NCBI RefSeq assembly: GCF_000007225.1
Contig: NC_003364.1
Location: 120,001-152,000 of the forward strand
Length of the DNA: 32,000 nucleotides
Direction: 5' to 3'
From: Pyrobaculum aerophilum str. IM2
GTDB lineage: Archaea; Thermoproteota; Thermoprotei; Thermoproteales; Thermoproteaceae
Part shown: piece after piece, positions 1-32,000 of the stretch
Layout of the letters: every line of letters begins with the position of its first letter
Numbering within the stretch: position 1 is the first letter of the stretch
Notes under the pieces: model-generated
What the model was told of the DNA's origin: nothing
Databases searched by the model: none
Seen by the model: the letters and a program-made list of their open reading frames with translations, nothing else
Made by a program: the position numbers and the translations under genes

Positions 1-319
1 GCGGGTCGTTTGGAATTAACGCCCCCGGCAAAAGCCCGGCCTCGGTGAGTATTTGAAAGCCGTTGCAAATGCCTAAAACCGGCACTCCCCTCTCCGCGTC
101 TTCGCGGACGTGGTCCATCGCCTTAGTGGCTGCGGCTATTGCCCCAGCCCTCAGCCTGTCGCCGTAGGAGAAGCCCCCCGCCAGAACTACCGCGTCGTAT
201 TTGCCGGCGGCGTAGTCGCGGTACCACACGAGCTCCCCCCTGGCCCCCGCGAGCTCCAGCGCCCTCAACACGTCGTAGTCGCCGTTGGTGCCCGGGAATT
301 TCAAAACGGCTATTCTCAT
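1..319 (-). CDS. purQ: Phosphoribosylformylglycinamidine synthase glutaminase subunit PurQ, N-terminal part (gene runs off the left edge)
   Basis: My reverse-strand translation from ATG 319..317 gives [63 protein letters not shown]...[23 protein letters not shown]. It contains the class-I amidotransferase nucleophile elbow GICNGFQ. Its start overlaps the purS stop as ATGA. This ORF is not in the supplied track because it is truncated by the window edge. Confidence 0.9.
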
Positions 320-570
320 AGAGGCGCCACTTTTAACACCTCCACAACGTGGACGTTGGGATTGCCCAGCCTCGCCTCCTTGGCAATTTTCAACGCGTTG
401 GAGGCGGCCTCTTCGGGGCTCTGTGCGTCGATCACTAAGACTAGGCACTTCCCGGCCCGGACCTCAACGGAGTAGCCCAGCCTCCCCAAGAGGTCTTTTG
501 ATATAGTCTCCCCCTCGGGATCCCGGATGCTGGGTTTGTAAGTCACGTTGAGATACACGGCGTATTTCAT
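316..570 (-). CDS. purS: Phosphoribosylformylglycinamidine synthase subunit PurS
   Basis: 84-aa ORF of PurS size and character ([23 protein letters not shown]...). It lies directly upstream of and overlapping purQ, and divergent from purL. A TATA-like ATTTATAT (minus strand, 592..599) sits about 25 nt upstream of the ATG. Confidence 0.88.
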
Positions 571-714
571 ATAGAGGCGTAAACCACATCCATATAAATC
601 TTAAGGGCCGGCGAGGTCTTTTAACTATTCATTTAAACTAAGAGGCAGTAGAGGCGGCGCAACCCCCTGGATTATTTAAAGGAAATATTTTAAAACTGAG
701 GTCGGGAGGGGGAC
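571..714. promoter_or_regulatory. Divergent purS / purL promoter region with two TATA-like boxes
   Basis: AT-rich boxes lie at 592..599 (serving purS on the minus strand) and 684..697 (AAATATTTTAAAAC, serving purL). Each is about 22-30 nt from its ATG (570 and 715), which fits leaderless archaeal transcripts. Confidence 0.5.
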
Positions 715-2808
715 ATGGCCTTGAGCCCGGGGGAGTTGGAGCTGATTAGAAGCGCCTTGGGGAGGGAGCCGACAGAAGTGGAATACGCCTTGTTCCGCTC
801 CCACTGGTCTGAGCACTGTTCTTATAAATCCACTAGGATGTGGCTTAGGCGGCTTCCCTCCAAGGCGCCGTGGGTCGTGAGGGGCCCCGGCACAGATGCG
901 CCTCTAGTGGAGATAGCCGAGGGGCTATACGCCACTTTTAAAATTGAGTCTCACAACCACCCAAGCGCCGTGGATCCGTACAACGGCGCGGCCACGGGGG
1001 TAGGCGGCATTATTAGGGATATTCTAACCGTGGGGGCCAGGCCCATTGCCCTGTTGGTCAATTTACACTTCGGGCCTCCGTCCCACCCCCACGCGCGGTG
1101 GATCGCGGTAAACGTAATAAGGGGCATCTCAGACTACGGCAATAGAGTAGGCGTGCCGGTGGTGGGGGGAGAGACGTGGTTTCACGAGGACTTCACCTAC
1201 ACCCCCATCGTCTTGGCCACGTGCGTGGGCATAGTGGAAAAAGACGGCGTCCCCCCAGGCGGGGCTGAGCCCGGCGATTTAATCATTGTGGCAGGGCTAG
1301 GCGCTGATAAAAGCGGCTTGGGGGGGTCAGCCTTCGCGAGCAAGACGCTGAGCGAAGAGGCCGAGGAGGACTTGGGCGCGGTGCAAGTGGCAGATCCTCT
1401 AATGGGGAAAAAGCTAATAGACCTCGTCAGAGAGGCCCGGAGTTGCGTTAAGTTTATAAAAGACCTGGGCGGGGGCGGGCTCGCGACAGCCCTCGCGGAG
1501 CTCGCCGAGTGGTTCCAGCTGGGAGTAGTGGCCGAGTTGGACAAAATCCACATGGCGGATAGGGAGATGGGACCCGCCGAGGTGCTGACAAGCGAGACCC
1601 AGGAGAGGATGGTGTTCGTGACAAGCCCCTCAAAGCTGGAGTGCTTAGAGCGGCTGTTAGAGAAATTCGAAGTGCCGTATTCAATAGTGGGGCGTTTCAC
1701 GGCAGAGGGGAGAGTTGTTTTAAAATGGCGCGGCGAAGTTGTCGGCGACTTGCCGCTGAGCCTTGTGGCGAAAGCCCCCGAAACGCCCTGGCCGCAAGAG
1801 CCGTATGCCCCGCCCCCGCTCCCCCACGTCCCAGAGCCGCCTATTGAAAAGGCCATAGACGCCGTGTTGTCCTCCCCAAACGTGGCGTTTAAACAGGCAA
1901 TATACGAGAGGTTTGATTTCGACGTCGGGGTGCGGACCGTCCTAAAGCCCGGCGAGGGCGACGCCGCTGTGTTGAAAATATACGAGAGGGGGAATTTAGG
2001 CCTAGCGGTTAAGGGAGACGCCAACCCCCGCTTTACTTACCTCAACCCACGCCTGGGTGCCGCCAATGCCTTTATAAAGGCGTATAGAAACGTGGCAGTG
2101 GTAGGCGGGAGGCCCCTCGCCGCCGTCGACTCTATCAACGTGGGGAGCCCCTCCAGGCCCAGCGCCTACTGGCAGTTCGTAGAGGCCGTGGAGGGCTTGA
2201 GGGAGGCGGCTGAGGCCCTCGGCGTGCCGATAGTGGGAGGCAAGGTTAGTCTGTACAATGAATACAAGGGCAAGCCGGTGGCGCCCACGGTGGCCGTGGT
2301 GGTCCTCGGCGTAGTTGAAGACGTCTCTAAAGTCAATAAGGCGGTGTGGAAAGAAGGCGACGGCGTCTACGTCTGGGGCGTGACGAAAGATGAGGTGGGA
2401 GGCAGCGAGTACTTACACCGCGTCCACGGCCTCGTGGCGGGGCAGCCGCCGTCAATTGACTACAGCGTAGAAAAAGAGCTCGCGGCCGTTGTGAGAAAGT
2501 GGGCGGGGAGGCTTACCGGGGCAAAGGACGTGGGCCTCGGCGGCTTGGCGGCGGCGCTGGCCAAAATGGCCGCGGCCAGCGGGATAGGCGCAGATATTGA
2601 TATCTGCAAGGCCCCCTCAACTACCGCCAGGCTAGACTACTTGCTCTTCAGCGAGTCTAACGGCAGGTTTATCGCGGCCGGCGAGGAGGGGCCGGGGACT
2701 AGGGTGGGCGCCGCGGGCGGGGATTATTTCACCCTCCGGTGCGGCTCGACGATAGTATACAAGAGGAAAGTGGAGGAACTAGCAGAGTTGATGAGCCTTA
2801 AGATTTAA
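715..2808 (+). CDS. purL: Phosphoribosylformylglycinamidine synthase II (FGAM synthase large subunit) PurL
   Basis: 697-aa ORF with PurL hallmarks: [32 protein letters not shown], a duplicated PurM-like fold and [14 protein letters not shown]. It sits among pur genes. Confidence 0.97.
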
Positions 2809-2810
2809 CA

Positions 2811-4073
2811 ATGTGCGGCATAGGCGGCGCCTGGGGCGGCAGGGCCGGGGAGAGGGTTAGGCGCATGGCCCCCTGGCTCATGCACCGGGGACATGAGGGG
2901 GTGGGGTATGCGTATATGAAAGGAGGGGAGATTGCCCTGGGGGAGCCCCGGGACGACGCAGAGGGGGCCTTGGTGCACACCAGATACAGCACCTCGGGGG
3001 AGTACGGAGTGCAACTACAGCCAGTCCTCGCCAAGTATAGAGATTTAGAAATCGCCGTGGTCTTCAACGGGACAGTAGTTAACTACAAGAGACTCGGCGT
3101 GGAGAGCCCCAGTTTTGACGGCGACGCGCTTGCCAAGGCCTTGGCGAGGGAGATATGGGAGCGGGGAGTTGAGCAGGGGGTTATAAGCGTATACTCTAAA
3201 ATCGTCGGCGCGGCCACCCTCCTGGCCTTGACCCCCTGGGGCCTTCTGGCCGTGAGAGATCCGCGGGGGATTAGGCCGCTGGCCTACCGTCTCTACGGAG
3301 AGGGGGTGGCCTTCTCTTCAGAGACCGTGGCGCTGGGAGGCGGGCAGGAGGTGGCCCCGGGCCTAGCCGTGTTGTACGGCAAGAGGATGGCCTTTTGGAA
3401 AATACCCCCAGGAGAGGCCAAAATATGCGCCATGGAGCTAGTCTACTTCGCCCACCCAGCCTCTATTCTGGGCAACCGCCTCGTGGCCGACGTGAGGAGG
3501 GCATTGGGGAGGGCCCTCGCAGAGGTGGAGACCCACAACTTCGACGTAGTGGCCTACGTCCCCGAGACTGCGAGGACTGCGGCGGAGGCCTTCGCCGAGG
3601 CGCTGGGAAAGCCGCTGGTAGACGCCGTGGTGAAGAACAGGTTTGCGGGGCGGGTCTTCATCACGCCGCCTCACCTCCGAAACCCCGGCGATGCCTTTCG
3701 GGCTGTGCCCCAGCTGGTAGAGGGCAGAAGGGTTGCCCTTGTGGACGACTCGTTGATAAGAGGCACAAACATTAGGACGGTGGTGAGATTGCTGAAGGAG
3801 GCGGGAGCCAGGGAGGTACACGTGAGGATAGCGTCGCCCCCCGTGAAATGGCCCTGCTTCTTCGGCATGGACTTCCAGACAAGGAGGGAGCTTGTAGCTC
3901 ACAAACGCGACGTGGAGGCAATAAGGGCGTACATAGGCGCGGACAGCCTCATATACCTACCCCTCGAAAAGTTTAGACAGATCCTGGGAAGCGCCTGCTA
4001 CGGCTGCTTCACCGGGGAGTACCCGGTCCAGATAAACGTCGAGGAGGCGGAGGTAAGTACGCGCGGCGCTTAG
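2811..4073 (+). CDS. purF: Amidophosphoribosyltransferase PurF
   Basis: 420-aa ORF beginning MCGI (Ntn nucleophile Cys after Met). It has the PRPP-binding loop VALVDDSLIRGTN and C-terminal Cys residues (WPCFFGMD, CYGC) typical of the 4Fe-4S type. It starts 2 nt after purL ends. Confidence 0.95.
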   Translation: MCGIGGAWGGRAGERVRRMAPWLMHRGHEGVGYAYMKGGEIALGEPRDDAEGALVHTRYSTSGEYGVQLQPVLAKYRDLEIAVVFNGTVVNYKRLGVESPSFDGDALAKALAREIWERGVEQGVISVYSKIVGAATLLALTPWGLLAVRDPRGIRPLAYRLYGEGVAFSSETVALGGGQEVAPGLAVLYGKRMAFWKIPPGEAKICAMELVYFAHPASILGNRLVADVRRALGRALAEVETHNFDVVAYVPETARTAAEAFAEALGKPLVDAVVKNRFAGRVFITPPHLRNPGDAFRAVPQLVEGRRVALVDDSLIRGTNIRTVVRLLKEAGAREVHVRIASPPVKWPCFFGMDFQTRRELVAHKRDVEAIRAYIGADSLIYLPLEKFRQILGSACYGCFTGEYPVQINVEEAEVSTRGA

Positions 4074-4111
4074 CATACCTCAGTTCAGCTTAATACTGTC
4101 AGCAATTTAGT

Positions 4112-4504
4112 ATGGCGAGGATCGCAGTGATAGCCCTAATGGCGGCGGCCTCTGTATCCGCCTTGATAGGGCTGGCGTTTGTAGGCGGATTCTTGGCGCC
4201 TTTCGGCAAGTACAACTACGAGGCCAACTACACGATAAGGGGAGTGGTCAACAGCGGGGGCTACCGGCATGAGATCGTAGTAGGGTGGATAGTCGTGGGG
4301 AACAGCCCCTTGGGCAACTACAGCTACGGCGAGATAACGGGCACCAAGTTCAAGGCAGCGTTGGAGAAGGGCACGCTGTACGCGGTCGCATGTACATTCG
4401 GCGTGTGCACCCGCATGACCTACAGCCCCTCTTGGCTCAACTTGATCTCCGTCAGGCAGGACGCGCTCAAGCCGTCGGGGCCGTGCCAAGCGCTGGGGAC
4501 GTAG
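4112..4504 (+). CDS. Hypothetical membrane-anchored protein, probably the 5' part of a frame-broken gene
   Basis: 130-aa ORF with an N-terminal hydrophobic anchor (MARIAVIALMAAASVSALIGLAFVGGFLAPF) and N-x-S/T sequons. Protein-like sequence continues in two other frames up to 4748 (see findings). Confidence 0.5.
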   Translation: MARIAVIALMAAASVSALIGLAFVGGFLAPFGKYNYEANYTIRGVVNSGGYRHEIVVGWIVVGNSPLGNYSYGEITGTKFKAALEKGTLYAVACTFGVCTRMTYSPSWLNLISVRQDALKPSGPCQALGT

Positions 4505-4737
4505 GCACGCTCTACACGGGAGTCGTGAAGCAGTCGGCGGAGATTATCGGTTCTATTCCCATGCAAGCCGCCGGCGACATGACAGTAGCCATGTGCGTGG
4601 TAAATGGAGTCCCCCTAACCATACGGATAACCACCACCGCCACCATGTCCGGCCAGACCCTTCTACCATCTTGGACATGAACGCCACGAGAGTAGGCCCC
4701 TTCAACGGGGACACCTACCGCAAAATCCTGGCCGAGG

Positions 4738-4902
4738 TCAAGGGCTAGGGCCATCCATCATCACATCCGCCCCGCAGATCAGTCTCAGCGCCTCCCCGGC
4801 CCTTGTGGCCGCCTCCTCCACAGACACAGCCGTAATGTTCACGCGGCCCATCTTCCGCTTCGGCCTTGTAGTGCTAGTAAACCCGCCAGCGGTAATAGTG
4901 GT
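4738..4902 (-). pseudogene. purK-like 3' end remnant (C-terminal ~35 codons of an ATP-grasp N5-CAIR synthase)
   Basis: My minus-strand translation gives ...GFTSTTRPKRKMGRVNITAVSVEEAATRAGEALRLICGADV...*. This parallels the intact PurK C-terminus ...KKEARPRRKMGHVNITGGSLAEVASKARLALQLIYG. At the DNA level, 4831..4866 aligns with 5811..5846 with many mismatches (shared blocks atgttcac and ggcccatcttcc). The frame is closed upstream by a TAG at 4903..4905, and no start codon or N-terminal domain is present. Confidence 0.55.
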
Positions 4903-4979
4903 CTATATTGTGAGTCGTTGAGATAGTAGAAATGGGCTGAGAGCGCCAGGGGGTAATATATATAAGCCTCAGAGGGGGC

Positions 4980-5468
4980 ATGGACATGCTCGTCCCTGAG
5001 GTGTTGGCAAGAGAGCTCGCGAGGAGGGGCTTAGGGCCCGACTTCGTGGCCGACGTGCTGATAGCCGCGCTGGGGCTCGACCCGAGAGACGCAGCGAGGG
5101 CGCATGCGGAGCTCGCCTTGGGCATGTACAGAGAGGGCTTGGCCTACGTGGAGAGGGGGGACGTGGCGCAAGCCAGCGACAAGTTGTACAAAGCCGTCGA
5201 GGAGGGGGTGAAGGCGCTGGCCTTCTCCCGGGGGCTCCCCGAGGCGGAGGAGGCCGCGTCGAAGGGCAGATGGACAGTGGCCTTGCTCGACAAGGCAGCG
5301 GCTAAGCTCGGCGATGTGGTATACAGGGCGTGGGACGCCGCCTACTTCCTCCACGTCAACGGCTTCCACGAGGTCAGGATAGATATCGACATCGTGAAGG
5401 CCAAGCTCAAGGCCATTGAGCCGATGATGGAGCTCGTGAAGGAGCTAGCCGGACGCGGCCTCTCATAG
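4980..5468 (+). CDS. PaREP1-family protein (Pyrobaculum repeated-gene family, helical)
   Basis: 162-aa all-helical ORF. The pattern ...ASDKLYKAVEEGVKALAFSRG...KGRWTVALLDKAAAKLGDVVYRAWDAAYFLHVNGFHE... matches my memory of the archaeal PaREP1/PaREP8 family. A strong TATA (TAATATATATAAG, 4954..4966) lies 20-26 nt upstream of the two candidate ATGs (4980 and 4986). Confidence 0.6.
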   Translation: MDMLVPEVLARELARRGLGPDFVADVLIAALGLDPRDAARAHAELALGMYREGLAYVERGDVAQASDKLYKAVEEGVKALAFSRGLPEAEEAASKGRWTVALLDKAAAKLGDVVYRAWDAAYFLHVNGFHEVRIDIDIVKAKLKAIEPMMELVKELAGRGLS

Positions 5469-5521
5469 AATGCGCCGCGCGGCTAGGCCGCCGGCTCCGA
5501 GCAAGACCGGGGCCGCTCCGA

Positions 5522-5761
5522 GAGGAGGCGGATGTTGAGGGGTCGGGAGACCTCCACGCGCTCTACGGCGACCTCATGAAGACGTTACACGAGGAGGCCT
5601 TCTACGAGGGCGTGTACCAGCCGGAGGAGGTGAAATATGCAGCGCCGCAGTATATCAGCCAGTTACGACAGCTTGTCTCCCACCCGCCGACGATGCGAGT
5701 TCACTACCAGAGGCGGCGTAGGATCTCAAGACCAGCCTCGGGAAGTCGCGGCCGTAAATAA
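5522..5761 (+). pseudogene. PaREP1-like C-terminal fragment, antisense-overlapping the purK 3' tail
   Basis: The frame reads ...GDLHALYGDLMKTLHEEAFYEGVYQPEEVKYAAPQYISQLRQLVS. This parallels the C-terminus of the neighbouring PaREP1 protein (GDVVYRAWDAAYFLHVNGFHEVRIDIDIVKAKLKAIEPMMELVK) in the pattern GD..LH..F.E..V..I..LV. No N-terminal half is present. Confidence 0.4.
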
Positions 5762-6794
5762 GTTGCAACGCCAGTCTGGCCTTCGAGGCGACCTCCGCGA
5801 GGGATCCGCCGGTGATGTTCACATGGCCCATCTTCCTCCTAGGCCTCGCCTCCTTCTTGTAGTACCAGTAGATCTTCCCGATCCTCTCCAGCTCAGCCAC
5901 GGGGAGCTTCTCAATAGGCACCCCCAGTATGTTGACCATCGCCGTCGGGGCAATCGCCTTGGGCTCCCGCACCGGGAGCCCCAAGACGGCCTTCACGTGG
6001 TTCTCGAACTGGCTCGCGTCAGTCTCAAGAGTCCAGTGAGCTGTGTTGTGAACTCTCGGCGCTATCTCGTTGGCCAATATCCTCCCGTCGCTTGTCTCGA
6101 AGAACTCCACAGCGAGGACCCCCACGTATTTCCACCTGTCAAGTATTCTGTGGACATACTCGTAGGCCTCCTCGGGGGCCTTCACGGGCGCGATGTTCCA
6201 AACCAATATGCCGTGTACGTAGTAGTTCTGGGCAGGCGGGTAGAAGTAGACGTTGCCATTCTCCGCCCTAACGGCCACAATAGAGAACTCCCTCTTGATG
6301 TCCACGTACTCCTCCACCAAGAGCTCCCCCTCGAGCCTTGAAATGGCCCCGGCCTCCCTCGGGTATACGTACTGCCCCTTCCCGTCGTATCCGCCCGTCG
6401 GCACCTTGACCACGGCCCTCCTCATGGACTCCGCAATTTTAAGCGCCTCCTCCCACCCGGCCGCCCGGCGCCACGGCACGGTGGGAACGCCTATCGAGTC
6501 GAAAAAGGCCCTCTCCTCCAGCCGGCTCTTCTTCAGACGCAGGTACGCCAGCGGCGGCCTGAGCTTGCCCAGCCTCTCAGCCCTCTCCGCGAGGGAGATG
6601 TCCACGTTCTCAAACTCGAAGGTGACGGCGTCGGCCCTCTCCACCTCTTCAAGCGGGTCCGCAGGCCTCCGCGCGCACCTATAGGCCGGCGCAGAGGAGT
6701 CGGGGTCGTACACAGAGAAATCCACAGGAATCCTCTGCGACTCCCAGCACATCATCAGCGCAAGTTGCCCCCCGCCGAGGACGAAGAGCCGCAT
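5655..6794 (-). CDS. purK: N5-carboxyaminoimidazole ribonucleotide synthase PurK (ATP-grasp)
   Basis: 379-aa ORF with an N-terminal MRLFVLGGGQLALMM, an ATP-grasp core and the C-terminal RKMGHVNITG motif. A TATA-like AGTTTAAAAGC (6813..6823) lies about 24 nt upstream of the ATG at 6794. The last ~30 residues (RDFPRLVLRSYAASGSELASSAGGRQAVVTG) look non-canonical and overlap the PaREP1 fragment. Confidence 0.93.
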   Translation of the reverse strand: MRLFVLGGGQLALMMCWESQRIPVDFSVYDPDSSAPAYRCARRPADPLEEVERADAVTFEFENVDISLAERAERLGKLRPPLAYLRLKKSRLEERAFFDSIGVPTVPWRRAAGWEEALKIAESMRRAVVKVPTGGYDGKGQYVYPREAGAISRLEGELLVEEYVDIKREFSIVAVRAENGNVYFYPPAQNYYVHGILVWNIAPVKAPEEAYEYVHRILDRWKYVGVLAVEFFETSDGRILANEIAPRVHNTAHWTLETDASQFENHVKAVLGLPVREPKAIAPTAMVNILGVPIEKLPVAELERIGKIYWYYKKEARPRRKMGHVNITGGSLAEVASKARLALQLIYGRDFPRLVLRSYAASGSELASSAGGRQAVVTG

Positions 6795-6861
6795 GGCGAA
6801 GTAGATTACTACAGTTTAAAAGCTTTAGTTAAAAAACAGACGGGGAACGCTGATGTAGCCC

Positions 6862-6898
6862 CGCCTTGTATTTAAACGTTTGGTGAAAAGGACTTTAT
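6862..6898. repeat. Left copy of a 37-nt imperfect direct repeat (putative att site) bracketing the island
   Basis: 6862..6898 (cgccttgtatttaaacgtttggtgaaaaggactttat) aligns base for base with 19456..19492 (cgcctgatgtttaaacgtctagtgaaaaggactttat). 32 of 37 positions match, with uninterrupted 9-nt and 16-nt blocks. Confidence 0.75.
6872..6898 (-). pseudogene. Displaced purE 3' end remnant (last 8 codons plus stop)
   Basis: The minus strand reads ATA AAG TCC TTT TCA CCA AAC GTT TAA, giving IKSFSPNV*. The intact purE end at 19466..19492 reads IKSFSLDV*. The remnant lies 77 nt upstream of the purK ATG and is followed, like the real purE end, by a T6 tract 35-41 nt after the stop (6831..6836 versus 19426..19431). 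Weaker similarity may continue to about 6960. Confidence 0.65.
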
Positions 6899-7221
6899 AT
6901 AAAGAGCACCACGTCCCGTATCTTCTTCACGCTCGCTTGACGCGCACGGCCCACTCCAGCAGGTCTAATGGTGCTGGGCAACGGCGATTAGGTTTTTGAG
7001 GGTGAGGCTCGCCTTGCCACCACTCTCCGCCCTGTCGATTATCCTATCCCCCGTCGCCCTCATGGACCGCGACGGCTATGTGCGGCGTTTTCACCTTCAC
7101 GTCGGCGTTTATCTCGCCCTTCTAGTCTGTCGGGGGTTGTATGCCCTCTTGCAACGGCTTTTCGCCGGGTTGCCTATCGTCTTGACGCCGTATTTTGAGC
7201 CAACTAGCTTAAGCAAGAGAT

Positions 7222-7572
7222 CTACGCCGTAGAGCTCCCGGCAGGCGCGGGCCCATGCCCGGATGCGAGGAGCGAGAGATGTAGCCAAAGACTACACGCG
7301 GTGGGTAGAGGCCCTGGTTTGTACACCACGCCTAATGAAAACACGGCACCAATATGCTTCAAATAGATAGCCGCATCGCCCCCAACCTCGGCGAGCCAGA
7401 CCTCCCCCGTCGCCGACAGCTGTACGCTCCTCATAGGCAGCTTCTTCCATTTCGCAGGGAGGTGATAGTATTATAGCAACGGGGGATCGCGCCCAGCGAA
7501 ATACGGCTCGAAATACTTCCACAGCTCCTCTGCAGCCTTTAGGAACACGCCGAGGGTGCCTGGAGGACAGCC
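7222..7572 (-). pseudogene. Degenerate ORF with an in-frame TAA; unidentified gene remnant (weak resemblance to an IS200/IS605 TnpB N-terminal region)
   Basis: One minus frame reads ...TLGVFLKAAEELWKYFEPYFAGRDPPLL*YYHLPAKWKKLPMRSVQLSATGEVWLAEVGGDAAIYLKHIGAVFSLGVVYKPGP..., with a TAA at 7471..7473. The segments LPAKWKK and IYLKHIG loosely recall the FKxK and lPkiG segments of TnpB. This is by eye only. Confidence 0.25.
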
Positions 7573-8006
7573 TCAACGCGACATAGGGCACCGCATACGT
7601 AGCGTAAAACCCCGGCGTCTTTCTGCCACATTAATGGGAGAATGGCATTTTACGTGTTCAGGCGCGTGATTTTTGATGTGGGCCCTCACGGCTGTTCTGC
7701 TCTCCGTCTGCTGTTGGTGTGGTGTGCGTAGGCCTATGTGCACAGGTTGCCGGCTATCCGGCCTTGTGGGGAAACGTCGGCGTAGAGCCGTCCAGCATAG
7801 GGCATGTGGCGTCGGTTGTGTGGTAGTGGAGGATGGCGGGAGTGTGGGCCAAAAGATCGGGGTGCGGAGCGGTGGATGATGTGATTGGTGCGCAAGCCGG
7901 CCGGCTTCAACACTGCGTTAATGTGCGTATGGGCGTGAAACGGTTCTTATAGGGCCGTAAACCGTTTAGCATTATTTTATAGAAAAATTATTAATAATTT
8001 TAACAG

Positions 8007-8900
8007 TTGCACCTCTTCGTGACAAACTACTGGCTCACCATGTTGCCTGAGGAAAATTTTAAGCGCGTCGTAGAGCTGGGCCTCTACGGGCTTCCTGCAA
8101 GCGTCGCAGAGATGGCGAAGAGGATAAAGCCAGGCGATAGGCTAGTGGTGTACATAATGAAAGAGGGCTGTAGAGAGCTGTGCCAGTCCTTCGCCGCGGT
8201 GCTAGAGGTGGTGGGCCAGTGGAGGAGGTCTAATAAGCCCATCTGGCCAGATGAGGCGAGGGAGGGACGCGTTAAGTACCCTTTGGTGGTGGACGTGAAG
8301 GCTGTGGCGATGGGCAAGGCTGAGTTTTCCAAAATAAGGGAGAGGCTGGAGGAGTTGATAGGCGCCGAGGGCCTAGACCCCAAGAAGCTGAGGCTCTACG
8401 CGCTTTACTACGCCAAGCGCCCCTTGCCGCCCGGCGTCGGCGAGTTCATCGAGGAGTTGCGGAGGGCGGAGCGGCGCGCGGCCGGGGAGGAGCTCTCCCA
8501 TAAAGAGCTCGTGGAGGCGGTTGTGGAGGTTGGGCGTTGGCTTGGCTTTAGAGTGGAGCGGGAGTACCGCATAGACAACTTCAGGGTAGACGCGGCGTTT
8601 TTCAAGCCGCCGAGGGCTACGCCTTATGCCGTCGTCGAGGTGCATGTAGGGGGCGACGTGTATAAGGACTTGGCCGCGCTGAAGCACGCCTATGACAAAT
8701 ACGGCTGCAAGCTGGTGTACGTACTGGCGAGGGACGAGGAGCAAGTCGCCAAGTTGCTAGACGAGGCGCTTCAAGGCGCCTTCCACGAGATTAGAGAACA
8801 CGTCGCCGTGGTGAAGCCCATGGAGTTGCTCAAACTACGCGAAGCGCTGAGGCAAGAGGGGGTTATGAGGCTTTTAAAGTGGCTAGAGGTGGTAAAATAG
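8007..8900 (+). CDS. EVE (PUA-like) domain protein fused to a C-terminal PD-(D/E)xK-like nuclease domain; candidate modification-dependent (type IV-like) restriction enzyme
   Basis: The N-terminal ~130 aa (NYWLTMLPEENFKRVVELGLYGLP...IKPGDRLVVYIMKEG...FAAVLEVVGQW...IWPDE...KYPLVVDVKAV) fits the archaeal EVE/UPF0310 pattern. The C-terminal part (WLGFRVEREYRIDNFRVDAAFF...PYAVVEVHVGGDVYKDLAALKHAY) has an E...D...E-x-H/K restriction-endonuclease-like arrangement. The track start is TTG 8007. GTG 8019 lies about 25 nt downstream of the very AT-rich box 7985..8002 and is the more likely leaderless start. Confidence 0.65.
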   Translation: MHLFVTNYWLTMLPEENFKRVVELGLYGLPASVAEMAKRIKPGDRLVVYIMKEGCRELCQSFAAVLEVVGQWRRSNKPIWPDEAREGRVKYPLVVDVKAVAMGKAEFSKIRERLEELIGAEGLDPKKLRLYALYYAKRPLPPGVGEFIEELRRAERRAAGEELSHKELVEAVVEVGRWLGFRVEREYRIDNFRVDAAFFKPPRATPYAVVEVHVGGDVYKDLAALKHAYDKYGCKLVYVLARDEEQVAKLLDEALQGAFHEIREHVAVVKPMELLKLREALRQEGVMRLLKWLEVVK

Positions 8901-8935
8901 CCGCTAGGCATATAAATCAGCGGGTACATGTCTTC

Positions 8936-9112
8936 ATGAAATGCCCCTACTGCGGCTCGGAAAACGTGGAGGCTGTCAAGAGCTGGGAGATGCCGAAGAT
9001 GGGCTTCAATGTAACTCACTACCGTTGCAAAAGCTGCAGCGGCTTGTTCAACCACTACGTCGGGAGGGGCAAGGAGTTCGTGTTGAGGGTGGGGCTGAGA
9101 CGTAGGGGCTGA
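8936..9112 (+). CDS. Zinc-ribbon miniprotein (58 aa, CxxC...CxxC)
   Basis: MKCPYCGSENVEAVKSWEMPKMGFNVTHYRCKSCSGLFNHYVG... has two CxxC pairs. A TATA-like ATATAAAT at about 8909..8916 lies 20-27 nt upstream of ATG 8936. The track's longer 8879 start overlaps the upstream gene and precedes the TATA. A T6 tract follows at 9325..9330. Confidence 0.6.
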   Translation: MKCPYCGSENVEAVKSWEMPKMGFNVTHYRCKSCSGLFNHYVGRGKEFVLRVGLRRRG

Positions 9113-9406
9113 GTCCGCGGTGTTAAGGAGCTGAATAGTAATATGAAAAATTTCTATTTAAACTCCAGCTGGCAGTTTATACGTGAGGAGCGGCCTTCCT
9201 CGTATTGTCAATCGGGATAATTCGGCTACAGCCATTCCGGCACGCTTGCATATAACCGGAAGCAGTATATCAGTAAGGCGAGGCTCGGCCGTGGAGGGCG
9301 CAACAGGTGGTCTTAAGGGATTTTTTCTTAACATGAAGAGGCTATTCACCGTTCCCCTAGACACCTCGCGGGAGCTCTACATAAGGGATTACAGTCGGCT
9401 GAGGCC

Positions 9407-12400
9407 ATGACCCAGGTCGGCATACCCCAGATAGATCTTGACGACGTTTTGCTGTGTATAAGAAGAGCCGTCCAAATGGCCCGTAGCGAGGAGGACGTGA
9501 GGGTGAGGGTCTCCTCGTGTATAGAAGAGAAGATTTTGAAGCCGCTTGGCCTTGAACACGCCGTTGGTAGGTACGAGTATACGCTTGTTTCTGGGGCTAG
9601 GGTAGACGCGCTTTACGGACACGTGATCATCGAATACAAGGCGCCTGGCAAACTGTCCTCAGCCAGCGACGTCGCCAAGGCCAAGGAGCAAGTGGTGAGA
9701 TATATCATGGGTGAGGCTGGGAGCAAGTCTGAGTGGCCGCGGTATCTCGGCGTGATAATAAGCGACAGAATCGCCTTTGTGAAATACGATCCGCAAAGCG
9801 GCACTTGGATACTAAGAGGGCCTTACGACATCCGGCGCGAGGTGGTGATAAAGCTGATAGAGGCTCTGAGAGGCCTCAGGAGGAAAAACCTCGACGTAAA
9901 CAACCTAGTCAAAGACTTCGGCCCCAACTCGCCAATAGCAATGAAAACTATCAAGCTTCTGTACCGCAAACTTACAAGTAGCAACAACCCCAGGGTCAAG
10001 GTGCTCTTCGACGACTGGATGAGACTTTTCAAACAAGCCACTGGCTACAACCCAGAGGAGCTGGAGGAGTTGCCCAAGCTGGCCGAGGAATATGGGCTGA
10101 CGGGCGGGGTGAACTACGATGCGTTGCTATTCGCAATACACACCTACTACGCTCTGATAATGAAGCTGATCGCCGCCGAGATAGCTTACCTGTACGGCGG
10201 CGGGAAGTTCTACAGATCCTACGTGGCGGAGCTTGACGACGCGTACTCCAGGGAGGGGGTTGAGGGCATTAGGCAGGTTTTGAGAGATCTTGAGAGCGGC
10301 GGCGTGTTTAGAAATTTACTAAATATTGAGAATTTCCTCGAGGGGGACTACTTCTCGTGGTACCTCGACGAGCTAGATAAAGAACTTGCCGATGCAGTTG
10401 CCGAAATTGCCAGGAGGCTATCCGACTACGAGGTGGCGGCGCCTCAGCTAGAGCCCGAGTTCGCCCGCGACTTACTGAAGAGACTATACCAAAACCTCGT
10501 GCCTGGGGAGATACGGCACAAGCTGGGCGAGTACTACACGCCTGATTGGCTGGCCGAGCTGGTGCTAGACGAGGTGGGGCTGAGCCTAAAAAATTTGCTT
10601 AAAATGGGCGAGGAGGATCCCCTTAAGCCGTTGAAAATAAGGGTACTAGACCCGGCGTGCGGCTCCGGCACCTTCTTAATGCTTTACATAAGTAGGCTTA
10701 GGAGATACGCCGAGGAGCACTATATGACAGATCAGCTCCTGAGCTATGTGTTGGAGAACGTCGTCGGCTACGACCTCAACCCCTTGGCCGTGCTGACTGC
10801 TAGGACAAACTACCTCTTGGCGGTAGCGGATCTGCTCAGCTATGCGAAGGGAAGAGTTGAGATACCGATATACCTAGCCGACTCTATTATGATTGAAAGA
10901 AACTCGCACTTAGCCGGCGACGTGTACTTACTTAGATCTGTCGTCGGCGAGTTCCAAATACCAAGAAGCGTGGTGGAGAAAGGATTGTTGCCCGAAGTAT
11001 TATCAGAGGTGGCTCAAGCGCTGAGAAATAGGTACACCCCCAAGGACTTCGCGGAGAGGGTGAGGTATAGATTCAAGGAGCTGGATCAAGGCGACGTCAA
11101 TATACTAAAAGGACTCTACGAGAAGTTGTATAAGCTCGAAGAGGAGGGGAAAGACGCTGTGTGGATCTCAGTCTTGAGAAACGCCTTCGCGCCTGTCCTC
11201 AAAGGCAAATTCGACTACGTAGTTGGAAATCCGCCATGGGTAAACTGGGAGAACCTACCAGAAAGCTATAGGAATGTAAGTAGGGATCTATGGGCTAAGT
11301 ATGGACTCGCCGAGATCAAAGGCAAGACGGGATTAGGCAAGGTTAAAAGAGATTTGGCAATGCTCTTCGTAGCAAGAAGCTTCGATCTGTACCTCAGGGA
11401 GGGGGGCAAGCTGGGATTCCTAGTACCATTTACAGTATTTAAAATGCAGGCTGGTGCGGGCTTTAGAGATTTCCTAGCTAGGAAGACCCGTATACATGTT
11501 ATCCATGACCTGGTAACTCTATTTCCATTTGAAGGGGCAACAAATAGGACGGCGGCAATAGTTATCGAAAAGGTTTGTAGCCTATCCGATACCGGAGGCA
11601 AATGCACACAGATGATAGAGACTTTTAAGAATAATATCAATGGAGTGAGACATGTAATATGGGTTAATACGTCAAGAAGAGCTATACCAACAGACATGCC
11701 ATTAGAGGAGGTGCTAAAGAGGACAAGGAGATACGAGGCTGTAATGGCCCCGATGATGCCAAACGACCCCTCCAGCCCGTGGATGCAAGCAACGCCATCG
11801 GTAATCAAGCTGATAAGAAAATTGACAAGCGGAAATCAGTACTACGAGGCTCACGAGGGGGTTAACACGGCGTTGAACCAAGTATACTTTGTAAAGATAC
11901 TTGAAAAGCTCCCTAACGGCATGTTAAAGATAACCAACCCTCCCGAGCCGGGTCAAAAGAAGAAGGTTAAACAGGTAGATGCTGTAGTAGAGCCAGATCT
12001 GATTTACCCACTAATAAGAGGGAGAGATGTGAAGAAATGGTATGTGGGATTTGAAGATAGGTATATTATTCTTCCTATAGATTCGCGAGGCGATCCTATT
12101 AGTCACGATAAAATGAAAACTAAATATCCAAATACCTACGACTACTTCTTCAGATTTTTTAAAGAACTTATAAGTAGGAGTGGTGAACCATATAAATCTA
12201 AGCTAGAACCTTATAGAAAGCTACCTTTTGAAAAAGCTGAAAAAATTGCGCCCCCCTTCTATTGGATATTTAACGTAGTTCCTAGTCTAGCGCCTTACAA
12301 AGTTATCTGGAAATCAATTGCTGGTGCTATTACTGGGAAGGCTGTTGATTTTGCCTGCGCCGTTGTGGGGCCTTTTACGGATAAATTCCTCGGTTCTAAA

Positions 12401-13126
12401 ATTGCTATACCTGAGCATAGCACAATTTTCATAGGGTTTGATAACGCTGATGAGGCTTATTATGTTGCTGGCGTCCTCAACTCAACGCCTGTAAAGACCG
12501 TAATCGCGTCGTATACCTATGAACTTAGACAAGAAACACACATAGTAGACAACGTTAAAATCCCCAAGTACGATCCAGAGAACGAGTTGCATAAGAAGAT
12601 AGCTGAACTCTCCAAGAGGGCTCACGACCTTGCCAAAGAGATACACGAGGAGAACAGGAGAAATCTTGAGACTGAGCTTAGGAAGGTTGAGGAGGAGTTG
12701 GATATCGTTGTTGCTAAGCTGTTTGGTATGGGCGAGGCTGAGCTTAGGGAGTTTAAGAAGTTGTTAGCTATTCTTTCTGGTAGTGAGTATTCTGAAGAGG
12801 AAGAGGAAGTTGCTGTACCGGAGAAACCTACTGTTCACGTTCTGAATACTTCTCTGCAACCTGGCGTTGAATCATATATAGAAGTTGACGTGGTAAACCC
12901 CTCAGGTGAGGAGCTGGTGTTTACCTACGAGCTGCCTTGGGGCAAGGGCTCTTTCAGTATAATTACCGGGAGGTACCGCATACCTACGCCGCCTTTGAAG
13001 CCCGGCAGATACAGTGGCGTTCTTAAGTGGAGGTGGCGGGGGGAGGAGCACTCTGTTGACATCGTCGTGGAGGTGGCGCAGCCGGAGGGGCCGAGGAGGA
13101 GGAGCACGCTTTTCGGCTCCAGATGA
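9407..13126 (+). CDS. Type IIG/IIL-like (MmeI-style) fused restriction-modification protein: N-terminal PD-(D/E)xK nuclease motif, gamma-class N6-adenine DNA methyltransferase, TaqI_C-like target-recognition region, and an extra C-terminal beta-rich domain
   Basis: The nuclease-like motif is D67-x8-E76-x-K78 (ARVDALYGHVIIEYKAPGKL...AKEQVVRYI; D at 9605..9607, ExK at 9632..9640). The pre-motif is GEYYTPDWLAELV. SAM motif I is VLDPACGSGTFL (10643..10678) and motif IV is NPPW (11228..11239). The TRD-like part contains EAHEGVNTALNQVYFV and LIYPLIRGRDVKKWYV. The canonical C-terminal helix is VVAKLFGMGEAELREFKKLL. It is followed by an acidic linker (EEEEE) and a ~110-aa beta-rich tail. Confidence 0.85.
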   Translation: MTQVGIPQIDLDDVLLCIRRAVQMARSEEDVRVRVSSCIEEKILKPLGLEHAVGRYEYTLVSGARVDALYGHVIIEYKAPGKLSSASDVAKAKEQVVRYIMGEAGSKSEWPRYLGVIISDRIAFVKYDPQSGTWILRGPYDIRREVVIKLIEALRGLRRKNLDVNNLVKDFGPNSPIAMKTIKLLYRKLTSSNNPRVKVLFDDWMRLFKQATGYNPEELEELPKLAEEYGLTGGVNYDALLFAIHTYYALIMKLIAAEIAYLYGGGKFYRSYVAELDDAYSREGVEGIRQVLRDLESGGVFRNLLNIENFLEGDYFSWYLDELDKELADAVAEIARRLSDYEVAAPQLEPEFARDLLKRLYQNLVPGEIRHKLGEYYTPDWLAELVLDEVGLSLKNLLKMGEEDPLKPLKIRVLDPACGSGTFLMLYISRLRRYAEEHYMTDQLLSYVLENVVGYDLNPLAVLTARTNYLLAVADLLSYAKGRVEIPIYLADSIMIERNSHLAGDVYLLRSVVGEFQIPRSVVEKGLLPEVLSEVAQALRNRYTPKDFAERVRYRFKELDQGDVNILKGLYEKLYKLEEEGKDAVWISVLRNAFAPVLKGKFDYVVGNPPWVNWENLPESYRNVSRDLWAKYGLAEIKGKTGLGKVKRDLAMLFVARSFDLYLREGGKLGFLVPFTVFKMQAGAGFRDFLARKTRIHVIHDLVTLFPFEGATNRTAAIVIEKVCSLSDTGGKCTQMIETFKNNINGVRHVIWVNTSRRAIPTDMPLEEVLKRTRRYEAVMAPMMPNDPSSPWMQATPSVIKLIRKLTSGNQYYEAHEGVNTALNQVYFVKILEKLPNGMLKITNPPEPGQKKKVKQVDAVVEPDLIYPLIRGRDVKKWYVGFEDRYIILPIDSRGDPISHDKMKTKYPNTYDYFFRFFKELISRSGEPYKSKLEPYRKLPFEKAEKIAPPFYWIFNVVPSLAPYKVIWKSIAGAITGKAVDFACAVVGPFTDKFLGSKIAIPEHSTIFIGFDNADEAYYVAGVLNSTPVKTVIASYTYELRQETHIVDNVKIPKYDPENELHKKIAELSKRAHDLAKEIHEENRRNLETELRKVEEELDIVVAKLFGMGEAELREFKKLLAILSGSEYSEEEEEVAVPEKPTVHVLNTSLQPGVESYIEVDVVNPSGEELVFTYELPWGKGSFSIITGRYRIPTPPLKPGRYSGVLKWRWRGEEHSVDIVVEVAQPEGPRRRSTLFGSR

Positions 13127-14535
13127 GCGAGCTGAATAACAAGGTGAAGAGGTGCTTCGGCGACTACGCCGTGGATAAGAGGCTCGCCTACGAGCTGGAG
13201 TTGGCTAAGCTGCCTAGATACGTGGCGGAGTTTCTAATCTCGGAGTTCATGACGCTGGGCGGGGACTGGGAGGGCAAGCTGAGGAGCTTTATTAGGGAGC
13301 GCTACTACGAGCCTGAGGAGAAAGAGGTCGTTAAGCACAAGCTTGTGACTGAGGGCGTGGTTGAGCTTATCGACGAGCTTAGGGTCTACGTAGATGTGGA
13401 GACGGGGGCTCACATAGGGGTCATACACGCCCTTGACATATGGGCTGAGGTGCCTGTGGACATCGTCGAGAGGAACAGGGCGACGCTGACAACCGGCATG
13501 TGGGGCTTGATAACTCTACAGCGGTGGGAGGGGGTCAGAGAGATTTTGGGGAGGCCCGTGTCCGTCGTCGTGACAGACTTCAAGCCCTTCCAAGCGCCGG
13601 ATACAGACCCCAAGATCCTGGAGGAGGGGAGGGGGTGTTTCACGCTGGAGGAGTGGGTGGAGGTTTTGATAAACACCATAGGCCTTGACCCCGCCGTCTA
13701 CAGCCCCCGGCAGAGGCTCCTCCTCCTCGCCCGCCTAGTCTCCCTAGTAGAGGGGAATGTAAACATGGCTGAGTTTGGGCCTAGGCAGACCGGCAAGACG
13801 TACCTCTATAGAAACGTGAGCAACTACGTGAGGATAATCTCAGGGGGCGTCATATCCCCAGCCGCCTTGTTCTACAATCTGAGGACTAAAGTGCCGGGCG
13901 AGCTGGCCCTCAAGGACGCGGTGGTTTTCGACGAGGTGAGCAAGGTGAGGTTTCCCAACCCCGACGAGATGATGGGCAAGCTTAAGGACTACATGGAGAG
14001 CGGCCACTATGAGAGGGGGGACAAAAAGGTGGTGTCCGACGCCTCTCTGGTCTTTATGGGCAACGTGTCGGTTGAGCTGACTTCCGAGGGCTATGTACCG
14101 GTGGAGGACTTGACCTACGTCTTGCCGGAGCCCATGAGGGACTCCGCGTTTATTGACAGGATACACGGCCTTCTTCCAGGCTGGGAGCTTCCGAAAATAT
14201 CTCAGAGCAAATACCACCTGTCTAAGGGCTACGGCGTGGCATCCGACTACTTCGCCGAGGCGTTGCACGGCATGAGGAAGGAGAGCTTGTCGGGGCTTGT
14301 GGGAAGGCACGTGGAGCTTTCTGAAAACTTCAAGATTAGGGATGAGAAGAGCTTTAAGAGAATTACCAGTGGCTTGTTGAAGCTCCTATTCCCCGACAAG
14401 ACTTTTGACAAGAAGGAGCTCAAAACCATCGCGGAGTTCGCGCTGGAGTTGAGGCAGAGGGTCAGAGATTGGCTACACAAGATCGCACCGGGGGAGTTCC
14501 CACGCGAAGTCCTCAGCGTAAGAGTTCTGCCATAG
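13123..14535 (+). CDS. BrxL-like AAA+ ATPase (COG4930 / PF13337 / TIGR02688-like) without a Lon protease domain
   Basis: 470-aa ORF whose ATG overlaps the upstream stop (ATGA at 13123..13126). The N-terminus (FGDYAVDKRLAYELELAKLPRYVAEFLISEF...YYEPEEKEVVKHKL...VELIDELRV) and DSAFIDRIHGLLPGWELPK match my memory of the BrxL ATPase family. Walker A is GPRQTGKT (13777..13800). Walker B is AVVFDEV (D/E at 13930..13935). Sensor-1-like is LVFMGN. The protein ends about 90 aa after the ATPase core, so there is no protease domain. Confidence 0.7.
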   Translation: MSELNNKVKRCFGDYAVDKRLAYELELAKLPRYVAEFLISEFMTLGGDWEGKLRSFIRERYYEPEEKEVVKHKLVTEGVVELIDELRVYVDVETGAHIGVIHALDIWAEVPVDIVERNRATLTTGMWGLITLQRWEGVREILGRPVSVVVTDFKPFQAPDTDPKILEEGRGCFTLEEWVEVLINTIGLDPAVYSPRQRLLLLARLVSLVEGNVNMAEFGPRQTGKTYLYRNVSNYVRIISGGVISPAALFYNLRTKVPGELALKDAVVFDEVSKVRFPNPDEMMGKLKDYMESGHYERGDKKVVSDASLVFMGNVSVELTSEGYVPVEDLTYVLPEPMRDSAFIDRIHGLLPGWELPKISQSKYHLSKGYGVASDYFAEALHGMRKESLSGLVGRHVELSENFKIRDEKSFKRITSGLLKLLFPDKTFDKKELKTIAEFALELRQRVRDWLHKIAPGEFPREVLSVRVLP

Positions 14536-14787
14536 CCATTCTCCACAGTCACGGATATCCCCCGTTCCACATTTGAGTGGCTATTGCCGAGACATGTACC
14601 TGTGTTGCAGATCGGCGTAATACTTAACTTCACGCCGAAAGTGACTTCTTAAAGATTCTCGAAGAGTAGGTAAGACCGCCCGTTGAGAACTTCCGAGGAC
14701 ATCGTAAAAGGCTGGCGTAGTTATATTTCCTAAGTGATATAATCTATGGTTCGTTTTCTTCATTAATACCTAGGCGTATTTCCCTTA

Positions 14788-15093
14788 GTGAAAGTAAGAT
14801 TGGTGGACAGGATAGGTGAAGTTGGTCTGTACGAGGTCTCGGCCGATTTGGCGTGGAGTGATTATCTGTATGTTGTGTTCAAGGCTAGGCGCGAAGTGGG
14901 AACTGCGATCACCAAGATCATATACTCAGATGGGAAGTGGTTACTGCCGTTGCCGACAGTTGCCGAGGACGTGGAGCTAATCTACGTGGGACCTGTGGAA
15001 GGTCTGAGGTGGGAGAGTTCTGAAGGCCAACACGCCGGTTCTGAAGGCGTAGCTCTTGGCAATGGCGACGCCGTTGGGGGCTATTCTCAGTAG
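14788..15093 (+). CDS. Hypothetical small protein (uncertain)
   Basis: GTG-start ORF. The first ~63 codons lie in the convergent intergenic gap and read protein-like (KVRLVDRIGEVGLYEVSADLAWSDYLYVVFKARREVGTAITKIIYSDGKWLLPLP). A TATA-like ATTAATA lies about 20-29 nt upstream. The last ~39 codons overlap the herA 3' end on the opposite strand, which weakens the call. Confidence 0.3.
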   Translation: MKVRLVDRIGEVGLYEVSADLAWSDYLYVVFKARREVGTAITKIIYSDGKWLLPLPTVAEDVELIYVGPVEGLRWESSEGQHAGSEGVALGNGDAVGGYSQ

Positions 15094-16785
15094 CTGGCTG
15101 TACTCTCTTAGGCCGAAGCTCTCCAATACGGTTTCATCGCTTCTGAATACTACTTTTGTGTTAGACAGCTGGGTCACTAGGGGGTTTAGGTCTTCCGGCA
15201 TGTGGGTTGCAAACGCCACTCCTACGCGGCGCACTCTTCCCAAGCGCGTCAGTTTGTTTATCATATCCTCTACCGCCTCTTTGCTTACGTTTTCGCCTCT
15301 CTCTGTCTGGGGGAAGTACTCGTGCGCCTCGTCTACCAGCACCAGCATTGGCTTGGGCGTGCCTGTTCTCAGCTCCCTGTCCTTTATCTCCATAAGCTTT
15401 CTCAACAGCCTATACACCACGATTGAGGCCGCAGTCGGTTTTTCCATAAAGAGCTCTAAGTATACAACTGCCGGGTTTTCAAATACCGTGTCGTAGTTAG
15501 GCTCTCCTATCTTGATGCAAGGCTTATTTGTTTTGCTTAGACACCACTCCACGTCGAGTATGTCGGTGCCCTTCAACATAAAAAAGCCGCGTATGATGCT
15601 CTCTATTTGCGAGGAATGTAATTTTAACTTCTCTTTTATTTGTCCTTCAAGCTTATTTATCTTCTCTACAGCAACACGTATCGTTAAGTTGTTTGGATCG
15701 CCTTCGCCAATCTTTTCTACTAGAAGCGAAGCTATGTCTTTGTATAGCAGTGCTATTCTTTGCGTGCCAAAGAATGGGAAGAGGGATGGGACGTCGAATA
15801 TGACGTCTCTTAGGTTTAAGGCCCATGTCACAACATCAATCTCCGCATTGGACAGATACACGGTGAAGCCCTTTACATATCCCACGCCATTTTTCTCCTC
15901 TGCCTCAGGCACCACATCGCCGGAGATGCCGGCTCGTCTTAAGAAGAGTTGCCCTAGGCCGTAGGACACGGCCTCTGCGAAGAGCTTCGGGTCATTAATT
16001 ACAGAGAGATCGCCTTCCTGCTCGATCTTTTCCAGATATTCGTTTGCGTATCTGATGAGCTCTTTGTTTTCTCTAAAGAGGAAGCTCTGGGTTACTGGCC
16101 ATATTATAGTAAGCTTGTCGAGTGGCTTGTAAATTGAGTCTGGCGCCGGGTAAACTAGGTGTATGAAGTCCCCCTGGATGTCGAAGGCGAGCGGTATCAC
16201 GCCGAGGTCCCAATACGCAGAAATGGCCAAGTTTTTGAGAAACGTGGTCTTGCCGGCGCCGGTGGTGCCCACCACTAGCATGTGGGTGAAGAGGGCTTCT
16301 TTGGGCAGCCTCACATATATGTCTAGCTCTTTGCTTACGTAAAGCTTGCCCAACAACGCCCCGTGCTGAGGTATGCCGAGCATAATTGCTATGACTTCGG
16401 GAGAGGGCGCATAGACCGCGCTTGTGGGGTCTACAGGCGACGCCGGCTGGGTGGGGTCGCAGTTCTCCAAGCTCGGACACTCGGCAATTGGCTCAAGCTC
16501 CAGGAGCGCCGGGGTGGTGAGGCCTTGGGGATCGTTGATGTATGTATCCATCGGCTCTATACCTAACAAGGCAACAAGGTGTCTTCTCTGAATTGACGTA
16601 ATCCGCGCAAGAATAAGCGATTTGTGAACCGCTGTTTCTATGAGGAGGAGCTCGCCGACCTTTAGCAACCTAGATTTATATACATCAAATGGGATTTCCA
16701 CCAATATTTTATGCTGTGGGCCGACGGCTATCACCTCGCTTGCCGAGACGATGCCTATTTTTTCACCGAGTTTTTCACCGAGCAT
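14977..16785 (-). CDS. herA: HerA-type FtsK/HerA-superfamily ATPase (HAS-barrel plus P-loop)
   Basis: 602-aa ORF. The N-terminal HAS-barrel-like region is GIVSASEVIAVGPQHKILVEIPF...VGELLLIE...LARITSIQRR. Walker A is GTTGAGKTT (16243..16269). Walker B is PMLVLVDEAHEYFP, with a downstream RLGRVRRVGVAFATH. Its start overlaps the nurA stop by 11 nt. Confidence 0.85.
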   Translation of the reverse strand: MLGEKLGEKIGIVSASEVIAVGPQHKILVEIPFDVYKSRLLKVGELLLIETAVHKSLILARITSIQRRHLVALLGIEPMDTYINDPQGLTTPALLELEPIAECPSLENCDPTQPASPVDPTSAVYAPSPEVIAIMLGIPQHGALLGKLYVSKELDIYVRLPKEALFTHMLVVGTTGAGKTTFLKNLAISAYWDLGVIPLAFDIQGDFIHLVYPAPDSIYKPLDKLTIIWPVTQSFLFRENKELIRYANEYLEKIEQEGDLSVINDPKLFAEAVSYGLGQLFLRRAGISGDVVPEAEEKNGVGYVKGFTVYLSNAEIDVVTWALNLRDVIFDVPSLFPFFGTQRIALLYKDIASLLVEKIGEGDPNNLTIRVAVEKINKLEGQIKEKLKLHSSQIESIIRGFFMLKGTDILDVEWCLSKTNKPCIKIGEPNYDTVFENPAVVYLELFMEKPTAASIVVYRLLRKLMEIKDRELRTGTPKPMLVLVDEAHEYFPQTERGENVSKEAVEDMINKLTRLGRVRRVGVAFATHMPEDLNPLVTQLSNTKVVFRSDETVLESFGLREYSQLLRIAPNGVAIAKSYAFRTGVLAFRTLPPQTFHRSHVD

Positions 16786-17797
16786 AACACTCCATTAAGC
16801 TGTCATACGTGAGGTTGAGCCCCTTCCCCATTAGTTTTACGCAGATTAGGCGTGCTAGTCTCTTGCTGAGGTCTTTTGCTAGCTTATCTACTAACGCTAT
16901 GTGGTAGGGCAGGCCTGGGACAACTCTGTTTCTTAACAACGTGGGTAACACCTCCTCGGCGTACTCCTTGCGAAATGCCTCAACCCTGAATATCGAGCTT
17001 GCGCTGTATATATACCACAGGTAGCGCTCTGGTAGAGGGTGTAATTTACTCTGCCTAAACGTCTGCTTAAATGGCCCGAAGACTACTACGTCTCTGTAAG
17101 ACCTCATGTGCATCCTCCCGAGCTCTGCCACTACCGCCATGTCGTTACACGCAGCGTCTATCCGAATGCCCATCTCCTCGACCCACTCCTTAGCCCTGCA
17201 CAACTTCTTAGACGTCTCTAGGCGTTTCACCACCGCCACTACGCGCTTATCCCACAGCGCCTCCACCCTCCACCAGTCTATTTCTGGAAATCCCCGTATG
17301 CCGTAGTACAAGGGGCCGTCTATTAGCGCAGTTCCCTTCGCCTCTTTAATTAAGGCAATTTCAACGGCCTCTCTTACCACTTTCCCCACTACGTCTTCAG
17401 GCACGTCGCTTTTGAAGAACTTCTCACCGTTTGCGAATCTGTATTTCACAATCGCCACGTCCTCTAGCCTCCTCAGAGCCTCCTCGTCGTCTGACTGCAA
17501 TGCCACGTGCTTTACGTCCCTAAAGCCGGGAATAGTCAAGATGCCCAGCTTAGTGTAGGCGACTCCGACGGCGAGAAATAGGCGAAATGTAGGCGTGGTG
17601 ATAGTCCGGAGAGAGCCATCTACGGCGTAGTCCACTGGGGGCCCATTGGGTGGAAGGTCGTCGTAGTGGAACACGCCAGCCTCGGAGCTGTGGATATCGC
17701 TGAGGTCCTCCTCCTGGATCTGGATCCTAGGACCCAACGGCTTTTTGATTGAGGATAAGTTGTCTATAAGCGCCTCTAGTCTCTTCAAAAACTCCAT
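16775..17797 (-). CDS. nurA: NurA-domain nuclease
   Basis: 340-aa ORF with NurA-like motifs in order: DYAVDGSLR (D60), REAVEIALIKEAKGTALIDGPLYY, VVAVVKRLETSKKL, IFRVEAF and GLPYHIALVDKLAK. It lies immediately upstream of and overlapping herA. A very AT-rich promoter region (17801..17830) lies about 25 nt upstream of the ATG. Confidence 0.75.
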   Translation of the reverse strand: MEFLKRLEALIDNLSSIKKPLGPRIQIQEEDLSDIHSSEAGVFHYDDLPPNGPPVDYAVDGSLRTITTPTFRLFLAVGVAYTKLGILTIPGFRDVKHVALQSDDEEALRRLEDVAIVKYRFANGEKFFKSDVPEDVVGKVVREAVEIALIKEAKGTALIDGPLYYGIRGFPEIDWWRVEALWDKRVVAVVKRLETSKKLCRAKEWVEEMGIRIDAACNDMAVVAELGRMHMRSYRDVVVFGPFKQTFRQSKLHPLPERYLWYIYSASSIFRVEAFRKEYAEEVLPTLLRNRVVPGLPYHIALVDKLAKDLSKRLARLICVKLMGKGLNLTYDSLMECYAR

Positions 17798-18505
17798 ATC
17801 AAAATTTTAATAAAAAGGTATAATTATTAAAGCTATTCCCAGAGTTGTCACAGTGAGGTAACGGCGACGTGGGCGGACAGAGTTTGAGGGCGACCGCCTA
17901 AATCGCCTTACTTAAGTCCAAAGGCCCTGGCGACAAGGCAAGTTTTGACAATAGGGCTCCACTATAGCGTTAACAATATGGAGCAGACAAAGCCAGTTGC
18001 AAGCGATATCGCATAATCTGCGCACTACCTGTGACAACCGCTTATGGACAAACCTTCCAAATATGCTTAGGGGATTTACGAGAGCGTTAGCGATAAAGCT
18101 TGAGGAAACCTCCTGATGCATCTAAACCTCATGGAGCTCGGCGGCTTTTACACATGGAATGCGCTGAGGGAGGTTGCAGAACGAGCTTACAAGCTGTCTC
18201 AACAACTTTGTAAAAAACCGGCACTATGCACAACCCCCTCTCGCAACTCGGGTTTATGACGTCTTGTACCACTGCGCATAGAGCCCCCGCAAGCTCTACC
18301 TAGAGCTGGCTAAGCCGTACATCCCATGACAATATTAACAAGGCTTGTATAAATGATATGAGCCGTTCAGACTGCTGTCGTCCGCCGGCCCACGTGGATG
18401 TACGTCGCCTGCAAGGATCGCGGAACGCAATGTCGCAGAAGCAATGAGACAAGGCGCCCACGCAAGTCTCATTTACGCCTAGCAGAGCCCGTCTTTGTTA
18501 AACGG

Positions 18506-19144
18506 CTATGGCAGGCCTAACACGGCCTTTAGGGCTTTTCTCCTCTCCAGAATCTCTTTGTCGCTTGGCAGTAGCGGATTTCTCGTCTCTGTGCAGTAGT
18601 CGACTATCCACTTGGCGACGTAGCATGTCTCCACTAAGCCCAGCCTCTGGGGCTTAAACGCCTTCAGCAACTCCCTCTCCACGTCGGCTATTTTCACAGA
18701 GAAGTAGGCCGTCGGTAGCTTGAGCTTTTCCACCACCTCCCCAACCACTTCGCTGTAGGCCTCCACGTCCGCGTCGTCTATCCCACTTTCAAAGACGTGT
18801 ACGAGGACAGCCACGTCGAAGCCGTAGAGGTAGTACCTAAGCGGCTGGCCAAACTCGCGGTACGCCCTCCTCCAACGTTTTCTCCCAGCTGTTTTGAAGT
18901 ACTTCAGCTCCATAGCGGCTAGGACATGATTGTGGGAGTCTTTCACAACTAACACGAGATCCGGCTTGGCCACGAAAGCCGGGATGCGAGAGCCAAGGCG
19001 CTTGGCGAGCGCCTCCATACGCTCTTTGGATATTGCGCCTTCCAAGAACACCTCGCCAAGCCGTGGGTCGCAAGCCTTTAGGGTTTTGGCAAGCCACCTA
19101 GCAACTGCGCGCTCATTTGCAAACATACCACATACTGTTCGCAT
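18506..19144 (-). CDS. Hypothetical protein with a PD-(D/E)xK nuclease signature
   Basis: 212-aa ORF with P61-D62...E79-L80-K81 (AKPDLVLVVKDSHNHVLAAMELKYFK). A TATA-like CTTTTTAAAA abuts the track ATG at 19144. The internal ATG at 19126 (MFANERAV...) is about 25 nt from it and is the more likely start. Confidence 0.55.
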   Translation of the reverse strand: MRTVCGMFANERAVARWLAKTLKACDPRLGEVFLEGAISKERMEALAKRLGSRIPAFVAKPDLVLVVKDSHNHVLAAMELKYFKTAGRKRWRRAYREFGQPLRYYLYGFDVAVLVHVFESGIDDADVEAYSEVVGEVVEKLKLPTAYFSVKIADVERELLKAFKPQRLGLVETCYVAKWIVDYCTETRNPLLPSDKEILERRKALKAVLGLP

Positions 19145-19455
19145 TTTAAAAAGCTTGACGGCCTAGGGAGGCACGCCGGGATTTTTAACCCTACGCCGAC
19201 GTATATAGCTTGACCGGGAGGAGCTAAACCACCTCGATGGCGTCTAGAACCCTTTCCCCTTATACCCCTCTGCGTTTGGCCCATCGCCCCCACAGCGCTC
19301 CTACTGACGCCGTGAGTGCGGAGTCCCCAGCTTGTGCTCACAAGCGCCGCTTTTTAGCTTAACCCTAATCCTCAAAATCTTGGCGAGGACGTAGAGCCGC
19401 GTGTGGGTGCTACAACGCCCTATTTAAAAAAGGAACAGGTTCGTGGAGAACTACT

Positions 19456-19492
19456 CGCCTGATGTTTAAACGTCTAGTGAAAAGGACTTTAT
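19456..19492. repeat. Right copy of the 37-nt imperfect direct repeat (putative att site), overlapping the purE stop codon
   Basis: See the left copy at 6862..6898; 32 of 37 positions are identical. This copy covers the last 8 codons and the TAA of the intact purE. Confidence 0.75.
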
Positions 19493-19954
19493 GAAGGACT
19501 TGGACAGTACCTCTTCTCTCATCTTTTCCATGTGTTCTTTAACCTTCTGCCTCACCTCTGGGTATTTTATGCCCAGTATCCTGGCGGCGAGATAGGCGGC
19601 GTTGGCGGCGTTGCCTATGGCCACTGTGGCGACGGGAGTGCCCCGGGGCATTTGTACAATTGACAACAGGGAGTCCAGCCCGCCTAAGTGTTTTGTGGGG
19701 ATGGGGACCCCTATGACCGGCAGCGGCGTTAGGGAGGCGGTCATGCCGGGGAGGTGGGCCGCCCCGCCGGCGCCGGCTATTATCACGTCGAATTTCCCCT
19801 CGGCCTCCTTGGCGAATTGGTACATGAAATCCGGCGTCCTGTGGGCGCTGACGACCCGCGCCTCGTAGGGAATGCCCAGCTGCTCCAAGACCTCAAGCGC
19901 CTCTTTCATGACCTCAAGGTCGTTTATCGACCCCATTATAACCGCAACCTTCAT
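19466..19954 (-). CDS. purE: N5-carboxyaminoimidazole ribonucleotide mutase PurE
   Basis: [19 protein letters not shown]...VVSAHRTPD...[17 protein letters not shown]...PVIGVP are PurE hallmarks. A TATA-like TTTATAAA (about 19973..19980) lies about 23 nt upstream of ATG 19954. The track's 20005 start would add 17 non-conserved residues and lies upstream of the TATA. Confidence 0.93.
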
Positions 19955-20025
19955 GTATAATTTTATGCCACGGTTTATAAAGGTGCGGCGCGTTGAAAAT
20001 ATCACTTGCTACGGCGCGTGGCGCC

Positions 20026-20457
20026 TCAGCGGCGGCTGTAGATCTCCATGAGCTTTTTGTGGGCCTTTGCCAAGACCTCTTTTGTGCTCTTGTACGTGGC
20101 TCTGGCCATTGCCTGTTCAAACGGCAGCCACGCATAGCCGACGTGTTCCCAGCTGAGCTTCACGTCTCTTGACTTGGCCTGGGCCAGGAAGTAAATCACC
20201 TTTTTCAACACCCTCCTCCCGCCGCGGGTGTATACATACTCCACCTCCACCTTAAAGCCGGGGAGCAACTCGGCGTCCAGGCCCGTCTCTTCTTTTATCT
20301 CCCTCAGCGCCGCTTGCTCCGGCGTCTCTCCCAGCTCCACGTTCCCCTTGGGGAAATCCCAGTGGCCGGCGGGATAGTGCAAAAGGAGGTATCCCACCCT
20401 CTCCCCGGGGTAGAACACCACAGCCCCGGCGGAAATTTCGTCGTATTTCTTCGCCAC
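20026..20457 (-). CDS. Nudix hydrolase
   Basis: 143-aa ORF with a complete Nudix box: GHWDFPKGNVELGETPEQAALREIKEETGL (GX5EX7REUXEEXGU). Confidence 0.88.
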   Translation of the reverse strand: MAKKYDEISAGAVVFYPGERVGYLLLHYPAGHWDFPKGNVELGETPEQAALREIKEETGLDAELLPGFKVEVEYVYTRGGRRVLKKVIYFLAQAKSRDVKLSWEHVGYAWLPFEQAMARATYKSTKEVLAKAHKKLMEIYSRR

Positions 20458-20550
20458 GGAGCTTCCAACTTCTAAATTTTAAGCATTACGAGGGGCTATT
20501 ACGGGCCAGGCGCTTCTCTGTATACAGTAGGTGTATATATTTGTGGAGAT

Positions 20551-20814
20551 TTGAGAGCTTGGGAAGCTCCTCTTTCGTTGTCCGACGTGCGGGGCGGAGT
20601 TCGAGAAGGGGGAGTGCCCAATGGGCACAAGGGTCCGTATTACAGACGGCTAGCGATAGGGGATTGCGAGATTAGGAATTTAGAGGCCTTTTCAGTGCTC
20701 ACGACTCCGCTTCAAAAAATGGTGCTAACGGCTATTGAGGCAGGTGAGGGCCCGGCCTATTTATACCCCATTTTTCTAAGGCTTAGGGACTACGGCGTGT
20801 TGATATGCAGTTAG
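20551..20814 (+). CDS. Hypothetical protein (start uncertain)
   Basis: TTG-start ORF and the first of three tightly packed plus-strand ORFs. A TATATATTT box at 20535..20543 is too close to 20551, so the real start may be downstream (for example GTG 20587). No recognisable motif. Confidence 0.35.
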   Translation: MRAWEAPLSLSDVRGGVREGGVPNGHKGPYYRRLAIGDCEIRNLEAFSVLTTPLQKMVLTAIEAGEGPAYLYPIFLRLRDYGVLICS

Positions 20815-21371
20815 AGAAAATAAGGGAGTTATTTGGAGGCAAGGCCGAGGTGGAGAAGGCATATGGCTGGAATATATGGCTAGCGCATAAATGGGCGGAG
20901 AGAATGAGGAGTAGGGGCCTCTGGGGCTTGCGACTAGAGAAGAGGCCTCAGAGCCCTCCGCCCAGGCCTGTAAACCCCTACGTGGCGGAGCACGTCGAGT
21001 TTCTTGAAAATTTCGACGGGGCGGTAAAGGCTGAGGCCGAGGGCTCCGCTGACAGAAATTTACTGGAGCTTTTGTACGCAACGTGGCAATTACAGAGCTG
21101 GCGGCTGGCCGTGTTGACCTTTTTAGTAGAGGATCTGGACAAGAGGCTGGTCGCCTTGGAGCCGTTGCCAGGCGACGGGATCTCTGGCTACCACTTGACA
21201 GAGGAGGGGTTCAGATATATGGGGTACGGCCCCGACGTAGAGCTCGCCTCTAAAGTCGCGCCCGACGCGAGGTTGTACAAGGCGCTATCGGCGTGTGAGA
21301 TGAGGGAGGGGGTTGACGTCTTGTTATTAATAGACAAAGCCATGTGGTTTCACGACGTGGCTAGGGAATAG
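20805..21371 (+). CDS. Hypothetical protein
   Basis: 188-aa ORF that overlaps the upstream ORF by 10 nt and is followed 2 nt later by the next ORF. The sequence is protein-like and helical, with no motif I can name. Confidence 0.5.
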   Translation: MQLEKIRELFGGKAEVEKAYGWNIWLAHKWAERMRSRGLWGLRLEKRPQSPPPRPVNPYVAEHVEFLENFDGAVKAEAEGSADRNLLELLYATWQLQSWRLAVLTFLVEDLDKRLVALEPLPGDGISGYHLTEEGFRYMGYGPDVELASKVAPDARLYKALSACEMREGVDVLLLIDKAMWFHDVARE

Positions 21372-21373
21372 AG

Positions 21374-21631
21374 GTGTTTAGGGAAATTGCTAAAGCCAGG
21401 GGGCTGGCGCTTGTGGCAGAGCCCGACCCGAAAAAGGCGACTGCCTACGTGGCGGCGTTGAGGTTAATAGGAGCCGTGCATTTAATACAAAAAGAACATT
21501 TATACACCTACCTCGCCTCCGCCGGCCTCGTCCAAGTGGGGAAAGAGGTGGACGTTGCCCCCTACACTATATCCCTCTGGAGAGAGCCTCAAAAAATTAA
21601 GCTAAGCCCTGGGGACACATGGATGGAGTGA
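21374..21631 (+). CDS. Hypothetical protein
   Basis: 85-aa GTG-start ORF and the third member of the compact three-ORF unit. No recognisable motif. Confidence 0.4.
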   Translation: MFREIAKARGLALVAEPDPKKATAYVAALRLIGAVHLIQKEHLYTYLASAGLVQVGKEVDVAPYTISLWREPQKIKLSPGDTWME

Positions 21632-21636
21632 GAATT

Positions 21637-22059
21637 TCAAGAGGACGGCGGCATCACAAGTATGGCAAACGGGAAGCGAATTCCACTATCTGTAACCACC
21701 TCGCCGGAGAGCACAGATCCCGGCAATGCATTTATATGGGCGCAAATACCCACTAGTTTCAACGTAGCGTTTGGGGGCAGTGTGGTTTTGGCAAATTCGC
21801 AGGGCTGGCCTCCAGCTGTAACTTTGGCAATAACCGCCGGGACTTTTCCAATATTTGTCAAGTTTATCACAAGCTCCTTATTTTTATTGTCAAAAAACGC
21901 GCTTAAAATTAACATCCTCGTCCCGTTTGCAATTTCCCACGGAGTCGTCATGTTGTAAATAACGGTTTCACCCGGCGCGTTCAACATATAGAGCCAGAAA
22001 ACGAGTAGTACCAAAGCCACGACCGCAACAGCGGAAGCCCACACGTAGTTGATTTTCAC
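21637..22059 (-). CDS. Hypothetical membrane-anchored, probably N-glycosylated extracellular protein
   Basis: An N-terminal transmembrane anchor (WASAVAVVALVLLVFWLYML) is followed by a beta-rich domain with four N-x-S/T sequons (NMT, NGT, NLT, NAT). Confidence 0.55.
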   Translation of the reverse strand: MKINYVWASAVAVVALVLLVFWLYMLNAPGETVIYNMTTPWEIANGTRMLILSAFFDNKNKELVINLTNIGKVPAVIAKVTAGGQPCEFAKTTLPPNATLKLVGICAHINALPGSVLSGEVVTDSGIRFPFAILVMPPSS

Positions 22060-22111
22060 AAACTAAACGCCCCACGTGTTTTTAAATAGTACGCCGGCGA
22101 GGAAGGCGGGT

Positions 22112-23281
22112 TTAGGGAGTCTGTGTTTTTAAAAGCTCTGCCGCCTTTAAAATATGCGCCATTATTTCCTCCGGAGAGGGCTCTACGTCTTGTAAGACTC
22201 CTCGCATATACTCGTCATATGCGATCAAGTCTAAGAGGCCGTGGCCAGACATGTTGAAGAGTATTGTAACCTCTCTGCCCTCCCGCTTGGCTTGAAGCGC
22301 TAGATCCACAGCGGCTTTCACCGCGTGGGCGGACTCGGGGGCCGGGACGACGCCCTCAGTAGCCGCGAATAGTCTCGCCGCCTCGAAGACCTCCGTCTGT
22401 TTATATGCAACGGCGCCTACTTCCCCCTCAGCCACTAACAGCGAGAGAGCTGGGGCGCAGCCGTGATAGCGTAAGCCTCCGGCGTGTATAGGCGGAGGCT
22501 TGTAGCCGTGGCCGACGGTATACATTTTTATCAACGGCGTGAGGCCCGCGGTGTCGCCGAGGTCGTACGTATACTTGCCGCGGGTGAGGGTGGGGACGGC
22601 GGCCGGCTCCACGGCAATGAACTTCACCTCTTTTTCAGCCCTGCCGGACTTCTTCTCGTAGTAAAACGGCCAGAAGAGGCCGCTGAAAGAGCTACCGCCT
22701 CCGCAAGCCCCCACTACGTAGTCCGGGTAGTCGTTAAAATACCGAATTTGTTCCAATGCCTCCAGCCCGATGACAGTCTGGTGGATTAAGACGTGGTTTA
22801 GCACAGAGCCCAAGACGTATTTTGCCCCGCTCCTCACGGCGTCTTCCACGGCCTCAGAAATCGCAATGCCCAGAGAACCCGGGTGGTTGGGATCCTCCGC
22901 GAGGAATTTGCGCCCCGCCTCAGTTCTGTAGCTGGGGCTCGGCACGACTTCCGCGCCCCACAACTCCATTAACACCCGGCGGTACGGCTTTTGTAAATAG
23001 GAGGCCCTTACCATATACACAGTCGCCTTGACGCCGAATAGAGAGGCGGCAAAGGCCACTGAGGAGCCCCACTGGCCTGCCCCCGTCTCAGTGGTGACTC
23101 TGTCGACTCCCTCCCTGGAGATGTAGTAGAGTTGTGCCACAGCGGTGTTGGGCTTATGGCTACCGGGCGGGGACACCCCCTCGAATTTGTAGTAAATCCT
23201 AGCGGGGGTTTTCAAAGCCGCCTCAAGCCTCTTGGCCCGGATGAGAGGCGTCGGGCGCCATATGAGGTACACCTCTCTCAC
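22112..23281 (-). CDS. TrpB2-like PLP-dependent enzyme (tryptophan synthase beta-like), main body downstream of an in-frame TAG
   Basis: [12 protein letters not shown]..., the PLP-lysine motif [19 protein letters not shown] and GGGSSFSG are TrpB/TrpB2 hallmarks. The track start (GTG 23281) is an artefact of the TAG at 23300..23302. The conserved N-terminus continues upstream. Confidence 0.85.
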
Positions 23282-23299
23282 CTCTGGGGGTATGTCTAT

Positions 23300-23479
23300 C
23301 TACCTCTCGCCGCTGAACTCCTGCCTCACCGGCTCTTTAGCAAACAACACTTCGAAATCCCTCGGCCCCACAGGCTCGCCGTTTGGCTTGAGATATGGCT
23401 GTAGCGGCTTGGGGAGGTCGGGGACGATGTTGTACCACCGCCGGGGCACCATCAACTCGTATTGGGGAGCCCGGGACAT
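23300..23479 (-). pseudogene. 5' segment of the TrpB2-like gene, separated from the body by an in-frame TAG
   Basis: My translation from ATG 23479..23477 gives MSRAPQYELMVPRRWYNIVPDLPKPLQPYLKPNGEPVGPRDFEVLFAKEPVRQEFSGER*. It then continues in the same frame as [24 protein letters not shown]-like TTATAATATA (about 23497..23506) lies about 22 nt upstream of this ATG. Confidence 0.7.
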
Positions 23480-23520
23480 GGAGAGGGAAAACGGCTATAT
23501 TATAACCATTACTCCACCGC

Positions 23521-24135
23521 GTGTTTGAGAGCAAGAAAGAGCTTGAGCTCTTCGTTGAGAAACTGCCGGTTTTTAAGAGGCCAAAGTTGAGGCTTGAGCA
23601 ATACCCCACCGACGCCCCCTTAGTGGCGGCGGCGGTGTGGGACGCGTATATGAGGGGCTTGCTGACAGAGGTCTTAGACTTGGGCTGCGGCACTGGGCGC
23701 TTTTCTCTGGCGGCCGCCGCCATGGGGGCCCGCCGCGTGTTGTGTATAGATATTGACCCAGAGGCTATACAAATTGCCAAAGAGGCCGCGGAGGACCTGG
23801 GCCTCGGCGCTGTGGATTTCCTCGTCGCCGACGCCACGAGGCTTTGGCTGGGCAGGAGTTTCGCTGTGGTTTTTCAAAACCCCCCATTTGGGATCTGGTC
23901 GGGGAGGGGATCGGACATAGCCTTTCTCCAAACCGCGTTGAGACACGGAGAGGTGGTTTACACAATTCACAAACTCCCAACGTTAAACTACGTCTCGGCC
24001 AAGGCTGAGGAGCTCGGGGGCGTTCTTAAAGTGTTGGAAAGGGCTGTTATTACGATTAAGCCAATGTACCGCCACCACCGCAAGAGACTTCACAAAGTGG
24101 AGGTTTTCCTCGCAGTGGTGCGCCGAAAAGCTTAA
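23521..24135 (+). CDS. Small class-I SAM-dependent methyltransferase with an NPPF motif (COG2263 / METTL5-like putative RNA m6A methyltransferase)
   Basis: Motif I is VLDLGCGTGRFSLAAAAMGA, followed by the acidic loop CIDIDPEA. Motif IV is FQNPPFG. The ~200-aa size is typical of the archaeal COG2263 family. GTG start. Confidence 0.75.
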   Translation: MFESKKELELFVEKLPVFKRPKLRLEQYPTDAPLVAAAVWDAYMRGLLTEVLDLGCGTGRFSLAAAAMGARRVLCIDIDPEAIQIAKEAAEDLGLGAVDFLVADATRLWLGRSFAVVFQNPPFGIWSGRGSDIAFLQTALRHGEVVYTIHKLPTLNYVSAKAEELGGVLKVLERAVITIKPMYRHHRKRLHKVEVFLAVVRRKA

Positions 24136-24152
24136 AAACTAGGCAGGAGGTC

Positions 24153-25166
24153 TTGCCCATGGCTTATATACCCGTGCAAGTGCGCGCGCCGAGGGTGTCC
24201 AGAAGGGCCACGGCTATTTTCGTCGCGATAGTACTGGCGTTTTTAATTGCCGCCGTGGTGGCGGCGCTGTCAGTCTTCTCCCTCCCCGCGGGCATTGTCG
24301 CGGTGGTGGTGGACCCGGTCTCTGGCACTATCAGCAAGCCCGTGGTAGGCCCGGCAGTTGGCTTTAAGGCGCCGTGGGCCTACTTAATAGAGGACACTTA
24401 TGCCATTGAGGTAATTGAGTTCGTGCAGAGGGAGAGGGCCTCGGGCCGCTGGACTTTCTCAGCCCCCGAGGTCTTGACTAAAGACGGAGTGATCGTTACA
24501 GTGGAGATGGTAGTGAGGTATAGAATTGTGCCGGAGAAATTCGACGAGCTTGTGAGGAAATTCCCCCAGGTGGATTACGACGATAAAGTGTTAGTGCCCA
24601 AGGCGCGCCAGCTCATCCGCGACATAATTTCAAAGGTGACTCTGGACTACTTAATAGCGAATAGAGATCTCATCGCGAGGCAAATAGAAGAGCAGTATCG
24701 GTCCTCCATTGAGAACGACCCCACTCTCTCGGGGCTTGTGGTTGTTTTAGACGTCAACGTGTTGAACTTCATCTTGCCGCAACAAGTCACAGACGCCATT
24801 AATAGAAAAGTGGCGGCTCAACAAGACGCCATAAGGGCCCAGTTCGAGAGGCAGAGGGTGGAGGAGCTGGCCAGGGCTAACTACACGCGGATAGTTCTGG
24901 CGGCAATGGCTGAGGCAAACGCCACAGTCACAAGGGCCATGGCCCAGGCGAGGCAGATAGCGCTGCTTGCAAACGCCACTAAAACCGCCATTGAGATGAT
25001 AATTAAAGCAGCGGGGGCCAACGCCACCGAGGCGGCCCGGCTGGCGGAGCTGTACATATACCTCTCGGGGCTTAGAGATGTCGCGCAGTCGGGCAACGTC
25101 CAAATAGTTGCGCTGACCGGCGGCGGAGGCCAAATAGTGCCAGTAATTCCCCTAGCCGCGAGATGA
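24153..25166 (+). CDS. SPFH/band-7 (prohibitin/stomatin-like) membrane protein
   Basis: An N-terminal TM helix (AIFVAIVLAFLIAAVVAAL) is followed by an SPFH core (VLTKDGVIVTVEMVVRYRIVPEKFDELVRKF) and a long Ala/Gln-rich coiled coil. The track start is TTG 24153; ATG 24159 (MAYIPV) is the likely start. Confidence 0.8.
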   Translation: MPMAYIPVQVRAPRVSRRATAIFVAIVLAFLIAAVVAALSVFSLPAGIVAVVVDPVSGTISKPVVGPAVGFKAPWAYLIEDTYAIEVIEFVQRERASGRWTFSAPEVLTKDGVIVTVEMVVRYRIVPEKFDELVRKFPQVDYDDKVLVPKARQLIRDIISKVTLDYLIANRDLIARQIEEQYRSSIENDPTLSGLVVVLDVNVLNFILPQQVTDAINRKVAAQQDAIRAQFERQRVEELARANYTRIVLAAMAEANATVTRAMAQARQIALLANATKTAIEMIIKAAGANATEAARLAELYIYLSGLRDVAQSGNVQIVALTGGGGQIVPVIPLAAR

Positions 25167-25501
25167 ATAAATACATCGCGGCGGCGCTGGCAGTTGCCGT
25201 ATTTATCGCCGTTTTGTCAATTGCGGCTCCGCGCCTGGCGCCTGTTCTTTTAAGAATTGGCCTCGCGGCGTTGCTCATAATAGGGGCCTTCTGGCTGTAT
25301 GAACTCTTGACGTCGAGACCGTCTCCTCTTGCCCAGAGAGTGCTCAATATCGTCAAGGCCAAGGGGCCTGTGACGTTGAGAGAGCTGGCCCTGGAGACTG
25401 GGGCTGGCTACGAGGAGGTGGCAAGCGCCGTTGACTATTTAGTGGAGAGGGGACTGCTCAGGAAGTTTAAGAAAAACGGCGAGGAGTACTACGACTTATA
25501 A
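25163..25501 (+). CDS. Membrane protein with a C-terminal winged-helix domain
   Basis: Two N-terminal TM helices are followed by VLNIVKAKGPVTLRELALETGAGYEEVASAVDYLVERGLLRK (wHTH-like). Its start overlaps the SPFH stop as ATGA. Confidence 0.6.
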   Translation: MNKYIAAALAVAVFIAVLSIAAPRLAPVLLRIGLAALLIIGAFWLYELLTSRPSPLAQRVLNIVKAKGPVTLRELALETGAGYEEVASAVDYLVERGLLRKFKKNGEEYYDL

Positions 25502-25541
25502 AGCCCCCGTCAAGTTTAATACCTATTCACTTCACACTGGC

Positions 25542-26108
25542 GTGAAGGGCTGGGTTAAAGACCTCATTTGGTTCGCCGGCATTGTCGCGGCGTTGTTGGC
25601 ATACTCGCTGGCAACTGGCGTGGCCTGGCCCATAGCAGTGGTGTCTTCATACTCAATGGAGCCCACTATGAGAGTAGGCGACTTTGTTTTCCTCACCGGC
25701 GCCACTTGCACGTCTATACAGCCGGGGGAGGTTGTGGTTTACGTCGCCAGAAACCCCATGTGGTACGGCAACTGGATTATCCACAGAGTTTATCAAAAAC
25801 AGAACTCCGGCGGCCAGTGCGGCTTAGTGACTTGGGGCGACAACAACCCGTTCCCAGACCAAAGAGTAGGCGAGCCCCTTGTCAGCAACAACGTTGTGGG
25901 CAAAGTGCTTTTCACAGTGCCGTACATCGGCGTCTTTCCCCTAGTAGTCAGGCCACAGGGCATTGGCGACATCGCCATAGCTGCTTGGCTTGGAAGGCTG
26001 TTCATATTCGGCGCTGTTACATACGCCTTTTACCTATACTTCAAAGCGGCGGAGAAAAAGCCAAAGAAAAAACGCCTGTCTTCTACTAAAAAGGGTAAGG
26101 GAATATAA
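25542..26108 (+). CDS. Signal peptidase I (archaeal/Sec11 type, S26B)
   Basis: A TM anchor is followed by the catalytic Ser box SSYSMEPTM, the His box IIHRV and the WGDNNPFPD box. The tail is C-terminal TM plus lysine-rich. GTG start. Confidence 0.8.
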   Translation: MKGWVKDLIWFAGIVAALLAYSLATGVAWPIAVVSSYSMEPTMRVGDFVFLTGATCTSIQPGEVVVYVARNPMWYGNWIIHRVYQKQNSGGQCGLVTWGDNNPFPDQRVGEPLVSNNVVGKVLFTVPYIGVFPLVVRPQGIGDIAIAAWLGRLFIFGAVTYAFYLYFKAAEKKPKKKRLSSTKKGKGI

Positions 26109-26640
26109 CGCTGGCAGATAAAACGGCGTGAACCGGGCTGTGCGGTTACGCCGATGATCTAAGGCTTCCCTAGTGCGGACCGTTGAGGGAGATCCGTCTT
26201 TCGATTCTCCCAGTAGCTGGATCCGCCGTCAGCGCGAGAGTTTCTAGAGCAAGGACACCGATGAGGACTCTGTCCATCGCTATTGTGAACAAGTGTTATA
26301 GTTCTCTCGCCAAGCGATTCAGTGATTAAATACGGCTCGGGTAGCTCTTGCACTCCGCTCGCCGTCTTGACTCTTCTCAACGTGACGCTGGGGAGCCAAA
26401 GCTTCCAGAATGGGGCAGGCACAACAGAAAAATAGCCCCCGTATCTACAAGAGCTATAGGGCCACGCTCTCGCCCGTCGTACAAATTAACTTGCTCTCAA
26501 TCTCTAGGCGACTTGCGTCAATCTCCTTGAAGTGATACTGCTGATGTTGCGATCATTGTGCAGAGCCAGCCGCCGTCTGAGCCGTAGCAATTCCAGGAGT
26601 TTAGATCTTCCTAATGCGAAGAGGTGCAAGCCGGGGGTAA

Positions 26641-27021
26641 TTGCTTGCAGAGTACTGCGCGGTGCAAGATGCCTATGTCTACCAGATACGGGTATACTCC
26701 GGCAGCGGTTATACGGCCTATAGCCCCGCCGCCGCGCCTAATTGTGTTTACGCCCCAAAGGGCTCTACAGTCGGCGTTGTGGTTGCAGTGAGATCCACCG
26801 GGACTGTCTACCCCGTGTTACATTACGGCTATGGCAACTGGTGGTGGCCAGTAAACGACATTTTAGCCAAGCCCATAGGCACTCACAACGGCTACACGCT
26901 TTATGAAGCCAATATAACCCTGCCGGATTCAGGAGTTCGATACGTCTTCAAGATATATCACACCGGCGGGATCTACTGGGTCAATGTGGGCGGAGGGAAC
27001 GGCCAGATCTGCGCCTCCTAA
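26641..27021 (+). CDS. Hypothetical beta-rich Tyr/Gly/Trp-rich protein, possibly a 5'-truncated gene remnant
   Basis: 126-aa protein-like frame (YVYQIRVYSGSGYTAYSP...GYGNWWWPVND...YVFKIYHTGGIYWVNVGGGNG), followed by a T5 tract (about 27026..27030). It has only a TTG start directly after a stop codon, no signal peptide and no TATA at -25. Confidence 0.35.
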   Translation: MLAEYCAVQDAYVYQIRVYSGSGYTAYSPAAAPNCVYAPKGSTVGVVVAVRSTGTVYPVLHYGYGNWWWPVNDILAKPIGTHNGYTLYEANITLPDSGVRYVFKIYHTGGIYWVNVGGGNGQICAS

Positions 27022-27289
27022 ATCCCCTTTTTGTGAAATGATTTTAACCGGCTTCAAGCCTTCAGCCGAAGCCCTCCTTTAGATCCTAGCTGGTGTTTCA
27101 TCAAGAACAGCAGTATTGATAATGATTGTAAGGCTAGGGCTTAGCCTTTCGCCAAATTATCGGGCAGATACGCCGAGAAAATGAGGGATATAGAAGATAT
27201 CCACTGCCTTCCCTTTAATTACCGCTTTGACAGGTGATGAGCCGTACGTACTTCTCGTATTGACATAATGGAAAAGCTTAAATAATGAC

Positions 27290-27880
27290 GTGTTTACAAC
27301 GCTTATAGCTAGAGTCAAGATATTGATAATAGCCGGCGACGCGGTTGAAGCCCTTGAGATCTTCTACCCATACTTTAGACTGAAGGAGGAAGGCTGGGAT
27401 GTAGACGTGGCGGCCCCCACGAAGAAAGACTTAAGGACTGTGGTTCACGACTTCGAGCCGGGCTGGGAAACCTACAGTGAAAAACCGGGCTATCTCTTCA
27501 AATGGGTCACCAAGACGTCGGCTGAGGTGAAGCCCGAGGAATACGATGGCTTGGTTATACCGGGCGGAAGAATGCCCGAATACGTGAGAGTCGTTGCCTC
27601 TGAAGACGTAAAAAGGATCGTGAGGCATTTCTTCGAGGCGGGCAAGCCCGTCGCGGCTATATGCCACGCACCTCAGATACTTGCGGCAGTAGGCGTCGTG
27701 AATGGGAGGAGGATGACGAGCTACATAGCAGTGAAGCCCGAGGTAGAGAACAGCGGCGGCATCTGGGTGGATCAAGAAGTTGTAGTGGATGGGAACCTCG
27801 TTACGTCAAGGGCTTGGCCCGACAACCCCGCTTGGATGAGGGAATTCATAAAACTAGTCAAGGCAAAGAAAGGGATTTGA
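27290..27880 (+). CDS. DJ-1/PfpI-family protein (intracellular protease/deglycase type)
   Basis: ILIIAGDAVEALE, LVIPGGRMPEY and the nucleophile elbow AAICHAPQILAAVG are present, with a C-terminal VVDGNLVTSRAWPD. GTG start; the exact start is uncertain. Confidence 0.85.
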   Translation: MFTTLIARVKILIIAGDAVEALEIFYPYFRLKEEGWDVDVAAPTKKDLRTVVHDFEPGWETYSEKPGYLFKWVTKTSAEVKPEEYDGLVIPGGRMPEYVRVVASEDVKRIVRHFFEAGKPVAAICHAPQILAAVGVVNGRRMTSYIAVKPEVENSGGIWVDQEVVVDGNLVTSRAWPDNPAWMREFIKLVKAKKGI

Positions 27881-28028
27881 TTTTTCCAATTTCCATAACC
27901 TCTTTTCGTGGAAACCTCATAGAGTCCTTCTAATTGTGAGAAAAATACGAAAATAGAACCTTCGTAGAATAGCTAGAATTGATGCTCAATGCTGCCTTGA
28001 TTTTCTACATTTAAATATGGCGTAATGG

Positions 28029-28304
28029 CTATTTTTCAACAGAGCTGCATGTCAAGAGTAACATAACGCCGGGCACTATTCCGAGGAACAGCGCAATGAT
28101 TACCCAGCCAATGAAGTTTCGAGACTTTAGAGCTGTTGTATCTCTTACCCTTGCCGCCTTGTACACTTTGTATATGTAGAGGAGCATGAGAATGCCCAGC
28201 GTCAATAAGGCCGGCGAGATTGCCGCAGTTACCACGCCCACAATGGCCGCTAAAGACAAGGCGAAATTAACAAGTACGGAGGATATTAAAGCCGCGAAGA
28301 GCAC
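28029..28304 (-). CDS. Hypothetical small membrane protein (about 3 TM helices)
   Basis: 91-aa ORF that is almost entirely hydrophobic helices separated by a basic loop (KVYKAARVRDTTALKSRN). GTG start. Confidence 0.5.
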   Translation of the reverse strand: MLFAALISSVLVNFALSLAAIVGVVTAAISPALLTLGILMLLYIYKVYKAARVRDTTALKSRNFIGWVIIALFLGIVPGVMLLLTCSSVEK

Positions 28305-28391
28305 GTCGTGATAATATACAAGCCTTTAGACGCGGTTTAACTCATAAGTTCTCCCCCATATTATTTATATATACCGATCTATCGATACACT

Positions 28392-29345
28392 ATGAGCGCA
28401 ATTGTAGTGGAGAACTTGGTCAAGCGCTATGGAGACGTGGAGGCGTTGAGGGGAATTTCCTTTGAGGTGTCTAGAGGCGAGGTGTTCGGCCTATTAGGCC
28501 CAAACGGCGCGGGGAAGACCACTACCATTAAAATCCTCACGGGGCTTACAAAGCCCACATCGGGTCGGGCAATAGTGGCAGGTTTTGACGTTGTAAAGGA
28601 AGCCGCCGAGGTGAAGAGGAGTATCGGCTGGATCGCCTCGGAGGTCATTGTAGACGACGAATTAACGGGCTGGGAGAACTTGGAGATACAGGCAAGGCTG
28701 GCCGGGGTGAAAAACTGGCGGGAGAGGGCGGCGGAGTTGCTCAGATACTTCGGCCTCGCAGAGGCGGCAAACCGCCTTGTGGGCAAATACAGCACCGGCA
28801 TGAGGAAGAGGCTTGAGGTGGCCATGGCGCTACTCCACGGCCCCGAGATACTCTTTATGGACGAGCCCACTGTGGGCCTAGACGTGGGGGCCAGAATGGG
28901 GCTCTGGGAGGTAATTCGGCAGATTAATAAAGACTTCGGCGTCACTGTGCTCTTGACTACTCACTACATGGAGGAGGCGGAGGAGCTCTGCGGGAGAATA
29001 GCGATTATAAACAAGGGGAGGCTTGTGGCAGTGGGAACTCCCGGGGAGTTAAAGGCCAAGTACGGAGTGGACGTGGTGGAGCTGGAGGTATCCAAGCCCG
29101 TCGATCCCTCCAAGCTATCGCCTTTTGGGGAAGTAGTGGTATTAGACGGGCGGGTGGTTGTGAAAACTCAAAGGGCTGAGGAGAAGCTGGCCGATATCGT
29201 AAAGGCCGTCGACGGGATTAAAAGCGTTAGAGTCAAAAAGGCCAGTTTAGACACCGTATTTATCAACCTCACAGGCGCTTCTATAGAGGGGGAACACGCA
29301 GACATTAAGAGGCTTTACGCAAGGGTGAGGTGGGCTAGGCGATGA
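28392..29345 (+). CDS. ABC transporter ATP-binding protein (ABC-2/DrrA-like exporter type)
   Basis: Walker A is GPNGAGKTT. The signature is YSTGMRKRL. Walker B is ILFMDEPTVGLD, with the H-loop TTHYMEE. Confidence 0.92.
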   Translation: MSAIVVENLVKRYGDVEALRGISFEVSRGEVFGLLGPNGAGKTTTIKILTGLTKPTSGRAIVAGFDVVKEAAEVKRSIGWIASEVIVDDELTGWENLEIQARLAGVKNWRERAAELLRYFGLAEAANRLVGKYSTGMRKRLEVAMALLHGPEILFMDEPTVGLDVGARMGLWEVIRQINKDFGVTVLLTTHYMEEAEELCGRIAIINKGRLVAVGTPGELKAKYGVDVVELEVSKPVDPSKLSPFGEVVVLDGRVVVKTQRAEEKLADIVKAVDGIKSVRVKKASLDTVFINLTGASIEGEHADIKRLYARVRWARR

Positions 29346-30106
29346 TCTCGCAGACATACGCCTTGTACAAACGGGAGGTGTTGAAGCTGTTTAGGAGTAA
29401 GTACATGTGGCTCATGTTAGTAGCCCAGCCGTTGATGTGGATTGTGTTTTTCGGCAACAGCTTAGCGGGGCTCCCCCGCGGCTTTTTGGCGCAGTACTTC
29501 GGCGTGGAGAACTACTTAGCCTATATGATACCCGGTATGATTTCCATCTCAGTCATGACCATGGGCATGTTCGCCTCCATGAGCCTAGTATTTGACAAAA
29601 GGCTTGGGTACTTAAAAAGGGTGTTGACCACGCCCACTCCCAAATCCGCTGTGTTTTTAGCCAAGGCTGCCGGGGCCATGACCAGAGGGCTGTTAATGGT
29701 TCCCGTGATATTAGCCGTGGGGGCCGTCCTAGGGGTTGGCTATAGAGTAAACCCGGCCTCCATGGCCATGTGGGCTTTAGGCCTCGTCCTCGCGGGCCTC
29801 GGCTTCTCCGCGCTTTTCACTATTTTCACTGTGAATACCTCAGACGTGCACACCCCAGGCGTTATTAACAACTTCATCACCATGCCCCTAATGTTCACCT
29901 CAACGGCTCTCTTCCCCAAGGAGTTCTTCCCCCAGTGGCTCAGGGTAATTAGCGACTTCAACCCTCTGACTTATATTACAGAGCTTGGCAGAAATGCGCT
30001 AGTGTACGGGATGCCGCCTGATATAAAGGCCCTTCTCGCAATTGCGGCGTTCGCCGCTATAACAGTAGGGGTGGCCGTGGTTGAGGCGAGGCTAGAGGCC
30101 GATTAA
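29342..30106 (+). CDS. ABC-2 type transporter permease
   Basis: 254-aa protein with about 6 TM helices. It overlaps the ATPase gene stop by 4 nt, the typical ABC-2 permease arrangement. Confidence 0.85.
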   Translation: MISQTYALYKREVLKLFRSKYMWLMLVAQPLMWIVFFGNSLAGLPRGFLAQYFGVENYLAYMIPGMISISVMTMGMFASMSLVFDKRLGYLKRVLTTPTPKSAVFLAKAAGAMTRGLLMVPVILAVGAVLGVGYRVNPASMAMWALGLVLAGLGFSALFTIFTVNTSDVHTPGVINNFITMPLMFTSTALFPKEFFPQWLRVISDFNPLTYITELGRNALVYGMPPDIKALLAIAAFAAITVGVAVVEARLEAD

Positions 30107-30133
30107 CATAAAAAATCTATTCGAGGTGGGGGC

Positions 30134-30424
30134 GTGAGGATAAAGATAAAAGATCTGGCAGAAAACGCCATAACCCCGCTCCCAGAACTGGGGGCATTTG
30201 CCGTAAAGAGGGGCGGAGAGATATACGTCTATAAAGACGAGTGTCCCCACGCCTATTGCAACTTCACTACCTCTGGTCAGTTGGAGGGGGATTACATCAT
30301 ATGCACATGCCACTGGTGTAAATTCGATTTGAGGACAGGGGCCTCTCTGACGCCTGAGCTAACAGCCGAGCCGTTAAGGAAAATTAGCTTTAAGGTGGAG
30401 GGGGAGGAGTTAGTTTTCACCTGA
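30134..30424 (+). CDS. Rieske [2Fe-2S] domain ferredoxin
   Basis: The Rieske ligand pattern is C-P-H-x17-C-T-C-H (ECPHAYCNFTTSGQLEGDYIICTCHW). The 96-aa size fits a stand-alone Rieske ferredoxin. GTG start. Confidence 0.8.
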   Translation: MRIKIKDLAENAITPLPELGAFAVKRGGEIYVYKDECPHAYCNFTTSGQLEGDYIICTCHWCKFDLRTGASLTPELTAEPLRKISFKVEGEELVFT

Positions 30425-31154
30425 CTTTTATCCAATACCTCTCAGCGTCTTTGACAACTGCGCTTTCCTCTCTAGCTCTTTTAAACTCCTCCGGGGTGTA
30501 GGGTAACACCTCCACCCACTTCTCCAAGCCCAGCCTTAGCCAGACCTTCGCCGCGAGGTCGAGGCGGTCCAGCCACCGCATTCCGCCGAAATCCGGCGAG
30601 ACGATAATTAAATCAACGTCGCTTTCCTCTATCCAATCCCCCCGGGCGTACGAGCCGAAGAGGTACGCCTCAACAACTCTAATCCCGGTCTCCTCAATGC
30701 CCCTAATAAACTTATTTACAATTTCTAATATCCTCGAGGGTGTGCCTTCATAGCCCACAGCCCTTAGTAAATTTTCCACGAGCTCCAACACCTCCTCAGC
30801 CGTTTTTAAAGAGCGATCAGCGTCGCCCTTAGTCACGACTTCATATGGCTGTCCAGCAGCGGCGTCCGGGTAGCGAGAGACAGAATAAAACTTGTTTAAC
30901 TCAGCTATCCTCTCCTCGAGTCCCGGGCTGAATTCAATCCCGGCGCGTTTAATCTCTCTATACAGCTCCGTAAGGACGTGGGTATTGGGTGGCTCTCTGC
31001 GGAGCGCCACGAAATAAAGGCTCTTAAGCGCCTTTTCAACGGCTTGGTGGCCGTAAAAGGCAGATGCGTTCCACCGCCTCGCGCCGTATAACACCTTCGC
31101 TGAACACAAATCCGCCCACGCCTCGCGAATCCAAAAAACCGCCTCGCGCCTCAC
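30417..31154 (-). CDS. Fused HEPN domain / minimal nucleotidyltransferase (MNT) protein
   Basis: The N-terminal HEPN-like half contains WIREAWADLCSAKVLY...FYGHQAVEKALKSLYF...YSVSRYPD. The C-terminal NTase half has LFGSYARGDWIEESDVDLIIVS (GS-x9-11-DxD). Confidence 0.8.
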   Translation of the reverse strand: MRREAVFWIREAWADLCSAKVLYGARRWNASAFYGHQAVEKALKSLYFVALRREPPNTHVLTELYREIKRAGIEFSPGLEERIAELNKFYSVSRYPDAAAGQPYEVVTKGDADRSLKTAEEVLELVENLLRAVGYEGTPSRILEIVNKFIRGIEETGIRVVEAYLFGSYARGDWIEESDVDLIIVSPDFGGMRWLDRLDLAAKVWLRLGLEKWVEVLPYTPEEFKRAREESAVVKDAERYWIKVR

Positions 31155-31220
31155 GCCTATAAACAGATCCGCGTATATATACTTGGAGTATGTTTTAAAT
31201 GGTGATAACGGAGAACTGCC

Positions 31221-31856
31221 ATGGTAACCACAAAAAGATACACACTACCCCCGCTCCCGTATGCCTACAACGCCCTGGAGCCGTACATATCGGCTGAGAT
31301 AATGCAACTACACCACCAAAAACACCACCAGGGATATGTCAACGGGGCCAACGCGGCTTTGGAGAAGCTTGAGAAATTCAGAAAAGGCGAGGCGCAAATT
31401 GACATCCGAGCCGTGCTGAGGGATCTGTCCTTCCACCTCAACGGCCACATACTACACTCCATCTTCTGGCCGAACATGGCGCCGCCAGGCAAAGGCGGCG
31501 GAAAGCCGGGCGGGAAAATAGCTGATTTGATAAATAAGTTCTTCGGCTCCTTCGAGAAGTTCAAAGAGGAGTTCTCGCAGGCGGCTAAAAACGTGGAGGG
31601 AGTCGGCTGGGCCATACTAGTATACGAGCCCCTCGAAGAGCAACTACTCATACTACAAATTGAAAAACACAACTTAATGCACGCCGCCGACGCCCAAGTG
31701 TTGCTGGCGCTGGACGTGTGGGAACACGCCTACTACTTGCAATACAAAAACGACCGCGGCTCTTACGTAGACAACTGGTGGAACGTGGTCAACTGGGACG
31801 ACGTAGAGAGGAGACTGCAAAAAGCCCTAAACGGCCAAATTGCGCTAAAATTATAA
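31221..31856 (+). CDS. sod: Fe/Mn superoxide dismutase
   Basis: 211-aa ORF with LPPLPYAYNALEPYIS, the metal ligands in LHHQKHH and the C-terminal DVWEHAYYLQY. From memory, the sequence matches the characterised Pyrobaculum aerophilum SOD. Confidence 0.97.
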   Translation: MVTTKRYTLPPLPYAYNALEPYISAEIMQLHHQKHHQGYVNGANAALEKLEKFRKGEAQIDIRAVLRDLSFHLNGHILHSIFWPNMAPPGKGGGKPGGKIADLINKFFGSFEKFKEEFSQAAKNVEGVGWAILVYEPLEEQLLILQIEKHNLMHAADAQVLLALDVWEHAYYLQYKNDRGSYVDNWWNVVNWDDVERRLQKALNGQIALKL

Positions 31857-31861
31857 CTTTT

Positions 31862-32000
31862 TTAGGCGCTAATTAACTCCTCCTCGCTATAAACGTCGGT
31901 TTTAAACGGCCGGTCCACCACCAGCCTCACTCTGTACTTGCCCCTCCCGAGGCCCCACACCTCTTCGCGCCCAATGCCGATTTTTTGCGCCAGGTTGGGC
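31862..32000 (-). CDS. Hypothetical protein, C-terminal 45 codons (gene runs off the right edge)
   Basis: My minus-strand translation gives ...NLAQKIGIGREEVWGLGRGKYRVRLVVDRPFKTDVYSEEELISA*, with TAA at 31862..31864. It reads protein-like, but too little is visible to assign a function. Confidence 0.4.
   Translation of the reverse strand, partial: PNLAQKIGIGREEVWGLGRGKYRVRLVVDRPFKTDVYSEEELISA

Follow-up and report, generated by a model that had tools for sequence, protein, structure and literature searches.

In Pyrobaculum aerophilum IM2, 12.6 kb of DNA separates purE from purK, and the best explanation for this block is a defence island, old, immobile and composite, that sits in the junction of the two genes. 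The window referred to throughout is the whole 32,000-nt stretch that was analysed (NC_003364.1, positions 120,001 to 152,000), and all coordinates are given within it (Table 1). We favour, at a probability of about 0.4, a founding event in which DNA carrying its own copy of the junction entered by a homology-driven 'pop-in' and subsequently decayed. A preceding sequence-only reading had interpreted the block as an integrative element; the observation itself is confirmed and that interpretation is partly supported. Because no integrase was found and the surrounding DNA is heavily reshuffled between species, we regard the island as a real but fairly ordinary fossil.

An insertion into an ancestrally contiguous junction

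The supposition that purE and purK were once neighbours is borne out by six relatives in which purE is followed directly by purK with a spacer of about 70-90 nt. These empty sites include that of P. oguniense, where synteny is conserved on both sides. The P. oguniense site aligns to both junctions of the window, with a 30-nt overlap that corresponds to the duplicated core, and is collinear with 6700-6898 at 76.5% identity. The island is present in all same-species contigs (9-12), and the block is an insertion specific to the P. aerophilum lineage.

Other DNA occupies the same junction elsewhere: L004 has a phosphonate ABC transporter there, and L005/L006 have a Roadblock/LC7 cluster. Neither a flanking duplication nor defence genes were found at these inserts, and the evidence that the junction is a true insertion hot spot is therefore thin. 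In L008, purE is present without an adjacent purK, an arrangement suggestive of tolerance to purK loss.

Duplication of the junction around the island

The island is bracketed by a direct repeat (6862-6898 and 19456-19492; 32/37 identities) whose minus-strand translations read IKSFSPNV* on the left and IKSFSLDV* on the right, the left pseudo-stop lying 77 nt from the purK ATG. Each of these details had been given by the sequence-only reading and was reproduced. Of the weaker similarity that it followed downstream, the T6 tract stands, each copy having it 24-25 nt away from the core, while its by-eye count of 23/44 over the 44 nt beyond the core becomes 19/44 when aligned ungapped in our register. 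The repeat is far above chance, with a Smith-Waterman score of 49 against a background best of 26 (mean 19, sd 1.9) in 300 within-window comparisons. The possibility of a generic repeat had been raised; the 37-mer has no further match in the window at three or fewer mismatches. Among P. aerophilum-type contigs the 16-mer shared by the copies occurs at these two sites only, and neither the 165 other loci retrieved nor IMG/VR contain it.

The full repeat is longer than first described, at about 150 bp, and takes in the 3' end of purE, the intergenic region and purK codons 1-7, in the order found at an empty site. Gapped alignment of 6776-6898 with 19384-19492 scores 29 (background maximum 14); a purE-ward extension (6905-6929 against 19506-19530) gives 17/25 in register with a 7-nt indel and is not significant alone. 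As the duplication includes the purK start, the target was the whole junction and not the purE 3' end alone. The consequence is that purE has a complete 3' end and that purK has its promoter and start, the left copy also holding the first codons of the functional purK.

Table 1. Features of the island and its flanks (window coordinates).
Feature	Position	Strand	Basis or remark
Displaced purK 3' stub	4772..4881	-	Translation ...RPKRKMGRVNITAVSVEEAATRAGEALRLICGADV...
purK, intact but chimeric	5655..6794	-	Identity confirmed by Pfam; nearest-relative switch
Left (purK-proximal) junction copy	6776..6929	-	Sequence alignments
Functional purK promoter and intergenic region, left copy	6797-6861	-	
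Decayed purE 3' remnant, left copy	6862-6929	-	7-nt deletion; pseudo-stop 6872-6874
Sole perfectly identical block, 16 nt	6883..6898, partner 19477-19492		Candidate crossover site
No detectable gene, ~1.1 kb	6930..8006		Weak residual codon periodicity at 6900-7600
EVE-domain protein (modified-base reader, residues 7-148)	8007..8900	+	Pfam EVE E = 2.4e-12
Zn-ribbon protein, 58 aa, four cysteines	8936..9112	+	Conserved directly upstream of IIG in most related loci
Type IIG R-M enzyme, single polypeptide	9407..13126	+	PADLOC REase_MTase_IIG, 1329 bits, full length
Short BrxL	13123..14535	+	NCBIfam TIGR02688, 628 bits vs cutoff 329
101-aa ORF, convergent with HerA and overlapping its 3' end	14788..15093	+	
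Divergent HerA/FtsK-type ATPase	14977..16785	-	Pfam HerA_C, DUF87; PADLOC HerA 'Type III coevolved', 198 bits
NurA nuclease	16775..17797	-	Pfam NurA E = 1e-40; PADLOC NurA 'Type III coevolved'
PAE0249, stand-alone, invariant PD...ExK motif	18506..19144	-	Motif and AlphaFold model
Right (purE-proximal) junction copy	19384..19530	-	Sequence alignments
purK 5' stub, right copy, ~7 codons	19384-19404	-	ATG -> ACG
Decayed intergenic copy, right	19405-19455	-	T-rich TATA-like box kept
purE, intact but mosaic	19466..20005	-	Identity confirmed by Pfam; nearest-relative switch
Functional last ~21 purE codons and stop, right copy	19466-19530	-	

The two copies are 74% identical. Substitution identity is fairly uniform across the segments (65-78%, gaps allowed), and indels cluster in those parts of the copies that are no longer functional. 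The conserved parts of both copies look P. oguniense-like: 16/17 aligned nucleotides of the right purK stub (17/19 stub nucleotides by eye) and 17/19 nt of the left purK start agree with the start of purK in P. oguniense, and the purE end of the right copy has an identity of 0.84 to this species. The uniform divergence, the placement of the indels and the single lineage are all consistent with duplication in situ, whereby the island was captured at a long-staggered double-strand break or by replicative template switching and about 150 bp of the resident junction was doubled into copies that were identical at first and whose unselected parts then decayed. Given that both copies are P. oguniense-like, this fits the data as well as an imported copy does. 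We nevertheless consider it unlikely, as no archaeal mechanism is known for 150-bp target duplications, the change of purE ancestry at the repeat edge is left unexplained, and a second, clearly heterologous duplication near the 3' end of purK means that imported copies do arise at this locus.

Mosaic flanks and a second gene-end duplication

The flanks of the island are inter-lineage recombination mosaics, with the nearest relative changing within purK, purE and purF. The first part of purK (nt 0-345) is nearest to P. oguniense (0.84; 0.67 for the MAG L001) and nt 360-1080 are nearest to L001 (0.90; 0.74 for P. oguniense), with a sharp breakpoint near window position 6434 (maximum chi-square 82 against a permutation maximum of 23). 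Within purE, nt 60-270 are 0.94 identical to L001, and over the last 61 nt the nearest relative shifts to P. oguniense at position 19530, which is the exact outer edge of the right repeat copy (Fisher p = 3e-4 for an a-priori split). The purF gene turns P. oguniense-like at about 3300-3500.

A displaced purK 3' stub duplicates 5752-5846 of the functional gene, and an inserted PaREP1 gene (4980-5468) sits between this stub and the functional purK 3' end. The stub shares 83% identity with P. oguniense, whose purK 3' end, intergenic region and orf130 it follows collinearly, whereas the functional purK 3' end shares 90% with L001; the two copies are demonstrably of different ancestry. Taken together, the flank mosaics and this second duplication make homologous or illegitimate recombination by the host at least as likely as a site-specific element.

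These data also bear on a scenario in which the island landed first in purK, after codon 7, and a P. oguniense-like fragment of about 2.6 kb (from the 3' half of purF to 70 nt into purE) then restored the gene, entering by one homologous and one illegitimate join with its non-homologous tail forming the left repeat copy. Such a history would fit the P. oguniense-like tract that extends from position ~3400 as far as the left repeat copy and ends at the island, as well as the right repeat stopping at purK codon 7. The neighbouring PaREP1/purK-stub event has exactly this architecture, and the tolerance of purK loss suggested by L008 points the same way. However, the scenario predicts copies of different lineages, and the right purE end and purK stub are P. 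oguniense-like too; it also needs a purK-null intermediate, and we judge it very unlikely.

Composite cargo and the search for integration machinery

The cargo had been taken for that of a single element, but is instead a mosaic of at least four modules, each occurring separately elsewhere: an EVE-domain protein; a Zn-ribbon protein with a Type IIG R-M enzyme and a short BrxL; NurA-HerA with a small ORF; and a lone PD-(D/E)xK nuclease. The C-terminal half of the EVE protein is uncharacterised and may be nuclease-like, and EVE-like genes adjoin the IIG-BrxL module in about five other loci. The IIG enzyme comprises an N-terminal PD-ExK nuclease (D67, E76, K78, a triad invariant in 50 homologues), an N6-adenine methyltransferase (Pfam Eco57I and N6_Mtase matches) and a low-GC specificity half. 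Its stop is overlapped by 4 nt by the start of brxL, the product of which consists of an N-terminal domain and an MCM-like AAA+ ATPase without a Lon-like C-terminal domain (Pfam BrxL_N and BrxL_ATPase; PDB 8emc BrxL, E = 7e-72, residues 11-459). The two genes are adjacent in every related metagenome locus with DNA upstream of brxL (about 65 of 80); in about 30 of these ~65 loci the Zn-ribbon gene precedes IIG, and in none of them do purE, purK, HerA or NurA lie beside the pair.

HerA falls far under the NCBIfam cutoffs (39.7 against 970 for repair HerA, and likewise for antiphage HerA). NurA is translationally coupled to it, the pair is conserved elsewhere in L177-L179, and the 101-aa ORF is conserved (58% aa) beside a HerA-NurA pair in another contig. 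PAE0249 is a probable PD-(D/E)xK nuclease; the top Foldseek matches of its AlphaFold model (pLDDT 85) are restriction/Mus81-type nuclease domains, all at E > 1e-3, and a homologue (83%) stands alone in a different context in another Pyrobaculum.

The description of the block as AT-richer holds against the left flank (52.1% GC against 60.5%), and the lines quoted in its favour were reproduced (G+C 21/60 at 12061-12120 and 45/60 at 2521-2580), but composition does not set the island apart from the right flank (53.7%). The sole real GC outlier lies in the IIG gene, whose C-terminal half is at 46% (minimum 42%). Undecodable DNA makes up about 1.8 kb of the island, and faint codon periodicity is seen in the left part of it. 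Only broken frames had been seen in 6899-8006 and 17798-18505, and there six-frame Pfam and PHROGs searches gave no match and there is little or no codon periodicity; a 78-aa ORF at 6996-7232 appears in one public annotation. The non-coding DNA of the island has no phage or plasmid match. The earlier failure to recognise an integrase among the defence cargo is upheld: neither the ORFs nor the non-coding DNA, translated in six frames, yielded an integrase or a fragment of one (Pfam, PHROGs, NCBIfam). Searches for a tRNA gene, an Rfam match and terminal inverted repeats were likewise negative.

The origin first proposed was a classic integrative element, in which a recombinase would have used an element-borne attP resembling the purE 3' end and downstream junction, supplying a replacement purE 3' end, with the integrase since lost or decayed and attL/attR diverged. 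Direct repeats that rebuild the 3' end of a target gene argue for this, as do the perfect 16-nt block between diverged sides, the differing nearest relatives of the purE body and its last 61 nt, and, beside the left repeat at the expected position of int, a dead stretch of ~1.1 kb in which codon periodicity is faint. Against it stand the lack of any integrase signal in ORFs or six-frame translations, the absence of a tRNA target, and a cargo that is a patchwork of modules rather than one element. Furthermore, a perfect 16-nt run has a chance P of about 0.2-0.25 at 74% identity and is not significant alone. The idea of a replacement 3' end draws some support from the purE switch, but the whole junction was duplicated, including a purK start that 3'-end replacement does not need. 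For integrase-type attL/attR there is no evidence, with no integrase, no tRNA target and no perfect core, and overall we think recombinase-mediated integration rather unlikely.

A model for the founding insertion

The founding insertion was most likely a Campbell-type 'pop-in' driven by homology. Incoming DNA, probably circular, would itself have contained a copy, ~150 bp long, of the purE-purK junction of a Pyrobaculum and undergone a single recombination with the resident junction, carried out by the host recombination machinery. One crossover would duplicate the junction on either side of the insert, leaving both genes undamaged and needing no integrase. In each copy the unselected half would then have decayed (on the left the purE remnant, on the right the intergenic copy and the purK stub), more modules would have accreted, and later inter-lineage recombination would have overwritten parts of purE, purK and purF. 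Homology-driven events have local precedent in the purK breakpoint, the purF and purE switches and the purK 3' stub with PaREP1, and the model is in keeping with the negative searches for site-specific machinery and with a cargo whose modules are found apart elsewhere. However, the donor molecule was not found and the core has no match in IMG/VR. An integrase acting on a junction-like attP, or insertion at a long-staggered break, would yield the same final structure, and a fully decayed integrase could lie within the undecodable DNA.

Judging from family membership, the IIG enzyme would methylate host DNA and cleave unmodified foreign DNA, with assistance from BrxL as a DNA-ring ATPase. The EVE protein would sense modified bases, and NurA-HerA would resect or degrade DNA ends.

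Comparison with known systems

The protein-coding gene icd of E. coli is the integration target of lambdoid phage 21 and element e14, prophages that bring a diverged replacement 3' end with them. There, as here, an imperfect duplication of the target gene end flanks the insert, the gene stays functional, and a displaced, decaying copy of the gene end lies at the far end of the insert. Phage 21 and e14 each possess an integrase gene and a defined core that is identical, whereas the island has no integrase and a core that is not significant. Its duplication also covers a complete gene junction and extends into the beginning of the following gene, and its host is a hyperthermophilic archaeon.

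Single-crossover 'pop-in' and homology-facilitated illegitimate recombination have been described for bacterial natural transformation. In the former, as in our model, one homologous crossover with a short shared segment duplicates that segment around the insert; in the latter, one-sided homology and an illegitimate join leave gene-end stubs such as that of the purK 3' end. To our knowledge neither has been documented in nature for Pyrobaculum, and here the donor is unobserved and the direction and order of events are those that we infer. The island also resembles defence islands at hot spots: two housekeeping genes enclose several tightly packed defence modules that are unrelated to each other, and other lineages have other cargo at the junction, although those inserts differ in the respects given above.

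Archaeal integrative elements of the SSV and pNOB8 types (PMC8371274) likewise consist of about 10 kb of foreign DNA in a crenarchaeal chromosome, surrounded by direct repeats and apparently immobilised. The island differs in having neither an intact or split tyrosine recombinase nor a tRNA target, in repeats that are 74% identical rather than near-perfect, and in carrying defence modules instead of plasmid or virus genes.

Unlike BREX type 1 (PglX methyltransferase and BrxL; PMC10164562, PMC12707154), the island lacks brxA, brxB, brxC and pglZ, its methyltransferase has an intact, conserved PD-ExK nuclease that makes it a Type IIG enzyme, and its BrxL is without the Lon-like C-terminal domain, to which published work attributes assembly of the dodecameric DNA tunnel. 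The likeness lies in a BrxL-family ATPase gene placed directly after a large gene for a PglX-related N6-adenine methyltransferase, and in the alignment of the island BrxL to the solved BrxL structure. Islands of this kind are already known, and the IM2 case is a further example of them.

An insertion at the purE-purK junction

A genome scan with PurE gave ten Thermoproteaceae loci, and in six of these (L001, from an uncultured Thermoproteaceae MAG, together with L002, L003, L007, L009 and L010) purE is followed directly by purK, leaving empty sites of the kind that the sequence-only reading had proposed to look for in relatives. P. oguniense shares the purL-purF-orf130 / purK-purE layout without the island, and its empty site aligns to both junctions of the window with a 30-nt overlap that represents the duplicated core. 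The island itself was found in every contig encoding exactly this PurK or BrxL, all of them from the same species. On comparative grounds, the block between purE and purK is an insertion. As expected of a defence island, its presence is lineage-specific and it is enriched in defence genes (Type IIG, BrxL, EVE, type III-associated HerA/NurA and a PD-(D/E)xK protein), and the feature fits that general category. Three other Pyrobaculum lineages carry different, non-defence DNA between purE and purK (L004 to L006; see table); we looked for flanking duplications around these inserts and found none, which rejects a recurrent hot spot with repeats. At L008, purE is followed by purF/purL and purK is not there. 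To the right of the NUDIX gene lie housekeeping genes, amid which is encoded a fused HEPN and nucleotidyltransferase protein resembling a toxin-antitoxin pair.

The island had been described as bracketed by a direct repeat of the purE 3' end. All of the concrete numbers behind this were reproduced on recomputation, including 32/37 identities between 6862-6898 and 19456-19492 in a repeat search of the window. The repeat is therefore real, but its extent had been put too short, as it also spans the intergenic region and the start of purK. The local alignment scores 49 against a best background of 26 in 300 comparisons, and neither the 37-mer nor its 16-mer has a further copy in the window, in 165 unrelated loci or in IMG/VR; together, the score and the absence of other copies rule out chance and the generic repeat that had been considered as a refutation. 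Read in the purE to purK direction, the right copy comprises the true 3' end of purE, a decayed intergenic copy which retains a T-rich TATA-like box, and then a purK stub of ~7 initial codons, in which the ATG is mutated to ACG. The left copy comprises a decayed purE 3' remnant, with a 7-nt deletion and a pseudo-stop, followed by the functional intergenic region and then the start of purK proper. Indels cluster in the non-functional halves. An in-register 17/25 match, which alone is not significant, lengthens the repeat to 6929 / 19530.

Excluding a 16-nt block, which is the single perfect block of the repeat, identity is 65-78% per segment and ~74% overall. At that identity such a run is expected about 1 in 4 times, so that the block is a candidate rather than a demonstrated crossover site, and we rejected it as a proven att core because the run length is not significant. 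We also dropped the idea that conservation is higher in the purK stub than in the intergenic copy, a difference that would have pointed to selection before capture, as it vanishes when gaps are included (Fisher p = 1). The 10 Thermoproteaceae loci were compared in search of the lineage that donated the second junction copy, and none gave a convincing match to the right intergenic copy. Just within the right end of the island, beside the purK stub, a perfect 7-bp hairpin (GCTTGTG...CACAAGC) is followed by a T5 run; it may be a terminator or some structure linked to recombination.

Features of the window and counterparts in other loci (positions are those of the window unless a locus is named)
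Feature	Locus	Position	Strand	Basis or remark
purL	window	715-2808	+	Pfam
purF	window	2811-4073	+	Pfam
Displaced purK 3' stub	window	4772-4881	-	duplicates 5752-5846
PaREP1	window	4980-5468	+	Pfam
purK	window	5655-6794	-	Pfam
Left repeat copy	window	6776-6929
78-aa hydrophobic ORF	window	6996-7232	+	one public annotation
Zn-ribbon + IIG + BrxL module	window	8936-14535
Predicted Type IIG enzyme, 1239 aa	window	9407-13126		PADLOC, Pfam
101-aa ORF	window	14788-15093	+	convergent with HerA, partly antisense to HerA 3' end; counterpart L177 4954-5241
PAE0249	window	18506-19144
Hairpin and T5 run	window	19325-19360
Right repeat copy	window	19384-19530		purK stub 19384-19404
purE	window	19466-20005	-	Pfam
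NUDIX	window	20026-20457	-	Pfam
HEPN + nucleotidyltransferase fusion	window	30417-31154	-
Phosphonate ABC transporter	L004	10513-13000		between purE and purK
Four-gene Roadblock/LC7 cluster	L005	10553-12027		between purE and purK
Four-gene Roadblock/LC7 cluster	L006	10520-11997		between purE and purK

Ancestry and composition of the island and its flanks

The first 345 nt of purK are nearest to P. oguniense (0.84; L001 0.67) and the remainder is nearest to L001 (0.90; P. oguniense 0.74), with a breakpoint at ~6434 for which the chi-square is 82 against a permutation maximum of 23; by this comparison, purK is a chimera. L001 was rejected as a simple sister species, its PurD being <=76% identical to that of any other genome, and since it is not a genome-wide sister, the L001-like patches of 90-94% represent exchanged DNA. 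Just past purK, a displaced and decayed 3' stub of purK duplicates part of the functional gene, with PaREP1 between the copies. The stub has 83% identity to P. oguniense and is collinear with the stretch of that genome running from the 3' end of purK across the intergenic region into orf130. Identity of the functional 3' end to L001 is 90%, and P. oguniense has no PaREP1 at the corresponding position. Judged by these identities, the two copies are demonstrably of different ancestry, and the stub is the expected product of one homologous crossover inside purK and one illegitimate join.

Similar switches are seen elsewhere in the cluster. Identity of purF to P. oguniense rises from ~0.68 to ~0.85 at 3300-3500, compared with 0.59-0.70 for other species pairs. 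In purE, the sequence up to nt 476 is nearest to L001 (0.86-0.94) and the last 61 nt are nearest to P. oguniense (0.84; L001 0.67), the switch falling at 19530, where the right repeat copy has its outer boundary (with this split set a priori, Fisher p = 3e-4); nearest relative switches again at ~19694. These within-gene switches in purF, purK and purE indicate several tracts of inter-lineage recombination across the pur cluster, and they define a P. oguniense-like block at roughly 3400-19530 that takes in the island together with its two repeat copies and that was later interrupted by an L001-like/PaREP1 insert at 4882-6434.

The ancestry of the two copies bears directly on how the island arrived. 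Import of the island with a halo of donor flanks misfits these data because both copies look P. oguniense-like, and this model was rejected. The same misfit makes improbable a two-step route in which the island disrupted purK and an imported fragment then rescued it: the P. oguniense-like tract does stop at the island, as that route would have it, but the right copy does not come from another lineage. The P. oguniense-like look of both copies supports duplication in situ at the time of insertion, although this is without a known mechanism and we consider it quite unlikely.

Base composition does not clearly set the island apart. GC content is 52.1% in the island, 53.7% in the right flank and 60.5% in the left flank, so by the standard that the sequence-only reading had set for itself, its argument from AT-richness lends no clear support to a foreign origin; the comparative evidence does support one. 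The only outlier in the island is the 3' (specificity) half of the Type IIG gene, with 46% GC and a minimum of 42%, and 10900-13126 in this gene (42-46% GC) is the strongest tetranucleotide-distance outlier of the window, a pattern that suggests replacement of the target-recognition region.

Mobility machinery and route of insertion

Searches of the island ORFs with Pfam, NCBIfam, PADLOC and PHROGs matched no recombinase family, and six-frame translations of 6899-8006 and 17798-19465 held no recombinase, transposase or integrase remnants in Pfam or PHROGs; the earlier impression that the island lacks an integrase thus held up in HMM searches. There is no tRNA gene in the 32 kb, and searches for Rfam families, tandem arrays, CRISPR arrays and terminal inverted repeats were all negative. 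Comparing the two ends of the island in inverted orientation gave a top score of 20, where the background averages 19, and no transposase or Cas1 domain was found with Pfam or NCBIfam. The island therefore differs from transposons and casposons, which are marked by terminal inverted repeats, a short target-site duplication and a transposase or Cas1. The dead stretch of 1.1 kb at 6899-8006 has no phage or plasmid similarity, codon periodicity at 6900-7600 is faint, and no further gene remnants came up when every non-coding interval of the island was compared by tblastx with each of the fetched loci. One public annotation places a hydrophobic ORF of 78 aa within this stretch, in a region of weak codon periodicity (0.19-0.20, compared with 0.35-0.47 in real genes).

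Three routes would yield the observed architecture, and the sequence of one genome cannot fully separate them. An integrase acting on a junction-like attP, and since lost, would be in keeping with the change of nearest relative where the repeat ends and with the dead DNA beside the left repeat, but nothing else fits and we think this route unlikely. Besides duplication in situ, the third and favoured route, to which we give a probability of roughly 40%, is a founding event in which DNA carrying its own copy of the junction would have entered by a homology-driven, Campbell-type single crossover. We favour such a crossover because it explains the duplication of the whole junction, the intact purE and purK and the missing integrase, and because the locus has demonstrably seen host-mediated homologous and illegitimate recombination several times.

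Extending this, the two gene-end stubs, one being the junction copy that borders the island and the other the purK 3' stub beside PaREP1, could both be scars of integrase-free island traffic, which is a tentative idea that we regard as possible rather than likely. Pyrobaculum species would then swap and implant accessory DNA, whole defence islands included, through host recombination, with short flanking pieces of core genes serving as handles, and each event would leave a displaced, decaying gene-end copy and a within-gene switch in ancestry. If this were general, one could search hyperthermophilic archaea without recognisable integrases for gene-end stubs as a signature of islands moving by homology.

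Cargo

The cargo had been summarised as nuclease, methylase or ATPase. That summary is right in essence, but the genes form a patchwork rather than a single element. The 1239-aa protein gives a full-length PADLOC REase_MTase_IIG match (1329 bits, end to end) and matches Pfam Eco57I and N6_Mtase, and its nuclease triad D67...E76-x-K78 is invariant across 50 homologues. We predict that it is a Type IIG restriction-modification enzyme, in which one polypeptide combines a target-recognition region with an N6-adenine methyltransferase and a PD-ExK nuclease; PglX was rejected, as the protein scores 40-50 bits against PglX-model cutoffs of 400-500. The following gene encodes a short BrxL (TIGR02688, 628 bits; the solved BrxL aligned over residues 11-459), from which a Lon-like domain is absent. 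We fetched 80 metagenome loci (L092-L171), each encoding a 73-82% identical BrxL. The IIG and BrxL genes are adjacent in all ~65 of these 80 hot-spring loci that include upstream DNA, a 58-aa Zn-ribbon gene lies upstream of IIG in ~30 of them, and none of these loci contains purE, purK, HerA or NurA. The window carries the three genes as one module. A full-text literature search, in which BrxL and Zn-ribbon were never paired as a query, returned no description of an IIG + Lon-less BrxL module. An EVE-domain protein (Pfam) is also among the cargo.

NurA-HerA and the small convergent 101-aa ORF recur as a separate module in L177-L179, three further fetched loci. The island HerA and NurA are best matched by the PADLOC 'Type III coevolved' models, a type III CRISPR co-evolved family described in PMC6546367, and there is no CRISPR array or cas gene near the island. 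The 101-aa ORF is 58% conserved at the amino acid level beside the pair in L177 and, given this conservation, is likely to be a genuine third member of the module. In L179, a contig from a related organism, where NurA is 85% identical to that of the window, a 251-aa gene without a Pfam match (487-1242) precedes NurA-HerA; its counterpart in the window is ~530 nt of non-coding DNA at 17930-18461. The ORF identical to PAE0249 has an invariant PD...ExK motif and a confident structure model, the best fold matches of which are restriction and Mus81-type nuclease domains with weak statistics. An 83% homologue occurs alone in a different neighbourhood, with DNA similarity limited to 18462-19218.

Significance and relation to known systems

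Taken alone, this is one more defence island at a variable chromosomal spot. It is, though, a clean example from the archaea in which the duplicated junction of two protein genes flanks an island, with neither an integrase nor a tRNA target. Within the same 15 kb, breakpoints inside purF, purK and purE are direct evidence of repeated inter-species recombination, and a second, demonstrably heterologous gene-end duplication is present. Those breakpoints and that duplication give a concrete, testable model of island movement in organisms in which no integrase is found. Two by-products are of greater interest: this evidence for integrase-free, homology-driven remodelling of the locus, and the module of IIG and short BrxL, which is strictly conserved, usually preceded by a Zn-ribbon gene and abundant in hot-spring archaea, and which could illuminate the role of BrxL outside full BREX.

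Of the BREX type 1 set (brxA, brxB, brxC, pglX, pglZ and brxL), the island has only the BrxL-family gene, with no brxA, brxB, brxC or pglZ found by Pfam or PADLOC, and the Zn-ribbon/IIG/Lon-less BrxL module could be a minimal BREX relative. The island HerA differs from that of the archaeal HerA-NurA double-strand-break repair operon, scoring only 39.7 bits against an equivalog cutoff of 970, and the window has no mre11 or rad50, the genes that accompany HerA and NurA in that operon. As for the island as a whole, SSV-type elements are bordered by int(N)/int(C) fragments with att inside the int ORF, whereas the repeats here are purE/purK sequence; pNOB8-type elements carry an intact tyrosine recombinase (R...YxxR...Y), which the island does not; and both types target tRNA genes and have near-identical repeats, compared with 74% here outside the 16-nt block. 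The closest analogues nevertheless include these archaeal SSV-/pNOB8-type elements, despite the lack here of their defining recombinase and tRNA target, and prophages that integrate in a protein-coding gene and supply it with a diverged replacement end.

Follow-up and report, generated by a model that had tools for sequence, protein, structure and literature searches.

The window analysed here, a stretch of 32,000 nucleotides from Pyrobaculum aerophilum str. IM2 (NC_003364.1, positions 120,001 to 152,000), contains two neighbouring genes on the forward strand: one for a type IIG restriction-modification (RM) enzyme (9407..13126, 1239 aa; assigned by PADLOC and Pfam) and one for a BrxL-family AAA+ ATPase (13123..14535, 470 aa; assigned by Pfam, TIGR02688 and the structure 8EMC). 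Inspection of the reading frames and the sequence showed that the IIG stop overlaps the ATPase start in an ATGA at positions 13123-13126. Both reading frames and this overlap are present where the original prediction, made from the letters of the window, had placed them. Its two-gene module stands as far as the pair is concerned. The extent does not, since a Zn-ribbon gene and often an EVE-domain gene belong to the module as well.

The Zn-ribbon protein (8936..9112, + strand, 58 aa) carries the motif CPYCG...CKSC and has homologues 5' of the IIG gene elsewhere, directly upstream of it in the loci L002, L006 and L008. Matches to the Zn-ribbon HMM were observed in the window and in L002, L005, L006, L008, L085 and L086; none of the matches in non-IIG loci was strong. 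Of 80 metagenomic IIG loci, 52 have the gene, and in most of these its end lies 3 nt ahead of the start of the IIG gene. A comparison with known families yielded generic zinc-ribbon matches only, all below threshold, including Lar and Com. The gene is the conserved first gene of the operon at most loci and possibly encodes a regulator.

The EVE-domain protein (8007..8900, + strand, 297 aa) has its EVE domain at aa 7-148 (Pfam EVE, 2.4e-12) and an unassigned C-terminal half. An EVE HMM found six distinct IIG-type loci and no non-IIG loci, and the gene occurs in 7 of 80 metagenomic IIG loci; it is an accessory that accompanies the module at some loci. The core of the operon is ordered Zn-ribbon protein, type IIG RM enzyme, CTD-less BrxL, with EVE as an occasional passenger.

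A nucleotide comparison with P. oguniense TE7 revealed three shared stretches only: the module is common to both genomes and the flanks differ. One of these stretches, 8026-8850 in the EVE gene, is 74% identical. The leader between the Zn-ribbon and IIG genes (9113..9406, + strand) is ~80% identical to P. oguniense at the nucleotide level and contains an A+T-rich TATA-like element near 9153-9164, assigned by eye. An open reading frame at 9183..9410 is just 42% identical as protein and is probably non-coding. The same island also encodes the defence-like proteins HerA/NurA, which are unrelated to the pair and were found in no other locus examined.

The type IIG enzyme

The 1239-aa protein (9407..13126, + strand) comprises a predicted N-terminal PD-(D/E)xK-type nuclease, a helical spacer, a gamma-class m6A methyltransferase, a TRD and a C-terminal extension. 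It matches the PADLOC model REase_MTase_IIG (PDLC03630) end to end with 1328.9 bits (aa 18-1125 on positions 15-1100 of 1100), as well as the Pfam families Eco57I (7.6e-19, aa 450-702) and N6_Mtase (6.3e-07). The protein is 100% identical to P0271 from an ENA metagenome contig. A close solved structure was not found.

The nuclease motif D67...E76-x-K78, recognised in homologue alignments, is located in RVDALYGHVIIEYKAPG (9605..9640, + strand). Its three residues are invariant among 27/27 close homologues and kept in 15/16 full-length, diverse BrxL-linked homologues, the exception being L034 with EYER; they are also kept in standalone bacterial homologues and in BrxL-less variants. In an AF2 model, D67 is located on one strand and E76/K78 on the next, within an alpha-beta-beta-beta-alpha-beta core (pLDDT 73). 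A structure search with the predicted model gave no confirmation of the fold. The triad, already proposed in the original prediction, is borne out by this conservation, and we assign the domain as a predicted PD-(D/E)xK-type nuclease.

The methyltransferase contains motif I for SAM binding (VLDPACGSGTFL, aa 413-424, 10643..10678, + strand) and the catalytic motif IV of the N6-adenine class (NPPW, aa 608-611, 11228..11239, + strand), the latter inside the Pfam Eco57I match. Both are invariant, with DPACGSGTF invariant across all aligned homologues, so the gamma-class N6-adenine methyltransferase that had been proposed is confirmed.

The hypervariable part of the TRD (aa 901-1000, 12107..12406, + strand) was delimited by its identity to P. 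oguniense: 26% and 60% in two 50-aa windows, versus 76-98% for aa 1-700. No nucleotide homology to P. oguniense was found at 12069-12290. The hypervariable part lies within a dip in G+C content at 11-13 kb. A TaqI_C-like specificity region had been expected here, but Pfam TaqI_C gave no match at E<=0.1, and the TRD is recognised solely through the full-length model PDLC03630. The description as MmeI-style did not hold either: MmeI_Mtase alone matched, at the borderline (27.6 bits versus a cutoff of 27.0, over 63 residues), and the MmeI N-terminal, helicase-spacer, TRD and C-terminal families had no match in Pfam at E<=0.1. We rejected membership in the MmeI family (type IIL) because these other domain families are absent at that threshold. 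Type IIG enzyme with an Eco57I domain is the better name for the protein, whose N-terminal nuclease, methyltransferase and TRD follow the same layout. Site-specific cleavage and methylation are its putative activities.

As in the single-chain type IIG/IIL RM enzymes (Eco57I-domain enzymes; MmeI, DrdV, BpuSI), one polypeptide unites an N-terminal D...ExK nuclease, a gamma-class N6-adenine methyltransferase (DPACGSG, NPPW) and a variable TRD. Distant homologues on bacterial plasmids occur as lone genes. To our knowledge, classical IIG enzymes are ATP-independent and partnerless. The clade studied here differs from them by an almost obligatory downstream BrxL-like ATPase and by the addition of an acidic linker, an Ig-like domain and a charged tail.

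This C-terminal extension (12779..13123, + strand) is composed of an acidic, disordered linker (aa ~1125-1141), an Ig/PKD-like beta-sandwich (aa ~1142-1223; pLDDT >90 in the AF2 model) and a basic tail, GPRRRSTLFGSR. A Foldseek search found the sandwich to resemble Ig/PKD-like domains (E 2e-4 to 1e-3). The Ig-like extension is present in every BrxL-linked IIG enzyme except L034 and is missing from the standalone bacterial homologues. Three BrxL-less archaeal variants (L129, L139 and L157) stop at the linker, and the Ig-like domain is gone. The domain is clade-specific and tracks the presence of BrxL. The joint loss of Ig-like domain and BrxL could also stem from single deletions spanning both.

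The BrxL-like ATPase and its relation to BREX

Two Pfam models, PF20442 and PF13337, match the 470-aa protein: BrxL_N at 13153-13521 (aa 11-133, + strand, 7.5e-28) and BrxL_ATPase at 13564-14508 (aa 148-462, + strand, 6.9e-118). The Walker A motif GPRQTGKT (13777-13800, + strand) contains K225, and the Walker B residues D270/E271 are encoded at 13930-13935 (+ strand). Diverse homologues keep these three residues and a DRIHG..PGW segment with little or no variation. The protein scores 627.8 bits on TIGR02688 (cutoff 329.3; positions 1-449 of 449) and aligns with residues 16-463 of Acinetobacter BrxL (structure 8EMC, 679 aa; E 7e-72). An unrelated AAA+ family, considered beforehand as a possible refutation, does not apply: the protein is a true BrxL member by Pfam, TIGR02688 and 8EMC. 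Judged from its sequence, it is homologous to the BrxL ATPase that encircles DNA, and its catalytic residues are intact.

Pfam Lon_C has no match in the protein, in agreement with the protease-less BrxL that had been predicted. We rejected the long form of type-1 BREX (TIGR02653; 299.5 bits versus a cutoff of 628.25), as Lon_C is missing and the 8EMC alignment ends at residue 463 of 679. BrxL without the protease was known before: it corresponds to TIGR02688, the form reported for type-4 BREX (PMC12839542). Short BrxL also turns up in several non-BREX settings other than the IIG pair. It lies beside DUF6079/BrxC and PglZ in L037, L038 and L048, beside DUF499 in L036 and beside an HmaB/DUF1156-like methyltransferase in the L018 group.

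The island had been predicted to lack PglZ and BrxC, and no family match to either was found among the window ORFs scanned. Apart from the IIG enzyme, no protein in the window reaches 1000 aa, and none is big enough for PglZ or BrxC. The IIG enzyme was rejected as a PglX: it reaches 48.8 bits on the best NCBIfam PglX model (cutoff 400) and 50.6 bits on the PADLOC PglX model, versus 1328.9 on the IIG model. Type-1 BREX (BrxA, BrxB, BrxC, PglX, PglZ, BrxL) likewise combines an IIG-related m6A methyltransferase/specificity protein with a BrxL ATPase whose N-domain and AAA+ core are homologous to those found here. PglX, however, has no nuclease domain. The operon differs from type-1 BREX in that its methyltransferase protein has one, that PglZ, BrxC, BrxA and BrxB are missing, and that its BrxL lacks the Lon-like CTD, which mediates ring stacking in Acinetobacter BrxL (PMC12707154). 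Type-4 BREX (BrxP, BrxC, PglZ, short BrxL) shares the CTD-less BrxL architecture, but its mark is phosphorothioation and it includes PglZ and BrxC, whereas the operon has an m6A-type IIG enzyme and neither of these nearby. The BREX-related (BR) DUF499/DUF1156-methyltransferase systems (Rakesh and Krishnan 2026) are RM-like and reuse BREX parts outside canonical BREX. In contrast to them, the module in the window has no DUF499 or helicase; BrxL is not among the BR components, and IIG, Eco57I or MmeI partners are unmentioned there (Rakesh and Krishnan 2026).

Three further restriction systems, which depend on ATP or GTP and have a separate or fused motor (McrBC, Type ISP LlaGI and CglI/NgoAVII), offer a conceptual analogy only, in that a nuclease works together with a DNA motor driven by NTP. 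The motor of McrBC is an AAA+ ring; the system is modification-dependent and has no methyltransferase. In Type ISP enzymes an SF2 motor is fused into one chain, versus a separate BrxL gene here.

Among the models of PADLOC-DB v2.0.0, the IIG enzyme matches RM, PglX, mad2 and DrmMI models only, BrxL matches BrxL models only, and the EVE and Zn-ribbon proteins have zero matches. The pair was not found as a named or candidate system in these models (PDC, HEC or other) or in the literature searched, so that the earlier statement that no named system has this composition holds within both. BrxL has been reported as restricted to BREX types 1 and 4 (PMC12839542, PMC10164562), and the IIG-BrxL pairing appears to be new.

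Conservation of the pair

Searching from the BrxL side, we observed the pair at ~27 distinct loci in many archaeal phyla and in Thermotogaceae. The archaeal taxa are Pyrobaculum, Caldivirga, Saccharolobus, Ignisphaera, Infirmifilum, Bathyarchaeia, Caldarchaeum, Nitrososphaerota, Methanodesulfokora, ANME-1/Alkanophaga, Thermoplasmata and Aenigmatarchaeota. From the IIG side, the ATPase lies directly downstream of the IIG gene in 66/69 metagenomic loci, and the same adjacency was found in Caldivirga and on a 492-kb contig. Seen from either gene, the pair is kept as neighbours, which answers a check proposed with the original prediction. The two genes lie -26 to +10 nt apart at 13 of the 18 loci in which they are adjacent. 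Some loci have genes for a PIN protein, an RNase H-like exonuclease or an SMC-like ATPase between them, and the BrxL gene is split in L021, L059 and L086. Some copies of the operon are bordered by integrases, as at L001 and L086, and by a pRN-type plasmid gene; at many loci, no genes of a mobile element can be recognised in the vicinity.

The distances among IIG enzymes and among BrxL proteins are correlated (Mantel rho 0.82, a value reached in 0/2000 permutations). Relative to P. oguniense, dN/dS is 0.125 for the IIG enzyme and 0.045 for BrxL. The two proteins co-diverge, and both are under purifying selection. BrxL clades sort by genomic context, with the IIG-linked proteins apart from the PglZ-adjacent ones.

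Proposed function of the operon

Our preferred explanation, with a probability of roughly 0.55, is a mobile, methylation-based RM-type defence operon of thermophilic archaea, present also in Thermotogaceae; an IIG enzyme that was sufficient by itself would have gained BrxL as an ATP-driven accessory for restriction. The IIG enzyme would place m6A on host DNA at its site and recognise unmodified sites in incoming DNA. Its flexible C-terminal Ig-like domain and tail may then recruit the BrxL ring to the invading DNA or retain it there. By analogy with type-1 BREX, BrxL would spend ATP on the restriction side only; it could either help the IIG nuclease to cut, by remodelling or translocating DNA, or stop the invader from replicating. 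Control of expression or activity is the probable role of the Zn-ribbon protein. BrxL is best regarded as an acquired enhancer that would be unnecessary for self-protection, because the BrxL-less variants keep all catalytic motifs. Gene order and co-occurrence are the basis from which we infer this mechanism, including how the two proteins would interact physically, in what order events would follow and what the Ig-like domain would do. The standalone homologues and the three BrxL-less variants, in which the IIG enzyme persists alone, count against this explanation, as do the intervening genes and the split BrxL genes at some loci and the structure search that did not confirm the nuclease fold.

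Rather unlikely, though the strongest of the alternatives, is a role of BrxL as a regulator or safety device, which would use ATP to strip the IIG enzyme from host DNA, hold it back there or assemble it, and would thereby keep autoimmunity in check or bring methylation into step with replication. Because members of the IIG family are self-sufficient elsewhere, their partner has no need to contribute killing power. BrxL itself, a ring resembling MCM, binds dsDNA with no known catalytic effect on it (PMC10164562), and an Ig-like tether is compatible with any type of interaction. In type-1 BREX, however, brxL is required for restriction and not for methylation (PMC12707154). The BrxL-less IIG enzymes, which keep their nuclease motifs and persist, speak against the view that BrxL is essential for preventing toxicity.

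RM systems can behave like selfish addiction modules. The operon might accordingly serve its mobile element rather than host defence, as an addiction or maintenance module or through an MCM-like replication function, an improbable reading that draws on the integrases and the pRN-type plasmid gene beside some copies and on the structural likeness of BrxL to MCM (PMC10164562). Against it stand the many loci without such genes and the hypervariability of the TRD between close strains, which is what an arms race over target specificity typically produces.

We give even less credence to the pair being a piece of some BREX system, or an accessory to one, with PglZ and BrxC encoded elsewhere in the genome. 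The reported restriction of BrxL to BREX types 1 and 4 and the short BrxLs beside DUF6079/BrxC and PglZ would fit such an origin. Yet no PglZ/BrxC cluster occurs within ±10 kb of any IIG-type locus, the module moves as a unit among genomic sites and also on integrase-flanked elements, the IIG-linked BrxLs form clades of their own, and the scores of the IIG enzyme fall well short of the PglX cutoffs. The least probable view, that the two genes are functionally unlinked neighbours in a defence island, finds some support in the unrelated HerA/NurA genes of the island and in the solitary action of most IIG enzymes, but is largely refuted by the conservation data: the 66/69 co-occurrence, the overlapping or abutting reading frames, the co-divergence, the context-specific BrxL clades and the joint loss of Ig-like domain and BrxL, to which HerA/NurA, confined to this locus, form a contrast.

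Beyond the RM-type defence operon that we favour, we tentatively suggest a new class of ATP-dependent restriction-modification. Here the IIG enzyme would recognise unmodified sites, and its tethered Ig-like domain would load the CTD-less, MCM-like AAA+ ring of BrxL as a DNA motor or clamp for efficient restriction; short BrxL might then be a portable effector module in at least five methylation-based systems. If this is true, the operon would amount to a 'mini-BREX with a nuclease' of two or three genes, in which the biochemical function of BrxL is isolated. The pair offers a minimal setting for learning the role of BrxL, a protein so far reported in far larger BREX systems only.

Identity of the two proteins

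The window contains the two forward-strand open reading frames of the original prediction, 9407..13126 (protein 1, 1239 aa) and 13123..14535 (protein 2, 470 aa), and the stop codon of the first indeed overlaps the start codon of the second in an ATGA at 13123-13126. Judged by its sequence, protein 1 is a type IIG restriction-modification (RM) enzyme. Its match to the PADLOC type IIG model PDLC03630 (1328.9 bits) is full-length, and Pfam assigns Eco57I and N6_Mtase. The proposed nuclease residues D67, E76 and K78 are located in RVDALYGHVIIEYKAPG; motif I (VLDPACGSGTFL) and motif IV (NPPW) of the m6A-methyltransferase (MTase) were both found. All of these are essentially invariant across homologues. 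A fold search with a model of the N-terminal 340 residues found nothing significant (lowest E 0.12; DrdV and NucC were hit weakly), and the nuclease is therefore assigned from motif conservation and the order of secondary structure elements rather than from the fold. Two details of the prediction did not hold. Pfam yields no TaqI_C match for the supposed TaqI_C-like region, and the sole MmeI-specific signal behind the label "MmeI-style" is a borderline MmeI_Mtase match (27.6 bits, cutoff 27.0). The least similar part between the two Pyrobaculum copies is the target-recognition domain (residues 901-1000, 26-60%); such hypervariability is to be expected where a domain determines specificity in an arms race. 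Protein 1 has a 100% identical counterpart on a 43-kb ENA metagenome contig.

Protein 2, again judged by its sequence, is a short BrxL. It comprises BrxL_N and BrxL_ATPase domains and, as had been claimed, no Lon domain; membership in the BrxL family follows from NCBIfam TIGR02688 (627.8 bits, cutoff 329.3). Protein 2 aligns with the Acinetobacter BrxL structure 8EMC (679 residues; E 7e-72) over residues 16-463 of the latter. Walker A Lys225 (K225) and Walker B D270/E271 are kept across diverse relatives, and protein 2 is 97% identical to a Pyrobaculum protein. Longer IIG-linked BrxL proteins of 632-646 aa occur at three Bathyarchaeota loci of our scans, L008 (10001-11899), L009 and L010. Their C-terminal extension of ~170 aa has no Pfam or NCBIfam match and is thus not Lon-like in sequence.

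Conservation and extent of the module

The pair is kept as neighbours elsewhere, as seen from both genes. Three long contigs, one each from Saccharolobus shibatae B12, Ignisphaera and a hot-spring metagenome, all carry a 1219-1240-aa Eco57I-family gene directly upstream of the ATPase gene (3/3), with no PglZ or BrxC within ±10 kb. A scan of one genome per species with an eight-sequence BrxL alignment as query returned 80 loci. Analysis by tblastn and ORF clustering placed an IIG homologue upstream wherever the ATPase was at least ~49% identical to that of the window, and also in several loci with 44-49% identity. Other loci included, the pair occurs at ~27 distinct loci in Thermoproteota, Bathyarchaeia, Caldarchaeum/Nitrososphaerota, Korarchaeota, ANME-1/Alkanophaga, Thermoplasmata, Aenigmatarchaeota and the bacterial Thermotogaceae. 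Searched from the IIG side, the ATPase gene follows directly in Caldivirga maquilingensis and on a 492-kb contig, and it is found downstream in 66 of the 69 metagenome loci whose sequence continues for 300 nt or more beyond the IIG gene, starting 12-30 nt past the last aligned IIG residue. Of 18 genome loci with adjacent genes, 13 have a spacing of -26 to +10 nt. Neighbour joining groups the ATPases according to genomic context, with separate clades for those linked to a IIG gene. IIG and ATPase distances are strongly correlated (Mantel rho 0.82, reached by none of 2000 permutations), and dN/dS against P. oguniense was 0.045 (ATPase) and 0.125 (IIG protein). Spacing, tree, distance correlation and dN/dS support the pair as a long-standing unit. 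A scan of viral contigs returned just three distant BrxL relatives (36-38% identity), so the module is not typically viral. PLSDB contained no member of the IIG-linked BrxL clade (best match 39% identical, from Thermus).

The module is larger than originally reported, since the span shared with P. oguniense TE7 comprises four genes. Upstream of the pair it includes an EVE-domain gene (8007..8900, forward strand) and a gene for a 58-aa Zn-ribbon protein (8936..9112, forward strand). The module DNA is 74-87% identical to P. oguniense TE7; only 8026-8850, 8936-12069 and 12290-14540 are common to both, and the flanks differ. In several lineages the gene immediately before the IIG gene encodes a Zn-ribbon homologue; in the metagenomes such genes occur at 52 of 80 loci and mostly end 3 nt before the IIG start. 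The Zn-ribbon protein matched only generic zinc-ribbon models, all below threshold. EVE genes were found at 6 distinct IIG-type loci versus none of ~57 other BrxL loci (p ~7e-4, hypergeometric, our own arithmetic on locus counts) and in 7 of 80 metagenomic loci.

The Pyrobaculum EVE protein exceeds the ~150-aa EVE proteins of other loci by ~150 aa. Its additional C-terminal half (8457..8897) has no family match; a D...E-x-H stretch noticed there by eye (RVDAAFF...AVVEVHVGG) may represent a nuclease motif in degenerate form. In P. oguniense TE7 (locus L005, 3443-5687) the EVE gene is separated from the Zn-ribbon/IIG genes by two minus-strand genes (285 and 466 aa) that are inserted relative to the window, and the module thus tolerates insertions at this point. 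A further ORF (9183..9410), which overlaps the IIG start by an ATGA, was examined as a possible gene or leader peptide and rejected as probably non-coding because the amino acid identity to P. oguniense is 42% despite ~80% nucleotide identity.

The C-terminal region of the IIG protein varies with the presence of the ATPase. Distant bacterial homologues (27-30% identical, 1050-1085 aa) are encoded on small plasmids by solitary genes that have no ATPase gene in their vicinity. They retain the nuclease and MTase motifs, which argues that the IIG family was ancestrally self-sufficient. These proteins stop ~25-30 residues past the position of residue 1075 in protein 1. With the exception of locus L034, all ATPase-linked IIG proteins extend further, with a helix, an acidic linker, a β-rich domain of ~90 aa and a charged tail. 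In protein 1 the β-rich domain is modeled by AlphaFold2 as a seven-stranded sandwich (pLDDT above 90), and a fold search with this model gave Ig/PKD-like matches (E 2e-4 to 1e-3). All three metagenomic loci without an ATPase have a IIG ORF that keeps every catalytic motif and stops precisely at the acidic linker. Similarity between the two Pyrobaculum copies is highest in the Ig-like domain and the ATPase (88-97%). These patterns suggest that the domain and the ATPase behave as a single cassette; they could also result from physical linkage and single deletions.

A few loci deviate. IIG-linked L034 (1930-9231) has the nuclease motif EYER instead of EYKA, lacks the Ig-like extension and carries three opposite-strand genes between IIG and BrxL; it may be a decaying or rewired copy. 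At L086 (11740-14167) a split BrxL is followed by a PLD-family nuclease gene. Within or after the pair, PIN domain genes occur in L021 (5764-9900; together with an MTase and a BrxC/D-like ATPase) and L025 (1552-2145), an RNase H-like exonuclease gene in L028 (4096-4620) and an SMC-like ATPase gene in L030 (6902-9986). The variable extra genes at these five loci look like accessory effectors.

Genomic island and other BrxL contexts

The island (~6800..19450) interrupts purine-biosynthesis genes between purK (5655..6794) and purE (19466..20005), both on the minus strand. It contains the EVE, Zn-ribbon, IIG, BrxL, HerA and NurA genes together with ORFs without a family, e.g. 18506..19144. Scans for tRNA genes and Rfam families were empty, and the window has no recognisable integrase; a PaREP1 gene is present. 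The HerA-like ATPase (602 aa, 14977..16785) and the NurA nuclease (340 aa, 16775..17797) are encoded on the minus strand by ORFs overlapping by 11 nt and match the PADLOC "Type III coevolved" HerA (7.4e-59) and NurA (8.8e-12) models. In contrast to the IIG-BrxL pair, these neighbours recur in no other locus examined, and nucleotide homology to P. oguniense ends at 14540. We therefore rejected them as members of the module; they are a second, unrelated defence-like pair within the same island. Weak matches to mad2 and mad8 of MADS were dismissed, as their scores are tiny beside those of the IIG and HerA models, and a sigma-70 promoter scan was disregarded for this archaeal host. Elsewhere in the window, a 245-aa fusion of HEPN and minimal nucleotidyltransferase (30417..31154, minus strand) has a toxin-antitoxin-like arrangement in a single polypeptide.

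The short BrxL is a portable module. Our locus survey found it in a six-gene cluster (11 loci), beside DUF499, and beside DUF6079/BrxC and PglZ. The six-gene cluster, from Thermoproteota and Bathyarchaeia (L018:3114-12748; also L019, L020, L022, L029, L033, L047, L052, L068 and L069), encodes a ~160-aa protein, a ~1000-aa HmaB/DUF1156-like methyltransferase, a ~1087-aa protein without Pfam or PADLOC match, the short BrxL, and proteins of ~272 and ~172 aa without matches. This cluster is possibly an RM-like system with BrxL that has not been described before. At five Nitrososphaerales loci (L050, L053, L055, L061 and L070) a 305-415-aa protein (cluster 11, no Pfam or PADLOC match) consistently precedes the short BrxL. 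On the Thermus oshimai JL-2 plasmid pTHEOS01 (L089, 3628-18750) the short BrxL is surrounded by genes for vWA-domain, tubulin-like and hypothetical proteins, for a 3'-5' exonuclease and for a very large RecQ-family helicase.

Proposed mechanism and relation to BREX

BrxL encircles dsDNA in an ATP-dependent manner and, in type-1 BREX, is needed for restriction and not for methylation (PMC10164562, PMC12707154). The window ATPase is a homologue of this protein and is predicted to be catalytically intact. We propose that the IIG enzyme would provide site recognition, m6A self-marking and the nuclease. At unmodified sites it would recruit or retain the BrxL ring via its tethered C-terminal domain, and the ring, powered by ATP, would in turn either promote cleavage or block replication. 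The Lon-like C-terminal domain of Acinetobacter BrxL mediates tail-to-tail stacking of rings (PMC12707154). Without this domain the short BrxL must assemble differently, possibly aided by its IIG partner.

Other roles can be imagined. That the ATPase acts as a regulator or safety device appears unlikely. We give still less credit to a selfish-element function of the operon. Dependence of the pair on a distant BREX locus is very improbable; at the locus itself nothing that defines BREX was found, neither a PglX-level match nor, as the original prediction stated for the island, PglZ or BrxC, and no ORF of the window can be either of the latter. Finally, the absence of any functional link between IIG and ATPase is hardly credible, since the adjacency is conserved from both genes and the pair is co-divergent and closely spaced, which for practical purposes excludes chance adjacency in a defence island.

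The pairing of a IIG enzyme with a protease-less BrxL was not found in the reviews and the surveys of archaeal RM and defence systems that were searched, and an earlier mention in passing is possible. The 2026 BREX survey never mentions IIG, Eco57I or MmeI (PMC12839542), nothing relevant was found in the searched literature on TIGR02688, COG4930, PF13337 or "BrxL-like", and PADLOC-DB v2, in line with the claim that the pair has no named system, holds no system-specific model for any component. The short BrxL itself is not new, being covered by TIGR02688, and BREX type 4 has a BrxL without C-terminal extensions (PMC12839542), like the window ATPase. The original observation is confirmed and its interpretation supported: the locus is probably an RM system with a recruited BREX ATPase, widespread in thermophilic archaea.

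BREX is hard to dissect, as six large proteins act together. Here the N-domain and ATPase core of BrxL occur with one enzyme of a well-understood kind, a predicted nuclease-active IIG RM protein. The main value of the locus lies in a minimal system for working out the role of BrxL: if the coupling is functional, its contribution could be measured with and without ATP, the Ig-like tether and methylation. BrxL has been described as specific to BREX types 1 and 4 (PMC12839542), with its gene limited to these types (PMC10164562), a view that the IIG-BrxL operon corrects. In the Thermoproteota, which are reported to have few defence systems besides RM, CRISPR and Argonautes (PMC12988326), it adds an apparently unrecognised, common defence operon.

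Follow-up and report, generated by a model that had tools for sequence, protein, structure and literature searches.

A mobile NurA–HerA gene pair beside a restriction–BrxL cassette in a Pyrobaculum aerophilum insertion, a candidate defence module

We analysed a 32,000-nt stretch of the Pyrobaculum aerophilum IM2 genome (the window, to which all positions refer) and found that it carries a nurA–herA gene pair which stands alone and, judged by profile scores, is distinct from the housekeeping repair pair. With moderate confidence, we consider the pair a mobile, non-housekeeping NurA–HerA module, carried as insertion cargo beside an independent restriction–modification (RM)–BrxL(–EVE) cassette, that would degrade linear foreign DNA. 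A defence role is plausible, and the pair would probably be an antiviral module of hot-spring archaea.

Both open reading frames of the original prediction are present (Table 1) with their 11-nt overlap, which recurs at that length in the P. ferrireducens pair. The proposed AT-rich promoter of nurA is also apparent, as an 87% A+T stretch whose TATA-like box, TTTAATAATTATA, has a position that fits an archaeal TATA box and a leaderless or near-leaderless mRNA; it falls within a block conserved with the relative L008 (blastn). The GC content of the pair (0.50-0.52, against 0.54 for the window) is compositionally unremarkable. As had been stated, mre11 and rad50 are missing here: neither family was found in the scanned ORFs of the window or in the precomputed locus annotation, and apart from purL, the type IIG RM enzyme and HerA, no ORF of the window exceeds 600 aa.

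Table 1 Features of the island and its borders in the window
Feature	Position	Strand	Remarks
purK, host gene left of island	5655..6794	-	Pfam ATP-grasp and PurK_C
Left island border	6776..6898		functional purK start and purE 3' end copy
EVE-domain protein	8007..8900	+	Pfam EVE 2.4e-12
Zinc-ribbon protein, 58 aa, core of RM–BrxL cassette	8936..9112	+	weak zinc-ribbon matches
Type IIG RM enzyme PAE0242, 1239 aa	9407..13126	+	PADLOC REase_MTase_IIG
Short BrxL-like ATPase PAE0243, 470 aa	13123..14535	+	no Lon protease domain
NurA–HerA cassette, 3.1 kb	14840..17929		extent of DNA homology to copies elsewhere (blastn)
herA-family ATPase/translocase	14977..16785	-	602 aa; AAL62654 / WP_011007126
nurA paralogue	16775..17797	-	340 aa; AAL62655 / WP_011007127; Pfam NurA
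Promoter-like A+T-rich stretch with TATA-like box	17798..17835	-	TTTAATAATTATA, 22-35 nt upstream of nurA ATG
Orphan ORF, 206 aa	18506..19126	-	inside island
Right island border	19384..19492		functional purE 3' end and purK start remnant
purE, host gene right of island	19466..20005	-	Pfam AIRC 2.5e-64

The pair had been placed in an inserted island, and this can now be stated more sharply: the island spans 12.6 kb between purK and purE, and is bounded by a duplicated purE/purK junction. The flanking repeat is an imperfect direct copy, of about 120 bp, of the junction between the purE 3' end and the purK 5' start, with colinear blocks at 6776-6792 and 6871-6898 on the left and at 19384-19400 and 19465-19492 on the right (17 nt, 94% identity; 28 nt, 93% identity; start-to-start spacing 12,594 nt). 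Searches of the island revealed neither an integrase nor an att-type tRNA target. The 206-aa ORF has no Pfam, NCBIfam, PHROG or PADLOC match, and none of the loci retrieved encodes a homologue. The restriction-type neighbours of the pair lie in the same island, and the two arms converge as described, with 441 nt between the end of the RM and BrxL-like genes and the herA stop.

The HerA protein matches the HerA/DUF87/FtsK P-loop families of Pfam, and 27 relatives share, without variation, its Walker A (GTTGAGKT, K179) and Walker B (DEAHE, D485/E486) motifs as well as Arg 514/517/519. In the AlphaFold (AF2) model (pLDDT 85.5) the features of the HerA fold, namely the N-terminal barrel, RecA-like core, Walker A/B motifs and arginine finger, are present, and a PDB fold search with this model returned only HerA-type structures among the top 50 (E 2e-21 to 1e-17 at the top, TM about 0.45-0.6). 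Its 602 aa had been taken as unusually long, which does not stand: HerAs of solved structure measure between 500 aa (S. solfataricus) and about 590 aa (T. kodakarensis, D. radiodurans), and family members between 520 and 750 aa. The window HerA exceeds its Sulfolobales relatives through internal insertions, not through an added terminal domain. The NurA protein matches Pfam NurA (PF09376) with E=1.1e-40 and 140.1 bits (gathering score 21), over model positions 3-253 of 254 (251/254), and D60 (in AVDGS), E146, D160 (in D-G-P) and D304 are invariant in the family alignment with 14 relatives. The predicted NurA model has a pLDDT of 36, so a nuclease fold is assigned from the Pfam match and the motifs; solved NurA structures gave no sequence match to the window NurA or to the NurA family profile.

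The pair has the same two folds and domain families as the housekeeping HerA–NurA machinery (herA–mre11–rad50–nurA; S. solfataricus 4D2I/2YGK, T. kodakarensis 9X1L/M), and it retains the ATPase motifs of HerA and the acidic catalytic residues of NurA. Since the two genes are adjacent and overlapping and the motifs are kept, a hexamer–dimer translocase–nuclease machine would be the natural expectation. However, the window HerA is only 12-17% identical to solved HerAs, and the pair lacks mre11 and rad50, is patchily distributed and lies inside an insertion. The view that this is not the repair pair is well borne out by the profiles. Against the NCBIfam equivalog for the DNA double-strand break repair helicase HerA (NF040819, cut-off 970 bits), the window HerA scores only 39.7 bits, with a match limited to residues 474-549; against its own family profile it scores 644 bits, where canonical-size HerAs reach about 95-100 bits. 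Apart from P. ferrireducens, close homologues were found on a few metagenome contigs alone, with close copies on two of them, which is not the pattern of a vertically inherited gene with a single orthologue in each genome of the genus. Nor is this the only pair in the genome: the repair orthologue of P. aerophilum is the separate PAE2902/PAE2903, and two further NurA–HerA pairs are known in this organism, one of them, PAE0122/PAE0128, linked to CRISPR (Bernick et al. 2012). The window pair is absent from the table of P. aerophilum pairs in that study. With at least three such pairs known in Pyrobaculum, one CRISPR-linked, the novelty implied for a NurA–HerA pair without Mre11/Rad50 falls away.

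The pair behaves as a mobile cassette. Blastn with the cassette found 84% identity in L008 over 14881-17929, 68% in L009 over 14840-17787, and 64-70% in P. ferrireducens (L007); in P. aerophilum, P. ferrireducens and L008 its borders are sharp and the flanks unrelated, and no two of these copies, L009 included, share their flanks. A second clade, sister to that of the window in an NJ tree, has cassettes 89-99% identical in L031-L035 despite differing flanks. NurA adjoins HerA in all related loci examined (30+). The idea that the homologues lie near defence genes holds often, for RM, CRISPR and STAND neighbours, but not always, as about half lie beside ordinary or unknown genes. In a small census, given as raw counts among the loci listed with no background rate to compare, restriction or methylase genes adjoin three loci (the window and L031, RM–BrxL; L034, C5 methylase), CRISPR-type genes three (L013 and L040, CRISPR array and Csx1; L042/47, Cas3 and a cas operon), STAND NTPases two (L007, L017), and ordinary or unknown genes about nine. 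The loci with housekeeping or unannotated neighbours are those of Metallosphaera (L014-16), L021, L039, L041/44, L048 and L022-24. A search of IMG/VR viral contigs gave no member of the family, which is uninformative on defence either way.

The adjacent zinc-ribbon–type IIG RM–BrxL cassette is also found by itself elsewhere. PAE0242 matches PADLOC REase_MTase_IIG with 1328.9 bits over its full length (residues 18-1125), has the Pfam domains Eco57I/MmeI_Mtase/N6_Mtase, and shows, as read by eye, a PD-ExK-like motif, D67...E76-x-K78; it is a single-polypeptide type IIG enzyme with nuclease, methylase and specificity parts. PAE0243 scores 627.8 bits against TIGR02688 (cut-off 329.3) and has the Pfam domains BrxL_N and BrxL_ATPase. 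A zinc-ribbon homologue is encoded immediately upstream of the RM gene in L026/28, L057/59 and L062/63, and is also present in L031, while the EVE protein is a frequent companion (L026-29, L057-59, L061). Like BREX, this arm has an adenine methylase domain resembling that of PglX and an ATPase of the BrxL family. However, the methylase scores 48.8 against the PglX cut-off of 400, with the full-length type IIG match instead, and the BrxL-like ATPase lacks the Lon protease domain; among the island ORFs no PglZ or BrxA/B/C was found, and BrxL is the sole BREX component reaching its cut-off.

The two arms might form one composite archaeal system, in which a zinc-ribbon–RM–BrxL arm reads methylation and calls in or licenses NurA–HerA as a processive DNA shredder; we regard this as unlikely, though it fares best among the alternatives. 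Its stricter form, in which NurA–HerA is the obligate DNA-destroying arm of one BREX-like system (zinc ribbon, RM/PglX-like methylase, short BrxL) under methylation or BrxL control, seems to us slightly less likely again. HerA/FtsK-like ATPases act in other modification-dependent defences (DndH, TdpA, MADS Mad8), and TdpAB appeared in the fold search and mad8 among the PADLOC matches. A second, differently arranged juxtaposition exists in metagenome locus L031, where the zinc-ribbon, RM (66% identity), BrxL (75%), NurA (29%) and HerA (40%) genes follow each other on one strand, and this locus belongs to the sister clade. L035 carries the same block minus exactly RM–BrxL, with the zinc-ribbon gene retained and with block borders at that gene and the herA stop. 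Against an obligate link, five of the seven independent RM–BrxL contexts (P. arsenaticum type, Ignisphaera, S. shibatae, L061, L062-64) have neither NurA–HerA nor a remnant of it, and the pair occurs without RM–BrxL in L033, L034 and P. ferrireducens. The arms are also two separate transcription units, convergent in the window and in tandem with a 650-nt gap in L031, and PAE0242, with an apparent PD-ExK motif of its own, would not need an external nuclease.

A CRISPR-accessory role, in trans with the type I-A/III systems of P. aerophilum some tens of kb away and in DNA-end processing for spacer acquisition, seems doubtful to us. The best PADLOC families for the window pair are the 'type III coevolved' HerA (7.4e-59, 198 bits) and NurA (8.8e-12, 43 bits), which are also the closest in the defence library to the crenarchaeal family that includes the pair. 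These Cas HerA/Cas NurA proteins (PADLOC PDLC01055/56) are likewise crenarchaeal, non-housekeeping and always co-encoded, and three relatives of the window pair lie directly beside CRISPR arrays, Csx1 or Cas3. The catalogued family is the nurA–csm6–herA cluster of Thermoproteales (Bernick 2012, Vestergaard 2014, Shah 2018 clusters 57/58), for which an adaptation role has been proposed (Bernick 2012). In contrast, no cas gene, cas domain or CRISPR array was found in the 32-kb window, nor a csm6 near the pair, and P. aerophilum already has its dedicated CRISPR-linked pair. The PADLOC HerA model gives about 200 bits for every family HerA tested, and the NurA model gives 43-51 bits for the window and P. 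ferrireducens proteins and 77-98 bits for the tested Sulfolobales NurAs; with these scores the family looks like a sister group of the catalogued one. The nearest clade, moreover, neighbours RM genes and STAND NTPases, not cas.

It is improbable that the pair serves in DNA repair, as a redundant or specialised paralogue for end resection that merely sits in a variable region and has no defence role. The shared enzyme pair with intact motifs, the several pairs kept in Pyrobaculum and the many relatives beside non-defence genes would suit this explanation, but the patchy strain-level distribution, the shuffling of the cassette among unrelated contexts, the location in an insertion with defence cargo and the strong divergence from repair HerA speak against it. 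Service to a mobile element (DNA processing for replication, transfer or packaging, or competition with other elements) is very improbable. In its favour, conjugation and virus packaging both use HerA/FtsK ATPases, the inserted island has duplicated borders, RM–BrxL relatives travel on integrase/PrimPol elements, and there are weak PHROG matches to terminase/FtsK-like families (38-57 bits). Against it, the island showed no integrase and no gene for replication, capsid or conjugation, the family was not found on the IMG/VR viral contigs, and HerA is constantly paired with a nuclease rather than with a portal or coupling partner.

For the reading that we prefer, a mobile NurA–HerA module acting on linear foreign DNA, the following mechanism may be envisaged. 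A translationally coupled two-gene operon with its own promoter would produce NurA, a nuclease of RNase-H fold, and a hexameric DNA translocase of the FtsK/HerA type. We infer that the two form a complex. The HerA ring would load onto free double-stranded DNA ends and pass the DNA into the NurA dimer for processive degradation, with linear foreign DNA as the likely target, e.g. the pieces that the adjacent restriction enzyme or CRISPR interference leaves behind; a possible extra output would be fragments for CRISPR spacer uptake. The job would be the counterpart of that of bacterial RecBCD/AddAB, end-dependent helicase–nucleases that finish off restricted DNA, and the analogy draws on the presence of the pair beside an RM enzyme in two lineages and beside CRISPR in others. 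The proteins are, however, unrelated to RecBCD/AddAB, and we know of no Chi-like control for NurA–HerA.

Sir2–HerA (Nezha) and DUF4297–HerA likewise combine a HerA-fold ATPase with a single effector in a two-gene operon of a defence island, and in the fold search with the predicted model their E-values are on a par with those of repair HerAs. The effector here is NurA, however, not Sir2 or DUF4297, and the likeness is one of fold only: the window HerA scores 20.5 and 16.5 bits against the anti-phage equivalogs NF042943 and NF042944 and does not reach their cut-offs (800 and 850). The activation logic of those systems is assembly-triggered abortive infection. We know of no experiments linking any NurA–HerA pair to virus resistance. 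The antiviral idea itself has already been raised, for CRISPR-linked pairs (Bernick 2012) and, in 2026, for the T. kodakarensis complex.

Little is charted of how archaea defend themselves against viruses other than by CRISPR and restriction, and this locus offers a compact test case: 3.1 kb with a putative promoter of its own, intact active sites and a pair that is not the essential repair pair, occurring in nature with a restriction partner as well as without one. If the composite reading were true, the pair would provide an explicit destructive effector for a BREX-like system, and NurA–HerA would be the first archaeal equivalent of Sir2–HerA-type immunity that is amenable to experiment. If the pair does not degrade foreign DNA, the many paralogous NurA–HerA pairs of crenarchaea stay an open question. 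If it does, it would show how archaea, which to our knowledge have no RecBCD, get rid of DNA cut by restriction or CRISPR, and perhaps how they obtain spacers.

From sequence, nurA and herA can confidently be predicted to form a real, intact nuclease–translocase operon, in which the two genes overlap by 11 nt. NurA matches the Pfam NurA family with 140 bits over the entire model, and D60 (in the motif AVDGS), E146, D160 (followed by G and P) and D304 are invariant in 14 relatives, which share just 19-26% identity with it outside its own clade. In HerA the Walker A (K179) and Walker B (D485/E486) residues and the arginines are invariant in 27 relatives. The AlphaFold model of HerA is confident (pLDDT 85.5, pTM 0.85), and its best 50 matches in the PDB are all HerA-type translocases, including those of the repair complexes from T. 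kodakarensis, D. radiodurans and S. solfataricus, of the anti-phage DUF4297–HerA and Sir2–HerA systems, and of TdpAB. The identity is 12-17% throughout, with similar E-values. The fold is thus that of HerA, but the protein is equidistant from all characterised HerAs. The predicted model of NurA, made from four sequences, is of low confidence (pLDDT 36), and no sequence match to a solved NurA structure was obtained with either the single protein or the family profile as query.

The 38 nt upstream of nurA are 87% A+T and contain a TATA-like element, TTTAATAATTATA, 22-35 nt 5' of the ATG, a predicted promoter; a sigma-70 style scan was not counted as evidence, since it relies on a bacterial consensus that is not relevant to archaea. 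The small ORFs upstream of nurA show no conservation from one lineage to another. An identical HerA is encoded in 20 public contigs, all of which keep the gene arrangement. The HerA N-terminus reads MLGEKLGEKIG, against MLGEKIG in relatives (16759-16785, minus strand, inside the nurA overlap), which looks like a small in-frame duplication (GEKL/GEKI), and a 101-aa ORF at 14788-15093, overlapping the 3' end of herA and without family match, is probably spurious.

Genes of the island and its borders in the window; six island proteins were submitted to an exact-sequence look-up
Feature	Position	Strand	Remark
purL, purF, PaREP1 gene	left of purK		PaREP1 gene at 4980-5468
purK	5655-6794	-	
EVE-domain gene	8007-8900	+	
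Zinc-ribbon gene, 58 aa	8936-9112	+	
Type IIG RM enzyme, PAE0242	9407-13126	+	exact-sequence look-up
Short BrxL-like ATPase, PAE0243	13123-14535	+	exact-sequence look-up
herA, AAL62654	14977-16785	-	exact-sequence look-up
nurA, AAL62655	16775-17797	-	exact-sequence look-up
Orphan ORF, 206 aa	18506-19126	-	
purE	19466-20005	-	beyond purE: NUDIX gene, housekeeping genes

A distance of 12.6 kb separates purE from purK. At the left border (6776-6898) a copy of the final purE codons comes after the genuine purK start, and at the right border (19384-19492) a remnant of the start of purK comes after the genuine purE end; the two matching segments, of 17 nt (94%) and 28 nt (93%), are colinear and 12,594 nt apart. 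These borders are an insertion footprint, in which the purE/purK junction was duplicated or a second copy was brought in. The original prediction had placed the pair in an inserted island beside restriction-type genes, and both points are borne out, the type IIG RM enzyme lying in the same insertion. The G+C content is 0.52 in the island, falling to 0.49 within the RM gene, and is 0.61 in the left flank and 0.54 in the right flank. At the island's left end, about 1.1 kb (6899-8006) holds only short ORFs (70-99 aa) without family match and may be decayed element DNA, while the interval between nurA and purE contains the orphan ORF and about 600 nt that are apparently non-coding (17930-18505), neither matching any family or any locus compared. 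Past the PaREP1 gene, downstream of intact purK, a purK-like fragment (residues 312-350, 51% identity, E 2e-6; 4765-4881, minus strand) is a second rearrangement trace in the pur cluster. Outside the island, one 245-aa protein (30417-31154, minus strand) is a fusion of a HEPN domain with a minimal nucleotidyltransferase domain, a toxin–antitoxin-like pair within a single polypeptide.

At a threshold of E<=1e-30, an exhaustive HerA profile search recovered 107 representatives of 50% clusters, aligned over their full length of 520-750 aa, and the 602 aa of this HerA, earlier taken as a sign of unusual length, were therefore rejected as a clue. Canonical-size HerAs reached only about 95-100 bits, with alignment limited to the ATPase core. 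Named family members come from Sulfolobales, Desulfurococcales, Caldisphaera and Vulcanisaeta, and among the named profile matches (Sulfolobales, Desulfurococcales and Vulcanisaeta proteins) there is no Pyrobaculum paralogue. Close relatives (64-88% identity for HerA) occur only in P. ferrireducens and two short public metagenome/sequencing-run contigs, and the viral contigs searched hold no family member.

For all members tested the best PADLOC family is HerA/NurA 'type III coevolved' (HerA about 200 bits, NurA 43-98 bits), other PADLOC models being preferred for a canonical-size HerA; on these scores we read the family as a sister of the catalogued CRISPR-associated pair. A rival explanation to the main reading is that the pair is a trans-acting CRISPR accessory, the category under which one class of stand-alone pairs is already catalogued. 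In a small, uncontrolled census of independent loci with usable flanks, among the matches listed, NurA adjoins HerA at every locus examined, and CRISPR–Cas genes are neighbours at at least three: A. brierleyi (59-repeat array and Csx1), L040 (Csx1 and a 34-repeat array) and L042/47 (Cas3 upstream). Restriction or methylase genes are likewise neighbours at at least three loci (the window, L031 and L034) and STAND NTPases at at least two, the neighbours at about nine being housekeeping genes, PaREP1, transposase fragments or unannotated genes. A pooled scan of 47 neighbours, which gives no locus assignment, contained Cas1, Csa1, Csa2/DevR and Csc2. No CRISPR array was found within the island or the window. 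The STAND-type NTPases stand immediately beside NurA–HerA in two distant lineages, P. ferrireducens (L007 2638-6855; 1405 aa, TPR repeats) and Caldisphaera (L017 2379-4652; 757 aa, nSTAND3 and HEAT repeats).

A second rival explanation is an obligate composite of NurA–HerA with the RM–BrxL genes, which a metagenome locus (L031) recalls with the order zinc-ribbon, RM, BrxL, 650-nt spacer, NurA, HerA (RM 66% identical to PAE0242, BrxL 75%, NurA 29%, HerA 40%). There, RM, BrxL, NurA and HerA share one strand and NurA–HerA has its own A+T-rich upstream region. In a neighbour-joining tree without support values, the Pyrobaculum clade is sister to the L031-L035 clade, so that the RM–BrxL association recurs across a deep split and may be ancestral there. 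The association is facultative. The L031 NurA–HerA cassette recurs near-identical (89-99% DNA identity) beside a 357-aa gene without annotation and a C5 cytosine methylase (L034) or unannotated genes (L033), and L035 4698-8141 equals L031 2589-11809 minus exactly RM–BrxL (L031 2775-8483), with zinc-ribbon and NurA–HerA kept, a pattern suggesting that RM–BrxL was cleanly deleted from a composite zinc-ribbon–RM–BrxL–NurA–HerA block. Of seven independent contexts of RM–BrxL, five lack NurA–HerA. The DNA comparison divides the island itself into two cassettes, not one: 8026-14540 (EVE, zinc-ribbon, RM, BrxL) is 74-89% identical to a P. arsenaticum-type locus without NurA–HerA, and 14840-17929 (NurA–HerA with its predicted promoter) matches L008 (84%), L009 (68%) and P. 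ferrireducens, in flanks unrelated to those of the window (in P. ferrireducens, the NTPase and hypothetical genes). We are confident that NurA–HerA is a mobile cassette, in a real insertion next to an independent restriction cassette.

The short BrxL is extremely conserved, with identities of 70-97% across more than 100 protein clusters of hot-spring archaea (Pyrobaculum, Ignisphaera, Saccharolobus, Acidilobus, Thermofilum); BrxL relatives number more than 1,796. The three-gene core of 58-aa zinc-ribbon, type IIG RM and short BrxL (TIGR02688, without Lon protease domain), often with an EVE-domain gene alongside (window 8936-14535; L026-29, L031, L057-64), is a recurring unit and gives the impression of a self-contained minimal BREX-like or RM hybrid. 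Within the 3' part of the RM gene, a 49-nt imperfect direct repeat (71% identity, 66-nt spacing; 12668-12782, plus strand) encodes a repeated helical segment of the ELRKVEEELD / ELREFKKLL type. In an Ignisphaera MAG (L057 9715-12785), the position after BrxL that NurA–HerA takes up in L031 is filled by two genes without annotation (291 aa and 730 aa), the C-terminus of the longer product having weak, non-significant NurA-like motifs (VGISKTHSYSRIL; PLHKADKLCKKL); the two may serve the same cassette as a further effector pair.

NurA–HerA might also work for the mobile element itself. The zinc-ribbon–RM–BrxL core is usually carried on elements that also encode SSV-type integrases, PrimPol or Cdc6-like proteins; no tRNA, Rfam family or integrase was found within the island or window, nor a replication gene inside the island, whose element is decayed or came by recombination.

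A further rival is a spare repair pair. HerA scores 39.7 bits against the NCBI repair-HerA equivalog (cut-off 970), and PAE2902/2903 is the putative recombination orthologue (Bernick et al. 2012); we are confident, in line with the original prediction, that the pair is not the repair orthologue. Against the two anti-phage HerA equivalogs, which have cut-offs of 800 and 850, it reaches 20.5 and 16.5 bits. Two further P. aerophilum pairs, the CRISPR/csm6-linked PAE0122/0128 and PAE2154/2155, and an orphan HerA are tabulated, three pairs in all (Bernick et al. 2012); the window pair is absent from that table, which makes it a fourth pair, at the level of the strain or species. The literature gave nothing usable for locus tags PAE0242-0247 or TdpAB.

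The stand-alone state of the pair, without Mre11/Rad50, holds, and the novelty implied for it does not, since pairs of this kind have been described before from Thermoproteales and other crenarchaea; in 2026 HerA–NurA was once more suggested to act against viruses. What is new is the fourth P. aerophilum pair, its family, its cassette behaviour and exact insertion borders, and the repeated link of the family to the zinc-ribbon–type IIG RM–BrxL cassette. Defence is, by association alone, the best-supported function. Most economically, NurA–HerA would carry out end-dependent destruction of linear foreign DNA left by restriction or CRISPR cleavage, and its products may feed spacer acquisition.
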